Below are positions 1 through 64,000 of a stretch of 64,000 nucleotides of DNA, piece by piece. A model generated the notes under the pieces. That model made no database searches. It was not told the origin of the DNA and saw only the letters and a program-made list of their open reading frames with translations. How positions within the stretch are numbered: position 1 is the stretch's first letter; each line of letters starts with the position of its first letter. Made by a program: the position numbers and the translations under genes. The stretch is taken from positions 5,929-69,928 of IMG/VR virus record IMGVR_UViG_3300044840_000020, one strand, 5' to 3'. This DNA is from a virus. Taxonomy: Duplodnaviria > Caudoviricetes.

Positions 1-1
1 A

Positions 2-307
2 GCGGGCGACGCGAACGGGACGGACCCGAGCGTGCGTTTGGCGGAGCGGGAACGGGTGATCGCGTACTGGCCAGACGACCTGATCGTCGCGGTCGTGGAT
101 CGTACGATTGAACCCCCGCCGTGGCGATTGTTGCTTCAGCCAATAGGGTGGGAGGACGTTCCGCCAGATCAGGTGGTCGCGGTCGTTCGCGACTCGCTCG
201 CGACGAACGGTCGTTGGCCCTCGATAGATGGGTTACGTCGTCGGTTCAACCGGGTTACGAACCACCGTGGACCAGACGAGGTTGAAGGTCAGGAGAGCCT
301 TCTATGA
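2..307 (+). CDS. Hypothetical protein, 5'-truncated by window edge
   Basis: Frame of ORF 32..307 is open back to position 2; no recognisable motif. Confidence 0.4.
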   Translation, partial: AGDANGTDPSVRLAERERVIAYWPDDLIVAVVDRTIEPPPWRLLLQPIGWEDVPPDQVVAVVRDSLATNGRWPSIDGLRRRFNRVTNHRGPDEVEGQESLL

Positions 308-356
308 GTCTTCTACTCCTACTTCGTACCGCGATTGATCGAGTTACCGTCGAGCG

Positions 357-1475
357 ATGACGGTTCTGATCGTCGGGGGCGGCTTGACGGGGTGTACCGT
401 CGCGTATCGTCTCGCGTCGCGAGGGGTTCCCTCGGTCATCCTGGAGCGTGAGGACGTGATCGGCGGCCTGGTTCGGTCGGATCGTATGGGTGGGGTCCTG
501 TACGAGCCTCACGGGTCGCATATCTTTCATACGGATGACGAGGAGGTCTGGACGCTCGCGAACGAGTTCGTGTCGTTCAACGATTATCGTCATCGGGTTG
601 AGATCGTGATCGAGGGGAAGCTCTTGAACTGGCCGATCCTTCCGTCTGATATCGATCGTCAGAGTCGTGGGGACGAGATTCGTCGTCAGCTCGCGGAGCG
701 TGAGGGGATCGACTCGGACGCTCGGTCGGCGAACTTCGAGGAGTGGTGTCTCGATCTGATGGGATCGATCTTGTATGAGCGGTACGTGAAGCCGTATACG
801 GAGAAGCAGTGGGGTCGTCCCGCGTCCGAACTGTCGGCCTCGTGGGCTCCGCGTCGCGTTTCGGTTCGTTGGGATGGGGATCCGTACTTGTTTCCGGATC
901 GGTTTCAGGGGTGGCCGGCGAGCGAGAATGGGTACACGGATCTGATTGACGGACTGGTCGCGGACCGGTTGATAACGGTTCGGACGGGTGTTGACGTGAC
1001 GTTGGGGAACGTGGAGCGGTATGTTCGAGAGAAGGGGGCGCGGACGGTCGTGCTGACGTGTCCGCTAGATGAGTTCGCGGATGGGGTTCTTGGTCGGCTC
1101 GGGTGGCGCGGGATTTTGGTTCGGAGTGTTTACGTTCCTCATGTTGATCTTGCTCAGGGGGCGATGGTCGTGAACTATCCGGGTCGGGAGTATCCGTTTA
1201 TCCGTGTTCACGAGACGAAGCACGCGTCTCGTCAGCGCGTTGAGGGGACGGTTCTTGGGTTTGAGTTTCCGGGAGCGCCGACGCGTTATTACCCGATTCC
1301 GTCACCTGAGAGCGAGACGTTGAACGAGAGGTATAAGCAGATGATCGGGAGACGGTTAGGGGCTGAGGGGACGTTCTTCGCGGGGCGTTTGGCGAACTAC
1401 GTGTACGTCGATATGGATGACTGCATGAGACAGGCGATCGACGTGGCTGACGTAATCATTGAGGAGATTTCGTGA
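357..1475 (+). CDS. glf: UDP-galactopyranose mutase (FAD-dependent pyranose-furanose mutase)
   Basis: GGGLTG FAD motif, HGSHIFHT, YTEKQWG, FQGWP..GYT, RVHETKH, RYYPI and GRLANYVYVDMD match the UGM/Glf consensus in order; 372 aa. Confidence 0.9.
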   Translation: MTVLIVGGGLTGCTVAYRLASRGVPSVILEREDVIGGLVRSDRMGGVLYEPHGSHIFHTDDEEVWTLANEFVSFNDYRHRVEIVIEGKLLNWPILPSDIDRQSRGDEIRRQLAEREGIDSDARSANFEEWCLDLMGSILYERYVKPYTEKQWGRPASELSASWAPRRVSVRWDGDPYLFPDRFQGWPASENGYTDLIDGLVADRLITVRTGVDVTLGNVERYVREKGARTVVLTCPLDEFADGVLGRLGWRGILVRSVYVPHVDLAQGAMVVNYPGREYPFIRVHETKHASRQRVEGTVLGFEFPGAPTRYYPIPSPESETLNERYKQMIGRRLGAEGTFFAGRLANYVYVDMDDCMRQAIDVADVIIEEIS

Positions 1476-1552
1476 CGAGAGTCACCATTTTGTGGTATGG
1501 TTCCTTGAGAGACCCGGAGCGGGTTATCAAACTACCCGAGAGGACGTAAGTC

Positions 1553-2116
1553 ATGACTACCACGATTAGCGTGGAGGAGAAGGAGGCCGCTCGTAAGGCT
1601 TCGCGTGCGAAGGCGGAGCGGGATCGGCGTGCGAAGTTGAAGGCTGGGAAGGCGACGGTCGCGGAGGTTAAGCCGGTCGTGGCGAAGGCGTCGGAGATGG
1701 AGGCTAAACTGCGGCGTGGTCGCGTTCCGAGCGATCCGGTTGAGTCGTATGACGAGAAGGATCGGGCGCTCGCGGCGCTCGCGGTTCGGCTCGCGCCGAG
1801 GGTGGTTGTTCATCCGCGGACGATCGGTCCGATGAAGCAGATCGTCGGGCGGTCGGATCCGGTTGCGTTCGCGTTCGACGGGGTCCCGAAGGACGCGGAG
1901 GCGGCTGATGACGTGGTCGGCGGGCGTGATGCTCGCGCCGTTCTGCTGTCGTGGGCGCGGAGCGAGTTGGAGTCGAGCGATCCGGCGGCGCGTCGGATTC
2001 GTGCGACGGTCCAGCGTGTCCGTGGTGACGAGCGCGCGCCGCTGGTTGGCGGGAAGTCGGATCTCTGGGGCCGGAAGGTCGCGGCGATCCTGGTTGCTCT
2101 CGCTGATTCGAAGTGA
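1553..2116 (+). CDS. Hypothetical protein, basic N-terminus
   Basis: 187 aa ORF with RBS-like AGAGGA and genome-typical codon bias; overlaps next gene. Confidence 0.65.
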   Translation: MTTTISVEEKEAARKASRAKAERDRRAKLKAGKATVAEVKPVVAKASEMEAKLRRGRVPSDPVESYDEKDRALAALAVRLAPRVVVHPRTIGPMKQIVGRSDPVAFAFDGVPKDAEAADDVVGGRDARAVLLSWARSELESSDPAARRIRATVQRVRGDERAPLVGGKSDLWGRKVAAILVALADSK

Positions 2117-2481
2117 GCGACGATCTCATTGAGCCTGGGGTTCCTCTCGGGGGATCCCAGGCTGCGGGGGACGGGTCGGGTCGGGTTGCTCAGATGGATT
2201 TGATGGGGGGTCAGGACGACCCGGTTGACGTGGGGGTTGATCTTGACTCGTACCTGAACGCGGATGTTGAGTGGGTCGGGCTTCCGAAGTTCGTTCCGTT
2301 GGAGGGAAAGCGATTGTCGATCGTGATCGCGTTTGACTCGGAGGAGGATCGTGATCGGTTGGTCGATCAGTTGGGGTTATTCATCGCGAAGAAGACGGGC
2401 GTGACGTGGTCCGCGTGGTGGCCACCGCGGGAGCAGGAGGACCTGGCATCGCTACGGTTTGACTTCGGGGGAGACGAGTGA
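2113..2481 (+). CDS. Small acidic protein of the type found upstream of phage GREB1/TAGT glycosyltransferases
   Basis: EWVGLPKF...IVIAFDSEEDRDRL..QLG....KKT..WS.WWP pattern; 4-bp overlaps with both neighbours. Confidence 0.6.
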   Translation: MSDDLIEPGVPLGGSQAAGDGSGRVAQMDLMGGQDDPVDVGVDLDSYLNADVEWVGLPKFVPLEGKRLSIVIAFDSEEDRDRLVDQLGLFIAKKTGVTWSAWWPPREQEDLASLRFDFGGDE

Positions 2482-3434
2482 ATCCGAACGCGACCCGTTA
2501 TCCAATTTACGTTCCGTCGAAAGGGCGTAGCGCGCCGAATCAGGCGCTGACGGTGAGGGCGTTACTTCGGGATGACGTTCCGTTCTGTGTCGTTGTTGAA
2601 CCCCCCGAGGAGCGGGCGTACGTTGATCTTGTTGGCCGGAAGCGGGTACTCGTGCTTCCGTTCGAGAACCTTGGGCTTGGCGCGATCCCGGCTCGGAACT
2701 GGTGTAGGAAGCACGCGGAGGCGGAGGGATACGCGAGTCACTACCAGCTGGACGACAATATCATTGAGTTTCGGCGGCTATGGCGGGGGCGTCGGATTCC
2801 GTGTCACGCGGGGGTAGCGCTTCGTGTTTGTGAGGATCTGACGGATCGCTACTCGAACGTCGCCTTATCAGGATTGAACTACCAGATGTTCGTTCCGGCG
2901 GAGACGTCGGTTCCGTTCTACGTGAATTGTCATGTGTACTCAGCTACGCTTATTAACCACGCGGCTCCGTTCTGGTGGCGGCTCCGCTATAACGATGATA
3001 CGGATATCTGTTTACAGGCGCTCGCGGGCGGTTGGTGTACGATCCTCGTAAACGCCTTCGTCGCGAACAAGATGCGAACGATGTCGATGAGGGGCGGTAT
3101 GACCGACGAGTTTTACGCAGTGAATCGGGACGGTTCGGCTGTTGAGGGGAGCGTTGGGGCGGGTCGCGATTCGGCGACGTTCGGTCGGTTTGAGATGGCT
3201 CGGATGTTGGAGCGTGCGTGGCCGGGGATCGTGACGACTCGTTGGAGGTTTGGTCGTCCTCAGCACGTTGTGAATTGGGGGGCGTTTAAGACTCGGTTGA
3301 GGCTGAGGCCGGACGTTAATCTGGGTGATCTCGCGGCCGTGGATGAGTACGGATTGGTGTTACGAGCCGTGAGGGAGGTTCGGAGTCCGGCGTTGAGGGA
3401 TCTTCTTGAGGAGTTCCCCTTACGTTTCGAGTGA
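2478..3434 (+). CDS. GREB1-like / TET-associated glycosyltransferase (GT-A fold, putative DNA base glycosyltransferase)
   Basis: YPIYVPSKGR, VVVEP.E...Y, ARNW, QLDDNI (DxD-type), YNDDTDICLQAL..GWCT, GGMT, RFGRPQHVVNW motifs. Confidence 0.8.
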   Translation: MNPNATRYPIYVPSKGRSAPNQALTVRALLRDDVPFCVVVEPPEERAYVDLVGRKRVLVLPFENLGLGAIPARNWCRKHAEAEGYASHYQLDDNIIEFRRLWRGRRIPCHAGVALRVCEDLTDRYSNVALSGLNYQMFVPAETSVPFYVNCHVYSATLINHAAPFWWRLRYNDDTDICLQALAGGWCTILVNAFVANKMRTMSMRGGMTDEFYAVNRDGSAVEGSVGAGRDSATFGRFEMARMLERAWPGIVTTRWRFGRPQHVVNWGAFKTRLRLRPDVNLGDLAAVDEYGLVLRAVREVRSPALRDLLEEFPLRFE

Positions 3435-3440
3435 CGATAC

Positions 3441-3463
3441 GTTATAGTGGGTTTTACCCGAAC
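3441..3463 (+). promoter_or_regulatory. Conserved phage promoter/operator motif, copy 1
   Basis: GTTATAGTGGGTTTTACCCGAAC, identical to copy 2; 16 nt upstream of ATG 3480. Confidence 0.75.
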
Positions 3464-3479
3464 GTAAGGAGTTACCCGA

Positions 3480-3785
3480 ATGGCTGTGGGTCGCATCAAG
3501 TTTCCGGACGGTCGCGCGGCGCGCGAGACGGCGAAGATTATGAAGGACGCTGGTCTTGACCCAAAGGCGGTTCGTGAGGTTGGTAGGGCGGCGGATCGTC
3601 CGGGGTTGCTCGCCGAACTGGGTGATGATGAGCTCACGCCGATGCGCGTGATCGTTGGGGATTGTCCCCCGCGTTCTCGTGTAGCGATCGTGGCGGCGAT
3701 TGATGCGGCGGAGGCGTCGGCGGTTCGGGATGCGGTTCGTCCGCGTGGGGCGGCGTTGATCTCTCGGATGAGGCGAGAGGCGTAG
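3480..3785 (+). CDS. Hypothetical protein
   Basis: 101 aa ORF after motif and AAGGAG RBS. Confidence 0.7.
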   Translation: MAVGRIKFPDGRAARETAKIMKDAGLDPKAVREVGRAADRPGLLAELGDDELTPMRVIVGDCPPRSRVAIVAAIDAAEASAVRDAVRPRGAALISRMRREA

Positions 3786-3873
3786 TAACAAACTTGCCCC
3801 GCCTAGGGGGATTCTAGGAATCAACCGAAACGGCCAGGCTGAGTGATCGGCCGAGGAGCCAAAAAGGAGTTAC

Positions 3874-4212
3874 GTGATGACGTTTCATCCGACGGATCTA
3901 CATAGGGCGGTTCTATTTGCCCTTCCGAATGAGGGGTCGAGTTTGGGTTATCATCCGCTCGCGAAGTCTGTGGGGCGGGTGAGGATCGAGTTGAACGAGC
4001 CGCTTCCGGCGTTCATTCCGCCGTTGTCGTCGGGGGAGATCAACGCGGCGATGCGTAATCTGCGGGCGGAGGGGTTGGCGGTTGAGGCTCGGTCTGGCGC
4101 TCAGATCATTGGTTGGCAGCGGACGCCGGCCGGTATGGCGTTGATTGAGGGTTGGGTTCCGCCGACGTTTACCCAGGACACCAGCGATGATGAGATCGGG
4201 GCGGGGCGATGA
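3874..4212 (+). CDS. Hypothetical protein, possible winged HTH
   Basis: AAGGAG RBS; overlaps next gene by 4 bp. Confidence 0.6.
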   Translation: MMTFHPTDLHRAVLFALPNEGSSLGYHPLAKSVGRVRIELNEPLPAFIPPLSSGEINAAMRNLRAEGLAVEARSGAQIIGWQRTPAGMALIEGWVPPTFTQDTSDDEIGAGR

Positions 4213-5093
4213 GTCCTCCAGCTAATAGGCGTACGCTGGCGAAGAACGTCATGCTTCGCGATGATGATAACGGTCGGCGTCGGGAGCTGGAGGTCGTCAC
4301 GATTGATGATCTTCAGGTTGATCATCGGTATCAGCGGGATCTGAATCAGACGTTCGTGGAGTTGATCTTGGCGGACTATGATCCGGTCGCGGCGGACGTT
4401 TTGACGATTTCGCGGCGGGAGGATGGTTCGGAGTGGATCGTGAATGGTCAGCATCATGCGGCGGCGGCCCGGCTTGCGGGGGAGACGGAGGCGTTGGCCT
4501 GGGTTTACGAGGGGCTGTCCGTGATGCAGGAGGCGGACCTTCGGTTGAAGGCGAACCATCGGAAGTCGGACACGCATTTGGATCGGTTCCACGCAGCGTT
4601 TGAGGCGGGGCGGGAGAACGCGGTTCAGATCGTGAGGTTGACGGAGGAGTTCGGGACTCGCGTGAACCGGTCTGGGAACTCTCATACGGGGATCAACGCT
4701 GCGAGTGCTCTGGAGGCGGTTTACAAGGTTGATGAGGGCCTTCTGTTGCGGCGTACCTTGAAGTTTCTGCGGGACACGTACGGTCAGATCGGGGGTGATA
4801 ACGCTCAGGAGGCGATGATTCGCGGCGTGTCGTGGTTCATCTTGCAGCACTCGACGGAGGCGTCGATGGTTGATGTTCGGGATCGGTTGGAGAAGGCTGG
4901 GGTGGAGGAGATCGTTCGGAAGGCGCGGACGACGAAGGCCGCGATGGGCGGGTCGTTGTGGATCAACGTGTATCGCGCGATGGTTGAGATTTATAACTAT
5001 CGGCGGTCGATGCAGCATCGGATCGAGTGGCGTACGAAGCGGTCGACGAACATCTTGCAGCCCGATCGCGGTCGCGAGGTGGGGCGGCGATGA
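4209..5093 (+). CDS. ParB/Srx-like N-terminal domain protein (DUF6551-like)
   Basis: IDDLQVDHRYQRDL...YDP...LTISRR.DG...IVNGQHH..AA pattern. Confidence 0.75.
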   Translation: MSPPANRRTLAKNVMLRDDDNGRRRELEVVTIDDLQVDHRYQRDLNQTFVELILADYDPVAADVLTISRREDGSEWIVNGQHHAAAARLAGETEALAWVYEGLSVMQEADLRLKANHRKSDTHLDRFHAAFEAGRENAVQIVRLTEEFGTRVNRSGNSHTGINAASALEAVYKVDEGLLLRRTLKFLRDTYGQIGGDNAQEAMIRGVSWFILQHSTEASMVDVRDRLEKAGVEEIVRKARTTKAAMGGSLWINVYRAMVEIYNYRRSMQHRIEWRTKRSTNILQPDRGREVGRR

Positions 5094-5365
5094 TTCGTCT
5101 CCTTCGTTCGGACTGGAAGCTGGGGGATCCGCTCGTCTTATCGGAGCGTGTTCTATCGGAGCCTCGTTTGTCGAAGGCTCAGCGGGACGCGATGCTCTCC
5201 GTCGTTCTAAGGGACGAGAAGGCGGGAGTTGAGGGGTTAGACGCCCGAATGCGTCCCGTCGTGTCTGCGAGGCTTAGCGGGCCTCGTGGGCGTACTCGGT
5301 ACGCGTTGCTGCGGAACGGGGATCCGGCTAAGGTCGAGGGGCCGTTGACGGAGGTTTGGCGGTAG
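5090..5365 (+). CDS. Hypothetical protein
   Basis: ATGA overlap with ParB-like gene; ATG 5090 within ORF 5027..5365. Confidence 0.6.
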   Translation: MIRLLRSDWKLGDPLVLSERVLSEPRLSKAQRDAMLSVVLRDEKAGVEGLDARMRPVVSARLSGPRGRTRYALLRNGDPAKVEGPLTEVWR

Positions 5366-5437
5366 ACTCCTGTTCTGTTCGGGTAATGCGGTTGGTTGTG
5401 TCTGGCTCTGGAGCGTTCGCGTTCCGGAGCTAGATGC

Positions 5438-5460
5438 GTTATAGTGGGTTTTACCCGAAC
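5438..5460 (+). promoter_or_regulatory. Conserved motif, copy 2
   Basis: GTTATAGTGGGTTTTACCCGAAC upstream of ATG 5483. Confidence 0.75.
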
Positions 5461-5482
5461 ACTACGTCCCGAGGGGGATCGC

Positions 5483-6568
5483 ATGAAAACGATGTACAGT
5501 CTGACCGAGATGGCTCAGGAAATTGAGCGTCAGAACGCCGCGAAGATCGATTATCTGTCGCCAACGGACGCCGTTCATTTCGTCACGACTGACGATCGAT
5601 CAGAGGTTGATCTAAGTGGTACGGACGTCACGGGGCTTCGTTTGAACGATGTCGCTCACAATCAGCTCGCGGCGCGGCTACGGATCCCGCGTCCGTACTA
5701 CGAGCGGATCCGGTCGGAGGTTCCGGTTCTGCTTGATGAGTCCGTGAATCGGTTGCTGCGGCATCATCCGGGGAAGGACGCCCCGAAGTGGATGTGGCGG
5801 ACGCTGGATGGGACGGCTCGTGCGGTTCTGTCCGATGCTTATCGCCGTTTGGATCATTTCGAGATCGCGTCGGCGATTCTGCCGATCCTTCAGACGCTTC
5901 CGGGCGTTGAGATCCGTTCCTGCGCCCTGACCGATGTGCGGATGCATATTAAGGCGGTCACGTCGATCGAGGGTAAGGTTAACGGTTCGCGTGAGGTTGG
6001 GGACATCGTTCGCGCGGGGGTGTACGTCGGGAACTCCGAGGTTGGGTACGGGTCCGTGACCGTGTTTCCGTTCGTTGAGCGGTTGACATGTACGAACGGC
6101 ATGGTTTCGACGGTTGCGGGGGACGGGATGATGAAGCAGATTCATCTCGGGCGTCGCGTTGATGCGGACGGGAACGGTCGGATCTTCCGGGATGAGACGC
6201 GAAAGGCGGACGATCACGCGTTCATCCTCGCGCTCGGCGATGTGGTTCGCGCTGCGTGCGATGAGGCTAGGTTCCACGAACTGGTCGCGGAGATGAGTCG
6301 CGCGACGGAGGGCGAGCGGATCGGCGACGTCACGGCGGCGGTTGAGGTTCTCGCGCGCCGCGAGGGGCTCGGCGAGACGGAGTCGAAGGGGATTCTTCAG
6401 CATCTCGCGGAGGGCGGCGACCTATCTAGGTGGGGTCTCCTGAATGCTGTCACGCGGACGGCTGAGGATGTCGAGAGTTACGACAGGGCCACGGAGTTGG
6501 AGACGCTCGGCGGGAAGATTCTGGCGTACTCATCGCGTGATTGGTCCGCGTTGACGACGGTCTCGTAG
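5483..6568 (+). CDS. DUF932/DUF945-family phage protein
   Basis: RTLDGTARAVLSDAYRRLDH, GNSEVG.GSV.V.P...RL.CTNGM and WGLLNAVTRTA motifs. Confidence 0.75.
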   Translation: MKTMYSLTEMAQEIERQNAAKIDYLSPTDAVHFVTTDDRSEVDLSGTDVTGLRLNDVAHNQLAARLRIPRPYYERIRSEVPVLLDESVNRLLRHHPGKDAPKWMWRTLDGTARAVLSDAYRRLDHFEIASAILPILQTLPGVEIRSCALTDVRMHIKAVTSIEGKVNGSREVGDIVRAGVYVGNSEVGYGSVTVFPFVERLTCTNGMVSTVAGDGMMKQIHLGRRVDADGNGRIFRDETRKADDHAFILALGDVVRAACDEARFHELVAEMSRATEGERIGDVTAAVEVLARREGLGETESKGILQHLAEGGDLSRWGLLNAVTRTAEDVESYDRATELETLGGKILAYSSRDWSALTTVS

Positions 6569-6602
6569 AACTACGTCGCGCGTAGCGTTCGCGGACGTGT
6601 GC

Positions 6603-6633
6603 GGCCCTTCGACGGTTCGTTCGTCGGAGGGCC
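6603..6633 (+). terminator. Stem-loop after DUF932 gene
   Basis: GGCCCTT-CGAC...GTCG-GAGGGCC inverted repeat; no strong U tract. Confidence 0.4.
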
Positions 6634-6656
6634 GCTGGCTTTCCGCCTCCCATTCG

Positions 6657-6678
6657 TTTATAGTGGTTCTACCCGAAC
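6657..6678 (+). promoter_or_regulatory. Conserved motif, copy 3 (6-nt spacer)
   Basis: TTTATAGTGGTTCTACCCGAAC upstream of GAGGAGG RBS and ATG 6703. Confidence 0.7.
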
Positions 6679-6702
6679 GTTAGACTCCTGAGGAGGGACC
6701 GC

Positions 6703-7590
6703 ATGACCACGACGAATCCTTACACGACTGACCCGGCTACCGAGAACCAGATTCGGTTCGTTGAGCGTCTCGGCGGGGACGCGCTTCACGCTCATAAGCT
6801 GTCGAAGCGGGACGCGAGTCGTTACATCGACGATCTGAAGGCGAACCCCGTCTCGTCTGCTACGTCGTCTGTCTCGGTCACGGATCCTGGCGTTTACGAG
6901 CACGATGGGGTCGTGTATATCGTGAAACCGAACCGCGCGAAGACGGGGCTGTACGCGAAGCGGATTCGTGAGATTGGCGGGACGCGCGTGACGGCTGCGG
7001 GGACGTTCGTCGCGGTTGAGTTTGAGTACGCGGCGGGTGTTGTCTTCAACCTCTCGCCGGAGGATCGGATGACGGGTCAGCGCGCGAAGGAGTTGACGAT
7101 CCGGTACGGCAAGTGTATTTGTTGTGGTCGGGATCTGAGGGCGGGCGAGTCGGTCGAGCAGGGGATTGGCCCTGTTTGTGTGAGGTCGTTCCCGGATTTG
7201 GTCGCGGAGCGCGTGGAGATCAAGGCGCGGGCGAAGGCTGAGGCGAAGAGGTCGCGGGAGATCGTAGCGAACTACGCGGCGGCTGATCTTGCGCCGATCG
7301 CGGGTGGCGCTCCATCGCTCGTTGAGATGGCTACTCGAATTGAGGGTAAGCCACGTGTTGAGACTCGCGTGGAGGTCGACCTAGCGAACTTCCAGGCGAT
7401 CGCCGACGATTTTAGGCGCGACCAGGCACTAGTCGTAGCGCAGCCGACGATTGATGAACGCGCCGAGAAGGCGCGCGAGTTGATCTGCGGGGCGCTGGCC
7501 TGTTTGCGGTTAGAGTTTGGTATTCCCGTCGAGGATTGCGATGAGGCGCTCGCTACGTTCGACGTGCTGCTCGATGGGTTCGAGCGATGA
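6703..7590 (+). CDS. Phage protein with DUF6011-like zinc-finger
   Basis: GKCICCGRDL...ESVEQGIGPVC motif. Confidence 0.65.
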   Translation: MTTTNPYTTDPATENQIRFVERLGGDALHAHKLSKRDASRYIDDLKANPVSSATSSVSVTDPGVYEHDGVVYIVKPNRAKTGLYAKRIREIGGTRVTAAGTFVAVEFEYAAGVVFNLSPEDRMTGQRAKELTIRYGKCICCGRDLRAGESVEQGIGPVCVRSFPDLVAERVEIKARAKAEAKRSREIVANYAAADLAPIAGGAPSLVEMATRIEGKPRVETRVEVDLANFQAIADDFRRDQALVVAQPTIDERAEKARELICGALACLRLEFGIPVEDCDEALATFDVLLDGFER

Positions 7591-8660
7591 GTCGAATCTG
7601 TTACATCCCGAAGCGGTTCTCGTTGACGGCGCGGCTGGTGATCGCGAGGGCGAACGAGATCTGCGCCGAGTTCGGCCGCGATGGGGACGACCTGACCCTC
7701 CGCCAGTTTTATTACCAGTTCGTCGCTCACGATCACTTCCCGGACGATCGCACGTGGGTTCAGGTTGGGAACCGATGGGTTCCCGATCCGAACGGGACGA
7801 AGAACGCGGAGCCGAACTACAAGTGGCTCGGCGGTCTCGTTAACGATGCGCGTCTCGCGGGTGAACTCGATTGGCGGTATATCGTTGATCGGACGCGGGC
7901 GGTGTACGGTGGTTCGGGGAGCGATACGGATCCGTCCGAGGTCGTCGCGTCAGCGGCGGAGATGTACGCGATCGATAAGTGGGAGGGCCAGGAGTTCTAC
8001 GTTGAGGCGTGGGTTGAGAAAGACGCGCTGTCGGGTGTTCTTCAGCGTGCTTGTGGGCCATTGGAGATCCCGTATTTCGCGTGTCGCGGGTATCCGTCGC
8101 AGTCTGCGATCTGGAGGGCTGCTCAGCGGTTACGGTTCGCGTTTCAGGATGATAAACGCGTTCGGATCATCCACCTTGGGGATCACGATCCTTCGGGGAT
8201 CGACATGACGCGGGATATCGAGGAGCGCCTATCGACGTTTCTCGCTCAGGATCATCTCGGGATGGAGGATGGTCGTCCCGTTGACGAGTATGTTGAGGCG
8301 ATGGCGGACGACGGGTTGTTTGAGGTTCGTCGGATCGCGTTGACGATGGCTCAGATCCGCGAGTTTGATCCGCCGCCGAACCCGGCGAAGTTGACGGACT
8401 CTCGCGGGAGTTCGTATGTTCGTGAGTATGGCGATTCGTCGTGGGAGCTTGATGCGCTCTCGCCGGCTGTTCTAAGGACGTTGATTACGGAGACGGTCTT
8501 GGAGTATCGGGATGACGTTGCGTGGCGGGAGCGTGTCTCTCGGGAGGTTCAGGAGAAGCGTATTCTCGTCGCGTTGAACGAGCATTGGTCGGAGGTCGCG
8601 GGTTACGTTCGCTTGAATTGGCCGGATGAGGTTGAGGGCGACGATAAGGAGTCTCAGTGA
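7587..8660 (+). CDS. Spo11/topoisomerase VI subunit A-like (winged helix + TOPRIM) protein
   Basis: LTLRQFYYQ (putative catalytic Tyr), EAWVEKDAL, CRGYPS, LGDHDPSG (DxD), RIALT..QI, WELDAL. Confidence 0.7.
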   Translation: MSRICYIPKRFSLTARLVIARANEICAEFGRDGDDLTLRQFYYQFVAHDHFPDDRTWVQVGNRWVPDPNGTKNAEPNYKWLGGLVNDARLAGELDWRYIVDRTRAVYGGSGSDTDPSEVVASAAEMYAIDKWEGQEFYVEAWVEKDALSGVLQRACGPLEIPYFACRGYPSQSAIWRAAQRLRFAFQDDKRVRIIHLGDHDPSGIDMTRDIEERLSTFLAQDHLGMEDGRPVDEYVEAMADDGLFEVRRIALTMAQIREFDPPPNPAKLTDSRGSSYVREYGDSSWELDALSPAVLRTLITETVLEYRDDVAWRERVSREVQEKRILVALNEHWSEVAGYVRLNWPDEVEGDDKESQ

Positions 8661-9037
8661 GGGTCGCTATTACGGGTGATCGGCGTTGGGCGTCTACGCC
8701 AGAGAACACGGTCTGGGACGTCCTCGATGTTGTTCAGGCGCTAAAGACGCTCGATCCCGAGTCGTTCGTAATTCTCGGGGACGCGAGGGGCGCGGATGCT
8801 ACGGCTCGCCTCGTCTGTGAGGACCTGGGGTTGACGTACGTCGTTCATCGAGCGGACTGGGCGAAGCATGCGCGGGGCGCGGGATCGATCCGGAACCGCG
8901 CGATGCTTGACGATGGTCCCGATGAGGTTTGGTATTTCCATCGGGATCTCGCGGCGTCGAAGGGGACGGCTGATTGTGTTCGTGAGGCGCGGCGGCGTGG
9001 GATAACTGTTCGTGACGGGACTACCGTTGGCGTGTGA
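8657..9037 (+). CDS. SLOG-superfamily (DUF2493/YspA-like) protein
   Basis: RVAITGDR, GDARGAD, ADWAKH.RGAG.IRN..ML, SKGTADCV..AR. Confidence 0.75.
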   Translation: MRVAITGDRRWASTPENTVWDVLDVVQALKTLDPESFVILGDARGADATARLVCEDLGLTYVVHRADWAKHARGAGSIRNRAMLDDGPDEVWYFHRDLAASKGTADCVREARRRGITVRDGTTVGV

Positions 9038-9557
9038 TTTTCGTTGGGAGACGGGTCTAGTAACTCGCTGGTGGTGGAGAACCTGTCGTAACCCGTGGCC
9101 GGGATCGGAGCGGATTCCTCATCCGCTTGCGGAGCGTTACGGACAGCCGGTTCGGGAATTAGCGCGAGGTCGGAATGGGAACGTGCTGTGGGAGTTCTCG
9201 GATGGGTTTCGTACGGTCGCGCCTCGGTACGCGGCGCGTCCGATGTTCGGGATGGCGCTTATTAGGTCGACCCGAGCGCTTGCGTGGGAACTTCGTACGT
9301 ATTGGGCTCGCGGGTGGCGGGTTAGCCTGACGGTCGCGGGGGATGAGGAACGCCTAGAAGGGCACGTAAGCGCTGTTTCGGCTACGGACGCCTTTACGGT
9401 CGTCTCGGGCGTTCATGTGCCGTTAGAGGCCGTCCTGGCGGTCCATAGGCCGTCCCGGCTTGGGGACTCGACGTACGTGGAGGGCGAAGCGTGGCGTGGG
9501 CGTATCCCGGGCGCGGCACGGCGGGATCCCAATCAGTTAGCGATCGACGGCTTGTAG
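9012..9557 (+). CDS. Hypothetical protein
   Basis: 181 aa ORF filling the gap before motif copy 4; start uncertain. Confidence 0.55.
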   Translation: MTGLPLACDFRWETGLVTRWWWRTCRNPWPGSERIPHPLAERYGQPVRELARGRNGNVLWEFSDGFRTVAPRYAARPMFGMALIRSTRALAWELRTYWARGWRVSLTVAGDEERLEGHVSAVSATDAFTVVSGVHVPLEAVLAVHRPSRLGDSTYVEGEAWRGRIPGAARRDPNQLAIDGL

Positions 9558-9565
9558 GTCCGTTC

Positions 9566-9588
9566 GTTATAGTTAGCGATCCCCGAAC
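9566..9588 (+). promoter_or_regulatory. Conserved motif, copy 4
   Basis: GTTATAGTTAGCGATCCCCGAAC upstream of GAGGAGG at 9598. Confidence 0.65.
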
Positions 9589-9612
9589 GCTCCAGCAGAG
9601 GAGGCGATTACT

Positions 9613-10368
9613 TCGTTCGAAAGATTCACAGAGCGTGCCCGTCAGGTAGTTATTCTAACCCAGGAGGAGGCGCGGGTTCTGAAGCATAACTATATCGGGA
9701 CGGAGCATTTGCTCTTAGGACTTCTACGTGAGGAGGAGGGTCTTGCCGGGCGAGTTCTTGAGGATTTTGGTCTGACGGTTCTCGATGTGCGCCGTGAGAT
9801 CGTTCGTATTGTGGGTGAGGGCGAGGAGGTTACGGACGGTCAGATTCCGTTCACGCCGCGAGCGAAGCGGGTACTGGAGTTGGCGTCGCGCGAGGCACTC
9901 AGTCTTGGCCATAACTACATCGGTACGGAGCATGTTTTGCTAGGACTGGTCCGTGACAGCGAGGGGATTGCTGCGCGGATCTTGTTGGAGCGTGATCTTG
10001 ATTCGGAGAAGGTTCGTAACGCGGTGATCAGGATGCTGGCTGGGCCGACGAGGTCTGTTGCTCGGGAGGTTCCGTCGTCTCCGAGGGTCGCGGCGGTTGA
10101 GCGCGTGTTGAGGAACGAGATTGAGGGGTACCGTAAACCGGGAGTGATCTTGGATGCTCGCGTAGTGGCGGAGGCGGTCGTCGCGGCGGTCTCTCGGCTG
10201 GATGACGAGCAGGTCTTGATGAAGGAGGCGAGGGTCAAGGTATTGAGGTTGCTGTTGCGGGAGGCAGAGTCGAGCATTATGGTTTCGTCTGATCGTATGA
10301 GGGATTACGCGTTGGCGTACGAGGCGCTCGTAGGGGCGTTCGCCGTGTTTAGGTCCGAGGAAAGGTGA
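9613..10368 (+). CDS. Stand-alone ClpC N-terminal (double Clp-repeat) domain fused to an unrelated ~80 aa C-terminus; no canonical start codon
   Basis: From 9616 reads FERFTERARQVVILTQEEARVLKHNYIGTEHLLLGLLREEEG...QIPFTPRAKRVLELASREALSLGHNYIGTEHVLLGL; no AAA+ domain; in-frame TAG at 9574. Confidence 0.85.
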   Translation, partial: SFERFTERARQVVILTQEEARVLKHNYIGTEHLLLGLLREEEGLAGRVLEDFGLTVLDVRREIVRIVGEGEEVTDGQIPFTPRAKRVLELASREALSLGHNYIGTEHVLLGLVRDSEGIAARILLERDLDSEKVRNAVIRMLAGPTRSVAREVPSSPRVAAVERVLRNEIEGYRKPGVILDARVVAEAVVAAVSRLDDEQVLMKEARVKVLRLLLREAESSIMVSSDRMRDYALAYEALVGAFAVFRSEER

Positions 10369-10504
10369 GGTAATGGGTTTACCGGGAGAAGGTCGTCGGG
10401 TTCGCGTGACGAAGGTTGATGATCCGGTACGTGTTCCAGAACCCGTTGAGGAGCCGGTTCGGGAGTGCCGTATCCCCGGTGCCCCCGGCGATTCTACGTC
10501 CGCG

Positions 10505-10807
10505 ATGTCCCTTACGACCGAGACGCCGACGTTCATCACGGCGCGCGAGGCGGGGCAGCTCCTGCGCGTCGCGCCGCGGACGATCCGGCGGTGGTCCGAG
10601 CAGGGCCGATTGACGTCGTACCGCCTCGGACCGCGGAGCATGAGGTTCGACGCCGAGGAGATCACGACACTGATCGCGGACTCGGCGGAGGCGCCGACCC
10701 CCAGTCGGGACGTTACTCGAAGGGAATACGTCCCGACGTACCCGTCTTCGAACACGCCCAGACCGTTCCGTTCGAGTCAAGTACACGTTGGAAGCGGGAG
10801 GAAATGA
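10505..10807 (+). CDS. Excisionase/MerR-like HTH DNA-binding protein
   Basis: ITAREAGQLLRVAPRTIRRWSEQGRL..YRLGPRSMRF. Confidence 0.75.
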   Translation: MSLTTETPTFITAREAGQLLRVAPRTIRRWSEQGRLTSYRLGPRSMRFDAEEITTLIADSAEAPTPSRDVTRREYVPTYPSSNTPRPFRSSQVHVGSGRK

Positions 10808-11208
10808 GCGATACGGGGCGTCCTAGGTTCTCGGTCGTTAAGGGTGAGCGGAAGGACGTTCCGATTCGTTCGGAACCAGGAGCGCTTAGAAGGCGTTGCG
10901 TACACGATCACGTTGTTGTTGACTCGGAGGCGCGAACGATTACGTGCGATGATTGTAAGGCGATCGTGGATCCGTACGAGGCTATAGAGCGGATCGCTTA
11001 TTGGGTCCACGAGTATCGTTTTTGGCGGGATCGGTATCGCGATGAGGCGCGTGTTGCGGAGCGCACGGTGAAGGAGTTGAAGCGTGTTGAGGTGAACGTG
11101 AAGGCGCGGGTTCGGACGGCGGCGAGGAAGATTTCGGCGTGTAAGTGTGAGAGTCAGGCTAGTTACGGTCGGTTCTGTCGGGATTGCGGCGGTCGGATCG
11201 AGCGTTAG
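10804..11208 (+). CDS. Hypothetical Cys-rich protein
   Basis: C.H...ITCDDC and C.C...FCRDCG motifs; overlaps previous stop. Confidence 0.6.
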   Translation: MSDTGRPRFSVVKGERKDVPIRSEPGALRRRCVHDHVVVDSEARTITCDDCKAIVDPYEAIERIAYWVHEYRFWRDRYRDEARVAERTVKELKRVEVNVKARVRTAARKISACKCESQASYGRFCRDCGGRIER

Positions 11209-11210
11209 GG

Positions 11211-11429
11211 ATGCCGACGATGGCGGAGTTGCTCGCGCCGATTCGCGTGAGAATCGAGCGGCGTGAGCGTCGTCTTCGGACGGTCGAGGCTCAGCGCGCG
11301 TATCTAAAGGCGTTCGACGCGGCCTTGGAGCGGCGCGATGGGGACTTCGGTCTTTGGCTTGATGAACTAGCGAAGGATCTAAGGCTGAGTGGTGGCGAGG
11401 ATCATTCGGGTCCTGCTCGTAAGCGCTAG
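11211..11429 (+). CDS. Hypothetical protein
   Basis: ATG 2 nt after previous stop; coiled-coil-like. Confidence 0.5.
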   Translation: MPTMAELLAPIRVRIERRERRLRTVEAQRAYLKAFDAALERRDGDFGLWLDELAKDLRLSGGEDHSGPARKR

Positions 11430-11467
11430 CGAGGCCCGAGCGATGCTCGGCCGAAAGGAGTAAACGT

Positions 11468-12154
11468 ATGGCTACCGAAGCGAAGAAGGCGACTCGTCGG
11501 AAGGCGAAGATCCGTCCCGCAGTCTATGTGACATTAGGTATGTTCGACACGCGAACCCCGTTGTATCGCGTCGCCCGGGAGGGAGTTCCGATCAGCGAGT
11601 TTCGGCCGCTGACGCTGGGCGACTACTGTCCGTCTGGTGGGACGCCGCTTCGTGACGCGACGGCCCGTATGATCGGTTATCTCGACAGTCTCCGCGCGAA
11701 TGATCGCGTCACGATCGGCCTGTTGCTAGATGAGTCGGGTTCGATGGGCGGGAATGAACAGTCCGTGATCGAGGGTGTCAACCAGTTCGTAGATGGGATG
11801 CGAGCCGCGGTCGATCCTGAGGCGGCGGGAAAGGTCTTGGCGGTCGTCGTCACGGACGGGTATGAGAACTCGTCCAGCGAGGTTGATCAGGCGACGCTCG
11901 CGAAGATGGTCGCGGAGCGGGAGGCTGATGGTTGGACGTTCATTTTCCTTGGGGCGAACATCGATGCGTGGGCTCAGGGTCAGGCGATGGGGTTCTCGGT
12001 GACGGGACAGTCCGTGAACTACGTCTCGACGCCGGTCTGGGTCTATCCGATCATCCCGGTTCTGCCGTATCCGTGCTCTCAGCCTGTACGTCCGATTCTA
12101 AGTACGGTCGGAACAGCGATCTCCCAGGCGCGTGAGGCGATCAGTTCGCGGTAA
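11468..12154 (+). CDS. vWA-domain protein with internally swapped segment order
   Basis: MIDAS LLLDESGSM, GGTPLRDA and VVTDGYENSS present, but TPL block precedes DxSxS block. Confidence 0.75.
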   Translation: MATEAKKATRRKAKIRPAVYVTLGMFDTRTPLYRVAREGVPISEFRPLTLGDYCPSGGTPLRDATARMIGYLDSLRANDRVTIGLLLDESGSMGGNEQSVIEGVNQFVDGMRAAVDPEAAGKVLAVVVTDGYENSSSEVDQATLAKMVAEREADGWTFIFLGANIDAWAQGQAMGFSVTGQSVNYVSTPVWVYPIIPVLPYPCSQPVRPILSTVGTAISQAREAISSR

Positions 12155-12184
12155 ACTACCCGGGATGGCGTCCCAGCCCCGTAC

Positions 12185-12916
12185 ATGATCTTCAGCGTCG
12201 TTCAGGTCGCGGGCGTCCAGCAACGTAAGGTCACGTGCGCGGTTGTTCCCCGCTCGGACTGCCCGAAGGTCAAGCGTCACGCCAGCGGATGGGTCGAGAT
12301 CGTTCACCCCGTCCGCTCCGTCACCTGCGAGTACGTCGAGCGGGACGGGGATGGGGACCCGACCGGGAAGATCCTTCAACGCCGGCTTCCGTGGGTGATC
12401 ACGGTCACGAGGATCGAACCGAAGGTCTGGGTGGATGAGATTAACGAGAAGACCGCCCGCGAGTGTGGGTACGGATCACCCGCCGCGCTACGAGCGGAGT
12501 GGGGCCGGCGACATCGTCATCAGGATCTCGCGTCGTTAGTTCGGTTCGAACTGGGGGATACGCGGGACAGGTCGCTATACATGACCTCATCGGATTTCTA
12601 TCGTTGGGATATCGGGGACGGTCACGGTGGGACGGGCGATTATACGTCCAGCCCTACCCGATCCCTGGACGGCGCGCCAGTCCTGACCGGCGAGGAGTAC
12701 GAGACGCTCGGGGTAGCAGCACGGCAACGCGATCAGCGTCGTCGAGCTGACGCTGCGAAACGGATCGGGACCGAGACGCTCGCTCAACGCGTCGCCCGCC
12801 TGGAGGACGTCAAGAACGGGGCGTTAGCCGACGACGTACGACAAGAACTACGTATCATCGAGCAGCGAACCTTACGAGCAGAACGTAAGGTTCTCGCGGA
12901 TAGTTCTGGCGAATAA
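12185..12916 (+). CDS. Hypothetical protein, possible ASCH/PUA-like domain
   Basis: ITVTRIE...VDEINEKTARECGY.S.AAL..EW resembles the ASCH C-terminal pattern. Confidence 0.45.
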   Translation: MIFSVVQVAGVQQRKVTCAVVPRSDCPKVKRHASGWVEIVHPVRSVTCEYVERDGDGDPTGKILQRRLPWVITVTRIEPKVWVDEINEKTARECGYGSPAALRAEWGRRHRHQDLASLVRFELGDTRDRSLYMTSSDFYRWDIGDGHGGTGDYTSSPTRSLDGAPVLTGEEYETLGVAARQRDQRRRADAAKRIGTETLAQRVARLEDVKNGALADDVRQELRIIEQRTLRAERKVLADSSGE

Positions 12917-13066
12917 ATCCGCGACGCGACGCGCGAGGATATTTTCGCGCTTCCGAACCCGCCGCGTTCTACGCTACTATCCGCCTTATCTCGTCGTAGT
13001 TGCCTTTGGGGCGACTGGTCTAGGCGGAGGCCCAGGACTTGGGGTCCCCGTACGGAGGTTCCCGAA

Positions 13067-13249
13067 TTGACTCTAAGCCAGCGGATCGATCGGCTGGAGG
13101 CGTTTGCGAGTACAGGCCGGTTAGCGGGACGTGACCTAGAGGTCATCCAGACCCAGGTCGCTCGCGCGGAAGCGAAGCTTCTAACCGTCGCTCAGACGTG
13201 CTCTTGGACGCGATCATCGCTCGGGCTCGTTAAGATCATCGATCCGTAG
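13067..13249 (+). CDS. Hypothetical protein
   Basis: 60 aa helical ORF, TTG start after GGAGG. Confidence 0.45.
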   Translation: MTLSQRIDRLEAFASTGRLAGRDLEVIQTQVARAEAKLLTVAQTCSWTRSSLGLVKIIDP

Positions 13250-13256
13250 GCTGAAC

Positions 13257-13556
13257 GTGAGCGGACCGAACGTCCTGACCCAAATAGGACTGGGATCCTC
13301 GGACTGGGCGGGACGTAACCGCCCATCCGCAGGCGAACACTCTGGGACCTCCACGCTCCTGATGCGAGATGGGACCTCGTTCTCGGTCGCTCACGGCGGA
13401 ACGGAGGTACGCAGGAAACTAGACGTACATGCGATCTCGCCTCTTGCCCCAGGATCAACCGTCTGGGTAGCGTTCGACCAAGCGGGGCCGATCGCCTCGA
13501 CCGTAGTCCTGAACGCGGGGAACGTAGCGACGATCAACGGACGCTCCTACCCGTAG
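13257..13556 (+). CDS. Hypothetical protein
   Basis: 99 aa ORF in operon arrangement. Confidence 0.5.
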   Translation: MSGPNVLTQIGLGSSDWAGRNRPSAGEHSGTSTLLMRDGTSFSVAHGGTEVRRKLDVHAISPLAPGSTVWVAFDQAGPIASTVVLNAGNVATINGRSYP

Positions 13557-13559
13557 GCC

Positions 13560-13800
13560 AGGCGGGGCGGGACCTACCCAACCCATCCTCTTACCCGTAG
13601 GCCCCCGAGACACTCCCTAAGCCCTCCTACGCCTCACGACCTACCTAGGGCCTACCCGAACCGCTCCAACCCGCTCGAACAGCCACACAACCCGCGACAC
13701 CCAGCCCAGACAGCCACCAGACAAACCGGCGCCCAGGGTGAAACCCTCACGCCATCCAACGACCGCCTTGCAGTCGTTGTTTTCTCTCTCCGTGGTTAGA
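13560..13800. other. Non-coding C/A-rich tract ending at abrupt switch to G/T-rich sequence; candidate packaging/terminus or late-control region
   Basis: Local reversal of strand bias directly upstream of HNH-terminase genes. Confidence 0.35.
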
Positions 13801-13810
13801 ATCGGTTGGG

Positions 13811-14110
13811 ATGGCTTCTACGGTTCAGCGGGGTTACGGGGTGGCTCATAGGCGGGAGCGGGATCGGGTTGCTCGTTTGGTTGAGTCGGGTGGCGCGTTT
13901 TGTGCGCGTTGTGGGCGTCCGATTGATCCGGGTAGTCGTTGGGATCTTGGTCATGATGATTTTGATCGTTCGGTTTGGACTGGGCCGGAGCATGAGCGGT
14001 GTAATCGGCGAGCGGGTGGCCGGCGTGGGGGGCTTGTTGCGGCGGCGCGGCGTCGGGGTTCTTCGTTGGGTGATCGGGAGGTTGAGGGGTGGTCGAGGGA
14101 GTGGATTTAG
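13811..14110 (+). CDS. Packaging-associated HNH endonuclease
   Basis: QRGYG..H..R, CARCGRPI, WDLGHDD, PEHERCNR; immediately before terminase. Confidence 0.8.
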   Translation: MASTVQRGYGVAHRRERDRVARLVESGGAFCARCGRPIDPGSRWDLGHDDFDRSVWTGPEHERCNRRAGGRRGGLVAAARRRGSSLGDREVEGWSREWI

Positions 14111-14511
14111 GGTGGGAGGAGTTTGATCGTTGGGTTGATGGTCTTCCTGTTCGGGTTGCTCGTGCGGAGTTGAAGGCGGAGGCGCGTCGTTGGGCGGAGG
14201 ATTCCGTTTGTGCCATACCGGTTGAGTTGGCGGTTTCGGTTGAGGCTGGGGTTCGGGGGGATCTTCGGGAGATGGAGGTTCGTTTGCCGGGGGTTGCTTC
14301 TTCGGGTTTGGCGATGTCAGCGCTTCGGGTTGCGCGGGCGATGGATGAGCGGGGGTTGTCTGCGACGTCGACCGCGTCGTGTGCTCGGTCGTTGTTGGAC
14401 ACGATGGAGCGGTTGAGTGATCGGCTCCCAGCGGATGGGTCTAGGAGGTCTCGACTTGACGAGCTTGGCGCTCGACGTAACGCCCGACGTTCTGGGGCAT
14501 CAGTTACCTAG
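14089..14511 (+). CDS. terS: Terminase small subunit (putative)
   Basis: Position; helical; C-terminal SRLDELGARRNAR typical of actinophage TerS. Confidence 0.65.
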   Translation: MVEGVDLGWEEFDRWVDGLPVRVARAELKAEARRWAEDSVCAIPVELAVSVEAGVRGDLREMEVRLPGVASSGLAMSALRVARAMDERGLSATSTASCARSLLDTMERLSDRLPADGSRRSRLDELGARRNARRSGASVT

Positions 14512-15997
14512 GATTTGTCATGTTCCGGCGTCTGTTTCGTCGGCGGGGGCGGAGGCGGTTGAGTTGGCGGCGCTTGCGGGTTTGGAGCTTGATCCGTGGG
14601 AGGAGTTTGTGTTGACGTCGTCGTTGGGGGAGCGTAAGGACGGGAAGTGGGCGGCGTTTCAGGTTGGGTTGTGTGTGCCGCGGCAGAATGGTAAGTCGCT
14701 TGTGCTTGCGGCTCGGGAGCTGGCGGGCTTGTTCTTGCTGGGTGAGCGCGAGATCATGCATACGGCTCATCTGTTCAAGACGTCGTTGAACCAGTTCAAG
14801 TATTTGTTGTATTTGATTGAGTCGACCCCGGAGTTTGATCGGAAGGTCGCGAAGGTTTCTCGTTCTCATGGGGAGGAGGGGATCACGCTTCGGAATGGTC
14901 AGGCGATCGGGTTCGCTACTAGGACTGCGGGTGGGGGGCGTGGTTTGACGGGCGATTTGGTTGTGCTTGATGAGGCGTTTGAGATTAGCGAGGCGACGGC
15001 GGAGGCGTTGTTTCCGACGATGGCGGCGCGGTCCGTGAAGGGTAGTCCTCAGGTTTGGTTTGCGGGGTCGGCGGTTGACGAGGAGATTCATCAGCATGGC
15101 GCGGTGTTTTCGCGGGTTCGTCATCGCGGGATGACGCAGCGTCCGGATCGGTTGATGTATTGCGAGTGGTCGATTGACGCGGATGAGTTTGAGCTTCACC
15201 CTGAGATGATTGATGATCCGCGGGTATGGGCGGTCGCGAATCCTGGTCAGGGGATCAGGATTTCGGAGGAGTTCATCGTGGAGGAGCGCGAGGCGTTGAC
15301 CGAGCGCGGGTTCGCTCGGGAGCGATTGGGGATCGGTCATTGGTTGACCCCGACGAAGGGTGACGCGGTGATCTCGGCGGAGGGCTGGGCGGCGTGCGTG
15401 GACGAGTCGGCGGTTCCGGGTGATCCAGTCGTGTTCGCGTTTGATGTTTCCCCGGATCGTTCGCGGGCCGCGATCGGGGTTGCGGGTCGGGACGAGAGTG
15501 GTCTGATCGTGGTTGAGGTAATCAGGCGGGGTCGTGGGACGGGGTGGATCGCCGCGGATCTCGATGCGTTACTCGCGAAGCATCGTCGGTCGGTCGTTGT
15601 TTGTGATGCGATCGGTCCTGCGGGGGCGGTTGTCGGTCAGTTGGAGCATTTGCAGCGGTCGAAGCGGTTCGTTCTGATGACGGGCGCGGATTACGCGGCT
15701 AGCTGTGGCGCGTTCTATGACGCGGTTGAGAATCGGACGATGCGTCATCGTGGTACGGCGGCGTTGTCGGTCGCGGTCGCTGGCGCTAAGAAGCGGGCGC
15801 TCGGCGAGAAGTGGGCGTGGGGTCGGATCAAGTCGGAGACGGATGTAACGCCGTTAGTGGCGACTACGCTTGCCCTGGGGTACCTTCAGTCGGTTCGTCG
15901 AGGGGTTGCTCAGGTGATCAACCCGATGGACGTGATTCGGGTGGATCGCGGCGGGGAGCCCTACGATTTCTCGGCGCTCCCGGAGTGGGTTCGGTGA
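14417..15997 (+). CDS. terL: Terminase large subunit (true start probably ~14465)
   Basis: VPRQNGKS Walker A, LVVLDEA Walker B, ANPG, FARERLG, AFDVSPDR, DVTPLVA nuclease motifs. Confidence 0.92.
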   Translation: MIGSQRMGLGGLDLTSLALDVTPDVLGHQLPRICHVPASVSSAGAEAVELAALAGLELDPWEEFVLTSSLGERKDGKWAAFQVGLCVPRQNGKSLVLAARELAGLFLLGEREIMHTAHLFKTSLNQFKYLLYLIESTPEFDRKVAKVSRSHGEEGITLRNGQAIGFATRTAGGGRGLTGDLVVLDEAFEISEATAEALFPTMAARSVKGSPQVWFAGSAVDEEIHQHGAVFSRVRHRGMTQRPDRLMYCEWSIDADEFELHPEMIDDPRVWAVANPGQGIRISEEFIVEEREALTERGFARERLGIGHWLTPTKGDAVISAEGWAACVDESAVPGDPVVFAFDVSPDRSRAAIGVAGRDESGLIVVEVIRRGRGTGWIAADLDALLAKHRRSVVVCDAIGPAGAVVGQLEHLQRSKRFVLMTGADYAASCGAFYDAVENRTMRHRGTAALSVAVAGAKKRALGEKWAWGRIKSETDVTPLVATTLALGYLQSVRRGVAQVINPMDVIRVDRGGEPYDFSALPEWVR

Positions 15998-16236
15998 CGT
16001 TGATCGTGATCGATACGGTTTATGAGGATGCGCTGGAGCGGTTCGTGAAGGCGCGGGTTGGGGTTGAGATCGTTCGGGATCCTCGCGATGAACTTGGCGA
16101 GGTTCCGTTCTACGATCCTAATGGGAACGTGTTGTTGAGCTGTACGGCGGGGGTTGATGCTCGGGCGGTCGCGGATGAGTTACAGCGGCAGCAGCGGACG
16201 ATGCTTGTTGTCGTTTCGGTCGGGGAGCGGGACTAA
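15994..16236 (+). CDS. Hypothetical protein
   Basis: GTGA overlap with terL stop. Confidence 0.5.
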   Translation: MTLIVIDTVYEDALERFVKARVGVEIVRDPRDELGEVPFYDPNGNVLLSCTAGVDARAVADELQRQQRTMLVVVSVGERD

Positions 16237-16302
16237 GTTCGATTAGGGGATCGGCGCAGTCTCGGCAAGGTATTTGGTCTGGTAGGTCTCGACATAGCGT
16301 GA

Positions 16303-16671
16303 GTGAAGGGAGGGGCGATGACCCCTAGTAAGGATTCTGAGGCTGTTTCCGACTTGGAGACGCTCGATACGCCTGAATCTACGTCCGAGACTGTTGGAGG
16401 GTCGGAGGTGGTCGCGGAGACGGTCGTAGAGCCTGTCCTGGGGAGTGTTCGGGATAAGGAGAGCGACGTTGTCCCCGTTGGCGCTCCGATCCTGGAGACG
16501 CCCGAGTCCCCGCTCGCTCCACCCCGTTATGTTCCGGCTCACGCGCCGGTCACGTTCGAGACGCCAGAGAGTCCCGCTCCACAGCCATACCGTCCTGATG
16601 GGACGATCGAACCAGGGGGCCTACGACTACAGCGCTTCGTGTATTCGCTGTCGCCGCGAGATGCGAGTTAA
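16303..16671 (+). CDS. Acidic Pro-rich hypothetical protein
   Basis: Repeated ETPESP motif; RBS GGAGG before ATG 16318. Confidence 0.5.
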   Translation: MKGGAMTPSKDSEAVSDLETLDTPESTSETVGGSEVVAETVVEPVLGSVRDKESDVVPVGAPILETPESPLAPPRYVPAHAPVTFETPESPAPQPYRPDGTIEPGGLRLQRFVYSLSPRDAS

Positions 16672-16699
16672 TGGGCTCCCCGATCATCATCGCGGCTGT

Positions 16700-17347
16700 A
16701 TGACTAGACCCCGTATTGGACTGGAACTACAACAGTTACATGAGAAAGGAGCGAGTCTTCGCTCGCTCGCCGTTACATACTCTCTTGGCCGTAAGGTCGT
16801 CCGTAATCTAATTCTCCAAGCTGGAGGAACTATTCAGCCGTCGGGATGGGACGATGCCGCACGACGTAGCGGCTTTGCCGCTCGCGCCGTTAACTTTGTA
16901 ACGGGTGACTGCTCAATCCCCGGTTGCGATCAGGCTGCTATAGGTAAGCATGGGTGGTGCGACCGCCACTACCGTCGCTGGCTACATCATGGAGATCCGA
17001 CATGGACCGCAGTTCGTCCCGAACTCCCTAGTAGTCGATACGTCTCGCGCAAATTTCCTGGACATCCCCTCGCGAACCCTCGCACGGGTCGCGCGTACGT
17101 TCATCGCGTCGTTCTGTTCGACTGCTGCGGGGACGGTCGAGTTCCATGCTTTTGGTGTGCGCGACCCCTTCGGTGGAAGATCGATCGGCGATCCCCTGAT
17201 GCCGTAGTAGTCGATCACCTGGATCACGATCGCCATAACAATGATCCGACCAATCTTGTCCCAGCCTGTAACTCTTGTAATGGCGCGCGTAATCGTCGCC
17301 GTAAGCAACCTCCGCTTGTCTCTATCTACTCAGCGGGAGGTACCTGA
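16700..17347 (+). CDS. Free-standing HNH (homing-type) endonuclease with N-terminal HTH and Cys/His finger
   Basis: CSIPGC...CDRHYRRW, YVHRVV, CFWC, VVDHLDHDRHNNDPTNLVPACNSCN; atypical codon usage. Confidence 0.8.
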   Translation: MTRPRIGLELQQLHEKGASLRSLAVTYSLGRKVVRNLILQAGGTIQPSGWDDAARRSGFAARAVNFVTGDCSIPGCDQAAIGKHGWCDRHYRRWLHHGDPTWTAVRPELPSSRYVSRKFPGHPLANPRTGRAYVHRVVLFDCCGDGRVPCFWCARPLRWKIDRRSPDAVVVDHLDHDRHNNDPTNLVPACNSCNGARNRRRKQPPLVSIYSAGGT

Positions 17348-17541
17348 TGCATTCCGCGACTACTGCGATCTTGCGCTACTTCGCTTACGAGCACTTGCCG
17401 GCGCATCTTCAGGAGATCAGTAGCCAGTTCCATGATCTCGCTCACGACATGGTGGGCCGGCTGCCTGAGGGACCGGAGACGACGGTCTGTCTACGCAAGC
17501 TCCTCGAAGCGAAAGATTGCGCCGTGAGGGCGGTCCTCTGA
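17347..17541 (+). CDS. Conserved 64 aa helical-hairpin phage protein
   Basis: F.YEHLP.HLQ..S..F..LA......LP.GPE..V.LRKLLEAKDCAVRA pattern. Confidence 0.75.
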   Translation: MHSATTAILRYFAYEHLPAHLQEISSQFHDLAHDMVGRLPEGPETTVCLRKLLEAKDCAVRAVL

Positions 17542-17542
17542 G

Positions 17543-17797
17543 ATGTACTCAACGTTGATCGAGGTCATCGGTCTAGCCTGCCTGGTCGTGATGGCTGCTC
17601 TACTTGGGGGCGCTCCCGCAGCGTTCGGGACGGCCGGGATCTCCCTTCTGTTCGTAGGGGCGTCTACGGATGATTCGGCGCTTGGGAGGAACGTGAAGCG
17701 GGTTGCGGTTCTTCCGTTGCGCGGGGTTCTGTCGGTTCGGCGTTCGTGGCGGTCTCGGGGCGCTCGGAAGTTGATCTCCTCCTTGTCGGAGGAGTAG
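17543..17797 (+). CDS. Small membrane protein upstream of portal
   Basis: Two hydrophobic segments, basic C-terminus. Confidence 0.6.
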   Translation: MYSTLIEVIGLACLVVMAALLGGAPAAFGTAGISLLFVGASTDDSALGRNVKRVAVLPLRGVLSVRRSWRSRGARKLISSLSEE

Positions 17798-17800
17798 CGC

Positions 17801-19171
17801 GTGTCGCTTGTTCGTAGGGCAGTCTCGGGTATCTCGCATGAGGTGAGGGCCGCCGATGGAAGACAGCCGTGGGGTGATAGCACACCCATTCCGAACTCGC
17901 TTGCGGGGGGAGCGCGGGTTGGCGGCATCCCCGTCACTCAGTCCTCGGTCACGCGGATTTCGACGGTGTACGCATGCATTGGATTGCTCGCCGACACGAT
18001 CTCGTCGCTCCCGACTCAGCTTCGCGATGGGCCTCAGGTCGCGACGTCGAAGGTTCTGAAGCCGTCCCCGCTGCTAACGCGGCCGTACGCGGAGATCAGT
18101 CGCCGCGATTGGTGGGTTCAGTTCATCTGGTCGCTCGCGTTACGCGGGAACTTCTTCGGGTTGATCATCGAGCGTGATCGTCTCGGCGATCCGGTTCAGA
18201 TTAAGCCGATCAGCCCGGATCGCGTGCAGCTTCGCCGTCTTCCGGGGTCGGGAATATTGGAGTACAGGTTCAACGGTTTGGTCGTCCCGCTCGATGATGT
18301 TGTTCACGTCAGGTATCAGACTCATCCGGGGTCGCTGATTGGCTTGAACCCGATCGAGATCTGTGCTCTGTCGTTCGGGTTGCAGATCGCTCAGGAGTCG
18401 TACGCGGAGACGTTCTTCTCGAATAGCGCGAATCCTCAGGGTGTGATTCAGGTCCCTGGTGTCCTGGATGTTGTTGAGACGAAGAAGATGATGCGTGGTT
18501 GGATCGCGGCGCATCAGGGGTTGAATCAGGCGAACTTGCCGGCGATCTTGACGGAGGGCGCGGAGTTCAAGGCGATCACGATCAACCCGTCCGATTCTCA
18601 GTTGTTGGAGGCTTTGGGGGCGTCGCGGTCGTTGATCGCGGGAACGATCTTCCGCATTCCGCTTCACATGGTGGGGATCGTCGATCGTTCTTCGAGTTGG
18701 GGACGAGGTCTCGAAGTCATGGAAAGAGGGTTCTTCTCGAACACGTTGATCGGTTATCTCGTTCCCGCAGTGGAGATGATGACGGGGTATCACCCTACTG
18801 GGCAGTTCATGCACTTTGATACGAAGGAGCGGTTGCGGGGGACGGCGTTGGAGCGGGCTCAGACGGGTTCGCTCGCGATGCTTGCGGGTGCGTGGTGTGC
18901 GGATGATTTCCGGGCGACGTTTGATCAGCCTCCGTTGCCTGATGGGAAGGGTCAATACACATATGCACCGATCAACACCGAGTTGCTGCTCCAAGCATTG
19001 CAACTCTTGAAGGATTCGGAGACGACTCCAGAACCGCCGGAACCGGAGGGTGATCAGAGTATCCCGACGCCTTCGGGGGGCGCTCCGGCGGCTGGTCGGT
19101 CCTCGAATGGTCACGGGCGAATGTCGCGTGATCAAGCCGCGGCGCTCGTACGTTCCGTCATCGGCGGCTAG
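17801..19171 (+). CDS. Portal protein (HK97 family)
   Basis: STVYACIGLLADTISSLP, LALRGNFF, GLNPI, FFSNSANPQGVI, ILTEGAEF, IFRIPLHMVG. Confidence 0.92.
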   Translation: MSLVRRAVSGISHEVRAADGRQPWGDSTPIPNSLAGGARVGGIPVTQSSVTRISTVYACIGLLADTISSLPTQLRDGPQVATSKVLKPSPLLTRPYAEISRRDWWVQFIWSLALRGNFFGLIIERDRLGDPVQIKPISPDRVQLRRLPGSGILEYRFNGLVVPLDDVVHVRYQTHPGSLIGLNPIEICALSFGLQIAQESYAETFFSNSANPQGVIQVPGVLDVVETKKMMRGWIAAHQGLNQANLPAILTEGAEFKAITINPSDSQLLEALGASRSLIAGTIFRIPLHMVGIVDRSSSWGRGLEVMERGFFSNTLIGYLVPAVEMMTGYHPTGQFMHFDTKERLRGTALERAQTGSLAMLAGAWCADDFRATFDQPPLPDGKGQYTYAPINTELLLQALQLLKDSETTPEPPEPEGDQSIPTPSGGAPAAGRSSNGHGRMSRDQAAALVRSVIGG

Positions 19172-19214
19172 GTAGTTCCATTCTTGTTCCCTCACTGCTA
19201 AGGCGGAGGTCATC

Positions 19215-20663
19215 ATGAAGAAGGAAGATAGGGCCTACTCCGCCAAGGAGTTGGAGGTGCTGGTGAAGGGTTCTTCGACGCCGACTGTGGTTGATTGGAA
19301 GCGGGCGGTTAGGGCGGTGACCCGCGGTGACGCGGGTTACGATGCCATCAGGAAGGATCTCGTCGGTCGTGCTCAGAAACTGGGCGTGAATGAACTTGTC
19401 CCGTCGAACTGGAACGCGGACGGGAGCTTGGAGTCGAAGGCGGGTATCTGGACGGATCAGGAGTCGCGGGAGACCCACGGGGATCTCGCGGTCGCTCTCT
19501 CGGACGCGCTTGAGGGGCTTGTTGACGACATGGACGGCGTGTATTACGGCTGGCTTCAGGACTTTGATGATGAGAACATGTACTTCCAGGCGGGTGGTTT
19601 GTTGTACTCGGCGTCGTACGTGGTAGCGGATGGTGGTCCCGTGACGCTGGGAGATCCGACGCGGGTTCGTCCCGTTACGTCGTACGTTCCCGCAGAGGAC
19701 GACTTGGAGCGGTCGGAGGCGAAGCCTGAGCGGCGTCTCGCGTCGCGAACGTTGGAGTGGCGGAAGGAGCGCGCGCCGAAGCGTTTGGATCGTGAGACGC
19801 GGGAGATCGCTCGTCCGTTCGAACTACGTGACGAGGATGATGGTGATACGTGCGTTCTTCGGTCGTACGCCAGTCTGTTTGATGAGCCGTACACGGTTGG
19901 GTCTGGGTCTTATCGGTATCAGGAGACTGTGCTGCCGGGGGCGTTCAAGCGGACGTTGAACAACGGTCCGGACGTGGTTTTTCGCGCGGAGCATGGTGGG
20001 CCGCCTCTTGCGCGTACGTCGTCGGGGACGTTGACGGTTGGTGAGGATGAGACGGGCCTTTGGTATGAGGCGAGTCTTTCTCGCGCGGATCCGGATGTTC
20101 AGCGGTTGATTCCGAAGATTGAGCGCGGGGATTATCGCGAGTCAAGTTTTGCGTTTCGTTGCGTCGAGGACGCGTGGAACGATGACTACTCGAAACGGTC
20201 TCTGAAGGCGTGTGATCTTGATAGGGGGGATGTTAGTATCGTCACGTTTGGGGCGTCTCGCGCGACGGGGAAGCACATGCTTTTGAGGTCGGAGGAGGAG
20301 GCGATCCTGTCGCTTCGTTCGGGTGGGGTTGAGGTTCTGTTGGCGGCTCTTGTTGAGTGGCGTGACTTCACGCTTACCCCGTTGGAGGATCGGGCGGGGA
20401 AGGCGATCTCGGCGTCGAACCTGGCGACGTTGAAGCACGTTCTGTCGCTTGCGGCGTCCGCAGATGAGGCTTTGGATGAGATTCAGCCGACGCTCGCGGA
20501 CTTGATGGGGGTTCCGAACCCGGACGCGGATGATGACGCGACGGAGGAGAACGCGGATAAGACCGAACCGGTTGAGGAACGGGTCGAACTACCCAAGGTT
20601 CCTGCGCTACCCGCGTCGTCTCTTCGTGATCTACGGCGCGAACTTCGTCGGAGGGCCGCCTGA
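19215..20663 (+). CDS. HK97-family prohead protease with N-terminal extension (DUF6582-like)
   Basis: YASLFD..Y, ETVLPGAF, EHGGPPLART.SGTL...ED.TGL, SFAFR, DVSIVT; N-terminal AIRKDL..RA.KLG...LVP.NW..DGSL. Confidence 0.85.
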   Translation: MKKEDRAYSAKELEVLVKGSSTPTVVDWKRAVRAVTRGDAGYDAIRKDLVGRAQKLGVNELVPSNWNADGSLESKAGIWTDQESRETHGDLAVALSDALEGLVDDMDGVYYGWLQDFDDENMYFQAGGLLYSASYVVADGGPVTLGDPTRVRPVTSYVPAEDDLERSEAKPERRLASRTLEWRKERAPKRLDRETREIARPFELRDEDDGDTCVLRSYASLFDEPYTVGSGSYRYQETVLPGAFKRTLNNGPDVVFRAEHGGPPLARTSSGTLTVGEDETGLWYEASLSRADPDVQRLIPKIERGDYRESSFAFRCVEDAWNDDYSKRSLKACDLDRGDVSIVTFGASRATGKHMLLRSEEEAILSLRSGGVEVLLAALVEWRDFTLTPLEDRAGKAISASNLATLKHVLSLAASADEALDEIQPTLADLMGVPNPDADDDATEENADKTEPVEERVELPKVPALPASSLRDLRRELRRRAA

Positions 20664-21859
20664 TGGGTGTGACCGCTCCCGAGGTTACGGAGAGGGCGGA
20701 CGCGAAGGATTTCGAGGCGTCCCCTCGGATCGAAGGTATTCGGGAACCGTTGACGTACGAGGCGCGCGTAGAGCGAACTCGTCGCGGGGGTATTCGTATT
20801 CGGTCGGTCGGGGAGCCTCGCTCGTACTTCCAGGACGTTGTTGCTCTTGAACGCAGTGGGGATCGCGCGGCGCGTGAGCGTTTGGAGCGTCACGGCCGGG
20901 AGGTCGAGGGCGAGATGCGGGCTCGTCGCGTCGCGGAGTCTCCCGAGGTACGTTACGAGTTAGAGACGCGCGCTCCGACAGCAAGTTTCGCTGCCCCCCC
21001 GCTGTGGTTGATTGATTATTTCGCGACCGCGGATCGTGCGGAGCGGGTGCTCGCGGATCTCGCGCCGAACTTCTTTCTTCCCCAGGGCGTGTTCAGCGTG
21101 AACTTGCCGGGTGAGACTCAGGCGTCGAGCGTCGGCGAGCAGCAGTTGGGTACTTCGGTTCCGTCGACGGACGCGACGGATCAGGCGATTTCGTCCGCTG
21201 TCGCGACTCTTGCGGGCCAGTGGGATGTTCCGCTTCAGATGTTGGAGCAGAGTCCCCCGTCCGCCGCGTTCGATTGGGTCGCGTTCACTCAGCTTCAGGC
21301 GGACTACGACGCGCAGTTGGAGTATCAGTTGATTAACGGGAACTCGCCTGGGATCGTCGGACTTCTGAACAATCCGCTTGTTCCTGCGGCGAACGTGATC
21401 ACGACGACCCAGACGACGGCGACGGGCCAGTTCCCAGCACTCGGTCAGGTTCTCGCTGCGGTTGGTAACACGCGGCTAATGCCTGCGGAGGCGTGGCTCA
21501 TTCGCACAAATAGGTTCGCGTGGTACGGATCCAGTGAAGACCTAGCGTCGAGACCGTTGATGATTACGGACCGTGACGGGTCCGGCATGTTCTCCATGCT
21601 TGGCGTTAACGCGAACCACGACAACGCGGTCCCGATCACGCTCGGCGCGGGCCGGAACCAGGACGTTGTGATCGCGTGTCGTCCCTCGGACTGGCTCGTC
21701 TTGGAGTCCGACTTAACGACGGACGTCATGGAGGACGTCTTGAGCGGATCGCTCAATGTACGCCTCCAGTTGCGCGGATACATCGCGGCGCTGCTTCGTC
21801 AGCCGAACAGCGTGGCATACCTGACTGGTTCTGGAATGGTGCGCCCAAGCGGCTTTTGA
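20663..21859 (+). CDS. HK97-fold capsid protein paralog A (no long N-terminal scaffold domain)
   Basis: PPLWLID, TLAGQWDVPLQMLEQSP, VLSGSLNVRLQ; aligns end to end with 21988..23724. Confidence 0.8.
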   Translation: MGVTAPEVTERADAKDFEASPRIEGIREPLTYEARVERTRRGGIRIRSVGEPRSYFQDVVALERSGDRAARERLERHGREVEGEMRARRVAESPEVRYELETRAPTASFAAPPLWLIDYFATADRAERVLADLAPNFFLPQGVFSVNLPGETQASSVGEQQLGTSVPSTDATDQAISSAVATLAGQWDVPLQMLEQSPPSAAFDWVAFTQLQADYDAQLEYQLINGNSPGIVGLLNNPLVPAANVITTTQTTATGQFPALGQVLAAVGNTRLMPAEAWLIRTNRFAWYGSSEDLASRPLMITDRDGSGMFSMLGVNANHDNAVPITLGAGRNQDVVIACRPSDWLVLESDLTTDVMEDVLSGSLNVRLQLRGYIAALLRQPNSVAYLTGSGMVRPSGF

Positions 21860-21865
21860 CCTTTC

Positions 21866-21884
21866 CCGCGTGTTTTTCACGCGG
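21866..21884 (+). terminator. Hairpin between the two capsid genes
   Basis: CCGCGTG-TTTTT-CACGCGG perfect inverted repeat. Confidence 0.4.
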
Positions 21885-21987
21885 TCGTTCTTATCCGTAG
21901 TACTACGTACGCCCCCCGTCGAGTCCCGCCTCTTTACGCGGCCTGGCACCTACCGGGAGCCCCATAAAACAACCAGAAGGAGGGGCT

Positions 21988-23724
21988 ATGTCCCTGGCTA
22001 GTAAGACGCCGCGTGCGGCGCGTCAGACCCTGGAAGAGAAGTACGCGGAGTTCTTCCGTACCCATCCCCCGATCTGGGGGGCTGACGGAGCGACGGCGAC
22101 CGAGTCGCTGCTCGAAAAGCTGCTCGCTCGACGGGCCGCGCTCGCGGCGGAGATCGAACCGTTGATCGATAAGCGTGAGGAGGACCGTGAGACGTGGGTC
22201 ACGCGGTCGTCGTCTGACGAGTTCCAGAAGCTGGATGAGGAGGCGCGTAAGGCGGAGATTGCTGAGTACGCCGCTTCGGAGGAACGGTTCGGCGAGGACT
22301 CCGCGATCAAGATGAGCGAGATTCGCGCGTTGGATCAGCGGATCGCGGAGCAGGAGATCAAGGAGCAGTCGAGGTCGCTCGCGGAGAACGCGTCGCGGTC
22401 GGAGTCTCGGTCTGGTCTGTCGGGTGTTACTCGTCAGAAGGAGCCGATGACGTACCGGCAGGACAATCAGAAGGAGACCTCTTACTGGCTTGATCTTGCG
22501 GCGGCTCAGGTTCCTCAGGTTCGGCAGAACGCGAGCGGACGGACGGACGGTTTCCAGGAGCGCCTCGATAGGCATGCGAAGGAGATGGAGGACACCCTGT
22601 CGGGGCGTCGTGACTCGCGCGAGGGTCGCGCTCAGCGGATGATCGACGACGCGGAGATGGCGGCTACGGGCCGGTTCGGTTCGGCTCGTGGTTTCGAGGG
22701 GTCTCCGTTTGAGTCTCGCGCCCCGTCCCGGATCCCCGGGCAGGGTGGGTATGCGGTACCACCGCTGTGGCTGATCGATGATTACATCCCGGCGCTCCGT
22801 CCGGGACGCGTCGCGGCCGGTCTCTGTCGGAACCTTCCGCTTCCCGCGGGTACCGATTCGATCAACGTTCCGAAGCTTCTGACCCCAACGCTGACGGGGA
22901 TTCAGACTGCGGATAATGCACCGGTCGCGTCTAGGGATTTCTCGGACACGTTCGTTCAGGCGAACGTGAAGACGGTCGCCGGTCAGGAGGACGTCCCGAT
23001 CCAGTTGATCGAGCAGTCCCCAGGCCAGATCCTCGATCAGGTAATCACGACGGACCTGATCGCGGACCTGAACCAGAAGGTTGACCTTCAGGTTCTGACG
23101 GGCAACGGGGCTGGGGCTCCGCTCTCGGGTGGTCAGGTCATGGGCCTGTACCCCGCATCAAACTGGGGCGCGACGACCCTGACGTGGACGGCAGCGACGC
23201 CGACCGCAGCGGGGTTCTTCCAAGTACTGGGAGCGATGCTCAGCAAGACGGCGTACACGCGGTTCTCGCTGACCGACTTCCAGTACATGTTCCATCCTCG
23301 CCGCGCAGGTTGGTGGTTGACCGCGACGGACTCAGTCGGTCGTCCACTCGTGAGCACGCCTGGGTTTAACCCGTTCAACATTCAGGCGCTAGAGGAAGCG
23401 GTAATCCCGTACGAGGGTCGGATCGCGGACCTTCCGTTCGGCCCAGCGGCGTACATGAACGCGAACATTCCGATCACGGATAGTTCCGGAACTCCTGGCG
23501 GCGGGACGGCCGACATCGGTCTCGGCGCGATCTGGGACGACATCTGGTTCTTCGAGGGAGACCTCCGAACCCGAGTCCTCTCCGAAGTCCTCTCAGGAAC
23601 ACTGGAACTCCGATTCCAAGTGTATGAGTACATTTCGCTGCTCTGCCGATACGGTGCTTCGATCGTCATCGCGACGGGTTCTGGGTTCGCCGCTCCGACA
23701 ACGGTCGACGGTACGGCGTACTAA
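21988..23724 (+). CDS. Major capsid protein (HK97 fold, with coiled-coil delta/scaffold domain), paralog B
   Basis: Charged helical N-terminus; GGYAVPPLWLIDDYI, TVAGQEDVPIQLIEQSP, QVLTGNG, VLSGTLELRFQ; strong AGAAGGAGG RBS. Confidence 0.88.
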   Translation: MSLASKTPRAARQTLEEKYAEFFRTHPPIWGADGATATESLLEKLLARRAALAAEIEPLIDKREEDRETWVTRSSSDEFQKLDEEARKAEIAEYAASEERFGEDSAIKMSEIRALDQRIAEQEIKEQSRSLAENASRSESRSGLSGVTRQKEPMTYRQDNQKETSYWLDLAAAQVPQVRQNASGRTDGFQERLDRHAKEMEDTLSGRRDSREGRAQRMIDDAEMAATGRFGSARGFEGSPFESRAPSRIPGQGGYAVPPLWLIDDYIPALRPGRVAAGLCRNLPLPAGTDSINVPKLLTPTLTGIQTADNAPVASRDFSDTFVQANVKTVAGQEDVPIQLIEQSPGQILDQVITTDLIADLNQKVDLQVLTGNGAGAPLSGGQVMGLYPASNWGATTLTWTAATPTAAGFFQVLGAMLSKTAYTRFSLTDFQYMFHPRRAGWWLTATDSVGRPLVSTPGFNPFNIQALEEAVIPYEGRIADLPFGPAAYMNANIPITDSSGTPGGGTADIGLGAIWDDIWFFEGDLRTRVLSEVLSGTLELRFQVYEYISLLCRYGASIVIATGSGFAAPTTVDGTAY

Positions 23725-23927
23725 CCGGACGGCCTCGCCCCGCTCCCTTCCGCGAGGCCCATCAAGCCTGGAGGGTCTTGACACGTCCCGAATTGGGCGT
23801 TTCTCGACCCCTGGCGATCTTACCCACTCTCGATCTACGAGAGTCCACAAGGTCCTGGAGTAAGTTCCGCTGATTGGCGTTACCCCTCCCAGGACACCAC
23901 GACTACTCTCAGAAGGAGAGTGATCCT

Positions 23928-24581
23928 ATGCCACAGTCTGGTCCTGATCTAGTTGGTGCGGGTTATCCGCTGAGTTATTCCCCCCGAGCGTTGCTTGGTG
24001 GTCTGTCGAACTTCACTCAGCCGAACATTCCGGCTCGGTCGAACCTGGAGTGGTTCGGGTTGAACGCTGCGACGGATGGTGCGCTCGCGGCGTCGGGCGT
24101 CGGTTGTGTCGTCCCGGTCCCGGTTGATGTGGGGACGCCGATCACGAGGGTCTCCCTGATCATCGGTGCGACGGCGGCTTCTACGCCTACGCATCAGTTT
24201 GTTGCGATTTATCCGGGGACGGGTGTTGCGGTGAACACGGGTGCGTTGTTGGCTCAGTCTGCGGATGGTTTGACGGCTGCGGTTGCGGCGGGTGCGGCGG
24301 GTACTGTTGCTCCGTTGACGTACACGTTGGCGTCTACGGTCACTCCGACCGCGGCGACGGCTCCTCAGGGGTTCGTGTACGTGATGGTTTCGTTTACGGG
24401 TACGGCGGTTCCGACCGCGTTGTCGTTCGGGACCCCCGCGGGAATCAATTATCAGTGGAATGCACTGGTGAGTCCGGCGTTCCTGTCGGCGACGACTGGT
24501 ACGGCGCTTGGTGGGACGGCCCCGGCGACGCTGGGCACACTGACGGCGAAGGTCGTTGCGCCCTGCATCATCCTTACGTGA
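23928..24581 (+). CDS. Virion structural protein (probable head decoration)
   Basis: Ala/Thr/Gly-rich beta protein directly after MCP; RBS AAGGAG. Confidence 0.55.
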   Translation: MPQSGPDLVGAGYPLSYSPRALLGGLSNFTQPNIPARSNLEWFGLNAATDGALAASGVGCVVPVPVDVGTPITRVSLIIGATAASTPTHQFVAIYPGTGVAVNTGALLAQSADGLTAAVAAGAAGTVAPLTYTLASTVTPTAATAPQGFVYVMVSFTGTAVPTALSFGTPAGINYQWNALVSPAFLSATTGTALGGTAPATLGTLTAKVVAPCIILT

Positions 24582-25201
24582 GCGTGGTTTCGCGGGAGCG
24601 GGTTTCGGTTCGCTCCCGTTCGCTGGCGCTGCCTGATGGTCAGGCGGTCAGGTTCGTCGTTGACGAGTTCGGGGATGAGACGGTCCTGTTTGATCGCGGT
24701 TCGGTTACGCGATCCGTGGAGGGTTACGAAGTCCCATTCGGTGTGTTCGTTCCGTATACGGTTCGGCGTCAGGCGACGGTTGATGGGGCTCCGTTGAACG
24801 CGACGTGGGTGGATGTGTCGGTCTCGCCTGTCGCGTATTACGCGGCGTTGTTGGATTGGTGGTCCCGGGGGGAGACGTTCATGGTGGTTGAGCACGACGT
24901 GGTGTGTTCGGAGGCGATTGTTCGCGAGATGGACGAGTGCCCGGAACCGTGGTGTTTGTTTTCGTACTCTGATCTTTGTCATCCTGAGTGTCGCGAGGCG
25001 TGGCACAACCATCTTGGTTGTACGCGATTCCGTAGCGAACTGGTCGAGGCGGTTCCGGATGCGGTTCGGGGTGCTCCTCGCGAGGATTGGGATTGGCATA
25101 CGGCGTGTAACGGTTTGGGCGAGAATCTTCGTCGCGCCGGGTTTTCTCATCATTGGCATGGTTCGGTTCCTCATTGTCACGAGCCGCTCGTAGCGGCCTG
25201 A
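24578..25201 (+). CDS. Putative GT-A glycosyltransferase
   Basis: FMVVEHDVV (DxD-like), PEPWC.FSY, LGCTRFRSEL and C-terminal His cluster. Confidence 0.5.
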   Translation: MSVVSRERVSVRSRSLALPDGQAVRFVVDEFGDETVLFDRGSVTRSVEGYEVPFGVFVPYTVRRQATVDGAPLNATWVDVSVSPVAYYAALLDWWSRGETFMVVEHDVVCSEAIVREMDECPEPWCLFSYSDLCHPECREAWHNHLGCTRFRSELVEAVPDAVRGAPREDWDWHTACNGLGENLRRAGFSHHWHGSVPHCHEPLVAA

Positions 25202-25352
25202 ACCTTCGACGCCCTTCTTGGGGTTGTTGGAGCTGCGGGCGGTCGCGGACGTTATCCCCACGATCGACGCGTCCTCCTCGGGTACGCGCTGGTCCCTCCC
25301 GCGTCTCGCGACCGCCCGCTCTTTCTTTCGTCCCTCCCCGGAAGGGAGTCTT

Positions 25353-25592
25353 GTGATTCATCCTCGTATCTCCATGTTCTTACAGGCTCGGGATGCTGCT
25401 CGCGCACGAGGCGATCGCGGCGTCGAACGCTCTACGACAGCGGACCTTCGCCGCCTCGATGTTCGGGATGACGCGACGGTTAGGTTTCCGGACGGTCCAC
25501 CGCGTCCCGGGCGTCCTCGGAAGCGTTGTGAGCACGATGAGGTTCCGTCTCGTTGCTCGCAATGTCGTGCGGCCGAGCGGGCCGCAGCCTGA
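25353..25592 (+). CDS. Hypothetical small basic protein
   Basis: GTG after GGGAG; ends in PGRPRK..CEH...C..C. Confidence 0.45.
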   Translation: MIHPRISMFLQARDAARARGDRGVERSTTADLRRLDVRDDATVRFPDGPPRPGRPRKRCEHDEVPSRCSQCRAAERAAA

Positions 25593-25954
25593 TGGCTGGT
25601 GGCTCGCTCACGATCACGGGGTTGTCCGCGAGTGAACCGTCTGGATATCGAACGTTTGGGCCGATCACAATTCAGGGGACGGTCGTGATCGGGGAGACCC
25701 TGGAGGTTCCACTCGTGTCGGGGGATAATACGTTCGCGATCCCGGATCAGGCGACGGCGTGTTGGATTATTCCGCCGACGCAGGGGACGGTTGCGTTGAC
25801 GATTCGTACGTCCGCTAACTCGGGGGACGCGGGTCTTCCGATCTCGGCGCAGATGCCTTTCGGTCCGTTTTGTTTTCCAGCGACGGTTCCGGCGTCGTTG
25901 ATCGTGAACGCGTCTGCGGTCCAGGCGAGTCCCTTGTCCATCGTGTTTATTTAG
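25592..25954 (+). CDS. Virion structural protein
   Basis: TGATG coupling; beta-rich. Confidence 0.55.
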   Translation: MAGGSLTITGLSASEPSGYRTFGPITIQGTVVIGETLEVPLVSGDNTFAIPDQATACWIIPPTQGTVALTIRTSANSGDAGLPISAQMPFGPFCFPATVPASLIVNASAVQASPLSIVFI

Positions 25955-25968
25955 AGGAGGCGGTTCTC

Positions 25969-26580
25969 ATCGGGTTCACCACATACGGGAACGATAAGCT
26001 CCTTCAGGCGTTTGGTCAGGCTGCGGCGCTTGGCGGTCCCTCAACTCATTACGTTGGGTTGATGACGGGTTCGGTTTGGCAGGCGTCTCATGTGTACTCG
26101 TCGGGTGCGTATGTCATTCCGACGACGTTCGCGTCGATCTCGACTCAGGCGGGGAAGATCTTTAAGTGCACGGTGGCGGGTACGTCTGCGGGTTCTCAGC
26201 CGACGTGGCCTACTACGGCGGGTGGGACCGTCACGGATGGGGGTGTGACGTGGACGGAGATCACGAACTTGTTTGCTCAGGGGACGTTCACGGGGGCGGA
26301 GATTGTTGGTAATGGGTACGCGCGGGTGGCTGTTGTTGCGAACTCGACTAACTTTCCGAACGCGACTGTTGCTCAGCCGGCGGTCTTGTCGAACGGTGTT
26401 GCGATTACGTTTCCGTCTCCTACGGCGGATTGGGGGTTGGCGATCGGGTGGGTTGATGCGGATGCGTCTTCGGCGGGGAACGTTTGGGCGTGGGCTCCTA
26501 CGACGACTGCTTTGGATTGTGCGTCTGGGTCTACTCCGTCGTTCGCGATCAGCGCGTTGACCTTGTCGTTGTCCCCGTAG
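25969..26580 (+). CDS. Virion fibre/adaptor protein with carbohydrate-binding-like insertion; apparent ATC start
   Basis: GFTTYGNDKLL, NGYARVAV, ITFPSPTADWG pattern; insertion WQASHVYSSG...FKCTVAGTS...PTWPT; GAGGAGG 8 nt before ATC. Confidence 0.6.
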   Translation: MGFTTYGNDKLLQAFGQAAALGGPSTHYVGLMTGSVWQASHVYSSGAYVIPTTFASISTQAGKIFKCTVAGTSAGSQPTWPTTAGGTVTDGGVTWTEITNLFAQGTFTGAEIVGNGYARVAVVANSTNFPNATVAQPAVLSNGVAITFPSPTADWGLAIGWVDADASSAGNVWAWAPTTTALDCASGSTPSFAISALTLSLSP

Positions 26581-26585
26581 GGCTG

Positions 26586-28781
26586 ATGACGCTTCCGGAG
26601 AACATCGCGAACTCGGCTACGCCCGGGAGTGTTGTTGCGATCTCGTCGCTTGCGTCGGGGATTGTTACGACGCCTGCGTCGGGGACGGTTGAGACGTGGA
26701 CGTTTACGTCGTCGCCTCCTGCGACGCTTGGGATTGCTGGCCAGTTTCGGTTTGTTGTAGACGCGGAGGTTTTGCTTGATACGACTGGTGGGGCGGGTTC
26801 GACGCGGACGGTCGTTCGGGGCCAAGAGGGTTCGACGCCTGCGCTTCACGCGGCGGGTGCGAGTGTTCTTCATTATTTAACTGCGGGGGCGTTGAGGGCG
26901 GCGTTCGCGACGGTCGGGACGGGTGGGACAGTTGGCGGTTCGGGCGGTAGTCCTCTAGCGAGTTCGGTGGTAAGCGGGGCATCATCGGGAGGCGCGATCC
27001 CGTGGGCGGCCGGTGTCCAGCAGACCGCGAACGTGATCTACTCGAACGCCGGGTCGTTGTATCTGTGCAGCGTCACGCACATGTCGGCGGGGACGTTCGC
27101 GGCGGACGCAGCCAACTTCCAGGCGATGGGCGGCTTGGGCACGGCGGTAAACGGTGGCGCGTCCGGGCCGCCCGCGTGGTCCGCTTCGACCGCCTACGCG
27201 GTGAACCAGCTCGCGACCTACAACGGGATCACGTTCCTCTGCACCACGGCTCACACGTCCGGGACGACGTTCATCGCGACGAACTGGCTGCGGCTCGGGA
27301 CCTCGCCGCATCTCCCGTTCCTCGGGCTGCCGCTCCTGCCCGTGTCGGATCGTTTCGGCATGTGCGGGGCGTCTAGCAGCGACTCGACGGATACGGCGTG
27401 CGACTCGATCACCCGCTGGCCGTTGCGCCGCGACGCGACCACAGTGACGGTCATCGTCGCGAACTGGCCGAGTTACGGGGCCGCTACCCCCACGAGCCAG
27501 GTTACCTACACGGCTGCCGTGCAGGATTCCGCGGGCAACAAGATCCCCGTGTTCTTCAACGGGCTACGCGCCGTCACCGTCGACGGTGACGGCTTCGCGG
27601 TCGGAGTCGCAACAGGCGTTGACGGTCTCGTGACCAACGGCTTCATCTACGTGCGTCTCCATGCGACTGTGACGACGGTCGGGAATGTCCTTTATGAGAA
27701 CTATGCGACCGACGCTGGGCTCAACGAGGGTCGCGTCTTCAACTCGGGCAGCGACCTGACACTGTCGGGTACGATCACCGTGAACTCGGGGTTCTGTGTC
27801 GCGCCGCTGACCGTTCTCTCACCCGCCGTCGCGACCGACCTTCAGGTGCTCGGCGCGGTAGGCGACTCGATCGTCGCGGACACTCACGGCGATGTCTTCG
27901 GGTCAACCACGGCCATCGTGACGTTCTCGTTTGGCTGGCCGCGTCGCTTCGCGATCCGCGCCAACCGGCCGTTCGTGAATTGCGGCCTCTCGGGCGAAAC
28001 CGCGCAGGTGTTCGCGGCCGGACCTACAAGCAGCGGCATCTACCGGCGATTCGCGCTTCTCGCTGGCTGCTCGCAGATCGTCGCGAACCACGGCATCAAC
28101 GACCTCAACACTGGTCGGACCCTCGTCCAGTTGCAGGCGAATGTCCTCACGATCGCCGGCTTCTTCCCGAAGTCGAAGGTGTGGTGGGGAACCATCACTC
28201 CGTATGCCGATTCGACGGACGCGTACGCCACCCTCGCTAACCAGACCCATCATTTCACCGTCACGGTGGAGGGGTACCGCACCACGTTCAACGACTGGCT
28301 GCGCGCGGGCGCACCGATCGATCCGACGACGAAGGTCGCAGTCGCCGTTGGAACTGGTGGGGCGCTGCTCGCGGGCCAGGCAGGACATCCCCTCGCCGGA
28401 TACGTCGAGATTACTGACCAGGTGGAGACGGCGCGCAACAGCGGCTTCTGGGTGTCCAACGGCCGGTCGGTCACCGATGCCGCGATGGCCTCCACATCTT
28501 CCGGCATAGTCACGAGCGCAACCGCAGCGTTTAGCGCCGGGGACGTCGGCAAGCGCGCCTATGTCGCTGGAGCTGTCGTGACGAGCGCGAACGGGCCGCC
28601 CCCGACGATCCTCTCGGTGCAGTCAGCCACCCAGGCGACGCTTTCGGCCAACGCAACCGGAATTGTGTCCGGGGCGGCAATGGGCATCGGCGCGTACGCG
28701 TACACGCTCGACGGACTGCACCCCTACATCGAAGCGGTCGCCGCTATCGCCGCTGCAATCCCCACCGGCGCGCTGCTCTGA
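26586..28781 (+). CDS. Fibre/spike protein with CBM5/12-like repeats and SGNH/GDSL hydrolase domain
   Basis: PAWSASTAYAVNQLATYNG...LCTTAHTS; blocks GDSI, NCGLSG, GINDL, DGLHP. Confidence 0.75.
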   Translation: MTLPENIANSATPGSVVAISSLASGIVTTPASGTVETWTFTSSPPATLGIAGQFRFVVDAEVLLDTTGGAGSTRTVVRGQEGSTPALHAAGASVLHYLTAGALRAAFATVGTGGTVGGSGGSPLASSVVSGASSGGAIPWAAGVQQTANVIYSNAGSLYLCSVTHMSAGTFAADAANFQAMGGLGTAVNGGASGPPAWSASTAYAVNQLATYNGITFLCTTAHTSGTTFIATNWLRLGTSPHLPFLGLPLLPVSDRFGMCGASSSDSTDTACDSITRWPLRRDATTVTVIVANWPSYGAATPTSQVTYTAAVQDSAGNKIPVFFNGLRAVTVDGDGFAVGVATGVDGLVTNGFIYVRLHATVTTVGNVLYENYATDAGLNEGRVFNSGSDLTLSGTITVNSGFCVAPLTVLSPAVATDLQVLGAVGDSIVADTHGDVFGSTTAIVTFSFGWPRRFAIRANRPFVNCGLSGETAQVFAAGPTSSGIYRRFALLAGCSQIVANHGINDLNTGRTLVQLQANVLTIAGFFPKSKVWWGTITPYADSTDAYATLANQTHHFTVTVEGYRTTFNDWLRAGAPIDPTTKVAVAVGTGGALLAGQAGHPLAGYVEITDQVETARNSGFWVSNGRSVTDAAMASTSSGIVTSATAAFSAGDVGKRAYVAGAVVTSANGPPPTILSVQSATQATLSANATGIVSGAAMGIGAYAYTLDGLHPYIEAVAAIAAAIPTGALL

Positions 28782-28905
28782 GCCAAGCCCCGCTTTGCGT
28801 GATTTGCGGGTAACGGCCTCGCGCTAAGGTTTACGCTCCAAATTAAGGTGGCCCCCGGCGACGCGCCAACGTCCCGAGGGCCTAACCCAAGGAGCGGAAT
28901 CCTCC

Positions 28906-29613
28906 ATGAGTACTGTTCAGCCTATACGGCTTTCTACGCAGTCGTCCCCGAAACTCGCGCTGGTTCCTAAGCCGCCGTGTCGTACTAATCGGGGGCGTAA
29001 GTTCCCGCCCGATCCCCTGACGACGGAGGAGATAGTTCGACTTCTTGGGGCGTGCATTCCGACGCGTTCGGGACCGTTCTGGGAACTTTCGGCCGCGCGT
29101 CTACGGGCGATTATCGTCTTACTGTGGCGTACTGGTTTGCGGATCTCCGAGGCGTTGGCGTTGGAGGATCGTGATCTTCATCGCGCTGATCGGATGATCG
29201 TAGTTAGGCGCGGGAAGGGCGGGAATCGTCGCCTGGTGATGATGGATGAGTGGGGTTGGAAGCAGTTTGATTCCTGGCTAGCGATTCGTCGTGATCTTCC
29301 GCTTGGCCCTGTGTTCTGCGTACTACAGGGTGACGCGGCGGGTCAGTCCTGGGCAGACTGTGATGTTCGTCGCCAGTTCCGTGATGCGGGGCGACGTGCG
29401 GGTCTTCGTAAGCGCGTTCATCCCCATGTGATGAGGCATACTCACGCGATTGATCTTCGTCGTGACGGCTTGGATCTCCTAACGATCTAGAAGCAGCTCG
29501 GGCACGCCCACATGGGAATCACTCAGATATACCTTGACTCGATTGTGGTTGAGGAGGCGCTCGCTCCGATCGGGGCGCGTAAGCCCCCGATGATGCAGGT
29601 CCCCGACGTGTAA
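28906..29613 (+). pseudogene. Tyrosine recombinase interrupted by in-frame TAG (29488-29490)
   Basis: LWRTGLRISEAL, RRGKGG, HPHVMRH; after TAG the frame continues KQLGH..MGITQIYL to TAA 29611-29613. Confidence 0.85.
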
Positions 29614-29629
29614 AGAGGGAGGTTCTGGG

Positions 29630-30250
29630 ATGCCAGATAATGTTGGGGTTCCAGGTGGTTCGGCGGGGCCTGTAGCGACGGATTTCAATACTTCCTCTAG
29701 CGAGCATTATCAGATCATCAAGGTGGGTTACGGGGCGCGTGACGCGAACGCATTAACGGTCGTGGATCCGACGCATCAGTTTCCTGTTCAGAACACTCCG
29801 ATTGGGGCTACGGCTCCTGCGGATGCCCTTGCTCCGTCGTCGTCGTCCGCGCCTGTTCTGTCGTTCCCCGAGTTGTGGAATGGGGCGACTACGGATAGGG
29901 CGCGGGCGAATATCACGGGAGCGTTAATCGCGGCGGGTGCGACGACGACACAGTCCGCTATTGCTCTGACGACGTATAACGCGGCGAAGCTCGTTTTGGT
30001 CGCGAACATTACGGCGGGCGCGGGGAGTATCGTCGTCGCGATCAGCGGGTCGACGTCGTCCTCGTATGCGTACTCGATCTTGACGTCCGCGTCGCTTTCG
30101 GGGAACGGGGTGACGGCCCTGCGAGTGTTTCCGGGGGCGACGCCTTCCGCGAACGCGGTCGCGAACGATGTTGTTCCTCGTAACGTTCTTGTCACGGTCA
30201 CGGTCACGGGGACGATCACGTACGGCGTTGATTACGTCCTCGTCGTCTGA
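29630..30250 (+). CDS. Virion structural protein
   Basis: Ala/Thr-rich; coupled to downstream genes. Confidence 0.55.
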   Translation: MPDNVGVPGGSAGPVATDFNTSSSEHYQIIKVGYGARDANALTVVDPTHQFPVQNTPIGATAPADALAPSSSSAPVLSFPELWNGATTDRARANITGALIAAGATTTQSAIALTTYNAAKLVLVANITAGAGSIVVAISGSTSSSYAYSILTSASLSGNGVTALRVFPGATPSANAVANDVVPRNVLVTVTVTGTITYGVDYVLVV

Positions 30251-30804
30251 TGGGGAACACGGGTACTCAGGATCAGTTCGCGTCGGGCCAGTCGCAGGTT
30301 CTGTTCTCGTCATCGGCGGTTCAGACGATCGCGGCTACGGTCGCGGAGACGTCGGTTTTCGGGGCGGGTAGCGGTTCGTTGACGCTCCCTGCGGGGTATT
30401 TGACGGTCGGGAAGATGTTGAGGTTCAGTGTTCGTGGCGTGTACTCGACGCCCGCGCTCGCGGTCGGGAACGTTTTGATCAAGGTGAAACTGGGTGGGAC
30501 GGTTCTCGCGTCTGGTACGGCGTCGGCGTTGCTTGTGTCGGCGACTAACTCGGGGTTCGTTGGTCAGGCGTTGATTACGTGTCAGTCGGCTAGTTCGTCT
30601 GGGTCGGTTGTGATTATGGGCGAGTTGTCGTACGCGGTCGGGAATAACATCGCGGCGTTGACGATGGCGATCAATAACGGGGTGACGCCTAGTACGATCA
30701 ACACGACGGGAACGCTCGCGTTCGACGCGACGGTTACGTGGAGTAATAACACGGCGGGGAACAGCCTCTCGTCGTTGAATTGTTTGCTTGAAGGTTTGAA
30801 CTGA
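30250..30804 (+). CDS. Virion structural protein
   Basis: Beta-rich Ser/Thr/Gly protein in late operon. Confidence 0.55.
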   Translation: MGNTGTQDQFASGQSQVLFSSSAVQTIAATVAETSVFGAGSGSLTLPAGYLTVGKMLRFSVRGVYSTPALAVGNVLIKVKLGGTVLASGTASALLVSATNSGFVGQALITCQSASSSGSVVIMGELSYAVGNNIAALTMAINNGVTPSTINTTGTLAFDATVTWSNNTAGNSLSSLNCLLEGLN

Positions 30805-30820
30805 TCGCGGGAGGGTAGCC

Positions 30821-31705
30821 GTGACCCTCCTACTCGTTTTTCCGGGTTTCACTCAGGTCGCGGGTTCGGGATCATCGTCCTCGGTCGGGTCTGGGTTGTT
30901 GTCCGTTTCCGTTCCGCTCGTCGGGGTAGGTCAAGCCGTTCGGGGGGAGGGTCCGCTCGGGGATCTGGTTCTCGGCGGTCCGTCGTCGGTCACGTTCCCC
31001 GCGTTGACGTCCTCGGTCGGGTCTGGGTTAGATCTGATCTTGGAGGTTCTCTCGGGTTCGGGGCTGTCCTCGTCGTCGGGTTCCGCGTCGCTCACGGTTT
31101 TGGTTCCGCTTACGGGTTCGGGTATCACCGACTCGTCGGTCCTCGGATCGCTATCGGTCGCGATCCCGTTGTCAGGAGCGGGAGTCTCGTCCTCGGTCAC
31201 GGGAGGCGTTCTAAGCGTCTCGATCCCCCTAGCAGGGGGTTCGGTTACGTTTACCCGCGGGATGGCGTCTCTGGTCGTCTCCGTCCCTCTCGCGGGGTCC
31301 GGGACGACGGACTCGTCGGTCCTCGGGTCGTTGTTCGTCGGTATTCCGCTGTCGGGGTCGGGTACGACGTCGAGTCGCGCGACGGGGTTCGTCGCGGATC
31401 AGTTCAGTGGGGCGGGTAAGGGTCGTAGTACCGCGTCGGGGACGCTCACTACCTGGGTGTATCTCCATAGCGATGATGGGTATGGTAACTCTCACGTTGG
31501 GTCGGAACTCGCTGTTTATCCGCTCGCGTCGATCCTGCTGGCGACGGTGGGTTACGTTACGCGGGGTACGACGTCGCGCGGGTCGGGACGGTTGAAGCGG
31601 CGGATCACGGGGACGATCACGGATTCGGGTCAGGTGAGCCCCACGTCGGTGTTCGGGGTCGTTGAGGATGAGGAACTAGTCGGGGAGGTTGTGGGTGTCG
31701 GCTGA
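30821..31705 (+). CDS. Low-complexity Ser/Gly/Val repeat structural protein
   Basis: Recurring S(V/I)PL(S/T/A)G(S/A)G units with two near-identical GxTDSSVLGSL blocks. Confidence 0.55.
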   Translation: MTLLLVFPGFTQVAGSGSSSSVGSGLLSVSVPLVGVGQAVRGEGPLGDLVLGGPSSVTFPALTSSVGSGLDLILEVLSGSGLSSSSGSASLTVLVPLTGSGITDSSVLGSLSVAIPLSGAGVSSSVTGGVLSVSIPLAGGSVTFTRGMASLVVSVPLAGSGTTDSSVLGSLFVGIPLSGSGTTSSRATGFVADQFSGAGKGRSTASGTLTTWVYLHSDDGYGNSHVGSELAVYPLASILLATVGYVTRGTTSRGSGRLKRRITGTITDSGQVSPTSVFGVVEDEELVGEVVGVG

Positions 31706-32654
31706 TTGGACGATTCGGCAGGGTGATCAGAACCCGATCTTTTCGGATACGTTGACGTTGTCGGACGGGAGTGTCCCGCCGCTTCAGAACGCGACCCTTT
31801 CGTTTCAGATGCGGTCTCTTACGTCCGCGCAGCCGGTGACTCTTCAGGGGGATGTGGAGATCACGGACTGGATTACGGGGGCGGTCAGGTTCTCACCCAC
31901 GGCGACCGATACGAGTAGCGCGGGCGATTACGTCATGAACTGGCTCGTACGGTTCGCGGATGGGTCCCAGATGACGTTCCCTACAGATGGGTTCATCTGG
32001 GGGCGCGTTGAGCCGACGTCTGTAACAGCTCCGAGGTTGATCGTTTCGCTCCCGAAAGTCAAGGAGCACTTGGGGATCAAGAACGTGGATCGTGGGCGGG
32101 ACGCACGCTTGTTGCGTTACGTTCAGTACGTCACGCCGTTGATCGAGGAGCGGACGGGGCCGATCATCCCACGCGTCTTTGATGAGTGGCATGATGGTGG
32201 GTCGAATCTGATCGAGTTGTATAGGCGTCCGTCGTCGGGGTTCGGTACGTCCCCGGTGATGACGTTGGTCGGCGCGTCGGAGTATCGCGGTCCGATTGAG
32301 TATCCGCTCGCGCTGGTCGCGTCTCCCGTGTTCGGGTCGATCTATTCGGTGTTTCTGAACGCTGATATGGGGACGTTGACGCGGCGTACTGCGGGGGGGG
32401 CGACGATCGCTTTCATGCCGGGACGCGAGTGCGTTCACGTGATCTATCAGTCGGGGCAGTCCCAAACGCCGGACAACGTGGAGTTCGCGGCTCTGGAGGC
32501 TGTTCGGGTTGCGTACGAGTGGCGGCAGCAGTCGGGTTCGGGTTCTCGGTCGATCGCGGATGAGCAGGAGACGGGTCCGGTGATGCAGTACGAGTTGACA
32601 AGGTTGATCAGGTCGATGCTTGGTCCGACGCGTAGGGCTCCGTCGTTCGCGTGA
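31689..32654 (+). CDS. BppU-like N-domain fused to head-tail connector (gp6-like)
   Basis: IRQGD..P...DTL...DT..AGDY..W.V.F.DG..TFP; LIVSLPKVKEHL...D..L...V...T..IE. Confidence 0.65.
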   Translation: MWVSADWTIRQGDQNPIFSDTLTLSDGSVPPLQNATLSFQMRSLTSAQPVTLQGDVEITDWITGAVRFSPTATDTSSAGDYVMNWLVRFADGSQMTFPTDGFIWGRVEPTSVTAPRLIVSLPKVKEHLGIKNVDRGRDARLLRYVQYVTPLIEERTGPIIPRVFDEWHDGGSNLIELYRRPSSGFGTSPVMTLVGASEYRGPIEYPLALVASPVFGSIYSVFLNADMGTLTRRTAGGATIAFMPGRECVHVIYQSGQSQTPDNVEFAALEAVRVAYEWRQQSGSGSRSIADEQETGPVMQYELTRLIRSMLGPTRRAPSFA

Positions 32655-33331
32655 GTGGCGTTCCTACCGATACGTTCACGACGTTCGGTCCGCTTGTCTC
32701 GAACGGGACGGTCAGGACGTCCGTGCTGTCGTTGCTTCAGGACAAGCGTGCGGGGGTCCTAAACTACTTGACCCCGGTCGCAACCATGAACGGTATTGAC
32801 CCTGGGAAGGTCGCATTACCAGACGGTCCGGCGTCGTTCCGTTCAGGGCTTGACTTCGACACGTACCAGTCGGACGTGTTCCCGCTGTGGATCGTTGTCT
32901 CAACACCGCTCGACCCACCAGAGCGGTACGGTGGCGGCGAGTACGGCGTGTGGTTCACGATCGAGGTCGCGACGCTCATCCGGATGGAGACCGAACCGGA
33001 CGCGATCGAGATGGTTGACGTTTACGGGACGGCGACGATGGGTTGTGTTCTTCAGCATGGGGGGCTTGGCGGGGTCGCGTCGAAGACGAATCTGGAGGGG
33101 TACCCGAGGGTTGAGTTCGTCTCCCTGACGGGGCCTCGGAATATGGTTCGTTCTGTCTTGACGGTTCGCGCGTACGTTCAGCCGGTGGTTGTGGAGCGGT
33201 ATGGACCGCCGATCGAGCAGACGCCGCTCGCGCCGAGTTTGTCCGTTTATCCGACCGTTTCGGAGACTGACGTAAAGATCGTTACCGAGGGTGCCCCAGT
33301 GTCGGATTCGGTCACCGTTCGTAGTACCTGA
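32651..33331 (+). CDS. Neck/tail completion protein (putative)
   Basis: Position between connector and sheath. Confidence 0.5.
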   Translation: MSGVPTDTFTTFGPLVSNGTVRTSVLSLLQDKRAGVLNYLTPVATMNGIDPGKVALPDGPASFRSGLDFDTYQSDVFPLWIVVSTPLDPPERYGGGEYGVWFTIEVATLIRMETEPDAIEMVDVYGTATMGCVLQHGGLGGVASKTNLEGYPRVEFVSLTGPRNMVRSVLTVRAYVQPVVVERYGPPIEQTPLAPSLSVYPTVSETDVKIVTEGAPVSDSVTVRST

Positions 33332-33409
33332 CGGGTCCCTTTTCTCGTCTCGCGTGTTTTCCTCTCCCGGCTCGGAAGGAGCCTCTATGTCTAACATCAA
33401 GGAGTCTCG

Positions 33410-34909
33410 ATGAGCCCTGTCGTAGGTGTTGTTGTTCAAGCGACGGAGGTTCCGGCCAACACGATCAATCAGATCTCGACCGCGACCGCGTTCATGGTTG
33501 GGTTCACGGATTCGGGGCCGGTTGGTAAACCAGTTCAGATCACGTCCTTGTCGTCGTTTGCGACGGCGTTCGGTACCCCGACTGGTTCGGGTAATCCGTA
33601 TAACTCGCGGACTACGACGTGTTCCGTTCTGTTTGACGCGGTCGATACGTTTCTGAGGGAGAGCAACGGGACGACCGTTTACGTCTCGCGTGTTACTCAT
33701 GGGACGCCGGTGGCGGCGTCGATCGCGCTTGCGCCGTCCGCAGCGCTGACGATTACGGCCGCGTTCCCAGGGGTTGGGGGTAACGGGATCTACGTTGCCG
33801 TGAATAACACTGGTGCGGCGTACGTGCTGACGTTGCAGGACAGTGCGGGGAACGTCTTGGGGGTCTCTCCGTCGCTTTCGACGCTCGCGGCGGGCGTCGC
33901 GTGGGTTCTCTCGACGGGTCTCGCTACCGCGGTCTCGTCTGGGGCGACGCTTCCGTCGACTGCGGCGGCGACCGCGATGACGGGAGGTACCGATAACCGC
34001 GGGTCGGCAACGATCACGGATTGGCAGACGGCGCTCGCGTCGTTCTCGTTGTCGCTTGGCCCGGGTCAGGTGTTGGCTCCGGGGCAGACGAACACGGGTC
34101 TGTCGGGGATCTGGTCGGCGCTTGGGATTCACGCGCAGGCTAACAATCGGGTCGCGATCTGCGACATGGATGATGGGGCGTCCGCGGCGACGGCGGTCTC
34201 GGCGATCGGTTCGTTCGGGACTTCGGCGGTCTCGGCGTTCTGTGGGTTCTGGTCGGGAAACTTGACGATCCCTGGTGTGACGGGTTCCCCTGGGACGACT
34301 CGGAGTGTTGCGCCGAGCCCGTTGATCGCGGCGTTGTGTGCGAACGTCGATGCGACGGGTAATCCGAACAGGGCGGCGGCGGGAGTGAACTTCGCGCCGA
34401 TCTACGCGAACGCATCCGCGACGCTAGTTTCGGGGACGCTCGCGACGTACAGTCTCGCGGATCTGTACACGTTGAACGGGGCTGGGATCAACACGTTCGC
34501 GTCGAAGCTTGGGATCTTCGAGAACTACGGGTTCGTTTCGTCGGTTTCACCGGCGTCGGACGGGATCTACTGGCAGTTCAATCACGCTCGGTTGTTGATG
34601 GCGTTAGAGACGGTCGCTCAGAGCGTGGGGGAGCCGTTCGTGTTCTCTCAGATCGATGGGCGCGGGTCGGACACGGCGGCGTTCGGTTCGGCTTTGTCGT
34701 CGTCGTTGAAGGTGTTTTACGACGTTGGCGCTTTGTTTGGGGCGACCGCGAACGATGCGTTTTCGGTTGATACGGGTCCGAACGTGAACACGCCCACGTC
34801 GATCGCGGCGGGCCAGTTGAAGGCGAACTGCAATGTGCGGATGTCGCCGTTCGCTCAGATGGTTACGGTTCAGCTTAACGCCGTACCGACAACGCAAATC
34901 TTGGTCTAG
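33410..34909 (+). CDS. Tail sheath protein
   Basis: TATAFMVGFTDSGPVGKPVQITSLSSF..AFG, VDTFL.E..G...YVSRV, PGQVLAPG, NRVAICD, GINTF, C-terminal SPFAQMV. Confidence 0.88.
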   Translation: MSPVVGVVVQATEVPANTINQISTATAFMVGFTDSGPVGKPVQITSLSSFATAFGTPTGSGNPYNSRTTTCSVLFDAVDTFLRESNGTTVYVSRVTHGTPVAASIALAPSAALTITAAFPGVGGNGIYVAVNNTGAAYVLTLQDSAGNVLGVSPSLSTLAAGVAWVLSTGLATAVSSGATLPSTAAATAMTGGTDNRGSATITDWQTALASFSLSLGPGQVLAPGQTNTGLSGIWSALGIHAQANNRVAICDMDDGASAATAVSAIGSFGTSAVSAFCGFWSGNLTIPGVTGSPGTTRSVAPSPLIAALCANVDATGNPNRAAAGVNFAPIYANASATLVSGTLATYSLADLYTLNGAGINTFASKLGIFENYGFVSSVSPASDGIYWQFNHARLLMALETVAQSVGEPFVFSQIDGRGSDTAAFGSALSSSLKVFYDVGALFGATANDAFSVDTGPNVNTPTSIAAGQLKANCNVRMSPFAQMVTVQLNAVPTTQILV

Positions 34910-34925
34910 AACGGAGGACAACTAG

Positions 34926-35402
34926 ATGGCGCTTTCTACCTTCCTTCGGGAAGATCAAGCAATCATTCACGCGGGTGTCGGGACCGTCAATGCTGCGGGT
35001 CAGGTCACGGCGTCTGCGGTCGCCCTCCCGGACGTTTACTCGTGGAGTTCCCTTCAGGGCGGGGACCTGGAGGCGGAGGATACGTTTACCCGTCCTGGCG
35101 GCATGTTGCCGGGAATCAATCTGGGGGGTCCGACGAAGCGGACGGATGTGACCGTGATGAGGCAGTACACGGCGGATCTGCACGCGTTTCTTGTTGATCT
35201 GGAGAACGCTTGTGGTAATACGCGGGCGTGGGCTGCGTTCACGTTGCTCGATTCGGACGGTAACAAGCAGCCTCACACGGTGACGTTGACGGGAGTGTTG
35301 AAGACGGTTCAGAAGCCGAACTTCAACTCGGAGGCTGCGGCGGCGATCTTCCTCGGACTTGTGATCGGCTGCGACACGCAGGCGATCATCTCCCCGTCAT
35401 GA
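34926..35402 (+). CDS. Tail tube protein
   Basis: 158 aa after sheath; GGDLEAE...RPGGM..LGG....DVTV.R.Y. Confidence 0.75.
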   Translation: MALSTFLREDQAIIHAGVGTVNAAGQVTASAVALPDVYSWSSLQGGDLEAEDTFTRPGGMLPGINLGGPTKRTDVTVMRQYTADLHAFLVDLENACGNTRAWAAFTLLDSDGNKQPHTVTLTGVLKTVQKPNFNSEAAAAIFLGLVIGCDTQAIISPS

Positions 35403-35887
35403 GTGCCGAGTCATTAAAGGCTGCGCTTAGGGCGAAGCGCGAGCAACTGTTCGCGGAGCGAACGTTTTACCTTCCGGTCCTAGGGTATGAGGATGATGGG
35501 CTGGTCGCGAAGTATCGTGCGTTGACGTACGAGCAGTTGCGGGATATCGGGAAGAAGAACGAGTCGTTGGGGGATACGTCTGAGGGCGAGTTGACGACGT
35601 ATGCGGACACGCTTGTGAACGCTTGTGTTGAGCTTGCGGATGGTACGGAGCGGAGCGAGAACGGTAATCCCGTGTCGCTCGGGGTGAGGTGGTCCGCGAC
35701 GGCCGCTAACGAGTTCTTCGGGGCGTCTCTACCGGAGGACGCTACGTCACGCGTCGCTATTCGTGCGGTCCTTCCGGGGAACCAGTTGGCGTTGCATTTC
35801 GCGGCGTACGATGTTGAACTTTCGAAGGTCGCTCCGAAGATCGCCTCTCAGATGGTGGGGGAACCCGAGCCGCCGGTGGGCGGCTGA
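35399..35887 (+). CDS. Tail assembly chaperone G (with -1 frameshift product GT extending to 36033)
   Basis: Position before tape measure; G GGG GAA at 35857-35863; -1 frame open to TAG 36031-36033. Confidence 0.75.
   Translation: MSAESLKAALRAKREQLFAERTFYLPVLGYEDDGLVAKYRALTYEQLRDIGKKNESLGDTSEGELTTYADTLVNACVELADGTERSENGNPVSLGVRWSATAANEFFGASLPEDATSRVAIRAVLPGNQLALHFAAYDVELSKVAPKIASQMVGEPEPPVGG
35857..35863 (+). other. Programmed -1 ribosomal frameshift site GGGGGAA
   Basis: Correct codon phase (G|GGG|GAA); -1 frame encodes ...RLIELGAHAAL...EIHEEAKRG. Confidence 0.7.
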
Positions 35888-36025
35888 TCGAACTCGGCGC
35901 TCACGCGGCGCTCGCGAGGGCGGGCGTGTCGTTGCGGGAGTTGTATGAGGCGGATGACCCGGATTTGCTCGCGTTCGTTGATCTTGTTGTTGGGCGGGTC
36001 GCGGAGATTCACGAGGAGGCTAAGC

Positions 36026-36487
36026 GTGGCTAGGGACGAACTGTACGAGTTCGACGGGTCAAGCCTGGAGAACCTTGCGCGTGATCTTCGGCGGGCGTCC
36101 CGCGACTTTAGACGGGAGGTTGACGTAACTCTCGTTGAGATCGGGACGGAGATTACGGCGGAGGCGAAGACGGTCGCGTCGAGGTACTCGAAGACGGTCG
36201 CGGGTACGATCAAGATGAGGCCGCTACCGGGTATGGTGATCATCTCGGTCGGGTCGGCGGACTCTCCGATCGGCGCGATCTGGGAATTGGGGAACAAGGG
36301 GTCGAAGGCGGTCTCCACGACGTTCAAGCACCCCGTTTTTGGGAATCGAAGCGTCTGGGTTGAGCAGGCGCGTCACCCGGTCTTGAAGATCGCGCTCGCG
36401 GCGGATCGCCGGCAGATTACGAAGCGGATGGAAGCGACGTGGGATCGTGCGCTCGGACCGTACCGCCTAAGGCCAACGGGAGTTTGA
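36026..36487 (+). CDS. HK97 gp10-like tail completion protein
   Basis: GTG 36026; FKHPVFGNRSVWVEQ pattern. Confidence 0.55.
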   Translation: MARDELYEFDGSSLENLARDLRRASRDFRREVDVTLVEIGTEITAEAKTVASRYSKTVAGTIKMRPLPGMVIISVGSADSPIGAIWELGNKGSKAVSTTFKHPVFGNRSVWVEQARHPVLKIALAADRRQITKRMEATWDRALGPYRLRPTGV

Positions 36488-36488
36488 T

Positions 36489-38441
36489 ATGCGCGTAGCA
36501 GAGTTGGTGTTCAAGGGGACGAACCGGACCGTAATTAAGGCTCTCGACCAGATCGCTAGGGACTCTGAGAAGACCGCGTCTCGTGTGAAGCGGAGTAGCG
36601 CGGAGGAGCAGACGGCGGTCGGGAAGGTCGGGAAGTCCGCGGAACACACTCGGGGCTTGTTGTCGGGTCTTGCGGGGATCGGCGGGTTCGCGGGTCTTGC
36701 GTTCGGCATCAAGGATGTCGTGACGGCAGGAATGTCGTTCCAGGCGTCCCAGGCTCAACTTCAAGGTTCGCTTCAGCGAACGGGACAGGCGAGCGCGGAA
36801 AACATGCGGAAGTTGAACGAGGCTGCGGATCGCCTCGCTCAGCATGGTGGGTTCGGCGCGATCGAGAACGTTCAGTCGTTAACGCAGTTAGTGACGGCTA
36901 CGGGGTCCGTCACGAAAGCGATGCGCGATCAGCAGCTTGCGACGGATATCGCGCGTCGTACGGGCCGGAATTACGGGTCGGTCGTGAAGGCGTTGCAGAT
37001 GTTAGAGGCTGGTCGTTTGACTGGTTTGTCGCGGCTCGGGATTATTGTTCCGAAGGTCACGACGGCGGAGGACGCGTTGAAGAGGGCGCGTGGTAATACG
37101 GCTGCGGTGTTGCAGCGTCTCGCGGCTCAGGGGATCAAGGTTACGGCCTCTCAGCGTGCGCAGTTCGAGATGGCTCATAAGATCACTCCGGCGATGGTCG
37201 CTCAGGCTAAGGTGACCGATGGGCTTGCGTCGCGGCAGGCGGCGCTCGCGGTTCTTCAGCAGCGGTTTGGTGGGGCGACGGATAAGTTTGCGAAGTCGAC
37301 GGCGGGGAAACTGTCGAGTATGAGGAATCAGTGGAAGATTTTGACGGAGCAGCTTGGTTCGGCGTTGTTGCCGACGATCACTAAGCTGGTGGCGGCGGGT
37401 TCGGCGGTTGTTGGGTGGTTGAATAAGAATCGGATCGTCTTGTACGGCCTGCTTGGGGCGCTCGCAGCGGTCACGACGGTCCTAGGGATCCATAAGGCGT
37501 TGATGGGGGTTCTTGCCGCCAAGACGTATGTTCTCGCGGCGGCGCAGAGGATTCTTGGTACTACGGCCGTGACGACGGCGGGTGAGGAGGACGTCGCGAC
37601 GGTTTCTACGATCGCGTGGGGGACCGCGATGGATGCGCTTCCGATCCTCGCGTTGATCGCGGGTCTAGTGTTTCTCGCGACTCACACTAAGGAGACCGCG
37701 AAGGTCATCACGGCGGCGTGGAAGTGGATCGGGTCTGCGGCGACTGCGGCGTGGGGTGCTATCTCGTCTGGGGCGTCGGCGGCGTTCGGGTGGATCAAGG
37801 GTCATTGGCCATTATTAGCGGGGATCTTGTTGGCGCCGTTCACGTTCGGTCTATCGCTGATCCCAGGCTTGTTTGGTAAGCAGATCGTGGGGGCGGCGCG
37901 GGCGACTATCGGTTGGCTCGCGGGTGCGTGGAGGGTTGTGTGGAACATTTTGACGTGGCCGTTCAAGGAGGCGTGGAAGGTCATTAAGGGAATCATCGGG
38001 GGGATTAAGAGTGCGATCGGGTTCGTTCTTAGTCTCCCGGGGAAGGCCGTTAACGCGGTGGGGTCCGTTCTATCGACCGTCACGGGCGGCCTCCTCGCGG
38101 GTGGAGGTCCCGTCAGGGCGAAGTATCTCGCGACTGGGGGTCCGGCGGGGTCGGATACCGTTCCGGCGTGGTTGACGCCGGGGGAGGGCGTTGTGAACAC
38201 GCGCGGTATGAGTGGGCTTGGCGCTGCGGGTCTCGCGTCGTTGAATGCTGGGTCATCAGCGGGTAACGCGGAGACGTTGATGTTGCTTCGTGAGATCGTG
38301 ACCGCGATTCGTGAGGGAAAGCAGATCGTGATCAGTGGTCGAGTCTTGGCGGAGGAGGTTACGAGGGCGACTCAGCAGCGTGCGGCTAGGGGTGCGGGGC
38401 AGCTTGTTGGTGGGGCTTTGATGACTGGAGCGCGAGCCTGA
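36489..38441 (+). CDS. Tape measure protein (650 aa)
   Basis: Helical Ala/Gly-rich, W-repeat region, C-terminal LATGGPAGSDTVPAWLTPGEGVVN. Confidence 0.85.
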   Translation: MRVAELVFKGTNRTVIKALDQIARDSEKTASRVKRSSAEEQTAVGKVGKSAEHTRGLLSGLAGIGGFAGLAFGIKDVVTAGMSFQASQAQLQGSLQRTGQASAENMRKLNEAADRLAQHGGFGAIENVQSLTQLVTATGSVTKAMRDQQLATDIARRTGRNYGSVVKALQMLEAGRLTGLSRLGIIVPKVTTAEDALKRARGNTAAVLQRLAAQGIKVTASQRAQFEMAHKITPAMVAQAKVTDGLASRQAALAVLQQRFGGATDKFAKSTAGKLSSMRNQWKILTEQLGSALLPTITKLVAAGSAVVGWLNKNRIVLYGLLGALAAVTTVLGIHKALMGVLAAKTYVLAAAQRILGTTAVTTAGEEDVATVSTIAWGTAMDALPILALIAGLVFLATHTKETAKVITAAWKWIGSAATAAWGAISSGASAAFGWIKGHWPLLAGILLAPFTFGLSLIPGLFGKQIVGAARATIGWLAGAWRVVWNILTWPFKEAWKVIKGIIGGIKSAIGFVLSLPGKAVNAVGSVLSTVTGGLLAGGGPVRAKYLATGGPAGSDTVPAWLTPGEGVVNTRGMSGLGAAGLASLNAGSSAGNAETLMLLREIVTAIREGKQIVISGRVLAEEVTRATQQRAARGAGQLVGGALMTGARA

Positions 38442-39295
38442 TGCCCGTCATAAACGTACCGCCGATACTGGGTAAGCGTCAGCCGCAAACTCATCGTCCG
38501 ACTGATTCTCCGAACTCTTACATTCAGTTTTACGGTGAGGCGTTCTTCAGCGCGTCGAACAACAAGCAGTTCAAGGTGTTGGCGGGTGATCAGGCCCCGA
38601 TGATCGTTGGTGGGTACGGGAAGTGGACGACGATTGATAGGCCGTTACATCGTGGGGTGACGACGTTCCAGGGTTACGATCCGATCAGTATTCAGGTTTC
38701 GGTTCGGTTCATGAGGTTTAGTCATGGTGGTTGGGCGACGGATGATGATGCTCGTACGTCTAGTACGTCGGAGAATCCGGCGGGGTTCGCGAATGAGCTT
38801 GATATCTTCGCGTTGGAGTGGATGGCGGGGGAGACGTGGGGGTCTGGTCCGTCCCCGAAGGTGTGGATGACGACGTTTGATGGGAACGCGAACACGACGC
38901 CGTTGATTCCGTTTGAGTATCAGGCTGCTACGCCTGGTACTCCGAGTGCGGGGGAGACGACTCCGTGGGTGATCACGTCGTTGCAGTGGGATCCCAGTCC
39001 GATTAAGAGTCGGTATGGGTACAGGATCAAGCAGGACGCGACGGTTACGTTGCAGTTGTACTCGACGGTTGATCCTGTTCAGAACCGTGGGTTGTCGCGA
39101 ACGAAGGCGGTGTACGTGACTTCTCGGACGGGTACGGACACGGCGTTGAAGATCGCTCGGTCGCAGAGTACGCATGATCCGGGGGGGTTGGCGTATTTGA
39201 TTCGTAACGCGCCTCAGAATGTGCGGTTGCGGTTGCGGTCGGATGGGCAGCCGATCAAGCATGGTAAGCGTGTGTATGTTCCGGCGGGGAACTAG
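38441..39295 (+). CDS. Baseplate/tube initiator protein, possible degenerate LysM C-terminus
   Basis: GGYGKWTTIDRP..RG.T.F.G; position after TMP. Confidence 0.55.
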   Translation: MPVINVPPILGKRQPQTHRPTDSPNSYIQFYGEAFFSASNNKQFKVLAGDQAPMIVGGYGKWTTIDRPLHRGVTTFQGYDPISIQVSVRFMRFSHGGWATDDDARTSSTSENPAGFANELDIFALEWMAGETWGSGPSPKVWMTTFDGNANTTPLIPFEYQAATPGTPSAGETTPWVITSLQWDPSPIKSRYGYRIKQDATVTLQLYSTVDPVQNRGLSRTKAVYVTSRTGTDTALKIARSQSTHDPGGLAYLIRNAPQNVRLRLRSDGQPIKHGKRVYVPAGN

Positions 39296-40149
39296 TGGCT
39301 GCTCAGGTCGCGGTTTATGATCCGTTGAAGTCCGTGGACGCGTTGACGGATCCGGGGGCGGTTGATGTGATCGCGAAGCAGTTGAATGATGTTGCGCAGA
39401 ATCAGAATCGCGCGGGTGGCGCTCCGACGATTCGGGATCTGTCGGACGCGTTGGCTGACGTCATGTTGGAGTGGTCGGCGCAGGGCGCGAGCACGTTGAC
39501 GTTGCAGGTGATTGATCCGTATTGGGGGCTTGTGACGCGGTTCGGGTCGAAGCCGGCGTTTATCGATGTGGACGACGCGGGGTTGTTGGTTCCGGTAGAC
39601 GTGAATTTTCCGGAGGGTACGGACGCGTGGTGGCGGTTGATGGCGTGTGAGGTTGGGATTGACACGACGGTCGCGAACTTGAAGCTGGTTTTTGAGGACA
39701 GGATCTGCGTGGATCTTCGCGATCTGGGTGGGCCGAAGTACGCGTCGAACAATCAAGATCGCGCGCAGTTCATTGAGTCTTGTGTTGATCCGGTTCGGGA
39801 TATTCGGTTTGTTTGTCCCGCGTTGAATTTGCCGGCTGGTTCGGTTGGGGGGAATGTGACTCAGGGGACGATCGATAAGTCTCAGAACGTGGCGTTGTCG
39901 GCGTTGAATCCGAAGGCTCCGGCGGCGCGGCGGAATCCGTCGAAGAAGCGGGGTATTTCGACGGGGGGTCGGAATAGGTTGACGCCGGGGGGGAAGATTG
40001 TTGGTCCTACGGGGCCGGTGGGTTCGACTACTCCTGGTGCTGTGGGTAGTCCTGTTTTGGGGCCTCCGGCTCCTTCGTCGGTTTCGATCTTAAATCCGCC
40101 TTCGTCTCCTTCGGTTGGGGTTGGCGGCAAGCAGGGCTTCGCTCCGTAG
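39295..40149 (+). CDS. Baseplate hub-like protein, N-terminal part
   Basis: GASTLTLQVIDP...LKLVFEDR; Pro-rich tail. Confidence 0.5.
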   Translation: MAAQVAVYDPLKSVDALTDPGAVDVIAKQLNDVAQNQNRAGGAPTIRDLSDALADVMLEWSAQGASTLTLQVIDPYWGLVTRFGSKPAFIDVDDAGLLVPVDVNFPEGTDAWWRLMACEVGIDTTVANLKLVFEDRICVDLRDLGGPKYASNNQDRAQFIESCVDPVRDIRFVCPALNLPAGSVGGNVTQGTIDKSQNVALSALNPKAPAARRNPSKKRGISTGGRNRLTPGGKIVGPTGPVGSTTPGAVGSPVLGPPAPSSVSILNPPSSPSVGVGGKQGFAP

Positions 40150-40159
40150 TGGTTTGCTG

Positions 40160-41758
40160 ATGGGACTGACGGTTAAGGGCGTGGGGATTACCACGAACCA
40201 GCAGAACTTCGCGAACCAGATTATCCAGATCGGCGCATCCCTTAATGCTGGATCAATCGCGACGGGTGCCATACTTGTAGAGGCAATCGCCGAATCTGGG
40301 ATGGGTGACCCGCTGTACATGGGCTGGGATGCTAGTAACCCCACGTACGGGGGGATTCTCGCGGGTGCGATCGGCACGAGCGGTGGTGGCGGTAACTTCG
40401 GACCGCTGGGTACGGCATCGTCTAGCGCTGTTACGGTGGCCGAGATTACAGCTGCATTCAAGGGCGGTCGTGGTTATCAAGGCGCGATCGGCCTAGCAAA
40501 GACGAGTTCGGATTTACTTCAGATCGCGATGACGAACTCGGGTTCCGGTTCTCAGTTTCTGTCGGAAGCGGGCGTCCAGAACTTTGCGGCTGAGGCTCGC
40601 GCGATCCTAGCGGCTGGTGGGGGTGCTCCGATTAAAGGGGGGGTTGCGGGCCTCGGGAGTACCGGGACTATCGTCAACGGGTCTAGTGGTGCTACGTACG
40701 CGTTCCAGATCGGCGGGACGAACAACCCGTCCGAGGACATCTGGACAGGCATCAATAGGCTTGCTCAAGAAGTCAACTGGTACCTGTTCTCGAACGGCGA
40801 GTACCTGTATTACATGGATGGTGAGGAGCTAATCGCTCAGCAGCCCGCGATGTACCTCGACAGGGTCCTTGATGCGGGTCAGATCGCTAGCCTCACCCTT
40901 CACTACGACAACACAGCATTTCAGTGGGTGTCGGCTCATAGGCGTAAGGCGAAGGTTCAGCGGAAGACGCGGACGGTTCAGATTACGTCCCCGACTGAGG
41001 TTCAGTTGGAGTTGTTTTGTGGGATTGATGAGTTGCGGGCGGGGGATGTGCTGGTTTTGTCGTCGTTCGGTCCGGCGAATGGTCGGTGGTTGATTGGTGG
41101 GTGTCGGCGGTCGGTGTTTAGTCCTACGTCGTCGTTGACGTTGGTTCCGCCGTTGTCTCCGTTGTCTGAGCTTGCGGTTGCGGGGACGACGGGTCGGAGC
41201 GGGAGTTCTAGTTCGGGTACGGGTTCTTCGTCGGGTAAGGGTTCGTCGGGTAAGGCGGCCCCGGCGACGACTGGCGGGTACGTCAATCCGCTTGGGAAGA
41301 TCACGGGGTTGACTGGCGGCCGGATCGATATGGGTGCGGACTACTCGGGTTCCGGTCCGGTACTCGCGATCGGGGACGGGAAGATCATCAGCATCTCGAA
41401 CTCCGGGTGGCCTGGCGGGGCGTTCATTGAGATTCAGTTGTCCGGTGGGGCGTACGCCGGGAAGTTTTGGTATTGCGCGGAGAACATCACTCCGAGTGTT
41501 CAACCGCAGCAGGTTGTGAAGGCGGGGGATCAGATCGGTACGTTGATTAACGCGTATCCGAACTGTGAACTTGGGTGGGGTATCGGGACGGGTGGTACGA
41601 CGTTAGCGGCGAGTTTGGGGCAGGCGGGGATCAACTCGGGGCACGCGAATTGTGCGGCGGGCGCGAGCGCGGATCGTTTCATGCGATCGTTGGGGGCTCC
41701 GGCGTGTAGTGCTCAGGGGTTTCCGTTGGCTGGCACGATGCCTGCGGGTTATCCCTGA
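40160..41758 (+). CDS. Baseplate hub C-terminal part with atypical M23-like peptidase domain
   Basis: EDIWTGINRLAQEVNW, LRAGDVLVL..FGPANGRWLI; YVNPL...RIDMGADY...VLAIGDG...VKAGDQIG. Confidence 0.6.
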   Translation: MGLTVKGVGITTNQQNFANQIIQIGASLNAGSIATGAILVEAIAESGMGDPLYMGWDASNPTYGGILAGAIGTSGGGGNFGPLGTASSSAVTVAEITAAFKGGRGYQGAIGLAKTSSDLLQIAMTNSGSGSQFLSEAGVQNFAAEARAILAAGGGAPIKGGVAGLGSTGTIVNGSSGATYAFQIGGTNNPSEDIWTGINRLAQEVNWYLFSNGEYLYYMDGEELIAQQPAMYLDRVLDAGQIASLTLHYDNTAFQWVSAHRRKAKVQRKTRTVQITSPTEVQLELFCGIDELRAGDVLVLSSFGPANGRWLIGGCRRSVFSPTSSLTLVPPLSPLSELAVAGTTGRSGSSSSGTGSSSGKGSSGKAAPATTGGYVNPLGKITGLTGGRIDMGADYSGSGPVLAIGDGKIISISNSGWPGGAFIEIQLSGGAYAGKFWYCAENITPSVQPQQVVKAGDQIGTLINAYPNCELGWGIGTGGTTLAASLGQAGINSGHANCAAGASADRFMRSLGAPACSAQGFPLAGTMPAGYP

Positions 41759-42396
41759 TGCCGGATCCTTCGCATCAGCTTGGGCCTCCCCCGGGTCAGC
41801 CTTCGGTCGCGTACGCTCAGGTGTCGTTGCTTCAGCCCGTACCAACGGACTTCACGGATCCGTTGTTCGTCGTGTACTTGCACGACATGGACACGGCATG
41901 GCAGATCACTGACTGGCCGCAGTTGCATGGCGCGACCCTTCCCGCGCCAGGTGCTGCAGTGCTGGTTGGCGAGGATGAGTATCACAACAAGCGGGTCGTG
42001 TGGTGGGACGGAGTATTCACGTCCGGGAGTTTCATCCCGTTGGCGTTTCAGAACGGATACGTGAACTTTGACGCGGGCGGTCCGACTGGCCATCAGCAGG
42101 GCGGCTATGCGCTCGATGGCGAAGGATTCATCAATCTCCGCGGGTTGATCTCGAAGCCGACGCCCTGGGTGCCGGGGGAGACGATCGCGCTTCTGCCACC
42201 CGGGGCATGTCCGGGGAGCTCGGAGAACTTCATGGTCCGCGCGAAGGACGCGACAGCCGGGAACTTCATCGCATCGGTGGCTCTCACACCGCCAGGACTG
42301 CTGATCCTTGTTGGGGCGTGGTATCCGGCGATCGCGACCCCGGCCGCGCTGGCGCAACTCTCGCTCGCGTCATTGAGATTTCAGCAAGCCTTGTAG
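41758..42396 (+). CDS. Baseplate spike / minor tail protein
   Basis: LPAPGAAVLV..D spike-like N-terminus; LQNG..N...GY.LD..G..NLRGLI C-terminus. Confidence 0.5.
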   Translation: MPDPSHQLGPPPGQPSVAYAQVSLLQPVPTDFTDPLFVVYLHDMDTAWQITDWPQLHGATLPAPGAAVLVGEDEYHNKRVVWWDGVFTSGSFIPLAFQNGYVNFDAGGPTGHQQGGYALDGEGFINLRGLISKPTPWVPGETIALLPPGACPGSSENFMVRAKDATAGNFIASVALTPPGLLILVGAWYPAIATPAALAQLSLASLRFQQAL

Positions 42397-42427
42397 TCCC
42401 AGCAACTCTCAACGGAGGTAACCCCGA

Positions 42428-42610
42428 ATGGCTGACGAGACGACCTCTACCGACCCGCCTGCGACGTCTAAGGCGACCAAGTCTCCTGCGACCTCGGATG
42501 CTGCGAGCGGGCTTGACGTGGCTCCTCATCAGCCGTTGTCGTGCGCGTTGTGTTCGAGGTTCGTGGACGAGAACGGGTTCTGTCCGAACTGCGGCTACGT
42601 CAACGCGTAG
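42428..42610 (+). CDS. Small zinc-ribbon protein
   Basis: CALC...FCPNCG; GGAGG RBS. Confidence 0.5.
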   Translation: MADETTSTDPPATSKATKSPATSDAASGLDVAPHQPLSCALCSRFVDENGFCPNCGYVNA

Positions 42611-42613
42611 CCG

Positions 42614-42958
42614 ATGACGATCGCGTCTGATCCCGTTTCGATCCCGCATCTATCGTTTCCGCTCTCGTTCTCCGCTGTGGCGGGGATGGTCGTGGATGAG
42701 CAGGACTCGCTGTCGGAGATCCTGTCGTGCGTCAGGGTAATCGTAGAGTGCCCTGTAGGGGGGCAGCCGTCTGATCCTACGTTCGGGATCCCTGATCTTA
42801 CGTTTCAGAACGCGCCGGTAAACGCGGGGGGCGTGCAGCGATCGATCGTTTCGTTGGAGCCTCGTGCGGCGACGGCGGTCACGGAGACGGGCGATCCGAT
42901 CCTTGATGCGCATCGGATTGTTGGGGTTACCGTCAGTCCGTTTCAGGTTTCGTCGTAG
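42614..42958 (+). CDS. GPW/gp25-like baseplate wedge protein
   Basis: CPVGGQPSDPTFGIPDL...LEPRA pattern. Confidence 0.7.
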   Translation: MTIASDPVSIPHLSFPLSFSAVAGMVVDEQDSLSEILSCVRVIVECPVGGQPSDPTFGIPDLTFQNAPVNAGGVQRSIVSLEPRAATAVTETGDPILDAHRIVGVTVSPFQVSS

Positions 42959-42970
42959 GAAGGGACTTCG

Positions 42971-44581
42971 TTGGCGTTCATTGATTTATCGGCTTTAGGT
43001 CTGAATACTAGCCAGGCTGATCTGTTGGACGAGTGGCTAGCGGTGATGCAAGCGGCGTACCCGGGGTATGTCCCGTCTCTTGCGAACCCGGAGTATCGTC
43101 ACGCGTTGGGGATCGCGACGATCGCGGCGGATGTTGCTCAGACGGCTGTTGTTGTTCCGGACGCGATCTTCCGGGCGTACGGCACGAAACTGTTCGGGAT
43201 CGTTTACGAGGCGGGGTCGCTTGCGTCCGCGACGATTCAGGTGACGGCGGTTGATTCGTTGGGGTATACGTTGAATGCGGGTACGTCTGTGACGTTGAAC
43301 GGGTTTGGGTTTCAGACGTTGAACGCGTTGACGATTCCCGCGGCGTCGTCTGTTGGGACGGTAACGGTCGTTGCGGCGGCTCCTGGGATTGTGTATAACG
43401 GGGCGTCGAATCCGGTTGAGATTCTTGCTAGCGGAACGATCGTGAATTGGGTTTCTAGTGTCACGGTGCTCGCTCCGGCGTCTGGTGGGATGGACCCCGA
43501 GGACGACTCCGACTATGAGAACAGGCTCGCGAGCCTGTTCCAGCTGATCGCACCCCGACCGATCACCGCATCGGATTACGCCGCGATGGCGTTGAGTTTC
43601 ATTCCCGCTGCCGGGACGGATCAGCAGGAGATCGGGCGCGCAACCGCGATCGACGGCTACGCGCAGGGCGCCGCAGCGTTCACCGTCAACGAGAACTCCA
43701 CGACGACGCTGACCGTGACCGCGGCGCCGGGGACGGGGATCACCGCGGCGCAGGGCGCAAGCGTGCTGGGCGCCGGGATTCCGTCCGCGACATTCACGGC
43801 TACAACTTCATCGTCGGTGAATCCGACAGTGCTTACGGCCGTGTCGTCGTTCACGAACGTCACCGTCGGCGCGCTGCTGTCAGGGACGGGAATCGCTGCT
43901 GGCGCGTTCGTGCTCGGATTTAACTCGGGTGCGGGGACGGTCACGATGAGCGCGCCGGCAACCGCAACGAACGCGGGCGTCACGGTCACGATCTCCACCA
44001 CCATCGTGCAGTCATCAACACCAACCACGATCGTGCTGAGCAACGCCGCCACGGCAACCTCTAGCGGCGTTGTGATCTCGGTCGGTGGAACGTTCGGGAA
44101 CCAGCGCGAACAGACCGTAGGCATCGCACTCGCGGACGGGACCGCGACGAACGCGGACACCAAAATTGCGCTCGCCGTCTGGCTGAAAGGGTTCCGCGAG
44201 GTCAACTTTGTCGTGAACGTAATCGACCCGACCTACACCCCCGTCTATGTCACGGTCAGCGTGCACCTGTTCGCCGGGTTCGACCCGACCGCAACGCAGG
44301 CCGCGATCCAAGCGGCGATCACGTCATATCTATCGCCTGCCGTGTTCAACCAGACAGTGTTCGGTGCCGGGAGCTCGTGGACGTCCGGGACCGTCATCTA
44401 CTACGAGAACCTCGTTGCGCTCGTGAAAAGCGCGGGCGGATCAGCGGTCGATCATGTTGTTGCGGGTTCGTTGAAGCTTGGATTGGCTGCAACTCCGACG
44501 GGTGTCGTGGACCTTGTCATTCCGGGGCCACTCGCTTTGCCGACCTCGAGCAACAGCACCGTCACGGTCACGGTGGTCTAG
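42971..44581 (+). CDS. Baseplate J-like protein
   Basis: GGMDPEDDSDYENRL, RPITASDY, DPTYTPVYVTV, ITSYLSP. Confidence 0.85.
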   Translation: MAFIDLSALGLNTSQADLLDEWLAVMQAAYPGYVPSLANPEYRHALGIATIAADVAQTAVVVPDAIFRAYGTKLFGIVYEAGSLASATIQVTAVDSLGYTLNAGTSVTLNGFGFQTLNALTIPAASSVGTVTVVAAAPGIVYNGASNPVEILASGTIVNWVSSVTVLAPASGGMDPEDDSDYENRLASLFQLIAPRPITASDYAAMALSFIPAAGTDQQEIGRATAIDGYAQGAAAFTVNENSTTTLTVTAAPGTGITAAQGASVLGAGIPSATFTATTSSSVNPTVLTAVSSFTNVTVGALLSGTGIAAGAFVLGFNSGAGTVTMSAPATATNAGVTVTISTTIVQSSTPTTIVLSNAATATSSGVVISVGGTFGNQREQTVGIALADGTATNADTKIALAVWLKGFREVNFVVNVIDPTYTPVYVTVSVHLFAGFDPTATQAAIQAAITSYLSPAVFNQTVFGAGSSWTSGTVIYYENLVALVKSAGGSAVDHVVAGSLKLGLAATPTGVVDLVIPGPLALPTSSNSTVTVTVV

Positions 44582-45793
44582 GTGTCCGATAGCTTTACCT
44601 CCCGCTTGTTGGATGATCAAGCGGCGTGGCTTACCCCGGAAGCTGACCCGCACGGTGTTGGCACAGCGTTCCTGACGGCGCTTGCCGCTCCGTTCGAGCA
44701 GGTGTTCGGACTCGTCATGGACCAGGGGAACGATCCGGACGCAGCGGCTTGGGTCCCGGGGTACGGAGCGCTGCTGGACGTGGATCTTTGCCCTACCGCT
44801 TTTCTACCCTTCTTGGGTCAGTTCAATGGGACGACGATCCCGACTGGGGCGTCGGACGCGGTAGCTCGCGCGATCATTCGTGCGGAGGCGGGGATGCAGC
44901 GCGGGACTCCTGCGTCGATTGTTGCGGCGGCGGTTCGTAACCTGGTTGGTTCTCGGTCGGTCGCGTTACAGGAGCGAACGGCTGCGGACGGTAGTTTCGA
45001 TCCATATCATTTTGTTCTGATCGTCCGCCCAGAGGAGTTGTTGTGGAATCAGGTTCCGAATCCGTCGTTTGAGTACGGGTTGTCGAATTGGACGGGGTTC
45101 AATAACTCGCTCGGGACGACGACGGTCTCGCAGGTTAGTGATTCGGCTACTGGGACGCCGGGTTCTCACGCGTTCCAGTGTGCGTTCACGACGGCTGCGG
45201 GCGGGGCGACGCTTACCGCGTTTAACGATAACGCGGGCGAGCAGATTCCGGTTGCGGCCGGGTTGACGTATGCGGTACTCGGGTCCGCGAAGGTCTCCGT
45301 GGCGGCTGGGACGACGGGGACGTTCTCGCTTGAGGTCCGGTATTACGATGCGTCTAACGTCATTATCAGCGCCACTAATCTGACTGGTAGCGGTCAGGTT
45401 ACCGCGCCGAGCGTCGGGACGTGGTACGCGATGTCGGGTTCCTGGGTTGCTCCGGTTGGAGCGTTCTTCGCGTCCGTCGCTTTACAGTGGACGGGGGTAG
45501 GTGTTGCGGGCGCGTATACATTGCGGACGGACGCGTTCCTGCTCGCGAACGGGCCTAACGGTCCCGTCTCGTATGTGGATGGGGATTCGGGTGGGTTCGC
45601 GTGGTCGGGTTCGCCGGGGGCGTCGTCTACTACATCGGTGGGGGCGTTGACGTCGGCTGTTAATGCGACTAAGCCGGGGGGCGTGCAGTGGACGCTTGTG
45701 CAATCCGACGGGCCACTTCTTAGCCAGTACACGCGGTTGTTGAGTGCGGTTATCGTGACTCTTGCTGCGGCTCAGCTTGCTGATGTTGTTTGA
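44582..45793 (+). CDS. P2 gpI-like baseplate/tail protein with CBM4/9-like insertion
   Basis: LDVDLCP..FLPFLGQF.G, RGTPASI; NQVPNPSFE.GL..W. Confidence 0.7.
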   Translation: MSDSFTSRLLDDQAAWLTPEADPHGVGTAFLTALAAPFEQVFGLVMDQGNDPDAAAWVPGYGALLDVDLCPTAFLPFLGQFNGTTIPTGASDAVARAIIRAEAGMQRGTPASIVAAAVRNLVGSRSVALQERTAADGSFDPYHFVLIVRPEELLWNQVPNPSFEYGLSNWTGFNNSLGTTTVSQVSDSATGTPGSHAFQCAFTTAAGGATLTAFNDNAGEQIPVAAGLTYAVLGSAKVSVAAGTTGTFSLEVRYYDASNVIISATNLTGSGQVTAPSVGTWYAMSGSWVAPVGAFFASVALQWTGVGVAGAYTLRTDAFLLANGPNGPVSYVDGDSGGFAWSGSPGASSTTSVGALTSAVNATKPGGVQWTLVQSDGPLLSQYTRLLSAVIVTLAAAQLADVV

Positions 45794-45811
45794 TCTGAAA
45801 GGCGCTTTCTG

Positions 45812-46387
45812 ATGCCTGTTGTTTACGAAACCACTACGAACAATTCGTTTGCTTTTCCCACGAGCGCGAATAATGGTAGTGACTTTAGTACTGGTCTTGA
45901 TACGTTTGCGGATGGGGTAGATGCGATGTGGGCTTCGGGGACGTACGCGGTTCGTCCCGCGACTCCTCCGTCGAATTCGTTCTACTACGCGACGGACGTG
46001 AAGTTGCTGTATCAGTACGCCGCTATCGGGTGGCAGACGGTCATGCTCGCCGGAACCTGGACGCCGATAACGAGCTTTGGAACAGGTATCATCGCTGCAT
46101 CCGTGCCGCCAGCGGCGCGTGTGGTTGGCGATACGGTTGTGCTATCGGGTGGCATAGCAGTCGGCGCGAGTGCTGGTAATGGCGATACCTTATTTACGCT
46201 CCCTAGTTCGGCAATGCAACCTAACCACCTTCGACCGATCAATGGCATCGGTTCAGCGAGTGGTCCGACACTGACGGCGTGTCAGTTACTTGTAGCATCT
46301 AGTTCAACTATAGTCACGAACGGTGGTGCGACAATTGCGACTGGGACGAACGTCTTTTTTGAGGGAATGTCGTACCGGCTAGTCTAA
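45812..46387 (+). CDS. Tail fibre / minor tail protein
   Basis: Last + strand tail gene; RPATP...FYYATD, LFTLP...P. Confidence 0.55.
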   Translation: MPVVYETTTNNSFAFPTSANNGSDFSTGLDTFADGVDAMWASGTYAVRPATPPSNSFYYATDVKLLYQYAAIGWQTVMLAGTWTPITSFGTGIIAASVPPAARVVGDTVVLSGGIAVGASAGNGDTLFTLPSSAMQPNHLRPINGIGSASGPTLTACQLLVASSSTIVTNGGATIATGTNVFFEGMSYRLV

Positions 46388-46954
46388 TTTGGAGTAGAAG
46401 TGTCTAATCATCGCGCAGGTGCGATGCGGATGTAGCTGTACCGTGAACGAATCAATGTTGGGAGGATCAAGTAGCGAGGGCCACGAGATCCCTGCAAACG
46501 AGCCGGTCTGCGCGCACTGCGCGTAGGCGTTGTCGAAGTCGGCCATCAGACCGTCCTCGCTTCCATGGTCGAGACTCCTCGCCGAGTCCAACCATGGCCA
46601 GTGAGGGTGTCCCCAAAAGCGGGCGATTCGTGAACGGTTCGCGTCTGTTAGGTACCGCCAATCGAACTGGTGGCCTAGTTCGAAATAGAGCGTGTAGCGA
46701 TTGGACGCTGAGATGATCGGTGAAGTTCCTGGGGTCGGGGCCTGAAGGGAACAGCCCCCAGCCGTCGCGCATCCCATGGCGGCCGGTACCTCGAAGACGA
46801 TTAGCCCGCTAGCTGTGGGGACCTTCGAGTCGTTCGCCCACGCTTGCCACTGGCCGCCGACGAGTTGGCCCTGCGGGGTAATGAGCGTGACCGCCTGCGC
46901 GGAGCCTGTGAACGCGAGGGATACGGTGGCGACGAGGGTAAGCGTCCTGCGCAT
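46379..46954 (-). CDS. Secreted protein with degenerate zincin-like motif
   Basis: Signal peptide MRRTLTLVATVSLAFTGSAQA; YFELGHQFD (HExxH with first His to Phe); start overlaps upstream stop. Confidence 0.65.
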   Translation of the reverse strand: MRRTLTLVATVSLAFTGSAQAVTLITPQGQLVGGQWQAWANDSKVPTASGLIVFEVPAAMGCATAGGCSLQAPTPGTSPIISASNRYTLYFELGHQFDWRYLTDANRSRIARFWGHPHWPWLDSARSLDHGSEDGLMADFDNAYAQCAQTGSFAGISWPSLLDPPNIDSFTVQLHPHRTCAMIRHFYSKLD

Positions 46955-47223
46955 CAGCGGAAGGTCCACGAGTTCGGTTCTACGGTCCCGTACTCAGGGA
47001 ATTGCTGCTCGTCAGGGAGCGCTCGCGATACGCGGGGGCCTTCGCCGATGATTACGCCTAGTAGTACGAGTGGCCATGGTATGAATAGGGCGCAGAGGAA
47101 GATCGGGAGGAATGGGTAGCCGCGCGTGTTGGCGTACATGGAGGTGGCTAGTGTGCCTCCGATCCAGGTTACGCCTGCGGCGAAGATGATCCAGGTGAGC
47201 GTGATGTTTGTAGCGTGGTTCAT
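46954..47223 (-). CDS. Small two-TM membrane protein
   Basis: Two hydrophobic helices; AAGGAG RBS; preceded by motif copy 5. Confidence 0.7.
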   Translation of the reverse strand: MNHATNITLTWIIFAAGVTWIGGTLATSMYANTRGYPFLPIFLCALFIPWPLVLLGVIIGEGPRVSRALPDEQQFPEYGTVEPNSWTFR

Positions 47224-47237
47224 GGTTGCTCCTTGGT

Positions 47238-47260
47238 GTTCGGGTAGAGCCCACTATAAC
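47238..47260 (-). promoter_or_regulatory. Conserved motif, copy 5 (reverse strand)
   Basis: Reverse complement reads GTTATAGTGGGCTCTACCCGAAC, 14 nt before ATG 47223. Confidence 0.75.
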
Positions 47261-47291
47261 TCATAGGTTCTAGAGAAGGGAAGTTTTTTCC

Positions 47292-47525
47292 ATGAGGACA
47301 ACTGGTCTTGGTCGTATCCTGGTTTTCTTTCGGGTTGCGGAGTTCTCGTTCGGGCCTGTCGTCGCGTTGCGTTGTTGGGATGTTCTAGGACGCTCTATGG
47401 GGCGTTCTGAGGCTGTTGGCGGGATCGAGGGGACGGATATCTCTCTTGGGACGGTTTCGGCTGGTAGGGCGCGTAAGGCGAAGTTGGCCGACGCGGGATT
47501 TGGCGAGTTCTTGGAGGGATCGTGA
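47292..47525 (+). CDS. Hypothetical protein
   Basis: 77 aa ORF, coupled to next. Confidence 0.4.
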   Translation: MRTTGLGRILVFFRVAEFSFGPVVALRCWDVLGRSMGRSEAVGGIEGTDISLGTVSAGRARKAKLADAGFGEFLEGS

Positions 47526-47716
47526 GCGCGACTGAGATCCCGTTCATCCCGAACGGCTGGTGCGTGATTCTCGGGACCCCTGGGAAGGATCCGTTGACGA
47601 TCGTCGGCCCGTTCGTAGCGGAGGCTGACGCGCTGGCGCATCAGGGTAAGCATCAAGCGGAGAATCCGACCGTTCCCGCGATGGTGGATGTACTGATCGA
47701 TCAGCGGAATTGTTGA
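47522..47716 (+). CDS. Hypothetical protein
   Basis: GGAGG RBS; 64 aa. Confidence 0.5.
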   Translation: MSATEIPFIPNGWCVILGTPGKDPLTIVGPFVAEADALAHQGKHQAENPTVPAMVDVLIDQRNC

Positions 47717-47886
47717 CGTTCGGCGAGATCGAACATGCTGGTCACGCGGAGAGACTGCGAGCGATTCTGAGTACGCATTACGCACGCGAGATCGAGCGGA
47801 TAGGTAAGCGCCTAGCTAGTCCCGAGGAGGCGACCGCTGTGGCGTACATGAGGTTCCAGTTGCAACGAACCCAACGTGAGGCGTGA
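47710..47886 (+). CDS. Hypothetical protein (58 aa, not in ORF track)
   Basis: TTG start overlapping previous stop; open to TGA 47884-47886. Confidence 0.4.
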   Translation: MLTFGEIEHAGHAERLRAILSTHYAREIERIGKRLASPEEATAVAYMRFQLQRTQREA

Positions 47887-47925
47887 CCGTCGCTTGGCGA
47901 ACCCGAACTAGTAGGAGAGACGCGC

Positions 47926-48417
47926 GTGCCAGCGAATGATCCCGAAGCGCGGCGTCTCGCCCGCGAGCGATCCCAAGATATCGCGTCTCGTGATTCGCAG
48001 CGCGAGCAGGATATTGCGATAGCTGCGGAGGCTCGCGGGCGGACTGCTGCGAAACTTGAGGCGCGTCTCGATGGGATGGATTCCCGTATTGATCGTCACG
48101 GTCAGCGATTGGACACGATCAACGGGTCGGTTCGTGAGACGGGTAAGTCGTTGGAGGCGTTGCGAGCGGATACGGGCGAGAAGCTCGATCATTTGTCCGA
48201 TCAGGTTGAGGCGATCCTGAACGAGCAGAAGACTCGCGACAAGGTGAATGAGGCGCTCATTCACGCGGCTGAGACGGCAGCTACGCGAGGTGATGCGGGC
48301 GCGGAGAAGAAGCTCCGTTTGTGGCAGAAGATCAGTCTCGCGTTCGGTGGCCTGGTCGGTGGCGCGACATTCGTCTTGTTGTTGGTTCAGGTTTTGAACG
48401 GGACAGGACACGCATGA
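47926..48417 (+). CDS. Coiled-coil membrane protein (holin-associated type)
   Basis: Long coiled coil plus C-terminal TM; opens lysis cassette. Confidence 0.6.
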   Translation: MPANDPEARRLARERSQDIASRDSQREQDIAIAAEARGRTAAKLEARLDGMDSRIDRHGQRLDTINGSVRETGKSLEALRADTGEKLDHLSDQVEAILNEQKTRDKVNEALIHAAETAATRGDAGAEKKLRLWQKISLAFGGLVGGATFVLLLVQVLNGTGHA

Positions 48418-49205
48418 CTCGCGGACGTGCCAGGGAGGTGGTCCTCGGGTTCGTCACGATCGGGTTCTTAGCGACCTTGGTTGTGATCGTAATCCTGTTC
48501 GGGAAGCAATCCTCGGAGCAGACGTCTCAGAACCAGTTGTTGGCTCGGCTTCGTTCTCAGCAGGTCACGCTCCACTCTCAGCAAGTCACTCAGGATCGTT
48601 TGATCGCTCAGGTCCATGTGCTGGGGCTTCGTAACCAGGCTCGGTCCAAGGCGACCGTCCGGTTCCTTCAAGGTAAGCAGGGGCTATCCGGGGTTCCTGG
48701 CCGAAACGGCGTGGAGGGGGCTCCAGGGGTTCCTGGTGGGATCGGTCCGATCGGCCCGCGCGGCTTGGTCGGGCCTCAGGGGGTTCCTGGCGTTGGTGTA
48801 CGCGGCCCTGTTGGCGTAGCTGGCGTTCAGGGACCGCAGGGCGTTCTCGGGGTCGGTATCGCGGGGAGGGACGGAACGAACGGAACGAACGGAACGAACG
48901 CGACTGATGCTCAGGTAGCGACCGCGGTCGCAGCGTTCTGCCAAGCGAACAATGATTGTGTTGGGGCTACCGGCCCCGTGGGTGCGCGAGGTCAACCAGG
49001 CGCGGACGGTCAGAGTATTACTGGGCCGCCTGGACCCGCGGGACAGGCAGGCGCGGACGGTCAGCCAGGTCCTTCTGGGGCGACGGGGAGTAACGGCGTT
49101 AGTCCTACCGTGACGCAGTTACCCGTGGGAGATTCTCATTGTCCGCTTGGTGGGGCTGCGATCACGGACGCCTCAGGCAGTATGGCGTACGTGTGCAGCG
49201 CGTAA
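48414..49205 (+). CDS. Membrane-anchored collagen-like protein
   Basis: N-terminal TM then extended Gly-X-Y repeats. Confidence 0.8.
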   Translation: MTRGRAREVVLGFVTIGFLATLVVIVILFGKQSSEQTSQNQLLARLRSQQVTLHSQQVTQDRLIAQVHVLGLRNQARSKATVRFLQGKQGLSGVPGRNGVEGAPGVPGGIGPIGPRGLVGPQGVPGVGVRGPVGVAGVQGPQGVLGVGIAGRDGTNGTNGTNATDAQVATAVAAFCQANNDCVGATGPVGARGQPGADGQSITGPPGPAGQAGADGQPGPSGATGSNGVSPTVTQLPVGDSHCPLGGAAITDASGSMAYVCSA

Positions 49206-49245
49206 AACGCTCGCCTTAACCCCCCGAGGAAAGGATAACCCCCGT

Positions 49246-50034
49246 ATGACTACGCCAGCCCAAACCCTTGAGGCGGATATTCGTGGTACCGAGAAAGCGA
49301 TCCGCCTCTTGATCGGTGAGCAGCGCGCCGTGACGAGTAAGTTCTCTCGCGCGGAGGCGTTGCTGAAGTTGGAGCGGTCCCGTCTCGCTGCGGTTCTGCG
49401 TCCTCATGGTCCGCGGTCTCTCGCTAAGGCGTCTCGGTTCCCGGACTTCTCTGATTTCCAGGTTCGTGTTGATCTGAAGGCTGTTCGGAATGGCGGTAGT
49501 GTTCGTGTTGGCGAGTTGGCCGTTACGAAGCTGACGGAGGGCCTTGGGTTTAAGGCGCGGACGGGACCGGATCGTCTGAAGACTATGGCGGCGTTGAAGT
49601 TCCCGAGGCGGGGCGCGTATCACTTCGGTCATGCGACCGAGAGTGGTGTTGCGCAAGCGCAGTTCTTTCTCGGGTACGCGCATGACACGGGGATCTCGTG
49701 GGGTAGGGACGACATCGTGGTGTATGACTGTGAGGTCACGGACGGTCAGTCGGGGCGTCAGGTCGCGATCGTTGCGCATGATTTCGCCGTTGAGATTCGG
49801 AAGCACGTTCCGGGCGAGATCTGGTTGTACGGCGGCGGTCCGTTTCTCTCGGGGAACGGCGTGACGCTTGACGGGTATGACGCTCATTGGCTTGCCGCTT
49901 ATGTCAGTAACCCGGGACCGTTCAAGGTGTTCGGGGCGCGCACAAAGTATTGGCAATATTCTGACGGAAACTTTGGGCCTCAGCCTCACTCGTGTCCCGG
50001 GATCGGGCCGTCCGACATGAGCGTAGTGCTGTGA
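49246..50034 (+). CDS. GH25 muramidase-type endolysin
   Basis: DFSDFQ, KLTEG, GAYHF, YDCE, WLAAY, WQYSD. Confidence 0.8.
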   Translation: MTTPAQTLEADIRGTEKAIRLLIGEQRAVTSKFSRAEALLKLERSRLAAVLRPHGPRSLAKASRFPDFSDFQVRVDLKAVRNGGSVRVGELAVTKLTEGLGFKARTGPDRLKTMAALKFPRRGAYHFGHATESGVAQAQFFLGYAHDTGISWGRDDIVVYDCEVTDGQSGRQVAIVAHDFAVEIRKHVPGEIWLYGGGPFLSGNGVTLDGYDAHWLAAYVSNPGPFKVFGARTKYWQYSDGNFGPQPHSCPGIGPSDMSVVL

Positions 50035-50720
50035 TTGTTCGCTATCCGGCGGGCGGTTGGCTTAGTCCAGGGACCTCGGTCAACTGGCAGCGATCCGACC
50101 AGGGTCGTGATCTTGTTATCCCTTGGCAACACGTTCTCGAAGCGCCCGGAGCGGGCGAGTGCGTGAATGTCGGATCGGACCAGCCGTTTCCGAACGGATT
50201 TGGACCGTCCTATCCGTGGGTCCGGATCGATATGGGGCCGTTCGCGGGACATACGTACTACCTTGGGCATTGCACGAGCCTGGTCCGGACGGGCGATAAG
50301 TTCTCGTTCGGGCATCCTCTTGCCCGCGCCGATCAGGGCCATGATTTCAATGGTACTACCGGGGGTTGGGTAGAACTTGGTGAGGTACAGTCGGGTGGGA
50401 TCCTCGGACCGAATAGTCCGGGCGGACATTGGTTTGATCGGATCTTGATGCGCGATCTGAAGGTCAGGGTTCCGGATCCGCCGTTACGGTTCGGGGATCA
50501 AGGACTTAGCGTGCTTCGGATGACAGGTTGGCTAGCTGAGTGTGGCTGGCTACCTCGCCGGTACTGGCACTTCAACCGTGACGTTCACGGGGCTGTGATC
50601 GCGTTCGACCAGTATCATCATCTTCCGTCGAACGCGGGCGTGGTTGATGCGCGTACCCATTTGGTGTTGATGCACGCCGCTGCGTGGTGTAAGCAGCATC
50701 ACGTTCGAGAGCACGCATAG
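50031..50720 (+). CDS. M23-like peptidase + peptidoglycan-binding domain
   Basis: RSDQGRD, TYYLGH; PLRFGDQGLSV...AVIAF...H.L...GVVD..T. Confidence 0.6.
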   Translation: MIVRYPAGGWLSPGTSVNWQRSDQGRDLVIPWQHVLEAPGAGECVNVGSDQPFPNGFGPSYPWVRIDMGPFAGHTYYLGHCTSLVRTGDKFSFGHPLARADQGHDFNGTTGGWVELGEVQSGGILGPNSPGGHWFDRILMRDLKVRVPDPPLRFGDQGLSVLRMTGWLAECGWLPRRYWHFNRDVHGAVIAFDQYHHLPSNAGVVDARTHLVLMHAAAWCKQHHVREHA

Positions 50721-50723
50721 ACC

Positions 50724-51245
50724 GTGATGAGGGACGCGATCGTTGAATTGGTTCCGGTCGGTCAGGACGCGTCCGATGCTCGCCCGGGGGACTTCCTGCT
50801 TTGTCATCGCCGTGGGCTTGTTGCTCGGATCATTCGGTTCGGGACACGTTCGACCGTTTCCCACGCTGCGTTCGTAGAAACAGCCCTAACGATCAACAGT
50901 GAACCTATGTTGATCGAGGCGCTTACTCGCGGGACGGTACGTACTCCACTCTCGGCGTATCGTGAGGTTGAGTATTGGATCGTTCGTACCGGCCTGGAGG
51001 GCGTGGACGTGGATCAGGCGGTCGCGTTCGCCCGGTCGTGTTTGGGGGATGAGTACGGGTTTCTGACGGATCTCGGGATCGGACTTCGGTTCCTTACTCC
51101 GGGGCGCGGTTTGTGGTTCGGGATGTCGGGGACCGAGGTGTGTTCGGGGCTGGTTGCTCAGGCTGAGGTTCGCGGCCCGGTCATCTATCCGTGGGATCCC
51201 GCGTCGTGTTCTCCGGGGGATCTACTGAGGTTCTACGTCCCGTAG
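50724..51245 (+). CDS. Permuted papain-like NlpC/P60 amidase (YiiX/YaeF type)
   Basis: PGDFLL, SHAAF (His first), IEA, G.EY, VCSGLV (Cys last). Confidence 0.75.
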   Translation: MMRDAIVELVPVGQDASDARPGDFLLCHRRGLVARIIRFGTRSTVSHAAFVETALTINSEPMLIEALTRGTVRTPLSAYREVEYWIVRTGLEGVDVDQAVAFARSCLGDEYGFLTDLGIGLRFLTPGRGLWFGMSGTEVCSGLVAQAEVRGPVIYPWDPASCSPGDLLRFYVP

Positions 51246-51302
51246 TAAATCTGGCGGTTACCGTCGCGCTGCTCTGTAATCCGAGAGGAGGAGATAGGCA
51301 TC

Positions 51303-51545
51303 ATGGGTCACATACACGGGCCGTATCACGCGCCTCATCTACACGGTAAGAACTTGTCCGATGCTGCGGGGGAGGATGCTCGTCCTAATCGCATGATTGT
51401 GACCGAGTTTGGGGGTAAGAAACTAGGCCACGGACCGTGTACTCAGGCTCAGGCGGAGAAGTACGTCGCTCACTTATCTGGACCGTGGGAGATCATCCAG
51501 TGCGTTCCGTTCGGGGTTTGGGCTGGCGAACCAGTAGCCGCGTAG
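51303..51545 (+). CDS. Hypothetical protein
   Basis: GAGGAGG RBS; 80 aa. Confidence 0.55.
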   Translation: MGHIHGPYHAPHLHGKNLSDAAGEDARPNRMIVTEFGGKKLGHGPCTQAQAEKYVAHLSGPWEIIQCVPFGVWAGEPVAA

Positions 51546-51583
51546 AACCGCGTCTACCAAACTAATTCCTAGGAGTACCCAAA

Positions 51584-52027
51584 ATGAAGATCACGTTTCC
51601 GAGCGTAGTCACGCTCATCCTCGGTTTGGTTGGCGGGGTTCTCGCTTACCTCAACCAGGCGTCGTTTGCTTTCCAACCACCGTGGAATCAGGTCATCACA
51701 TTTGGCTTGTATGCGCTCGCGGTAATCGGTATCAGCCCGCTCGTTCACGGAGCGTTCCGGTCCGCCCTACACGTGTCCGTTACGACCGCTACGTCGATCA
51801 CTACCCTCGCGGCCCTGCTTGCGGCGGGGATCACGACGTTCTCGATGGGTGCGGACGCGAAGGGCGTGCTGGAGGGGATTCTTGCGTTTCTCGCGTTCGT
51901 TGGGTTCGCGCCGGCTACCGCGGTTCCTATGGGGTCTGTACCGGCGGTAGCGGTTCCTGTTGGGGCGGTTCCGTTGGTCACGCCCCCGGTCGGGACAGCC
52001 GTTCCTCCCGCTGCCCCGGTGGCGTAG
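51584..52027 (+). CDS. Holin (multi-TM, putative)
   Basis: About four hydrophobic segments, duplicated two-TM unit, inside lysis cassette. Confidence 0.6.
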   Translation: MKITFPSVVTLILGLVGGVLAYLNQASFAFQPPWNQVITFGLYALAVIGISPLVHGAFRSALHVSVTTATSITTLAALLAAGITTFSMGADAKGVLEGILAFLAFVGFAPATAVPMGSVPAVAVPVGAVPLVTPPVGTAVPPAAPVA

Positions 52028-52031
52028 AACG

Positions 52032-52694
52032 ATGAGCGTCTCCGTCCCCTCAGAGACCCTTCAGACGTTCACGCTCGCCGATCTCGCGCCGTACGCGACG
52101 GAGGGCGCGTTCTCGGCGGACGATAGTCCGGACTCGCGCTTGTTTCTCGTCGGCCGGGACGACGTGTTCGGGGTTCTAATGCATCTCTACACGCGGGTAA
52201 CCCTGTCGATCGAGTCCACTATGTTCGGGTTCGACAGTGATGAACTGAACGGCGTGATCTGGTCGAAGGTTGAGGACCCGAACGTCGTCGTGGAGCAGGT
52301 TCTTGACTCGTCCCAGGCGGGAGGCGTCCACGAGAAGAAGATCCTCGCGGCGGACGCGACCTCAGACCCAGAGAAGTACGCCGCGGACTTCGTAATCATG
52401 AGATCCGACTCGGGACAGATCGTCCACAGTAAAGGGGCGGTACTCGACGGGGTCGTCGGATATGAAGGTTCCACGAACTGGTCCGCGTCGGGGATGGGGC
52501 AAGGGATCGGTCTTCACGGCGCGGCGAACGTCACCGGGTTTAAGGCTCAGGAGAACACGTTGCTGGTTTTCACGAACCGGGTGATGATCGCGAAGCTCTC
52601 GGCTCGGATTCGGTATACGGCGATTTCGGGGCGTGCTCGGAACGCGGCGAAGGTTGCGGCGTTAGCGGCGACTCCTGCCTTACCGGGGGTCTGA
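52032..52694 (+). CDS. Phospholipase D-superfamily protein (single HKD)
   Basis: HSKGAVLDG....EGSTNWS. Confidence 0.75.
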   Translation: MSVSVPSETLQTFTLADLAPYATEGAFSADDSPDSRLFLVGRDDVFGVLMHLYTRVTLSIESTMFGFDSDELNGVIWSKVEDPNVVVEQVLDSSQAGGVHEKKILAADATSDPEKYAADFVIMRSDSGQIVHSKGAVLDGVVGYEGSTNWSASGMGQGIGLHGAANVTGFKAQENTLLVFTNRVMIAKLSARIRYTAISGRARNAAKVAALAATPALPGV

Positions 52695-52957
52695 TGGTTC
52701 ACGAGGCGATCGTCCGGGTTTGGTTGGAGTTCGGGAAACGGTTCCTCGGGGTTGAGTCCGTCCAGGCCCCAGAGGTAGGCCCTATCCCGGGGCCTGTTCC
52801 GTCTGCTGCGTACCGAGTTTCGACGCCTTCGGGGACGATCATCGAGGCTGCGGCCGTGATGTTGGTTTATCCGTGCGATTCGGAGCCCGCTAGGTGCTTC
52901 GTCGCTCAGACCGTTCCTAGCGTCTTCTACGACGCAGATGAGGACGATGGCGCCTAA
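52694..52957 (+). CDS. Hypothetical protein
   Basis: TGATG coupling. Confidence 0.5.
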   Translation: MVHEAIVRVWLEFGKRFLGVESVQAPEVGPIPGPVPSAAYRVSTPSGTIIEAAAVMLVYPCDSEPARCFVAQTVPSVFYDADEDDGA

Positions 52958-53143
52958 ACCTCTCGATACGCGTCTCTTGCCCCAGAGGGGGCTTACGTCA
53001 CGCGAGAGGGCCGTCTGGCGCAGGTTCTCGACGTTTCGGAGTCGTTCGCGATCTTGGAGGACTCGTTCACGACGGACTGGTTCGAGATCCCCGTGAAGGA
53101 TCTGACGGGTTGGGCGCTCGTTCCTCACGTCCGTAGCGTGTAG
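52947..53143 (+). pseudogene. Small gene with apparent 1-nt insertion in CCCC run at 52980-52983
   Basis: Removing one C gives MAPKPLDTRLLPEGAYVTREGRLAQVL...VPHVRSV-TAG with normal codon bias. Confidence 0.4.
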
Positions 53144-53181
53144 TAGTATTCGGGGTCGCAGCCCCTCGTAGGTCCCCCCCC

Positions 53182-53218
53182 GCGCCGTCTACGCCTTGTG
53201 CGTAGACGGCGCTTTTTT
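53182..53218 (+). terminator. Intrinsic terminator ending the late/lysis operon
   Basis: 13-bp perfect stem GCGCCGTCTACGC/GCGTAGACGGCGC, 5-nt loop, then TTTTTT. Confidence 0.85.
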
Positions 53219-53225
53219 CGTTCCC

Positions 53226-53248
53226 TTTATAGTTCGTCTACCCCGAAC
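53226..53248 (+). promoter_or_regulatory. Conserved motif, copy 6
   Basis: TTTATAGTTCGTCTACCCCGAAC upstream of ATG 53268. Confidence 0.65.
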
Positions 53249-53267
53249 GAAAGAAGTGCGTAGGGAG

Positions 53268-54053
53268 ATGATCGAGGTCTGGACCGATGGAGCTTGCTCG
53301 GGTAACCCGGGTCCAGGAGGCTGGGCCTACGTGATCGTTCATCCCGATGGTTCACGCTGCGAGGGAAGCGGCGGCGAACGGATGACGACGAATAACCGCA
53401 TGGAGATGATGGCCGTGATCGAGGGACTACGCTCCCTCGCTGACGCGAATACCGTGACCGTTGTGACCGACTCGGCTTACGTCGAGCGACCGTTTACGGA
53501 GGGTTGGATCGCTGGCTGGAAACGACGAGGCTGGAAACGCTCGGGACGTAAGGGACAACCCGCCGAACTGAAGAACGCCGAACTTTGGCGGGATCTGTAC
53601 GCCGAAACCCAACGATGCGACATTACCTGGCGACGAGTGAAGGGCCACTCCGGTGAACCCCTAAACGAGCGTTGTGATCAGTTCGCGGTCGCGGGGACCC
53701 TCGCGAACGGCGGGGACCCTCGAAAGATGATCGAACTCGGCGGGCAACGTTCCCCCTCGCGTCGCCCGCGACTCTCCGATAACAGGCCGCATCCCGTCCA
53801 AACTCTTCAGGCTGAGAACCTCACGCCCGAGGAACGCGAACGCTACGGATTCGCGGACCTCGCCAACGAACAACCCGACATCTGGTGGTGGATCTACGCT
53901 CGCCCACGAAGCCGATGCGAACGCTGCTCCGAGCAGCTCGCCGCAACCTCTATCGCCGCGTGGTGCCACGAACGTCGCCTGATGTACTGCGTCGCTTGCG
54001 TTACCGCGACGGGTACCGAACCCGCTCCGTCTAAACGCTGCGCAGGTCCCTAA
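53268..54053 (+). CDS. rnhA: Ribonuclease HI with C-terminal Cys-finger extension
   Basis: TDGACSGNPGPGG, TNNRMEM, TDSAYV, KNAELW, VKGHSG..LNERCD; C-terminal CERC...C..C. Confidence 0.9.
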   Translation: MIEVWTDGACSGNPGPGGWAYVIVHPDGSRCEGSGGERMTTNNRMEMMAVIEGLRSLADANTVTVVTDSAYVERPFTEGWIAGWKRRGWKRSGRKGQPAELKNAELWRDLYAETQRCDITWRRVKGHSGEPLNERCDQFAVAGTLANGGDPRKMIELGGQRSPSRRPRLSDNRPHPVQTLQAENLTPEERERYGFADLANEQPDIWWWIYARPRSRCERCSEQLAATSIAAWCHERRLMYCVACVTATGTEPAPSKRCAGP

Positions 54054-54059
54054 CCTACT

Positions 54060-54660
54060 TCCGAGCGTCCCCTTGCAATGGGTCTCGTTAGATCCGAAGC
54101 GAAGGCGTACTGACCCCCTTTGAGGGGGATCAGTAGCGAAGGGGGTTCTGCAACGGGGTAGCTGTTGAGTCCTCGCTTCGGCTCGGAGACTACGAACGAT
54201 GCCGGGTACACGCTTACCCATCGTGGCCGTCGCCGCTGCTCGGCTTGGGCCTTGTCTCCGCCTGACGTGCTCTCGCACTCGGGCTTTTGATCCTAGGCGG
54301 TCAACCTAGGTTCCGGAGGGTTTCCTGCTCAAAGGACTTTTGAGAGGCCGCAGAAAGGCTCCGCCTTTCGGCGGGCGGGTCCCTACGGTTCGCCGGTTTT
54401 CCCGATAGCGAAATCCGTATCGAAGACGGACTTGCGGCTCTTCACCCAGGGCATCCGCTAAACTACCCTTATCTCGTTATGTAGACGAATGGCTCGGGTC
54501 TTCGGCTTGGGCCGTTCGTCGTTAACGGGGTAGGTTAGCGCGAGGGCGGGCGGTCGCGCTTTTCGCGCTAGGATTCGCGTCGTTCTCTTATCCCCTCACA
54601 AGGAGGTCGTGTCCCACGGCCTGCGCGCGAGTTCCCTGGTGAGAGGGGGGAACGGCTTGT
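54060..54660 (+). ncRNA. Candidate large structured non-coding RNA (family unknown)
   Basis: At least seven hand-identified stems, two cUUCGg tetraloops (54176, 54500), G-U pairs favouring + strand, no convincing ORF. Confidence 0.55.
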
Positions 54661-54699
54661 TGTTCTGGGCGTTGGTCCGCGTCGGTTTTGGGCAGCGTT

Positions 54700-55266
54700 A
54701 TGCAGATCCTTCGTCGAGCGACTATCGTGGCGCTCCTATCCGCTGGGCTTGGCTCGGCTACCTCGACTGCGAGGGTTGTACGCAGTTCCGCGATTCGGTC
54801 TTGTCCTAGGACGTTTTCGCTTACTCAGTTTGATCGGGCGGCGGATAGGGTCTACGGGTCTACTCGATTGCCCCCTACGGGCTCGTATGGGGCGTTGTGG
54901 AGGTTTGCGCGGTGTTCTAGGGCTCCGAGTACGGAGCGGGGCGCTCGTCGTCTCTGGGGGCGGGAGATCGTCGTGTGGAGGGCGCGTAGGCATCCTCCGA
55001 TGTCTACGGCGGTCGCGTCGTGGTATCAGGACGGTGGGCAGACGGCGTCGGGGTTTCATGCGACGTTCGGATTCGCGAGCTTGATCCTGGGGTTCGGGAC
55101 GCGCGTGAAGTTTTGTTATCCGGCGGGGTCATCCCGTTGTGTTGTTGGGATGGATGATGATCACGGCCCGTACGTTGGCGGGAGGACGTTTGATCTGAAT
55201 CAGACGCTTGCGGGGGCGCTTGGGTTCGGCGGGGTTGACGTGGTTTCGTGGAGGGTCGTTCGCTAG
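54700..55266 (+). CDS. Secreted RlpA-like double-psi beta-barrel lytic transglycosylase
   Basis: Signal peptide; ASWY....TASG, GTRV, DDHGPYVGGRTFDL...A.ALG. Confidence 0.75.
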   Translation: MQILRRATIVALLSAGLGSATSTARVVRSSAIRSCPRTFSLTQFDRAADRVYGSTRLPPTGSYGALWRFARCSRAPSTERGARRLWGREIVVWRARRHPPMSTAVASWYQDGGQTASGFHATFGFASLILGFGTRVKFCYPAGSSRCVVGMDDDHGPYVGGRTFDLNQTLAGALGFGGVDVVSWRVVR

Positions 55267-55400
55267 GCCCCGGGGTGGTAGGATTAGGTTTTCCGTTCCT
55301 CCCTAACGGGAGCGGCGTTTGGGTGTTGATGAGGCTCGGTCGCGATTCGTTCGCGGCCGAGCTTTTTTGTGGTTAGGACTGGTATTCCCCTTGGCGATCG

Positions 55401-55423
55401 TTTATAGTGGTCCTTACCCGAAC
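55401..55423 (+). promoter_or_regulatory. Conserved motif, copy 7
   Basis: TTTATAGTGGTCCTTACCCGAAC upstream of ATG 55436. Confidence 0.75.
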
Positions 55424-55435
55424 GCAAGGAACCCG

Positions 55436-55660
55436 ATGACCGCTCACCCCACTACCTTCAACGACACGCCCTTCCGCTTCTCCCACGGCCGCTCGCCGAA
55501 GGGTCGCGGTAGCTGGGCGTTCCAGATGCGAGCCGTCGACAACGTCTCAGTCCCGGACGGGTTCCGCGACGTCGTCTTCTTCAACGGGACCTTCGCGGAT
55601 GCGCGGCGTCAGGCGCGGGACTTCTTCCCGCGCGGCGCTAGCGTTTCGGTGATGTCCTAA
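55436..55660 (+). CDS. Hypothetical protein
   Basis: AAGGA RBS after motif; F.FSHGRSPKGRGSWAF. Confidence 0.65.
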   Translation: MTAHPTTFNDTPFRFSHGRSPKGRGSWAFQMRAVDNVSVPDGFRDVVFFNGTFADARRQARDFFPRGASVSVMS

Positions 55661-55692
55661 CCCCCTACCTCCCGAGAGGAGAATCTTTCCCC

Positions 55693-55935
55693 GTGTCTAC
55701 CATCGTCAATCCCATTGAGATCGAGTTTCATGTTCGTCAGTACGACGAGCGGTGGGATCGGATCGTTTGGGATGCTCGCGTGATCGTTGGGGCTGAGTCG
55801 GTCAACGATGCGTGGCGGGCGTTCTCGGAGGAGTATCCGGTTGCGGAGGGGTTCGAGGTTGTTTCGACTCGGGATCTCGCTCCTGCGGTTCCGTTGGTGA
55901 CGATTTACGGTCGGTCTGTTCCGAGGCCATCGTGA
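55693..55935 (+). CDS. Hypothetical protein
   Basis: GAGGAG RBS. Confidence 0.55.
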   Translation: MSTIVNPIEIEFHVRQYDERWDRIVWDARVIVGAESVNDAWRAFSEEYPVAEGFEVVSTRDLAPAVPLVTIYGRSVPRPS

Positions 55936-56222
55936 TGACCGCCTTGACCGAAGGAAAGCGCTACCACGACGAGATGATGGCGCGGGCTGGGATCTCTCTC
56001 GCGAAGTCAGCTAGGGCGGATCGTAGAAACGAACCGGTAGAAGCGGCGTGGTGGTTGAAGGCTGCCGATGTCGCTACGGCCGTGGCTCGGGCTTGCTTGG
56101 CGGCTGATACCGTAGAGGCGGGTTGGGCCTGTCGAGTATGTGGTCGGATAGATGGGGCGATGATCCCGGACGCGAGTGGCCAGTTGTTTCGTCATCCGAC
56201 TTGCCTTCTTGACCGCCGCTGA
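55935..56222 (+). CDS. Hypothetical protein with C-terminal CxxC
   Basis: TGATG coupling. Confidence 0.5.
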   Translation: MTALTEGKRYHDEMMARAGISLAKSARADRRNEPVEAAWWLKAADVATAVARACLAADTVEAGWACRVCGRIDGAMIPDASGQLFRHPTCLLDRR

Positions 56223-56430
56223 GGACGTGACGGCTCACATCCTTGTTCTCGTCGCTACTTGCGTCGAGGATTGGTTCCCCCCGTCCCGTCCGATGCCGTT
56301 GGAGGACTTCATCGACTGTCTCTGCGTGCGGTACGGGAACGCGGAGGGCTGGGATATCGAGTCGCTTGACTCGCTGGCTGTTCGTAGGATCGTTAGGCAC
56401 GCTCGTTACGTTCGTCGCGAGATCGCCTGA
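56209..56430 (+). CDS. Hypothetical protein
   Basis: TTG start inside ORF 56176..56430. Confidence 0.45.
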   Translation: MTAAEDVTAHILVLVATCVEDWFPPSRPMPLEDFIDCLCVRYGNAEGWDIESLDSLAVRRIVRHARYVRREIA

Positions 56431-56450
56431 GAACTTTGTCCGTAGGATCC

Positions 56451-56473
56451 GTTATAGTCCGTTTTACCCGAAC
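56451..56473 (+). promoter_or_regulatory. Conserved motif, copy 8
   Basis: GTTATAGTCCGTTTTACCCGAAC upstream of GAGGAGG and GTG 56496. Confidence 0.75.
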
Positions 56474-56495
56474 GTATCCCTGAGGAGGAATCGTA

Positions 56496-56684
56496 GTGGC
56501 TACCCAGAACCCCGATTCGATTCGCGCGTTGAGGCGCGGAGCGGTCGCGTATCGTCGTCGTGAGCGCGCTAGTGCGGTCGCTCGTGTTCGCGCGTTCCAG
56601 CGTTGGTTGAGGGCGGGTAGTCCGCTCTCGCGGATCCCGGAGGTTCCGTCTGATAACGACTATCGTTTGGCGCGAGGTCGCTAG
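56496..56684 (+). CDS. Hypothetical basic protein
   Basis: Strong RBS after motif. Confidence 0.6.
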   Translation: MATQNPDSIRALRRGAVAYRRRERASAVARVRAFQRWLRAGSPLSRIPEVPSDNDYRLARGR

Positions 56685-56912
56685 ATGGCTCCGCACACGA
56701 ATTTCTTGAGGCAGTATTTGGCGGGAGAGTTTGATGATCCGCCGCCTGTTCGGCTTGCGCATTGCGCGAGTTGTGGGGATGAGCGCGAGTCGGACGTGGG
56801 CCTCGTTGGGTTTGAGGCGTTGCTGGGCGAGGATGAGGATATCTTCCTCTGCGTCGCTTGTGCCCAGTTTCCGGATCCCGATGAGCGGCGGGACGCGAGG
56901 CTAGACCGATGA
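56685..56912 (+). CDS. Small zinc-finger protein
   Basis: CASC...CVAC. Confidence 0.55.
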   Translation: MAPHTNFLRQYLAGEFDDPPPVRLAHCASCGDERESDVGLVGFEALLGEDEDIFLCVACAQFPDPDERRDARLDR

Positions 56913-57394
56913 GCGATCCCTGGATGGGGATGGCGTCCGACGCTGGTGCCTGTGGCGACGAGCAGCGTCAGATGGCCGGTCAGATCGAGTCGGAGGAACG
57001 CGAGCGGGATGAGGAACGACAGGCGGAGAAACGTCGCCTTATGGGCGCTGGATCCCACTGTATACGCTGCGGGGTTGAGTACGAGTCACCGAGTCGCCCG
57101 GCGTGTGAGTGTGCGGGTGATCCGCCTGTCGACAAGGACGGTCCTGACCACGAAGCGTATCTGACGCGGGTGCGTCGGTTGAGGTGGGGACCGATGGTCG
57201 AGGAGAGCGAACTACGTCAGATCGTTCGCGCCTCGGTTGAGGGTGTTCGTCCGACGATGCGGCGGGTGATCGGCGATGCGACGCCCGCTCAGTACGATGC
57301 GGCGGATGAGATCGCGAAGGCTGTTGCGGCGTCGGTTAGGTCTGCGGTCGCGAGGACTTTGGGGCGTGTGGGTCGGGATGAGGTCAGCCGATGA
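56909..57394 (+). CDS. Hypothetical protein
   Basis: ATGA coupling; CIRCG motif. Confidence 0.55.
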   Translation: MSDPWMGMASDAGACGDEQRQMAGQIESEERERDEERQAEKRRLMGAGSHCIRCGVEYESPSRPACECAGDPPVDKDGPDHEAYLTRVRRLRWGPMVEESELRQIVRASVEGVRPTMRRVIGDATPAQYDAADEIAKAVAASVRSAVARTLGRVGRDEVSR

Positions 57395-57441
57395 CCGCGT
57401 TGACGAATTTTGGGGCGCAAGCCCGGTCGTTCAGGGCCGGG

Positions 57442-57858
57442 TTAGCCCGCCGTTCGCTGGCGTTCGACATACTGCTTGATCACGCTGAGTGGAGCGCCAC
57501 CGCACGACGCTGCGAAATACGACGGCGACCACAGGTGCTGGCCCTTCCACACCTTGCGTTTCAGGTCGGGGAAGTCGCGCCGGAGCAGTCGGGACGACAC
57601 GCCCTTGAGGCTGTTGATCAGGGTGGACAGCGCGACCTTCGGCGGGTACTCGATCAGCAGATGTACGTGGTCGTCCTCGCCGTTGCACTCAACCAAGATC
57701 GCGTCGAAGTCGGCGCAGACCTGCCGGAACGTTCGCGCGAGGTGCTCGATGTGCTCGATGTTGAACACGCCTCGCCTGTACTTCGTCACGAATACCAAGT
57801 GGACGTGCAGCGCCGTAACGGTGGTCCGGCCGTGTCGGTAATCCTGTTCGTTGAACAT
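57442..57858 (-). CDS. tnpA: Y1 HUH transposase
   Basis: LHVHLVFVTKYRR, DHVHLL (HUH), SLKGVSSR, LWSPSYF, IKQYVERQ (catalytic Tyr). Confidence 0.95.
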   Translation of the reverse strand: MFNEQDYRHGRTTVTALHVHLVFVTKYRRGVFNIEHIEHLARTFRQVCADFDAILVECNGEDDHVHLLIEYPPKVALSTLINSLKGVSSRLLRRDFPDLKRKVWKGQHLWSPSYFAASCGGAPLSVIKQYVERQRTAG

Positions 57859-57894
57859 GCTAGACAGCATAGACCAAGTGGTAGACTGAATGGC

Positions 57895-59082
57895 ATGTCC
57901 TGCCGATATCGCCTGTATCCAACCTCCGTCCAGTCCGAAGGACTCAGCGGACACTGTGCGGACGCTCGGTACGTGTGGAACCTCGCGCTGGAGCAGGCGA
58001 ACCACTGGCGACGGAGTGGCGGCCCCACGCCGAACGCGGCACAGTGCCAACGGCAACTCGCCGAGGCGCGCGGATGCTCGTGGCTTGGCGACGGTTCGTC
58101 GTCGGTGCAGCAGCAGGCGCTACGCGACTTCGACCAGGCGTTACGTAACTGGTGGGGCGGAAGCCATCGCAGGCCACGTTGGCGTAGGCGCGGCATCAGC
58201 GAGGGTTTCGTCGTCCGCGACGTCAAGGTCCGCGCGCTGAGCAGCAAGTGGGCGACGCTCAACGTCCCGAAGCTCGGCGCTGTCCGCTTCAGGGTGTCGA
58301 GGCCGATGCCCGATGAGCACGGAATGGCTAGGGTCACCCTGGACCGCGCGGGTCGCTGGCACGTGTCGTTCTCGGCGCCGCAGCTACCCGTTGAGCGAGA
58401 GGATACGGGCGCTTCGGTCGGGGTCGATCTTGGGGTGGCCGTCACGGTCGCGACTAGCGACGGCGAGCAACTTCATGCCCCAGGATTAAGAGTGAGCGAG
58501 CAGCGAAGACTCAGACTGCTGCAACGCAGAATGGCTCAGCAACGGAAGGGCAGCAATAGGCGTGCGAGAACCAAGCACGCGATAGCTGTTCTGCGCGCCC
58601 GAGAGACGGATCGTCGCAAGGACTGGACGGAGAAGTTGAGCACCCGACTGGTTCGCGAGTACGACCTGATCGTATTCGAGGATCTGAAGATCAAGTCGAT
58701 GATGCGATCGGCGTCCGGGACTGTTGAGAGCCTCGGCCGGAACGTTGCTCAGAAGCGCGGGTTGAATCGCAGTATTGCAGCGCAGGGCTGGTCACGACTC
58801 GTGCTGCGGACAGAGCAGAAGGCTGCTGCGTCGGGCGTTGAGTTCGTCAAGGTTCCGGCCGTATACACGAGCCAGACGTGCTCGGAGTGTGGTGTCGTGG
58901 ACGCCCGTTCGCGCAGGGCTCAGGCGAGGTTCGTCTGTGTCACGTGCGGTCACACCGCGAACGCTGACGTGAACGCAGCACGAGTCGTATATGCCCGAGG
59001 GTTTCGGGTGTCTGCGCGCGGAGGGTCGCCCGAAGTAGGGGCGCCCGTTGAAACGCGAACCGTCTTGGATGTGGCGGCATGA
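57895..59082 (+). CDS. tnpB: RNA-guided endonuclease TnpB
   Basis: YRLYPT HTH, GVDLGV (RuvC I), VFEDL (RuvC II), TSQTCSECG...CVTCG finger, NADVNAA (RuvC III); all catalytic residues present. Confidence 0.95.
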   Translation: MSCRYRLYPTSVQSEGLSGHCADARYVWNLALEQANHWRRSGGPTPNAAQCQRQLAEARGCSWLGDGSSSVQQQALRDFDQALRNWWGGSHRRPRWRRRGISEGFVVRDVKVRALSSKWATLNVPKLGAVRFRVSRPMPDEHGMARVTLDRAGRWHVSFSAPQLPVEREDTGASVGVDLGVAVTVATSDGEQLHAPGLRVSEQRRLRLLQRRMAQQRKGSNRRARTKHAIAVLRARETDRRKDWTEKLSTRLVREYDLIVFEDLKIKSMMRSASGTVESLGRNVAQKRGLNRSIAAQGWSRLVLRTEQKAAASGVEFVKVPAVYTSQTCSECGVVDARSRRAQARFVCVTCGHTANADVNAARVVYARGFRVSARGGSPEVGAPVETRTVLDVAA

Positions 59083-59153
59083 GCCGCCCCGAAAAGAGAA
59101 TCTCCGGTCCTTCAGGGACCGGGAGGATGTCAATCGACGACGATCCGGTGACG
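58960..59153 (+). ncRNA. Predicted TnpB reRNA/omegaRNA (right-end scaffold + flanking guide)
   Basis: Expected from TnpB biology: overlaps tnpB 3' end and right-end hairpin; guide would start at 59134 (TCGACGACGATCCGGTGACG). 5' end is approximate. Confidence 0.6.
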
Positions 59154-59333
59154 CCCCGCTACCTTGAGGCGGCTCGTACGGTTGTTGATCGCTGTGGGGT
59201 TCCGAGAACGTCAGAGGAAGCCCGCGCTGTTGTTGAGGCGATGGTTTTGGAGACGCGTCGTCGCGGGATTTGGTCGCCGGAGGGTGAGGCTGGTTTGAGG
59301 TCTTTGCTGCGGGTCGGGGAGCGGTCGGCGTGA
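59127..59333 (+). CDS. Hypothetical protein, probably the remainder of the gene hit by the IS
   Basis: ATG supplied by IS right end; body IDDDPVTPRYLEAART... lies in phage flank. Confidence 0.45.
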   Translation: MSIDDDPVTPRYLEAARTVVDRCGVPRTSEEARAVVEAMVLETRRRGIWSPEGEAGLRSLLRVGERSA

Positions 59334-59602
59334 GTATCGCTATGCGCCCCGATTGGTGCGTGCATCCTGGCGAGATATTGCAGGAGGTCTTGGATGAGAT
59401 CAAGATGTCGCAGTCCTACCTTGCGTTCGCTACTGGATACTCTCAGAAGCACATCAATCAGATCGTGAAGGGTCATGTAGCGATCACGGCGACGGTAGCT
59501 GTTCGTCTGGAGCGCGAACTGGGGGAACCGAGCGCGGAGTTTTGGATGGGGTTACAGACGAACTACGATCTTCATGTTGCTCGCGAGAAGGAGGCGTCGT
59601 GA
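59330..59602 (+). CDS. HigA/VapI-like HTH protein (no toxin partner seen)
   Basis: VHPGEILQE.L...MSQ..LA...G.S.KHIN.I.KG...IT...A.RL.....EFW..LQ..YDL. Confidence 0.85.
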   Translation: MSIAMRPDWCVHPGEILQEVLDEIKMSQSYLAFATGYSQKHINQIVKGHVAITATVAVRLERELGEPSAEFWMGLQTNYDLHVAREKEAS

Positions 59603-59808
59603 TCGTTCTACTGGTTCTTCTCGCGGTCGCTGTCCCGATCGTCGGTATCGCGCTTTGGCTTGATCTTCGCGATTGGCGGAGCGAGGACTTGATGGGAGGG
59701 CTTGATTATCATTGGGACGAGGTTCCCGAACCTACTCGCGGGACGTTCGCGGATCGTCTTGACTTACAAGATGATCTCGCGGAGATCGGCTGGGAGTGGC
59801 CGCGATGA
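59599..59808 (+). CDS. Small membrane-anchored protein
   Basis: N-terminal TM; GGAGG RBS. Confidence 0.5.
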   Translation: MIVLLVLLAVAVPIVGIALWLDLRDWRSEDLMGGLDYHWDEVPEPTRGTFADRLDLQDDLAEIGWEWPR

Positions 59809-60362
59809 TGGATATCGTCTTCGCGGGCGTTTTAGTCGTTTGCGTTGCGCTACAGGTTGTGATCGAGGGACGTAAGTGGGCGTGGGGAGCAACTGCCTTT
59901 CTCGCTGCGTACTCGGCGTTGAGCGGGTTCGGGGTTTCGTTTCTGTTCGCGTGGCTGGTCGGGATGTTCTGCTGGGCTGGCGTGATCCTGCTCCCGTTCT
60001 GGCGAGGAGACGCGCCAGTCCCGTTTATGGTCCTGTCGTGTCGGGCGTTTGTTTTGCCGTGGAGGGCTCGTCGTCTCTGGACCACGCACGTTCCCGTGAT
60101 GGGCGGTCTTACACCGGTCGCGTTTCGGGTCGTCCTTGACAGCCGGTTCGCGGCGATGATCAGGACGGGTCCGTTGCCGTTAGCGGTTCGGATGGAGGGC
60201 TGGGACGACGCGGTGATCCTCGGGTTTGAGGACGGGCTGCGGCAGACGGTCGTTCTGGGTGTCTGTAACGGCTCTGGGCGGCCTCCGCGGCGTAGGGTGA
60301 GGCGTTCCTTTAGGTTCGAGCGGCCAGTTCTTAGAGGGGCGGAGGTGACGTCTCGTGCGTAA
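59805..60362 (+). CDS. Membrane protein
   Basis: Two to three N-terminal TM segments. Confidence 0.5.
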   Translation: MMDIVFAGVLVVCVALQVVIEGRKWAWGATAFLAAYSALSGFGVSFLFAWLVGMFCWAGVILLPFWRGDAPVPFMVLSCRAFVLPWRARRLWTTHVPVMGGLTPVAFRVVLDSRFAAMIRTGPLPLAVRMEGWDDAVILGFEDGLRQTVVLGVCNGSGRPPRRRVRRSFRFERPVLRGAEVTSRA

Positions 60363-60437
60363 GCGTTGGCGTTGGCCTCTTCTGGAGAAGATGATCCCAC
60401 GTCGTGTGAGTGAACCGATACTGACGGACCTACGCTC

Positions 60438-60740
60438 GTGAGGCCGGTTCGTCATGCGGGGTCGAACGTTGTGTATCGCGGTCCCGCGCCTGGTATTGGA
60501 GATCTCTGGTGTACCCGGGTTCGAGTTGGGGAGATCCGCGTCGTTTACGAGCTTGATGATCGGGAGCGCGATCTAATCGCCCAAGGGGGGCGCGTCGAGT
60601 TGGCGATGCTCTCGGAGCCGATTCCGCCGATCTCGATGGCAGTGTTGCCGGAGGCGATGTGTCAGCCGGTTGGGGAGCACGGGTGGCGTGATCAGTCGAT
60701 CGATGATGTTCCTGATCGTCTCCCCGAGGATTTCTCGTGA
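60438..60740 (+). CDS. Hypothetical protein
   Basis: GDLWC..V......S.YEL...ER..IA.GG.V.L....P.PP pattern. Confidence 0.55.
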   Translation: MRPVRHAGSNVVYRGPAPGIGDLWCTRVRVGEIRVVYELDDRERDLIAQGGRVELAMLSEPIPPISMAVLPEAMCQPVGEHGWRDQSIDDVPDRLPEDFS

Positions 60741-61066
60741 GGCCCGAGGAGCGGTTACTGCGTGCGGTTCTCGGACGGGATCTGACCGTTCATCTGAGTG
60801 AGGGGTTTGAGATCCGGTTGAGGGCGAACATTGATCGGTACAACCGGGAGATCGCGAGGTCGCCTCACTTCACGGCGGCTGATCGCTTGGACGCGTCCGA
60901 CGACGCGCATTTGGCGATCGTGTTCGCGGCTTGTGCGGATCGCGGTATGCATGACGCGGAGGAGGACGACGGCTTGTACGGAACGGATTGGGGCGAACTA
61001 ATGACTTTGGAGCAGCGACGCGAGATCGATCGACGTCGAGTTACTAAACCCGAGGGAGCTGAATAG
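60737..61066 (+). CDS. Hypothetical protein
   Basis: GTGA coupling. Confidence 0.5.
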   Translation: MRPEERLLRAVLGRDLTVHLSEGFEIRLRANIDRYNREIARSPHFTAADRLDASDDAHLAIVFAACADRGMHDAEEDDGLYGTDWGELMTLEQRREIDRRRVTKPEGAE

Positions 61067-61067
61067 G

Positions 61068-61736
61068 TTGACGAGACGGGACTACCGGAACGAGTACGAC
61101 GCACTTGATGACCAGTGGGAGAAGCGACGCCTTCGCGCGTATCAGGGATTCACGGTCAAACCGTGGTTGTGGGGGACGTTCGGTACGGTCGCGGGGATCG
61201 TCGTCGCGTGTGCGGCGATCTTCCTTCTGTGTTATGGGATCTTCGAGTTGAACTGGTTCTTCGGGTCGCGTTCTTACTCGCGTCAGGATCGGGCGATCAC
61301 TCATAGTTTCGGGAATCAGCAGAGTTATCGTGATCAGATCAACAGCGACGTGACGGTTGTGTTCTCGCTGTCGGGGCAGATCGCTTCCGATCCCGCGGCG
61401 GCGGTCACGCTTCGGGTTCAGCGCGCGAACGTGGTCGTTACGATCTGTGGGTTAGCGACTGGGATTGACGGCGGGTTACTACCGGATTGCCGACGCATTG
61501 GAGTCGATCGCCAATGCCCGATGCGGCTCGTTCCGACCCGCCGCGGGGTGGGCGCGTGGTTCCCGTCGTGGAAGGTGACGGGCTGGGCGGCCGCACAGGC
61601 GTCGGCGACCGAGTTCCTCGCGGCCGAGAAGATACCGGTCCTGATCTGCGAGACCGACGAGCACGGTCACTCGCGCCGGCACCTGAAGATCATCGGCGGT
61701 GCCAGACGCCCGACCCGGGGTCGCCATGCCGCCTGA
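61068..61736 (+). CDS. Membrane protein, probably chimeric after ~61490
   Basis: Single TM; composition and sequence character change near 61490. Confidence 0.5.
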   Translation: MTRRDYRNEYDALDDQWEKRRLRAYQGFTVKPWLWGTFGTVAGIVVACAAIFLLCYGIFELNWFFGSRSYSRQDRAITHSFGNQQSYRDQINSDVTVVFSLSGQIASDPAAAVTLRVQRANVVVTICGLATGIDGGLLPDCRRIGVDRQCPMRLVPTRRGVGAWFPSWKVTGWAAAQASATEFLAAEKIPVLICETDEHGHSRRHLKIIGGARRPTRGRHAA

Positions 61737-61914
61737 GTCGATACCCGATCCGTCCCAGCGGCACGATCCGCCCCGCGATCTACGGAGTTCGCTCGTGCGC
61801 CTCGGAAGGGCGATGGGGGTACAGCGATACGCAGGGCAGCACCGGACAGAGGCGGCACATGAATTCGCTGACGCGGCCTTGGCCGTGCTCGACGCCCTCG
61901 AAGAGGAGGCATGA
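61726..61914 (+). CDS. Hypothetical protein
   Basis: ATG overlapping previous gene. Confidence 0.4.
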   Translation: MPPESIPDPSQRHDPPRDLRSSLVRLGRAMGVQRYAGQHRTEAAHEFADAALAVLDALEEEA

Positions 61915-62259
61915 TTGACCGAGGACAAGCCAAGCGAATTTCGGGCGAGATGGGATTCCCGCGCCGAACTCCTACTGGATGGGCTGAGAATCACGGAACC
62001 GAGCCCGAGGTCGCGATCCTACGTGGTCGACGAGGAACAGAGGTGATGAGAGATGAGAATGACTGACCAGGAGCGGGACGGACATACGCACGATGTCTCG
62101 CCGCGCTACCCGTGCGAGGTCATGACGATCGCGACCGTGATCCACAATGACCTGAACCGTCGCAGCAGCAGTTCATCAAGGCGAATTGCGATGCGGGGAC
62201 GATAAGTCCCGCGTCGTCCTACTACGTGCGTCCGTAGGGACGCGGGGGAGATCATTCAG

Positions 62260-62907
62260 ATGAGACGAATCATAGTTGTGGGAGCGGTGATGTTAGCCGC
62301 GCTGGTCGTTACCGCGTGCGGTGGGAAGGTCAGTAATCAGGGGAATCTGATTGAGGATCAGAACCAGAACATTGACGCGTACAACATGAACAAGAACCAG
62401 CCGGTTCCGATCTTCGATTACTCCCAGGCTCGTCAGAACTTGAAGGAGATCGAGGTCGCGGAGGCTCGCGGTATCCAGACGATGTCGTACTTCTTCAATC
62501 TGGGGGTTCAGAACCCGATTATGGAGTGTCCGAGTATCGGTGGGCCGATCCCGGCGGATGCGGCGTTGACGCATAATTTGCAGACGCAGAGGGATAACGC
62601 GAACCCGGTCAACAATGGGGGCGGGAACACGGTGATTGATCAGATGGATCCTGATGGGTTTTATCACGGGCCGACGACGGGTACGTGGACGGTGTGTGTG
62701 ACTGCGTCGGGCGGGTCGTACGCGTTTTATTGGGAGGGGTTCGTCGGGACGGGTTTCATCGCTTCGCATTGGGATTCGTCGCAGCACATGATTGTGAATG
62801 ATGGGCAGCCGAGTTTTGGTTTCTCGAAGTCGGCGGCTGGGGCGCATGTCACGGTCACTCATCACGTTCCGCCGGGGATCAGTACGGGTACGGGTACGGG
62901 TGGTTGA
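62260..62907 (+). CDS. Lipoprotein
   Basis: Lipobox VVTAC after hydrophobic signal; NQPVPIFDYS..RQ, CPSIG..IP, QMDPDG.Y, GTW..C. Confidence 0.7.
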   Translation: MRRIIVVGAVMLAALVVTACGGKVSNQGNLIEDQNQNIDAYNMNKNQPVPIFDYSQARQNLKEIEVAEARGIQTMSYFFNLGVQNPIMECPSIGGPIPADAALTHNLQTQRDNANPVNNGGGNTVIDQMDPDGFYHGPTTGTWTVCVTASGGSYAFYWEGFVGTGFIASHWDSSQHMIVNDGQPSFGFSKSAAGAHVTVTHHVPPGISTGTGTGG

Positions 62908-62910
62908 GCG

Positions 62911-63387
62911 ATGAGCGTGGACGTGGAGAGTTACGCGGGTCAGGTTGCTCGTCTGGACGTGAGTTACATTCGGGTAGCGGGAGAGGCGATCCGTTCCCGT
63001 TTGTTTCCCGCGCCGCGGGAGGATGGTCAGGTTCCGGTTGCGTTGCCGGTTGGGTTGTCGTTTCAACCTGATAATGGGACGGCATACTCGCTGTGTTTCA
63101 TTCCGGTGGAGGGGATTCAGCAGGCGTCTGCGGAGGTGAACGAGCCGAACGGCGCGTGGAGCGTGCCGGCGGGGTGCTATCGGTCGGACGGGAGTGTGAT
63201 CCCGGGGTCGGTTCTGGTTGTGAAGGCGAATGGCGCGTATGATTGGGCTTACGTGTTTGACTTGTCGTTCGGAGCCCTTCATTTTTGGGATTACGTTGCG
63301 CAGCACACGGGGTCTAACGTCGCGGACGGGTCGGCGTTGACCGCGTTGTTTCGGGCAATCTCGGGCGTTGAGATCGAGGACCGATGA
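62911..63387 (+). CDS. Hypothetical protein
   Basis: 158 aa, operon spacing. Confidence 0.6.
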   Translation: MSVDVESYAGQVARLDVSYIRVAGEAIRSRLFPAPREDGQVPVALPVGLSFQPDNGTAYSLCFIPVEGIQQASAEVNEPNGAWSVPAGCYRSDGSVIPGSVLVVKANGAYDWAYVFDLSFGALHFWDYVAQHTGSNVADGSALTALFRAISGVEIEDR

Positions 63388-63728
63388 GTACGGGTACGTC
63401 GCTTCAACGTTTAGCGAAGTGGCGGAGCGTGTTCGCGGGTTGGCAGCTCGGGACTCGTTCGGATACGGATCCGGAGTGTATGGCGGTTCGGGATCATCGG
63501 GAGGTCACGATCTTGTTGCGTGCGGAGGTGACTGCGTTGACGGGGTTGTTGATCGAGAAGGGCGTGTTTACGGCGCAGGAGTTTACGGATGCGTTGGGGC
63601 GGGAGGCCGAGTTGTTGTCGGCTGATTACGCGCGCCGGTTTCCTGGTTTGGAGGCTACGGATCACGGGATCGCGTATGACGTAGAGAAGGTCCGTAAGCA
63701 TGGCACGATGGATGGGTGGCTGCCGTGA
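63384..63728 (+). CDS. Hypothetical protein
   Basis: ATGA coupling. Confidence 0.6.
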   Translation: MSTGTSLQRLAKWRSVFAGWQLGTRSDTDPECMAVRDHREVTILLRAEVTALTGLLIEKGVFTAQEFTDALGREAELLSADYARRFPGLEATDHGIAYDVEKVRKHGTMDGWLP

Positions 63729-64000
63729 GGAAGGTCCCGACTTTATTTGTTCGTGACCCGGATGATCGGCGTCATGTTCTGCCCGACGTCTCGCCGGGTT
63801 GTGAGTGGGTTCTCGCGGGTGAGGGGCGTGCGACCCGTAAGTATGATGGGACGTGTGTGATGTTGAATGAGTTCGGTTGGTGGGCTCGTCGGGAGGTGAA
63901 GGCGGGGAAGGTTCCGCCGCCGGGGTTCGCGGTCGTTCAGTTGGATGAGGGGACGGGGAGTCAGGTGGGGTGGGAGCCGATCGAGCGGTCGCCGTTCGCT
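63725..64000 (+). CDS. RNA-ligase-like nucleotidyltransferase (DUF5565-like), 3'-truncated
   Basis: Not in ORF track; VRKVPTLF.RD...V.PGCEWV..GEG.ATRKYDGTC (KxDG motif I), GWEP. Confidence 0.65.
   Translation, partial: MRKVPTLFVRDPDDRRHVLPDVSPGCEWVLAGEGRATRKYDGTCVMLNEFGWWARREVKAGKVPPPGFAVVQLDEGTGSQVGWEPIERSPFA

What the first reader, a model, noticed from the sequence alone, without database searches (positions are those of the whole stretch)
357..3434. UDP-galactopyranose mutase next to a TET-associated-type glycosyltransferase: candidate furanose-sugar DNA hypermodification
Seen: an intact Glf/UGM gene lies about 1 kb upstream of a coupled three-gene run ending in a GREB1/TAGT-like glycosyltransferase and its small acidic partner. 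Known: UGM makes UDP-galactofuranose, and TAGT-family enzymes are linked to glycosylation of oxidised bases in phage DNA; described phage DNA sugars include glucose and arabinose. Inference: this phage may install galactofuranose (or another furanose) on its DNA to resist restriction or CRISPR, a modification I am not aware has been described. The acceptor-making enzyme (TET/JBP, hydroxymethylase) is not in the window and may lie upstream of base 1.
Basis: partly seen in the sequence, partly recalled or inferred. Interest (0 to 1): 0.85.

Follow-up and report, generated by a model that had tools for sequence, protein, structure and literature searches.

The report
Phage galactofuranose sugar-transfer gene cassette
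An uncultured contractile-tailed phage, probably of a soil actinobacterium, carries a host-derived enzyme that makes the ring-contracted sugar donor UDP-galactofuranose next to a sugar transferase from a DNA-decorating family; they probably coat the phage DNA with that sugar, a variant of a known camouflage, but this is untested and no gene that prepares the DNA base was found.

Summary
Window 357-1475 is an intact UDP-galactopyranose mutase (Glf). Window 1553-3434 is a three-gene run joined by two GTGA overlaps. It ends in a small acidic protein (pI 4.05) and a TAGT-family (PF20691) GT-A glycosyltransferase.

The Glf-to-TAGT link is supported by comparison. Of 80 Glf-bearing viral loci, 9 (four lineages) have a TAGT abutting Glf, and 8 of these also have a ParB-type partner. 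One locus adds a T4 gp42-type dCMP hydroxymethylase. An NDP-sugar epimerase sits beside the TAGT cassette in 14 of 80 TAGT loci. This phage's Glf is 68-73% identical to Solirubrobacterales enzymes and about 30% to the other viral Glfs, so it was captured independently.

The novelty claim is weakened. Epimerase-dependent DNA glycosyltransferases have been shown experimentally (Pyle 2023). A phage mutase feeding UDP-galactofuranose to DNA glycosylation was proposed for Rhizobium phage RL38J1 (NAR 2026). This scan has also noted Glf-plus-DNA-glycosyltransferase modules and ParB-TAGT pairs on other DNA many times.

Open points:
- No ThyA-type or TET/JBP-type acceptor-making enzyme is in the 70-kb record, which is about 70% complete. 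The 17 near-complete relatives checked have no ThyA homologue and no TET/JBP match over the Pfam cut-off.
- A second GT-A-like gene in the head module (24578-25201) could also use the sugar.

Verdict: a new variant of a known kind, moderately interesting.

The parts
357..1475 (+). Glf / UDP-galactopyranose mutase (372 aa), a host-derived auxiliary gene
   Evidence: PF03275 E 1.6e-37. Matches PDB UGMs at E 1e-42 to 1e-49 with catalytic motifs conserved. The nearest homologues, at 68-73% identity, are Solirubrobacterales/Thermoleophilia bacterial proteins.
1476..1552 (+). 77-bp spacer with a weak 5-bp hairpin (1472-1485) and a GAGGA ribosome-binding site before the next gene
   Evidence: There is no perfect copy of the phage's TTATAGT-N8-CCCGAAC promoter-like motif here, so read-through from Glf is likely (inference).
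1553..2116 (+). orf187: basic (pI 10.2) protein of unknown fold, first gene of the coupled run
   Evidence: No Pfam or PHROG match. The Atlas model has low confidence. It has only 9 relatives among 1.8 billion representative proteins. One relative heads a coupled run in L175: orf187-like, a 150-aa gene, the CTD partner, then TAGT.
2113..2481 (+). Small acidic partner (122 aa, pI 4.05). Residues 48-122 are the conserved TAGT-partner C-terminal domain (CTD). It has no ParB_N domain.
   Evidence: Homologous CTD in the gene just upstream of TAGT in 51 of 83 loci. hhalign against the ParB_N-CTD partner alignment A2 gives probability 99.3%, E 4.6e-20. In L007 the CTD is fused to the C-terminus of TAGT. 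GTGA overlaps on both sides.
2478..3434 (+). TAGT-family GT-A glycosyltransferase (318 aa, pI 9.0)
   Evidence: PF20691 E 1.6e-39. 1942 homologues with E <= 1e-5 among the 8000 candidates scored; the best 120 listed, all PF20691, are 51-73% identical. AF2 model pLDDT 84 with a GT-A fold. Invariant D92-D93-N94 and N172/D174/D176 acidic motifs.
3442..3463 (+). Perfect copy of the promoter-like motif TTATAGT-N8-CCCGAAC, 7 bp after the TAGT stop. It marks the start of the next transcription unit.
   Evidence: It is the only perfect copy in the first 9.5 kb of the record.
4209..5093 (+). ParB-like protein (DUF6551 / phrog_1033) 0.8 kb downstream. It could stand in for the ParB_N half that the small partner lacks (speculative).
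   Evidence: PF20188 E 3e-10 and phrog_1033 E 3.9e-15. No detectable similarity to the ParB_N part of the partner family.
24578..25201 (+). GT-A-like protein (207 aa) in the head module: a rival user of UDP-Galf
   Evidence: No Pfam or PHROG match. It has 113 homologues. The AF2 model (pLDDT 86) matches almost only GT-A glycosyltransferases, including virus capsid-glycosylating enzymes. In relatives it is conserved after the two capsid genes and followed by a SAM methyltransferase.

Best explanation
The region is a donor-tailoring glycosylation cassette in the early/DNA-metabolism arm of a myovirus. The host is probably a Solirubrobacterales (Thermoleophilia) actinobacterium.

Proposed mechanism:
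1. Glf, captured from the host lineage, converts host UDP-galactopyranose to UDP-galactofuranose.
2. The TAGT-family GT-A enzyme transfers that sugar to phage DNA after replication and before packaging. It is helped by its small acidic CTD partner and perhaps by the basic orf187 protein.
3. The likely role is protection of the DNA from host nucleases.

Shown here: gene identities, translational coupling, the conserved partner domain, recurrent TAGT-Glf and TAGT-epimerase adjacency in other phages, and the independent origin of this Glf.

Inferred: that Glf feeds TAGT in this phage, that the target is DNA, and that the sugar is galactofuranose.

Unknown: the acceptor. No ThyA-type or TET/JBP-type enzyme was found.
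For: 1. Identity of both enzymes.
2. Layout: Glf lies 77 bp upstream of the coupled run on the same strand. There is no perfect promoter-motif copy between them, and a perfect copy sits directly after TAGT.
3. Reverse co-occurrence: 9 of 80 Glf-bearing IMG/VR loci have a TAGT above the Pfam cut-off abutting Glf, and 8 also have a ParB-CTD partner. They fall into four lineages (TAGT 23-55% and Glf 45-57% identical between lineages).
4. In L131 the TAGT-Glf pair is followed, after a short 114-aa ORF, by a T4 gp42-type dCMP hydroxymethylase (E 7e-56 to 1B49/1B5E).
5. An NDP-sugar epimerase/dehydratase is adjacent to, or overlaps, the cassette in 14 of 80 TAGT loci. Such epimerase-GT pairs were shown to glycosylate 5hmC DNA in an epimerase-dependent way (bioRxiv 10.1101/2023.12.21.572611).
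6. TAGT is the only GT of a recognised family in the record: PF20691 matches once, and there are no GT2 or GT4 matches.
7. Context is DNA metabolism: helicase plus N6/N4 methyltransferase upstream (syntenic with TAGT in L020 and L084), and a ParB-like protein and a topoisomerase-like protein downstream.
8. The usual partner carries a ParB_N domain. ParB-like activators of phage DNA-modifying enzymes have experimental precedent (PMC13229309).
9. Glf-GT pairs sit in DNA-replication modules of other phages: DSL-LC01 has a ThyA homologue, and RL38J1 is described in PMC13326640.
10. This Glf is 68-73% identical to Solirubrobacterales Glf and 30-32% to the cassette-linked viral Glfs (33-37% to DSL-LC01-type ones), so the pairing arose independently.
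Against: - No acceptor-making enzyme is present. ThyA family and TET/JBP are absent from the 70-kb record. The 50 related TAGT records and the 9 cassette records (17 near-complete in all) have no TET/JBP match over the cut-off (one weak hit) and no ThyA homologue, apart from the gp42-type enzyme of the fragment L131. C5-methyltransferase is present in only 2 of 17.
- Glf is absent from all 50 records holding the closest TAGT relatives, so this TAGT clade normally works without it.
- A weak hairpin and a degenerate motif lie between Glf and the run.
- A second GT-A-like protein in the head module could use UDP-Galf.
- One TAGT-family member, animal GREB1, glycosylates a protein (PMC7968844, abstract).
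- No chemistry was tested, and the record is only about 70% complete.
Confidence: 0.5

Rival explanations
1. Glf supplies UDP-galactofuranose for virion-protein glycosylation. The transferase would be the GT-A-like protein encoded in the head module (24578-25201), which sits just after the two capsid genes and an Ala/Thr/Ser-rich 235-aa protein. TAGT would use a different, host-made donor.
For: The AF2 model of 24578-25201 (pLDDT 86) matches GT-A glycosyltransferases, including PBCV-1 A64R, STIV A197 and Mimivirus R655. The gene is conserved in the same position in relatives and is followed there by a SAM methyltransferase. Virion glycosylation by phage GTs is known in mycobacteriophages (my own knowledge, not checked here). 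Glf is absent from the closest TAGT relatives.
Against: Glf lies 23 kb away from that gene, in the non-structural arm, directly upstream of the TAGT run. TAGT-Glf adjacency recurs in four other lineages. No Glf was seen within 10 kb of the head-GT homologues examined. The Foldseek E-values are modest (3e-4 and weaker).
Confidence: 0.17
2. Glf does feed TAGT, but TAGT with its CTD partner glycosylates something other than DNA: a phage or host protein, as GREB1 does, or another cell component.
For: No acceptor-priming enzyme is found in 17 near-complete genomes carrying this kind of cassette. GREB1, a TAGT-family member, O-GlcNAcylates a protein (PMC7968844). The nearest solved structures are protein-, lipid- or polysaccharide-directed GT-A enzymes.
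Against: The usual partner carries a ParB_N domain. The neighbours are helicase, methyltransferase and terminase genes. The experimentally characterised phage members of PF20691 act on DNA-linked sugars (PMC13216743). L131 couples TAGT-Glf to a dCMP hydroxymethylase.
Confidence: 0.15
3. Glf is an unrelated auxiliary metabolic gene, for example one that boosts or alters host cell-wall galactofuranan during infection. It merely happens to lie next to the TAGT run, and TAGT uses UDP-glucose or another common donor.
For: The Glf is a recent host-type gene, 68-73% identical to Solirubrobacterales Glf. A weak hairpin follows it. None of 50 related TAGT records has Glf.
Against: TAGT-Glf and TAGT-epimerase adjacency recur independently. 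The record has no membrane or GT2-type galactofuranosyltransferase. The gene is on the same strand with no strong promoter motif in between.
Confidence: 0.12

Closest known systems
Glycosylated 5-hydroxycytosine pathway of Rhizobium phage RL38J1 / Pootjesviridae (Lee et al., NAR 2026, PMC13326640)
   Same: A phage-encoded UDP-galactopyranose mutase is proposed to make UDP-Galf as donor for DNA glycosyltransferases. Galactose is the base-proximal sugar on that phage's DNA. Furanose sugars (arabinofuranose) are proven by NMR on RB69 and DLP3 DNA in the same paper.
   Different: There the acceptor (5-hydroxy-dCMP) is made by a ThyA homologue that is present in the genome, and the glycosyltransferases were matched to other GT structures and are not described there as TAGT. 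Here the transferase is TAGT with a CTD partner, the Glf was acquired independently from an actinobacterial lineage, and no acceptor-making enzyme is seen.
Subclass II phage DNA glycosylation clusters: sugar epimerase plus GT acting on 5hmC (Pyle et al., bioRxiv 10.1101/2023.12.21.572611)
   Same: An NDP-sugar tailoring enzyme is encoded next to a DNA glycosyltransferase, and GT activity depends on that enzyme. I found the same logic around this TAGT clade: an epimerase sits beside TAGT in 14 of 80 loci.
   Different: Those clusters carry a C5-methyltransferase plus a 5mYOX/TET enzyme to make 5hmC, and their tailoring enzyme is an epimerase, not a ring-contracting mutase.
T2/T6 beta-glucosyl-HMC-alpha-glucosyltransferase, the characterised member of Pfam PF20691 (PMC13216743, PMC13390438)
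   Same: Same Pfam family and GT-A fold. It acts on phage DNA.
   Different: The T6 enzyme adds a second glucose to alpha-glucosyl-5hmC and needs gp42 and alpha-GT. T2/T6 phages were not among the tblastn hits at E <= 1e-5. The enzyme here is a solitary TAGT with a dedicated partner.
ParB-dependent phage thymine dioxygenases (O'Toole et al., PNAS 2026, PMC13229309)
   Same: A ParB-like protein made of a nucleotide-binding domain plus a CTD, with no obvious DNA-binding domain, is the cognate helper of a post-replicative DNA-modifying enzyme.
   Different: There the client enzyme is a 5mYOX dioxygenase, not a GT. In this phage the partner has lost the ParB_N half altogether. Homology between the two CTDs was not tested.
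ParB-adaptor plus TAGT cassette, with or without Glf, noted earlier in this scan (e1-308209, e1-461629, e1-3580374)
   Same: A coupled partner-TAGT pair, often before the terminase, without any acceptor-priming enzyme.
   Different: Here the order is Glf, orf187, CTD-only partner, TAGT. The cassette lies among replication and anti-restriction genes 11 kb before the terminase, and the Glf is of host (Thermoleophilia) type.

Membership tests
UDP-galactopyranose mutase (Glf/UGM, Pfam PF03275) | GLF domain above the Pfam gathering score, plus an N-terminal FAD-binding Rossmann motif | tested here: met
   129.6 bits against a cut-off of 26.3. NAD_binding_8 at E 2.2e-15 over residues 5-71.
UDP-galactopyranose mutase (Glf/UGM, Pfam PF03275) | Conserved substrate-binding and catalytic residues of bacterial UGMs: the Tyr/Trp of YTxKQW, the mobile-loop Arg, the second Arg in RxHE, the Tyr of YYPI and the GRLxxYxYxDM motif | tested here: met
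   Full-length HMMER alignment to M. tuberculosis UGM 4RPG/1V0J shows all these motifs in register. Assigning the residues to roles rests on my knowledge of the UGM literature.
UDP-galactopyranose mutase (Glf/UGM, Pfam PF03275) | Interconversion of UDP-Galp and UDP-Galf, as opposed to acting on UDP-GalNAc or UDP-arabinose | not testable with these tools
   Needs an enzyme assay.
TAGT (TET-associated glycosyltransferase, Pfam PF20691) | Full-length match above the gathering score | tested here: met
   136.5 bits against a cut-off of 27.5, covering profile positions 1-205 of 205. Confirmed by six-frame search.
TAGT (TET-associated glycosyltransferase, Pfam PF20691) | GT-A fold with acidic metal/nucleotide-sugar motifs | tested here: met
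   AF2 model pLDDT 84, pTM 0.85. The best Foldseek hits are GT-A enzymes such as ColGalT1, SpsA, TarP and AvpGT. D92-D93-N94 and D174/D176 are invariant. Which motif is catalytic was not resolved.
TAGT (TET-associated glycosyltransferase, Pfam PF20691) | Genomic association with an enzyme that makes a hydroxylated or hydroxymethylated pyrimidine (TET/JBP-5mYOX, or a ThyA homologue such as gp42) | tested here: not met
   No PF12851 or PF00303 match in the 69.9-kb record. Across the 59 related records, 17 of them near-complete, there is no ThyA match except in the fragment L131, and only one weak TET/JBP hit, below the cut-off. Caveats: the record is about 70% complete; PF12851 misses part of the phage 5mYOX enzymes (PMC13229309); the PF12851 search had no positive control here.
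TAGT (TET-associated glycosyltransferase, Pfam PF20691) | Transfers sugar to DNA | not testable with these tools
   Needs nucleoside mass spectrometry.
ParB-adaptor plus TAGT two-gene cassette (informal, uncharacterised) | Partner gene immediately upstream of TAGT, translationally coupled, carrying the conserved C-terminal domain | tested here: met
   GTGA overlap. CTD present in 51 of 83 loci and in the window protein, hhalign probability 99.3%.
ParB-adaptor plus TAGT two-gene cassette (informal, uncharacterised) | Partner has an N-terminal ParB_N (PF02195) domain | tested here: not met
   The 122-aa partner has only a 47-residue low-complexity N-terminus. Neither orf187 nor the downstream DUF6551 protein aligns to the ParB_N part of alignment A2. 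The closest relatives (L004, L006, L175) also have CTD-only partners.
Phage DNA sugar hypermodification with a donor-tailoring enzyme (Pyle subclass II; Pootjesviridae UGM) | An NDP-sugar-modifying enzyme encoded beside the DNA glycosyltransferase | tested here: met
   Glf lies 77 bp upstream of the run. The pairing recurs in 9 of 80 Glf-bearing loci, and the epimerase version in 14 of 80 TAGT loci.
Phage DNA sugar hypermodification with a donor-tailoring enzyme (Pyle subclass II; Pootjesviridae UGM) | A glycosylated nucleoside present in virion DNA | not testable with these tools
   The phage is uncultured and no chemistry is available.

The most novel reading that the evidence does not exclude
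TAGT enzymes of this partner-dependent kind, including this one, need no pre-made hydroxymethyl or hydroxy pyrimidine. With the CTD/ParB-type partner they would attach a sugar, here galactofuranose, directly to a canonical base or another native group of DNA. That would be a chemistry with no described precedent. The sugar donor would be swapped freely between phages (Glf, epimerase and, according to earlier scan notes, SqdB).
Probability: 0.15. Interest if true: 0.9.

Novelty: new variant of a known kind. Interest (0 to 1): 0.5.

Why it matters
Sugar-coated DNA is one of the main ways phages evade restriction enzymes and CRISPR, and each new sugar changes which host defences work.

This locus adds evidence that TAGT-type transferases are modular. 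The same transferase-plus-partner core is combined with different donor-tailoring enzymes in different phages. Here a galactofuranose-making mutase was taken independently from the host lineage.

It also sharpens an open question that can now be tested directly: what is the acceptor for the large group of partner-dependent TAGT enzymes, given that the near-complete phage genomes checked carry no known base-priming enzyme? Because galactofuranose is absent from mammals, a Galf-modified DNA would also be a useful enzymatic labelling chemistry.

Tried and rejected
- Megablast of window 1-8000 against 50,697 phage records found no match.
- The search for related loci with the single TAGT protein found nothing. 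An alignment was needed.
- Aeromonas phages appeared in both the Glf and the TAGT tblastn lists. However, the two TAGT-bearing ones checked (phage 65 and Aeh1) have no Glf, so that apparent co-occurrence was dropped.
- Neither orf187 nor the DUF6551 ParB-like protein shows similarity to the ParB_N half of the partner family, so the idea of a 'split ParB partner' is unsupported.
- A relaxed Pfam scan (E <= 5) of ten unassigned neighbouring ORFs found no dioxygenase, radical-SAM or ThyA-like hit.
- Other records could not be searched whole, because metagenome contigs from the look-up of encoding contigs are not held.
There is no verdict. The partner claim rests on conserved adjacency, the overlap and one fusion.
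- DUF5131 recurs near TAGT in three related contigs, and I considered it as a candidate priming enzyme. It was not pursued, because only the N-terminal 46 residues match in this record.


Full report
**What the window is.** The window is bases 5929-69928 of a 69,928-bp IMG/VR virus record. The record is linear and CheckV estimates it at about 70% complete. GC content is 61%, and most plausible genes lie on the + strand. It encodes a large terminase, a portal, a protease, two tandem HK97-type capsid genes, a tail sheath, a tape measure and baseplate proteins, so it is a contractile-tailed phage. The finding lies in the non-structural arm.

**Checking the observation.**
- Window 357-1475 is a 372-aa UDP-galactopyranose mutase. 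It matches PF03275 at E 1.6e-37 and has a FAD Rossmann N-terminus. It aligns end to end with solved UGMs (4RPG, E 2.5e-49), and the YTxKQW, loop-Arg, RxHE, YYPI and GRLxNYxYxDM motifs are kept.
- Window 2478-3434 is a 318-aa TAGT-family protein. It matches PF20691 at E 1.6e-39 over the full profile. Its AF2 model (pLDDT 84) matches mainly GT-A glycosyltransferases in the PDB.
- The genes at 1553-2116 (187 aa, pI 10.2), 2113-2481 (122 aa, pI 4.05) and 2478-3434 are joined by two GTGA stop/start overlaps.

**What lies upstream of base 1.** I fetched the 5.9 kb that precede the window. They encode a DUF6745 protein, a phrog_11375 protein, a short DUF5131-like protein, a zinc-finger protein, a Holliday-junction resolvase, a helicase and an N6/N4 DNA methyltransferase. 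Six-frame searches of the whole record found no thymidylate-synthase-family protein, no TET/JBP and no C5-methyltransferase. It could still be in the missing ~30%, since I identified no DNA polymerase or nucleotide-metabolism block among the ORFs I scanned.

**The small partner.** The last 75 residues of the 122-aa protein are a conserved domain. A homologous domain ends the gene immediately upstream of TAGT in 51 of 83 related loci, and in one locus (L007) it is fused to the C-terminus of TAGT itself. In most phages that upstream protein is 215-360 aa long, with a ParB_N domain (PF02195) followed by this C-terminal domain (alignment A2). The window protein aligns to that domain with hhalign probability 99.3%. 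In this phage and its closest relatives (L004, L006, L175) the partner is reduced to the C-terminal domain alone. The basic orf187 has only nine relatives among 1.8 billion representative proteins. One of them heads a coupled run in L175, in the order orf187-like, a 150-aa gene, the CTD partner and TAGT, so it probably belongs to this clade's cassette.

**Does Glf go with TAGT?** Starting from TAGT, none of 50 viral records holding the closest TAGT relatives (15 of them at least 90% complete) has a Glf. This TAGT clade therefore does not normally need one.

However, 14 of 80 loci have an NDP-sugar epimerase/dehydratase overlapping or next to the cassette. That is the arrangement shown experimentally to give epimerase-dependent glycosylation of 5hmC DNA (bioRxiv 10.1101/2023.12.21.572611).

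Starting from Glf, 9 of 80 Glf-bearing viral loci have a TAGT above the Pfam cut-off that ends at or overlaps the Glf start. Eight of them also have a ParB-CTD partner just upstream, and three records carry a second TAGT. The nine fall into four lineages, with TAGT 23-55% and Glf 45-57% identical between lineages. In three lineages the next genes have the sizes expected of small and large terminase subunits; I did not annotate them.

In the fourth lineage (L131) the pair is followed, after a short 114-aa ORF, by a close relative of T4 gp42 dCMP hydroxymethylase, at E 7e-56. That is the clearest sign that a TAGT-Glf pair serves DNA modification.

The window's Glf is only 30-32% identical to those cassette-linked viral Glfs, but 68-73% identical to proteins of Solirubrobacterales/Thermoleophilia bacteria. 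This phage therefore assembled the same pair independently from a host-type gene. The same result points to the likely host.

**Transcription context.** A promoter-like motif, TTATAGT-N8-CCCGAAC, precedes several non-structural genes. In the first 9.5 kb of the record its only perfect copy lies 7 bp after the TAGT stop. Between Glf and orf187 there is only a weak 5-bp hairpin and a degenerate look-alike of the motif. Co-transcription of Glf with the run is therefore likely, but not shown.

**What argues for DNA as the target.**
- The characterised phage member of PF20691 (T2/T6) acts on DNA-linked glucose (PMC13216743).
- The usual partner is ParB-like, and ParB-like activators of phage DNA dioxygenases have been shown experimentally (PMC13229309).
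- The neighbours here are a helicase, a methyltransferase, a ParB-like DUF6551 protein and a topoisomerase-like protein. The helicase-methyltransferase pair is syntenic with TAGT in two other phages.
- Glf-GT pairs sit in replication modules elsewhere. Actinomycetia phage DSL-LC01 and its IMG/VR relatives have a GT-Glf-GT trio, and DSL-LC01 has a ThyA homologue and a dCMP deaminase about 8 kb upstream.

**What argues against, or is missing.**
- No known base-priming enzyme is present here. The 17 near-complete genomes with TAGT cassettes have no ThyA homologue and no TET/JBP match over the cut-off (one weak hit). C5-methyltransferase occurs in 2 of 17 and N6/N4 methyltransferase in 3 of 17.
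- PF12851 is known to miss some phage 5mYOX enzymes, and my PF12851 searches had no positive control.
- GREB1, a TAGT relative, glycosylates a protein.
- Following a note on this same genome, I tested the ORF at 24578-25201. It has no Pfam or PHROG match. It has 113 homologues, and its AF2 model (pLDDT 86) matches almost only GT-A glycosyltransferases, including virus capsid-glycosylating ones. In relatives it sits after the capsid genes and before a SAM methyltransferase. It is a credible second user of UDP-Galf.
- No GT2 or GT4 family protein is present in the record.

**Comparison with what is known.** PMC13326640 (NAR, July 2026) shows arabinofuranose on 5-hydroxycytosine in RB69 and DLP3. 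For Rhizobium phage RL38J1 it proposes galactosylated 5-hydroxycytosine made with UDP-Galf from a phage-encoded UGM. This scan has also recorded Glf-plus-DNA-GT modules (27 notes) and ParB-TAGT cassettes (227 notes) on other DNA, including one ParB-GT-Glf cassette. What is particular here is the TAGT core with a CTD-only partner and an orphan basic protein, combined with an independently captured actinobacterial Glf and no visible acceptor pathway.

**Verdict.** My estimates:
- About 0.65 that Glf feeds TAGT.
- About 0.5 overall that the outcome is galactofuranosylated phage DNA.
- About 0.15 for the more radical reading that this partner-dependent TAGT class glycosylates unprimed DNA.

The finding is a new variant of a known kind, with interest 0.5.

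Noticed in passing
L131:4221-7543 (IMG/VR UViG_3300001531_000174): TAGT (390 aa), an overlapping Glf, a 114-aa ORF and a T4 gp42-type dCMP hydroxymethylase (E 7e-56 to PDB 1B49) lie in one co-oriented block with no ParB partner. This is a compact predicted hmC-galactofuranose module.
   Followed up: partly
L089:6950-10095 (Actinomycetia phage DSL-LC01, OQ999401.1) and L092-L100: A GT - UGM - distant-paralogue-GT trio, with GT and UGM overlapping, sits in the replication module between a RecA-like gene and MazG. DSL-LC01 also has a ThyA homologue and a dCMP deaminase about 8 kb upstream. The trio is conserved in at least seven IMG/VR contigs from three diverged lineages.
   Followed up: partly
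window 24578-25201 (+) and 23874-24581 (+): A GT-A-like 207-aa protein with no Pfam match (invariant E105-H106-D107 and LGCTRF motifs) is coupled to an Ala/Thr/Ser-rich 235-aa protein right after the two capsid genes. In relatives (L173, L174) it is followed by a SAM methyltransferase. This is a candidate virion glycosylation module.
   Followed up: partly
L007:10634-13393 (NCBI GCA_040384205.1 contig): A phage whose TAGT carries the partner CTD fused at its C-terminus also encodes a CMP-sugar synthetase/epimerase fusion and a NeuB-type nonulosonic acid synthase, inside its head module.
   Followed up: no
L004:11722-13972 and 19139-19663 (JGI 3300066007 contig): The closest long relative (TAGT 63% identical) has Amidoligase_2, a class-I glutamine amidotransferase (Peptidase_C26) and a GGACT protein just downstream of TAGT. 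This is a gamma-glutamyl-type modification gene set of unknown target.
   Followed up: no
L006:8802-11667 (Logan SRR29078169 contig); G054, G057, G058: Some relatives carry two TAGT paralogues. In L006 they are in tandem and followed by a methyltransferase. In G054, G057 and G058 they flank the ParB partner before Glf. This suggests di-saccharide or methylated-sugar products.
   Followed up: no
window 3442, 5438, 6657, 9566, 53226, 55401, 56451: A conserved motif, TTATAGT-N8-CCCGAAC, lies 12-25 nt upstream of start codons of non-structural genes. It is absent from the roughly 7.7 kb that run up to the TAGT stop. It looks like a phage-specific promoter.
   Followed up: partly
window 2478-2552: The gene call on record for TAGT (293 aa, P0001) starts 25 codons too late and removes the conserved PxYPxYVPSKGR N-terminus. 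The GTG at 2478, which overlaps the upstream stop, is the supported start.
   Followed up: yes
L002:3261-5671 (record bases 3261-5671, upstream of the window): A helicase and an N6/N4 DNA methyltransferase with overlapping reading frames both match parts of phrog_16, a 986-aa family annotated as DNA helicase. They are syntenic with the ParB-TAGT cassette in two other phages (L020, L084) at 52-65% identity.
   Followed up: partly
window 57391-59082 (+): A 563-aa transposase-like gene (phrog_506, E 5.8e-81) lies in the right arm of the phage.
   Followed up: no

Follow-up and report, generated by a model that had tools for sequence, protein, structure and literature searches.

Two adjacent capsid genes in the head module

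We analysed a window of 64,000 nt from the record IMGVR_UViG_3300044840_000020, the sequence of an uncultured soil-derived phage with a contractile tail. The ORF list and matches to Pfam and PHROG gave the gene order of the head module as portal, S78 protease, A and B, with the two capsid genes adjoining those for the portal and the prohead protease. A previous sequence-only reading of this DNA had called the phage a myovirus, and genes for a sheath, a tape measure and a baseplate wedge bore this out; it had also placed the two capsid ORFs where we found them.

17801..19171, + strand: portal protein gene, 456 aa (PF04860, 7.1e-58; phrog_12, 3.4e-70)
19215..20663, + strand: gene of the S78 prohead serine protease, 482 aa, extended at both termini (PF04586, 3.6e-24, residues 202-353; phrog_80 and phrog_7053)
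20651..20665, + strand: GGAGGG Shine-Dalgarno of A and TGATG overlap of the protease stop and A start (sequence; pairing -10.0 kcal/mol)
20663..21859, + strand: gene A, 398 aa, HK97-fold capsid paralogue, proposed minor or vertex (penton) subunit (BLASTP against B, phrog_2263, AF2, Foldseek)
21866..21884, + strand: 7-bp hairpin followed by a T-rich stretch, directly 3' of the A stop (not statistically distinctive)
21976..21985, + strand: GAAGGAGGGG, the Shine-Dalgarno of B (sequence; -13.1 kcal/mol)
21988..23724, + strand: gene B, 578 aa, major capsid protein, proposed hexon subunit (PF05065; phrog_2263, 2e-37; tree; matches of relatives)

The products of A and B share 31% identity over 385 columns (BLASTP, E 6e-39), which is far beyond chance. 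All of the motif blocks that the sequence-only reading had aligned between the two were recovered: EPLTY at A 28-32 and EPMTY at B 152-156, SYF at A 54-56 and SYW at B 165-167, PPLWLID at A 112 and B 258, a common LEQSP block, VLSGSLNVRLQ in A with its counterpart VLSGTLELRFQ in B, and TGSG at A 388-391 and B 563-566. A and B each match phrog_2263, annotated 'major head protein' (7.6e-25 for A, 2e-37 for B). Only B directly passes the cut-off for PF05065 (27.0 bits, cut-off 24.2), and a direct Pfam search with A gave no match above cut-off; nearly all homologues of A carry PF05065, and a joint family profile matches HK97 gp5 at about 1e-9. Cysteines are few (one in A, two in B) and form no network.

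Lack of the HK97 fold in A had been named beforehand as a result that would refute the proposal of paralogous capsid genes. An alignment-based AF2 model of A (pLDDT 85.5, pTM 0.77) has the N-arm, E-loop, spine helix, peripheral domain and axial domain of this fold, and its best PDB matches in Foldseek are HK97-fold capsid proteins (probability 1.00, E 1e-14 to 1e-15), including those of D3, Ziko, Cain and HK97. Together with the homology and the shared PHROG match, these results confirmed A and B as true HK97-fold capsid paralogues.

Expression signals

The overlap of the ATG of A with the protease stop codon (TGATG, 20661-20665) agrees with the earlier suggestion that the two genes are coupled, and A is predicted from it to be translationally coupled to the protease, a low-copy protein. 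A stronger ribosome-binding site of B behind a hairpin had also been put forward. Both elements exist. The Shine-Dalgarno pairing of B is the strongest of the module (-13.1 kcal/mol, compared with -10.7 for the protease, -10.0 for A and -9.5 for the portal gene), and six of the seven pairs in the hairpin at 21866-21884 are G-C. However, the advantage of B is modest and is not conserved in orthologous loci, and the hairpin is undistinctive: the region shows no excess of terminator-like sites (9, with 8.5 +/- 3.0 expected), and the A-B intergenic fold is nothing unusual (z -0.64). We consider this argument weak. Codon bias is stronger in B than in A in 16 of 18 genomes; in the window itself the difference is near zero, and B is not clearly more biased than the portal gene.

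Conservation and ancestry of the pair

The A and B pair is present in 20 further distinct viral contigs besides the window, and wherever A occurs its gene is intact. Within each of the 18 genomes compared, the two proteins are 31-40% identical, so they parted long ago with no later homogenisation. Distances among A proteins and among B proteins co-vary (r 0.81, a value reached in 0 of 5000 Mantel permutations). The sequence-only reading had called for an alignment of A and B with dN/dS across relatives and had treated relaxed selection on A, together with its absence from virions, as a result that would refute it. When this analysis was run, the rough dN/dS estimates, made at saturated dS, lay in the purifying range for both genes (0.18-0.38 for A and 0.13-0.48 for B). 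Protein evolution is up to 2.3 times faster in A than in B, and an alignment of 37 A-type proteins contains 26 invariant and 43 nearly invariant columns. By the measure of these alignments, the comparisons show both genes to be under purifying selection and long co-inherited; the paralogues are encoded together and both are kept by selection.

If A were a duplicate that is superfluous or decaying and plays no part in the virion, its failure to pass the Pfam cut-off alone, its weaker codon bias and its somewhat faster protein evolution would all be accommodated. A very small likelihood attaches to this explanation, against which stand the intactness of A wherever it is carried, a rough dN/dS of about 0.2-0.4 at saturated dS, the conserved columns and a confidently predicted fold.

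In the tree, B is nested among single-gene phages (98-100% SH-aLRT), and A forms a separate clade (99% SH-aLRT). B also matches the capsid genes of Nadezda and Superphikiman more strongly than A does. B thus corresponds to the capsid protein of related phages that have only one (Mycobacterium cluster J and Marvinvirus). The tandem duplication originally envisaged could not be established, as A is a separate old clade; its origin may lie in capture and not in duplication at this site.

Domain architecture of A and B

Comparison with single-gene relatives and with the model of A divided the two proteins as follows.

20663..20956, + strand: A prodomain, about aa 1-98, with a beta-hairpin carrying EPLTY, helices at 55-91 and a flexible linker (model; boundary predicted from homology with the LittleE mature N-terminus)
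20957..21856, + strand: A mature body, about aa 99-398, with N-arm (PPLW), E-loop, spine helix 203-225, and axial and peripheral domains (model, alignment)
21533..21598, + strand: A residues 291-312, an axial-domain loop shortened to 22 aa and with its motif lost (alignment; axial assignment predicted from how the fold elements are ordered in the model)
21988..22707, + strand: B scaffold-like N-terminal prodomain, about aa 1-240 (composition, lengths; boundary predicted by homology with the LittleE/Omega processing site)
22708..23721, + strand: mature body of B, about aa 241-578; its axial-domain loops are enlarged (comparison with relatives)
23686..23721, + strand: B C-terminal tail, 12 aa beyond TGSG (5-8 aa in single-gene relatives, 7 in A)

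The prodomain measures 111 aa in A, 151 in single-gene relatives and 241 in B, the first 150 aa of which are rich in Ala, Glu and Arg. The axial-domain loop has 22-24 aa in A, where its motif is lost, 36 (range 35-38) in single-gene relatives and 38-39 in B, and the C-terminal tail has 7, 6 and 12 aa, respectively. In sequence alignment, the domain sizes of A and B are therefore shown to have shifted in opposite directions from those of single-gene relatives. The loop is not short everywhere (31-38 aa in the tandem A-type proteins L012, L017 and L018), and the axial region of A as a whole falls short of that of single-gene relatives by only about 8 aa. The pair thus joins a short-prodomain, reduced-axial A to a long-prodomain, C-tailed B, with the loop long in a few A lineages.

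It had been claimed that A lacks the scaffold region. A is indeed without the first ~125-145 residues of B, but it retains a ~100-aa prodomain whose motifs are conserved in A, B and single-gene relatives; residues 92-113 of the model form a low-confidence linker. The mature N-terminus of LittleE (DLDRNNGTGGYAVP) has been mapped by protein sequencing, and an E-x-R...GG..PPLW block kept in both A and B aligns with it, so that the processing-site motif of the family is retained in A.

Proposed roles of A and B in the shell

In almost all HK97-type phages and in herpesviruses, one conformation-switching protein serves both hexons and pentons, and to our knowledge T4 was long the only known case of a dedicated vertex paralogue. 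We favour, at roughly even odds (about 0.5), a head in which two HK97-fold shell proteins from adjacent genes are divided between capsomers, B forming the hexons and A the pentons, because A departs from B in the ways in which the penton protein of phage Jabs departs from its hexon protein, which also resemble the contrast of T4 gp24 with gp23. B would be the main shell subunit, most likely forming hexons, and its scaffold-like prodomain would drive procapsid assembly before removal by the S78 protease. A would be a specialised second subunit with a shorter prodomain, a trimmed axial loop and the processing-site motif kept, and the eleven pentons would most likely be made of it, like T4 gp24 and the Jabs penton protein. 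The stronger codon bias of B in 16 of 18 genomes, its Shine-Dalgarno pairing in the window and the coupling of A to the gene of a low-copy protein also speak for this division. The heteromeric capsid of the sequence-only reading, with A as a penton or minor subunit, is accordingly the best-supported of the explanations considered; the presence of A in the virion, its cleavage by the protease and its place at the vertices are what we infer. Such a second subunit is no geometric necessity, since the T=13 heads of cluster J are built from a single protein.

Several observations count against pentons made of A: the ~100-aa prodomain, which the Jabs penton protein does not have, the long axial loop in L012, L017 and L018, the unconserved Shine-Dalgarno gap and the near-zero codon-bias gap in the window.

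The conservation and co-inheritance of the pair would fit equally well if both proteins were shell subunits divided along other lines, with A in a subset of hexons, in mixed A/B capsomers or in capsomers around the portal vertex. As in a normal capsid protein, a prodomain and a processing motif are present in A, and the solo A-type genes described below imply roles beyond pentons. This arrangement is possible but unlikely. Both solved cases of dual capsid proteins are of the hexon/penton kind, our literature searches gave no tailed phage with solved mixed or class-specific hexons from capsid paralogues, and A, whose axial loop is trimmed and whose codon bias is weaker, would suit the part of a low-copy five-fold subunit.

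The coupling of A to the protease gene could instead point to an assembly factor, such as a nucleator or scaffold-like decoy, that enters the procapsid and is removed or degraded at maturation. The prodomain motifs that A keeps, which presumably bind the protease or scaffold, and its faster evolution at the protein level would suit such a factor. However, conservation and confident modelling extend over the whole HK97 body (E-loop, spine helix and peripheral domain included), which a transient factor would not need. We know of no precedent for a capsid paralogue in this role and judge it quite improbable.

Solo A-type genes in small elements

An A-type gene is the only capsid homologue in the small elements L029, L056 and L031/L032. 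L029, a provirus record of 17,991 bp, encodes an integrase, a helicase, a small terminase and the A-type protein, and neither a portal gene nor a second capsid gene (B) was found in this record. L056 carries integrase, primase, A-type, protease and large terminase genes, and L032 carries genes for a D5-type primase, an HTH protein, an A-type protein and a protease. By gene content, these elements with integrase or primase genes look like phage satellites (PICI or cf-PICI-like). As the small contigs are fragments (CheckV completeness 4-19%), the absence of B and portal genes is proven only for the sequenced part. The existence of solo genes means that an A-type protein is not inherently restricted to pentons.

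The position of these genes beside integrase, primase/helicase and small-terminase genes, and the nesting of those of L029 and L031 within the A clade of the tandem phages, raise the idea that A is tied to capsid-size switching or to satellites, either for a smaller alternative head or as a satellite-exchanged gene that alters the packaged genome. We think this improbable for the window phage: in the window and the 20 further contigs A lies in an ordinary head operon and co-diverges with B, which fits a constitutive structural role, and the solo contigs are incomplete.

A further question arising from the finding is whether vertex proteins are exploited by satellites. Speculatively, and at long odds, an A-type vertex subunit might set shell curvature, and satellites that took it up, such as L029 with its solo A-type gene, might replace the helper penton protein and so force a B-type hexon protein into a smaller shell matched to the satellite genome. 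If true, this redirection of head size would differ from that by the external scaffold of P4 or the internal scaffolds of SaPIs.

Comparison with known systems

Among cultured phages, A and B have their closest relatives, with 28-35% identity, in the capsid proteins of cluster J (Omega, LittleE and BAKA) and Marvinvirus/Typha-like phages. These phages share the portal-protease-capsid order, and an N-terminal delta domain is removed at a mapped site; the capsid gene has the same intron insertion site. They differ in having a single capsid gene per genome (one matching place per record) and non-contractile tails, and in cluster J hexons and pentons of the T=13 shell alike consist of the one protein. 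These single-gene relatives, A, B and solo A together offer a natural comparison from which to learn what in the HK97 fold determines five-fold or six-fold assembly.

In Jabs, a T=9 siphophage of Mycobacterium abscessus, cryo-EM placed MCPh (ORF72, 594 aa) in hexons and MCPp (ORF73, 257 aa) in pentons, a vertex paralogue described in 2026 as 'unprecedented' in an icosahedral mycobacteriophage (bioRxiv 10.64898/2026.07.24.740622). In the penton protein the axial domain is markedly reduced and a prodomain is absent; residues 1-266 are removed from the hexon protein, which is extended at its C-terminus (bioRxiv 10.64898/2026.07.24.740622). Compared by this published description, both phages have an adjacent pair of HK97-fold capsid genes in an actinophage-type head module, a long protein with a removable ~250-aa N-terminal domain (1-266 in Jabs, about 1-240 in B) and a C-terminal extension, and a short protein with a reduced axial domain and a prodomain that is reduced (A) or absent (MCPp). 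The short gene of the window, however, lies upstream of the long one and is protease-coupled, A keeps its ~100-aa prodomain and processing motif, and the paralogues are 31% identical, compared with 18% in Jabs. The window pair is also without a cysteine network, the tail is contractile, and the roles determined by cryo-EM in Jabs are here predicted.

T4 likewise encodes side by side a hexon protein, gp23, and a paralogous vertex protein, gp24, which forms the pentons. The prohead protease cleaves both, with a shorter propeptide in the vertex paralogue; gene 24 follows gene 23, and gp22 is a separate scaffold protein. In the window, A precedes B and the scaffold function presumably resides in the prodomain of B. 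The window proteins belong to the HK97/PF05065 family, so the T4 capsid lineage is unrelated to them at the sequence level, and T4-type capsid proteins were absent among the best sequence or fold matches. An origin independent of the T4 and Jabs pairs is likely. Two-capsid-protein heads were thus already known from T4 and Jabs, and what is new is the present lineage and gene layout: a soil-derived uncultured lineage with contractile tails and actinophage-related head genes has kept a capsid pair for very long, with domain trimming and growth of the same kinds as in Jabs in a different layout. This suggests that splitting the job of the shell between two proteins has evolved repeatedly and is less rare than thought.

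Gene content of the head module

The IMG/VR virus record containing the window is 69,928 bp long, with an estimated completeness of about 70%, and the sequencing runs in which the window sequence occurs are soil-metagenome DNA runs only, with no RNA run listed among them. The head module comprises the following genes:

14417-15997, + strand: large terminase (phrog_9)
16445-17347, + strand: free-standing HNH endonuclease (phrog_9443 and others), separating the terminase gene from portal
17801-19171, + strand: portal (PF04860)
19215-20663, + strand: S78 prohead protease (PF04586)
20663-21859, + strand: gene A, the short capsid paralogue (398 aa)
21988-23724, + strand: gene B, the long capsid paralogue (578 aa)

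No cultured phage matched this module by megablast, and a scan of genome contigs for prophage relatives found none. Tail sheath, tape measure and baseplate wedge genes were found downstream, so the tail of this phage is contractile, as the sequence-only reading had claimed. Beyond the capsid genes, window 25870-28781 contains an ORF with a weak head-decoration match (phrog_20658, 1.1e-09) and encodes a protein of 765 aa whose esterase domain is SGNH or lysophospholipase-like (phrog_8480, 1.2e-30), followed by an integrase-like fragment of 194 aa at window 28906-29490.

A and B are HK97-family paralogues

A and B share 31% identity over 385 columns (E 6e-39), which bears out their proposed paralogy, and all sequence blocks quoted for the two proteins in the sequence-only reading are present. 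Both match phrog_2263 ('major head protein'). B passes the Pfam PF05065 threshold and A alone does not; nearly all database homologues of A carry this domain. The whole-family profile matches HK97 gp5 at about 1e-9; when B alone was searched against PDB sequences, only spurious coiled-coil-type matches were obtained. With a 110-row alignment, the structure of A was modeled at a pLDDT of 85.5 and a pTM of 0.77 (the single-sequence model reached a pLDDT of only 34.8), and its best PDB matches were HK97-fold capsid proteins of actinophages and HK97 itself, with a probability of 1.00. The HK97 fold proposed for A is thus upheld by the predicted structure, and the model and its matches argue against a protein lacking this fold strongly enough to exclude it.

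B resembles the single capsid proteins of relatives

B is the ordinary capsid gene, because it groups with the capsid proteins of phages that have one such gene, outscores A against them (205 bits and 146 bits, respectively, against Nadezda) and keeps their conserved loop motifs. Domain sizes were compared as medians in an alignment with 29 of these single-gene relatives.

Table. Median domain sizes (residues) in single-gene relatives, A-type proteins and B-type proteins
Residues before the PP(L)W N-arm motif: single-gene 151; A-type 111; B-type 241
Loop at A residues 291-312: single-gene 36 (35-38, conserved motif); A-type 22-24 (variable, motif lost); B-type 39
Spine helix to RPSD motif region: single-gene 133; A-type 125; B-type 150
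Residues after the TGSG motif: single-gene 6; A-type 7; B-type 12 (up to 21)

Going by the succession of secondary-structure elements in the modeled A protein, the loop at A residues 291-312 comes after the second axial-domain helix. Relative to the single-gene proteins, these sizes show that A has been trimmed and B enlarged, so that the paralogues have diverged in opposite directions.

Omega and LittleE, two Mycobacterium phages of cluster J, are among the nearest cultured relatives. N-terminal sequencing showed that the delta domain is removed from their capsid proteins, and the mature LittleE end reads DLDRNNGTGGYAVP (PMC3706429). The block aligned to this end is kept in both A (ELETR...PPLW) and B (FESR...GGYAVPPLW), and in the A model it maps to a linker of low confidence that joins the N-arm to a structured prodomain of ~90 aa. 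We place the probable cleavage sites close to residue 99 of A and residue 241 of B. A would then be a protease substrate and hence a component of the procapsid, like B.

The pair is found in related uncultured phages

Among cultured phages, tblastn with A or B retrieved only Mycobacterium phages, at 28-35% identity and with one matching place per record. These phages are annotated with a single capsid gene (464-480 aa) after the portal and protease genes, and the M. abscessus prophage prophiGD43A-5 likewise has one capsid gene only. By these searches, the A and B pair is absent from cultured phages. When A or B was used as a single query, a scan of viral contigs gave no matches; an alignment-based scan of IMG/VR yielded 80 loci, which we searched with A, B, portal and protease and on which the analysis of genomic context is based. 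A-type and B-type genes occur together in 20 further distinct contigs. The order is protease-A-B in most of these, and it varies in the deepest-branching pairs: portal-A-protease-B at locus L060 (L060:2239-7769), and B directly followed by A at L028 (L028:1357-3902). The latter is the order in T4 and in Jabs, a siphophage of M. abscessus, whereas A precedes B in the window.

We placed 89 capsid proteins in an unrooted maximum-likelihood tree. The A-type sequences group in a single clade (SH-aLRT support 99%), and a clade of 16 B-type sequences is nested within the single-gene phages. Identical sub-groups recur in the two clades, and pairwise A and B distances correlate across 18 genomes (r 0.81, a value reached in 0 of 5000 Mantel permutations). 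Within each of these 18 genomes, A and B are only 31-40% identical. The tree is compatible with an origin of A either by duplication in place or by capture from another lineage.

Across the closest pairs of relatives, dN/dS (Nei-Gojobori) was in the purifying range for both genes, at 0.18-0.38 for A and 0.13-0.48 for B, values that are rough since dS is about 0.55-2 or saturated. The dN of A is about 1.0-2.3 times that of B in these pairs, again a rough figure. Among 37 A-type proteins, 26 columns are invariant and 43 nearly so, which excludes relaxed selection on A; with the dN/dS of A, this led us to reject the view of A as a pseudogene or relaxed duplicate. As judged from these comparisons, the pair is old and maintained by selection.

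Interrupted capsid and portal genes in relatives

The B-type gene is split in some relatives, namely L006 (pieces at 8832-9584, 10620-10982 and 11751-12494), L008 (9287-11289) and L018 (9043-11696). These breaks map next to the PPLW motif, around B residues 254-262, which is the position of the spliced intron of the LittleE capsid gene (PMC3706429). The first break in L006 is occupied by a group I intron (L006:9543-9801; RF00028, 53.9 bits), and matches to an intron model were absent from L008 and L018. Portal genes are interrupted too (L008:3097-5320, L027:288-2687, L020:4240-5434), with gaps of about 0.9-1.2 kb after about residue 299 in L008 and L027 and a frame change near residue 304 in L020 and L021. 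Introns, inteins or frameshifts may account for these interruptions.

Start sites and expression proxies

The stop codon of the protease gene overlaps the start of A (TGATG), confirming that the two are coupled. The sequence-only reading had also given B a stronger ribosome binding site behind a hairpin. Both features are present: Shine-Dalgarno pairing is -13.1 kcal/mol for B, the best in the module, vs -10.0 for A, whose site equals those of portal and protease in quality, and the hairpin lies at 21866-21884. However, the advantage of B is not conserved among orthologues and the hairpin is not distinctive (9 terminator-like sites vs 8.5 expected; fold z-score -0.64). We therefore rejected the argument for differential expression from these features as weak. 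A promoter scan found no sigma-70-like site. Of 18 genomes, which are not independent of one another, 16 show higher codon bias in B than in A (Wilcoxon p 0.004), with a negligible gap in the window; because B is not clearly above portal, we treat this as weak evidence on expression.

A motif of ~39 nt (D1; core ...GTTATAGTGG...ACCCGAACG...) occurs in six copies outside the structural genes (3432-3470, 5429-5467, 6647-6685, 53217-53255, 55392-55430 and 56442-56480) and is a possible promoter or operator of the phage. It is absent from the A-B spacer, and no copy lies near A or B.

Solo A-type genes in small elements

In several small records an A-type gene is the only capsid homologue:

L029, 1-15200: element with the A-type gene at 6959-8203
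L056, 427-10092: element with integrase, primase, A-type gene, protease and large terminase
L031/L032, L032:362-7630: elements with D5-type primase, HTH protein, A-type gene and protease

The L029 provirus record (17,991 bp) carries integrase, helicase and small terminase genes beside its A-type gene, and neither a portal gene (PF04860) nor a second capsid gene was found in it. L029 and L031 fall inside the clade of A genes from tandem phages, and L056 is basal on a long branch. The gene layout of these elements resembles that of phage satellites, a reading we take only as a lead because all of the contigs are fragments. The A-type protein might suffice for a small shell, or else the elements might borrow the hexon protein of a helper.

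Comparison with known two-protein capsids

In T4, hexons are built from gp23 and pentons from its paralogue gp24 (reviewed in PMC13185644). The T=9 head of Jabs is likewise reported to be built from two proteins: MCPh in the hexons (594 aa, with residues 1-266 missing from the map and a 17-residue C-terminal extension), and MCPp in the pentons (257 aa, without a prodomain and with a markedly smaller axial domain) (2026 preprint, bioRxiv 10.64898/2026.07.24.740622). Every measured difference between A and B runs in the MCPp/MCPh direction. The heteromeric capsid proposed in the sequence-only reading is thus supported in part: a two-protein shell is very likely. That B forms the hexons and A the pentons is our best reading, to which we give a probability of about 0.5, by analogy and mainly because the A/B differences match the Jabs pattern. 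Weaker support comes from the codon bias of B and from the coupling of A to the gene of a low-copy protease. The capsids of cluster J phages belong to this family too, and a single protein suffices for their T=13 shells (PMC3706429), so a second subunit is not demanded by geometry.

The window differs from Jabs in several respects: A lies upstream of B and keeps a prodomain that MCPp is missing, the two proteins are 31% identical vs 18% for the Jabs pair, they have no cysteine network, and the tail is contractile. While capsids of two such proteins are already known from T4 and Jabs, what is new here is the phage lineage, its gene layout and the link to satellite-like elements.

Follow-up and report, generated by a model that had tools for sequence, protein, structure and literature searches.

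A structured intercistronic region between the RNase HI and DPBB/RlpA-like genes of a soil phage

What is the role of the long, densely folded stretch of DNA that directly follows an RNase HI gene (rnhA) in a phage from soil? We analysed the 64-kb stretch of sequence around it, called the window throughout, which comprises bases 5929-69928 of a linear 69.9-kb IMG/VR virus contig from soil that is about 70% complete. The stretch in question, called the gap, covers 646 nt (54054-54699) between the end of rnhA at 54053 and the ATG of a DPBB/RlpA-like gene at 54700. A preliminary description had taken it for a single ncRNA of about 600 nt tied to rnhA. We arrive at a different division of the gap. 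Our preferred reading, to which we give a probability of about 0.4, is that it is a cis-acting intercistronic region of an mRNA, in which a lineage-specific hairpin spacer of about 515 nt is followed by a conserved translational leader of about 130 nt.

The proposed transcription unit around the gap

The host of the phage is probably a soil Actinomycetota. Judged by its terminase, whose nearest IMG/VR relative is only 53% identical, the phage belongs to an isolated and very poorly sampled lineage. The + strand carries almost all long ORFs of the window, and the genes around the gap all lie on it; the upstream neighbours of this region are tail-fibre, endolysin, holin-like and PLD-like genes. 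The holin-like membrane gene and the PLD-like gene (51584-52694) are also adjacent in a 105-kb IMG/VR phage (L007:4658-5669), at 68% and 78% identity. Downstream of the pair the content of that phage differs, a further sign that the sequence to the right of the lysis genes is mosaic.

The region is divided into units by two kinds of signal. An intrinsic terminator on the + strand, with a 13-bp stem followed by T6 (53182..53212; local z-score -4 to -5), closes the preceding unit. Behind it, 19 nt 5′ of the rnhA start, lies a phage promoter-like motif of the form TTATAGT-N6-(T)ACCCGAACG (53227..53249, + strand; repeat family D1). The motif TTATAGT-N6-TACCCGAACG is present in seven copies in the 64-kb window, where 0.11 would be expected, and these copies (3442, 5439, 9567, 47259 on the minus strand, 53227, 55402 and 56452) mark non-structural units. 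A second intrinsic terminator on the + strand (55331..55365) follows the DPBB gene and is itself followed by the next promoter-like motif at 55402; these two terminators are the only strong ones that the terminator scan finds across the region. Inside the gap, the motif scan finds no copy of the promoter-like motif on either strand, and a scan for sigma-70-like sites finds none. The succession of motif, rnhA, 646-nt gap, DPBB gene and terminator therefore reads as one unit, and from this layout we infer + strand transcription across the gap.

A looser version of the motif, TTATACT...TACCGAGG, occurs 3′ of the DPBB gene (L014:1175-1205) on a 1352-nt JGI soil contig, L014, which is the sole useful metagenome relative for the DPBB gene. 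The promoter type may be common to this phage and the L014 phage.

The first gene of the unit (53268..54053, + strand; PHROG 531) encodes an RNase HI whose catalytic domain (residues 3-143; Pfam PF00075, E 1.5e-34) is followed by a Cys-rich C-terminal part of about 115 aa with a CxxC...CxxC pattern. The catalytic domain is 55-59% identical to cellular RNase HI, the one named match being a Solirubrobacteraceae MAG, and it looks catalytically intact by sequence. For the C-terminal part we found no relative among 5.8 billion proteins, where the N-terminal domain alone was matched, and none in metagenome contigs; the full-length query returned only distant RNase H domains from IMG/VR. An AF2 model of this part (pLDDT 62.8) consists of helices and a small sheet, and neither the sequence nor this moderate-confidence model, searched with Foldseek, has a match in the PDB. 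An identical RNase H is found on a second contig (P0001, 13.5 kb), which has the same sequence as the window.

The gap itself is non-coding, as the preliminary description had proposed. On the + strand, no longer stretch of the window is free of ORFs of 50 aa or more; the longest ORF in the gap has 41 aa, and TAA, TAG and TGA are each present in all six of its frames. Nine stop-free peptide pieces from the gap have no Pfam or PHROG match. We rejected a protein-coding gene, whether intact, recoded or decayed, on these grounds: every frame contains stops, and neither Pfam nor PHROG reveals a remnant. Two short frames may be recorded here. One is a 36-codon ATG ORF within the spacer (54199-54309), preceded at a distance of about 10 nt by GGAG and hydrophobic in its N-terminal half. 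The other is an Arg-rich minus-strand ORF of 205 aa (53661-54278), which lies opposite the C-terminal part of rnhA, reaches 225 nt into the gap and looks like a GC-driven spurious frame.

Hairpins of the spacer

We found that the gap is structured beyond chance. Its folding z-score, relative to 20 shuffles, is -3.4 on the + strand and -4.7 on the minus strand. When folding energies are regressed on GC content, the + strand energy of the gap is the lowest among 197 genomic windows of 647 nt (z = -2.9), which confirms the dense structure that had been read from the letters directly after the RNase HI gene. On the minus strand, 9 of the 197 windows fold lower, so that the gap ranks about tenth after the same GC adjustment. 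At a local scale, the + strand z-score is -2 or lower in seven of the 120-nt windows that cover the gap, compared with 3% of 40 random coding windows, whose mean z-score is -0.18. The signal is located at 54030-54210, 54180-54330 and 54420-54600; the coding flanks have z-scores near 0, and the other intergenic regions of the phage attain comparable values only at terminators.

About nine robust hairpins stand out by their pair probability (P), and they make up a chain of stable local structures along the spacer (54054..54566, + strand), which has no credible ORF and no homolog. The first of those singled out here is a perfect Watson-Crick hairpin of 12 bp with one bulged A, which can form on either strand (54108..54135, P 0.95) and was already present in the preliminary description. 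Four short hairpins stand side by side at 54260..54374 (54260-84, 54292-310, 54328-44 and 54348-74; P 0.80-1.0), with local z-scores of -2 to -2.4 on the + strand and -2.3 to -3.5 on the minus strand. Here too the stems noticed earlier were recovered, at 54292-54310 (P 0.80), at 54328-54344 (P 0.83) and in the region of 54361-54374, where the hairpin spans 54348-54374 (P 0.94-0.99). A cUUCGg tetraloop hairpin proposed at 54176 is not present in the best fold, where CGAAG at 54137-54141 is the pairing partner of its CUUCG. Between 54054 and 54420, most stems contain Watson-Crick pairs only and can form equally well on either strand.

The long, irregular hairpin at 54456..54540 has a different character. 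It is specific to the + strand, with local z-scores of -3.9 to -4.9 there versus -1.3 to -3.2 on the minus strand. Its core (54484-54520) contains 17 bp, of which 5 are G-U pairs, at P 0.99, and an extension of 5 bp (54475-54479/54523-54527, P 0.98) brings the stem to 22 bp. The outer arms (54456-54468/54528-54540) would give up to 33 bp, at a P of 0.15. The nested stem formerly drawn at 54463-54533 is thus well supported in its core and extension and weakly supported in its outer arms. The related proposal that mismatches are read as G-U pairs on the + strand applies to this hairpin and fails for the other strong stems, which are purely Watson-Crick.

Just 5′ of the leader, a weak terminator-like hairpin on the + strand (54538..54563) combines a 6-bp GC stem and a 10-nt loop with a following TTTT. 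Its stem (54538-54559) was missed by the terminator scanner, which limits loops to 8 nt, and has a low pair probability in the global fold. The two remaining stems of the preliminary description, 54536-54570 and 54631-54653, have low single-sequence probability; the second turned out to belong to the conserved leader hairpin.

If the spacer is transcribed with its neighbours, its hairpins could act on the mRNA in one of several ways. They could stabilise the 3′ end of the rnhA message; the long hairpin, with 22 bp and up to 33 bp should its weakly supported outer arms pair, could be a processing site, as the modelled stem is long enough for an RNase III-type substrate; or the weak hairpin with its U4 could be a partial stop that uncouples the two cistrons. 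Such arrangements have precedents. In the RNase III hairpins of phage T7 early mRNA and the sib-type 3′ structures of lambda, cleavage separates messages and leaves a stabilising 3′ stem. The gap resembles these systems in that long hairpins with imperfect pairing, each about two helical turns in length, stand between the cistrons of a phage operon. It differs from them in having no sequence similarity and in carrying about nine hairpins over 515 nt, compared with one site per junction. The position within an operon, the excess of hairpins and the + strand-specific long stem together favour a cis role of the spacer at the RNA level. Two observations stand against this reading: the Watson-Crick stems fold equally well on the minus strand, which is compatible with a DNA-level role or with chance palindromes, and the spacer is absent from L014 and apparently from a close natural variant, which fits weak or no selection.

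A conserved leader ahead of the DPBB gene

The second gene of the unit (54700..55266, + strand; PHROG 7930) encodes a DPBB/RlpA-like protein, secreted to judge by its signal-peptide-like N-terminus, with the DPBB domain at residues ~100-185 (Pfam PF03330, DPBB_1, E 7.7e-4, below the cut-off). Its homologs include the protein of L014, 70% identical over the full length, and one from a second locus, L006, at 65%. Among the loci returned by the IMG/VR query with this protein, L006 and L008 do not have the gap; the DPBB protein of L014, used as a query in turn, found none in IMG/VR.

When we aligned the DNA upstream of the DPBB gene with that of L014, the last ~130 nt of the gap were shared and nothing further 5′. 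This leader (54567..54699, + strand) contains a Shine-Dalgarno-like box, AAGGAGGT, around which its core is nearly invariant between the two sequences. Over 54566-54664, aligned with L014 386-484, column identity is 81%, above the 70% amino acid identity of the gene itself. The core can be folded into a hairpin of ~84 nt (54576-54659) with three stacked helices: P1 (54576-89/54646-59), P2 (54595-603/54635-43) and P3 (54605-11/54615-22). All 26 of its pairs are standard in both sequences, with 4 compensatory and 5 one-sided changes, whereas controls in which the structure was slid along the alignment are 46-62% paired. The covariation comes from two sequences, from which the structure was also derived, and it is suggestive of a conserved fold.

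The gene that precedes the leader differs between the two loci. In L014, an unrelated gene (L014:1-380, 126 aa seen, no Pfam match, and no tblastn similarity anywhere in the window) ends 7 nt before the leader, and both rnhA and the ~515 nt are missing. We therefore assign the leader to the DPBB gene rather than to rnhA. Its position, its conservation above that of the gene and its compensatory pairs (in two sequences) are those of a conserved cis-regulatory leader, and by sequence comparison it is the one piece of the gap with comparative support. An earlier suggestion that the whole region might be a long regulatory leader for the rlpA-like gene thus holds for the last ~130 nt, which recur before the homologous gene in L014, and not for the first ~515 nt, which are absent there.

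How might such a leader act? The ~84-nt hairpin would partly sequester a strong Shine-Dalgarno-like box located ~90 nt before the real start, and the leader would thereby set the translation level of a secreted enzyme that is potentially damaging to the cell wall. Against this stands the possibility that the AAGGAGGT box serves a short upstream ORF, though the frame and its length differ between the loci. Directly behind the box lies a 66-codon GTG ORF (54609-54809) that overlaps the DPBB start in another frame; the corresponding frame in L014 has ~10 codons, in a different register. Because the upstream frame differs in both length and register, a conserved upstream peptide is unlikely, and the 66-codon ORF is probably not a gene.

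We searched for further copies of the leader. Exact patterns of its core gave only chance matches in IMG/VR and GTDB genomes, and a covariance model (R1) found no further copy in 22 loci, including those around DPBB homologs. In 151 genomes from the order of the best DPBB host match, R1 gave two matches, one of them weaker and partial; the better one lies antisense inside a helicase gene and was rejected as chance. The closest known counterparts are the structured 5′ leaders and riboswitches that precede cell-wall hydrolase genes in actinobacteria, among them the ydaO/c-di-AMP riboswitch ahead of rpf and RlpA-like genes. The likeness consists in a conserved, structured leader before a secreted DPBB/RlpA-like gene. 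The differences are that the Rfam ydaO model does not match here even at E <= 10, that the present leader consists of one hairpin of 84 nt in which a Shine-Dalgarno-like box is contained, and that it is found in two phage-like contigs only, neither in the 151 genomes, apart from that one weak partial match, nor at the DPBB-homolog loci.

Relatives, natural variants and competing explanations

The spacer has no relative in the collections that we searched. The Rfam 15 models, which covered ydaO, GOLLD, ROOL, group I and II introns, RNase P, SRP and tmRNA, had no match in the whole window at the gathering threshold; relaxed to E <= 10 on 53900-54900, they gave three chance matches of 11-18 bits, compared with thresholds of 45-112. 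ARAGORN found no tRNA or tmRNA gene in the window. No known family was therefore matched, in agreement with the preliminary description, which had recognised no tRNA, tmRNA, RNase P, SRP or c-di-AMP riboswitch signature. Using the gap as a blastn query in distant mode, we obtained no match in 50,697 phage records; blastn gave only chance matches of 15-32 nt in three partly syntenic IMG/VR records (G001-G003), and four short matches in 401 sampled Actinomycetota genomes, of which the two inspected are chance similarities in coding regions. Patterns of two spacer hairpins likewise gave chance matches only, that of 54108-54135 a single, unrelated one in IMG/VR. The searches also included the unpublished genomes G004 and G342, on which none of our conclusions depends. 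We also rejected a repeat or mobile element (a MITE or an IS end), as there is no second copy in the phage or in the 401 genomes and long-range inverted repeats are at chance level.

Natural variants of the region come from soil DNA. The region, whole or in parts, is present in three runs. One of them is probably its source, the fragments of the second are identical, and the third, run X3, contains a variant whose flanking genes are ~96% identical. One X3 contig, of 151 nt, matches up to 54051, at the rnhA stop, and continues with 104 nt of unlike sequence; another matches only from 54788, at codon ~30 of the DPBB gene; and a third breaks at 55424, directly after the promoter-like motif. Depth is low, and coverage holes carry no weight. 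The partial matches do point to the rnhA stop as a mosaic junction, with the spacer replaced or strongly diverged in X3, and the three positions look like junctions of module exchange at gene or motif boundaries. Within 53700-54050, the X3 variant carries a 1-nt and a 2-nt deletion that jointly preserve the frame, which fits real coding sequence in the C-terminal part of the RNase H.

The same variants offer the next most probable explanation, an unlikely one in our estimate, that the ~515 nt are functionless filler at a mosaic junction, left by decayed genes or by old terminators of swapped modules, and that the leader alone is functional. The lack of a homolog in the collections searched, the absence from L014 and the pattern of X3, whose ~96% similarity ends at 54051, resumes at 54788 and breaks again after 55424, as is typical of module exchange, are all what filler would produce. 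Phage genomes are compact, however, and no other gap in these 64 kb is as large. Decayed coding DNA should also fold like its flanks, with z-scores near 0, whereas the gap has a strong local excess of structure, and no protein remnants were detected in it with Pfam or PHROG. Under the cis-acting reading that we prefer, the first ~515 nt would have arrived, or stayed, when the rnhA module joined the leader, and the gap would be the transcribed, composite intercistronic part of a two-gene unit.

Could the spacer instead be a free-standing, trans-acting ncRNA of ~0.5 kb, such as a decoy or a regulator, that is cut from the operon transcript and represents a new family of one genome? We judge this distinctly less probable than filler. 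Its size, its density of hairpins and its + strand-specific G-U pairing would suit such an RNA, as would the empty Rfam search and a possible 3′ end at the hairpin and U4 of 54538-54563. We found no promoter motif of its own, however, and it is not retained in the close X3 variant. The tetraloop sequence CTTCGG occurs twice versus 0.36 times expected, only a mild excess. Homologs and the covariation they would carry had been named as the way to confirm a new ncRNA; the ~515 nt have no homolog to align, so that covariation cannot be computed for them, the one result that tells against the proposal on the terms of the preliminary description itself. GOLLD and ROOL, phage-borne and highly structured RNAs of several hundred nt, resemble the gap in these respects. 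They are conserved across many genomes, which the gap is not, and their Rfam models do not match it. A bolder version strikes us as a little more doubtful again: the ~515-nt chain would be a new, fast-evolving phage ncRNA, released from the rnhA-DPBB transcript at the RNase III-like hairpin, whose action in trans might be to decoy a host nuclease or defence system, for example, or to work jointly with the Cys-domain RNase HI. A single ~600-nt ncRNA tied to rnhA is not supported, since L014 has the leader without rnhA and X3 diverges at the rnhA stop.

A palindromic element acting at the DNA level, as a replication origin, a recombination site or a partition site, is improbable. In its favour, the gap has several palindromes of perfect Watson-Crick pairing that can form on either strand, with minus-strand local z-scores down to -4.1. 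The palindromes are all different from one another, though, and the repeat search found no iterons or repeated boxes; GC content is 0.60-0.62 throughout, with no AT-rich stretch, and the integrase and ParB-like genes are located elsewhere on the contig.

Least probable, at the very edge of what we would entertain, is the idea put forward earlier that the gap encodes a preprimer like ColE1 RNA II, whose R-loop the neighbouring RNase HI would cleave so that replication can start. In ColE1, RNA II starts from its own promoter ~500 nt upstream of the origin, is controlled by the antisense RNA I, and forms a persistent RNA-DNA hybrid, in which the cut by RNase H produces the 3′ end of the primer. 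The likeness lies in a region of ~500-600 nt near an RNase H function; apart from this neighbourhood, with an rnhA that looks catalytically intact, and from a few runs of G on the + strand, nothing speaks for the idea. The gap lacks an antisense partner like RNA I, a promoter of its own, the iterons or AT-rich stretches of an origin and any conservation; the sole promoter near it is that of rnhA, and X3 seems to keep rnhA without the spacer sequence. Neither the C-terminal domain of rnhA nor the ~515 nt has relatives through which a linkage could be shown, the contig, at 70% completeness, has no DNA polymerase I family gene and no reverse transcriptase gene, and the literature on phage RNase H and R-loop origins yielded nothing specific.

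Annotation of the gap as non-coding, structured RNA or DNA is sound; the claim that it represents a large new family of ncRNA with a link to RNase H cannot be upheld. If the cis-acting reading is true, the gap is a feature of an ordinary kind, the structured intercistronic and leader RNA of a phage operon. The larger questions about phage ncRNAs would be touched only if the ~515 nt were a discrete trans-acting RNA. What looked like one ncRNA of 600 nt is divided into an orphan spacer and a small, conserved motif in the leader of a gene for a secreted RlpA-like enzyme, a distinction whose value is mainly practical, and once more relatives are sequenced the leader could be established as a new cis-regulatory motif.
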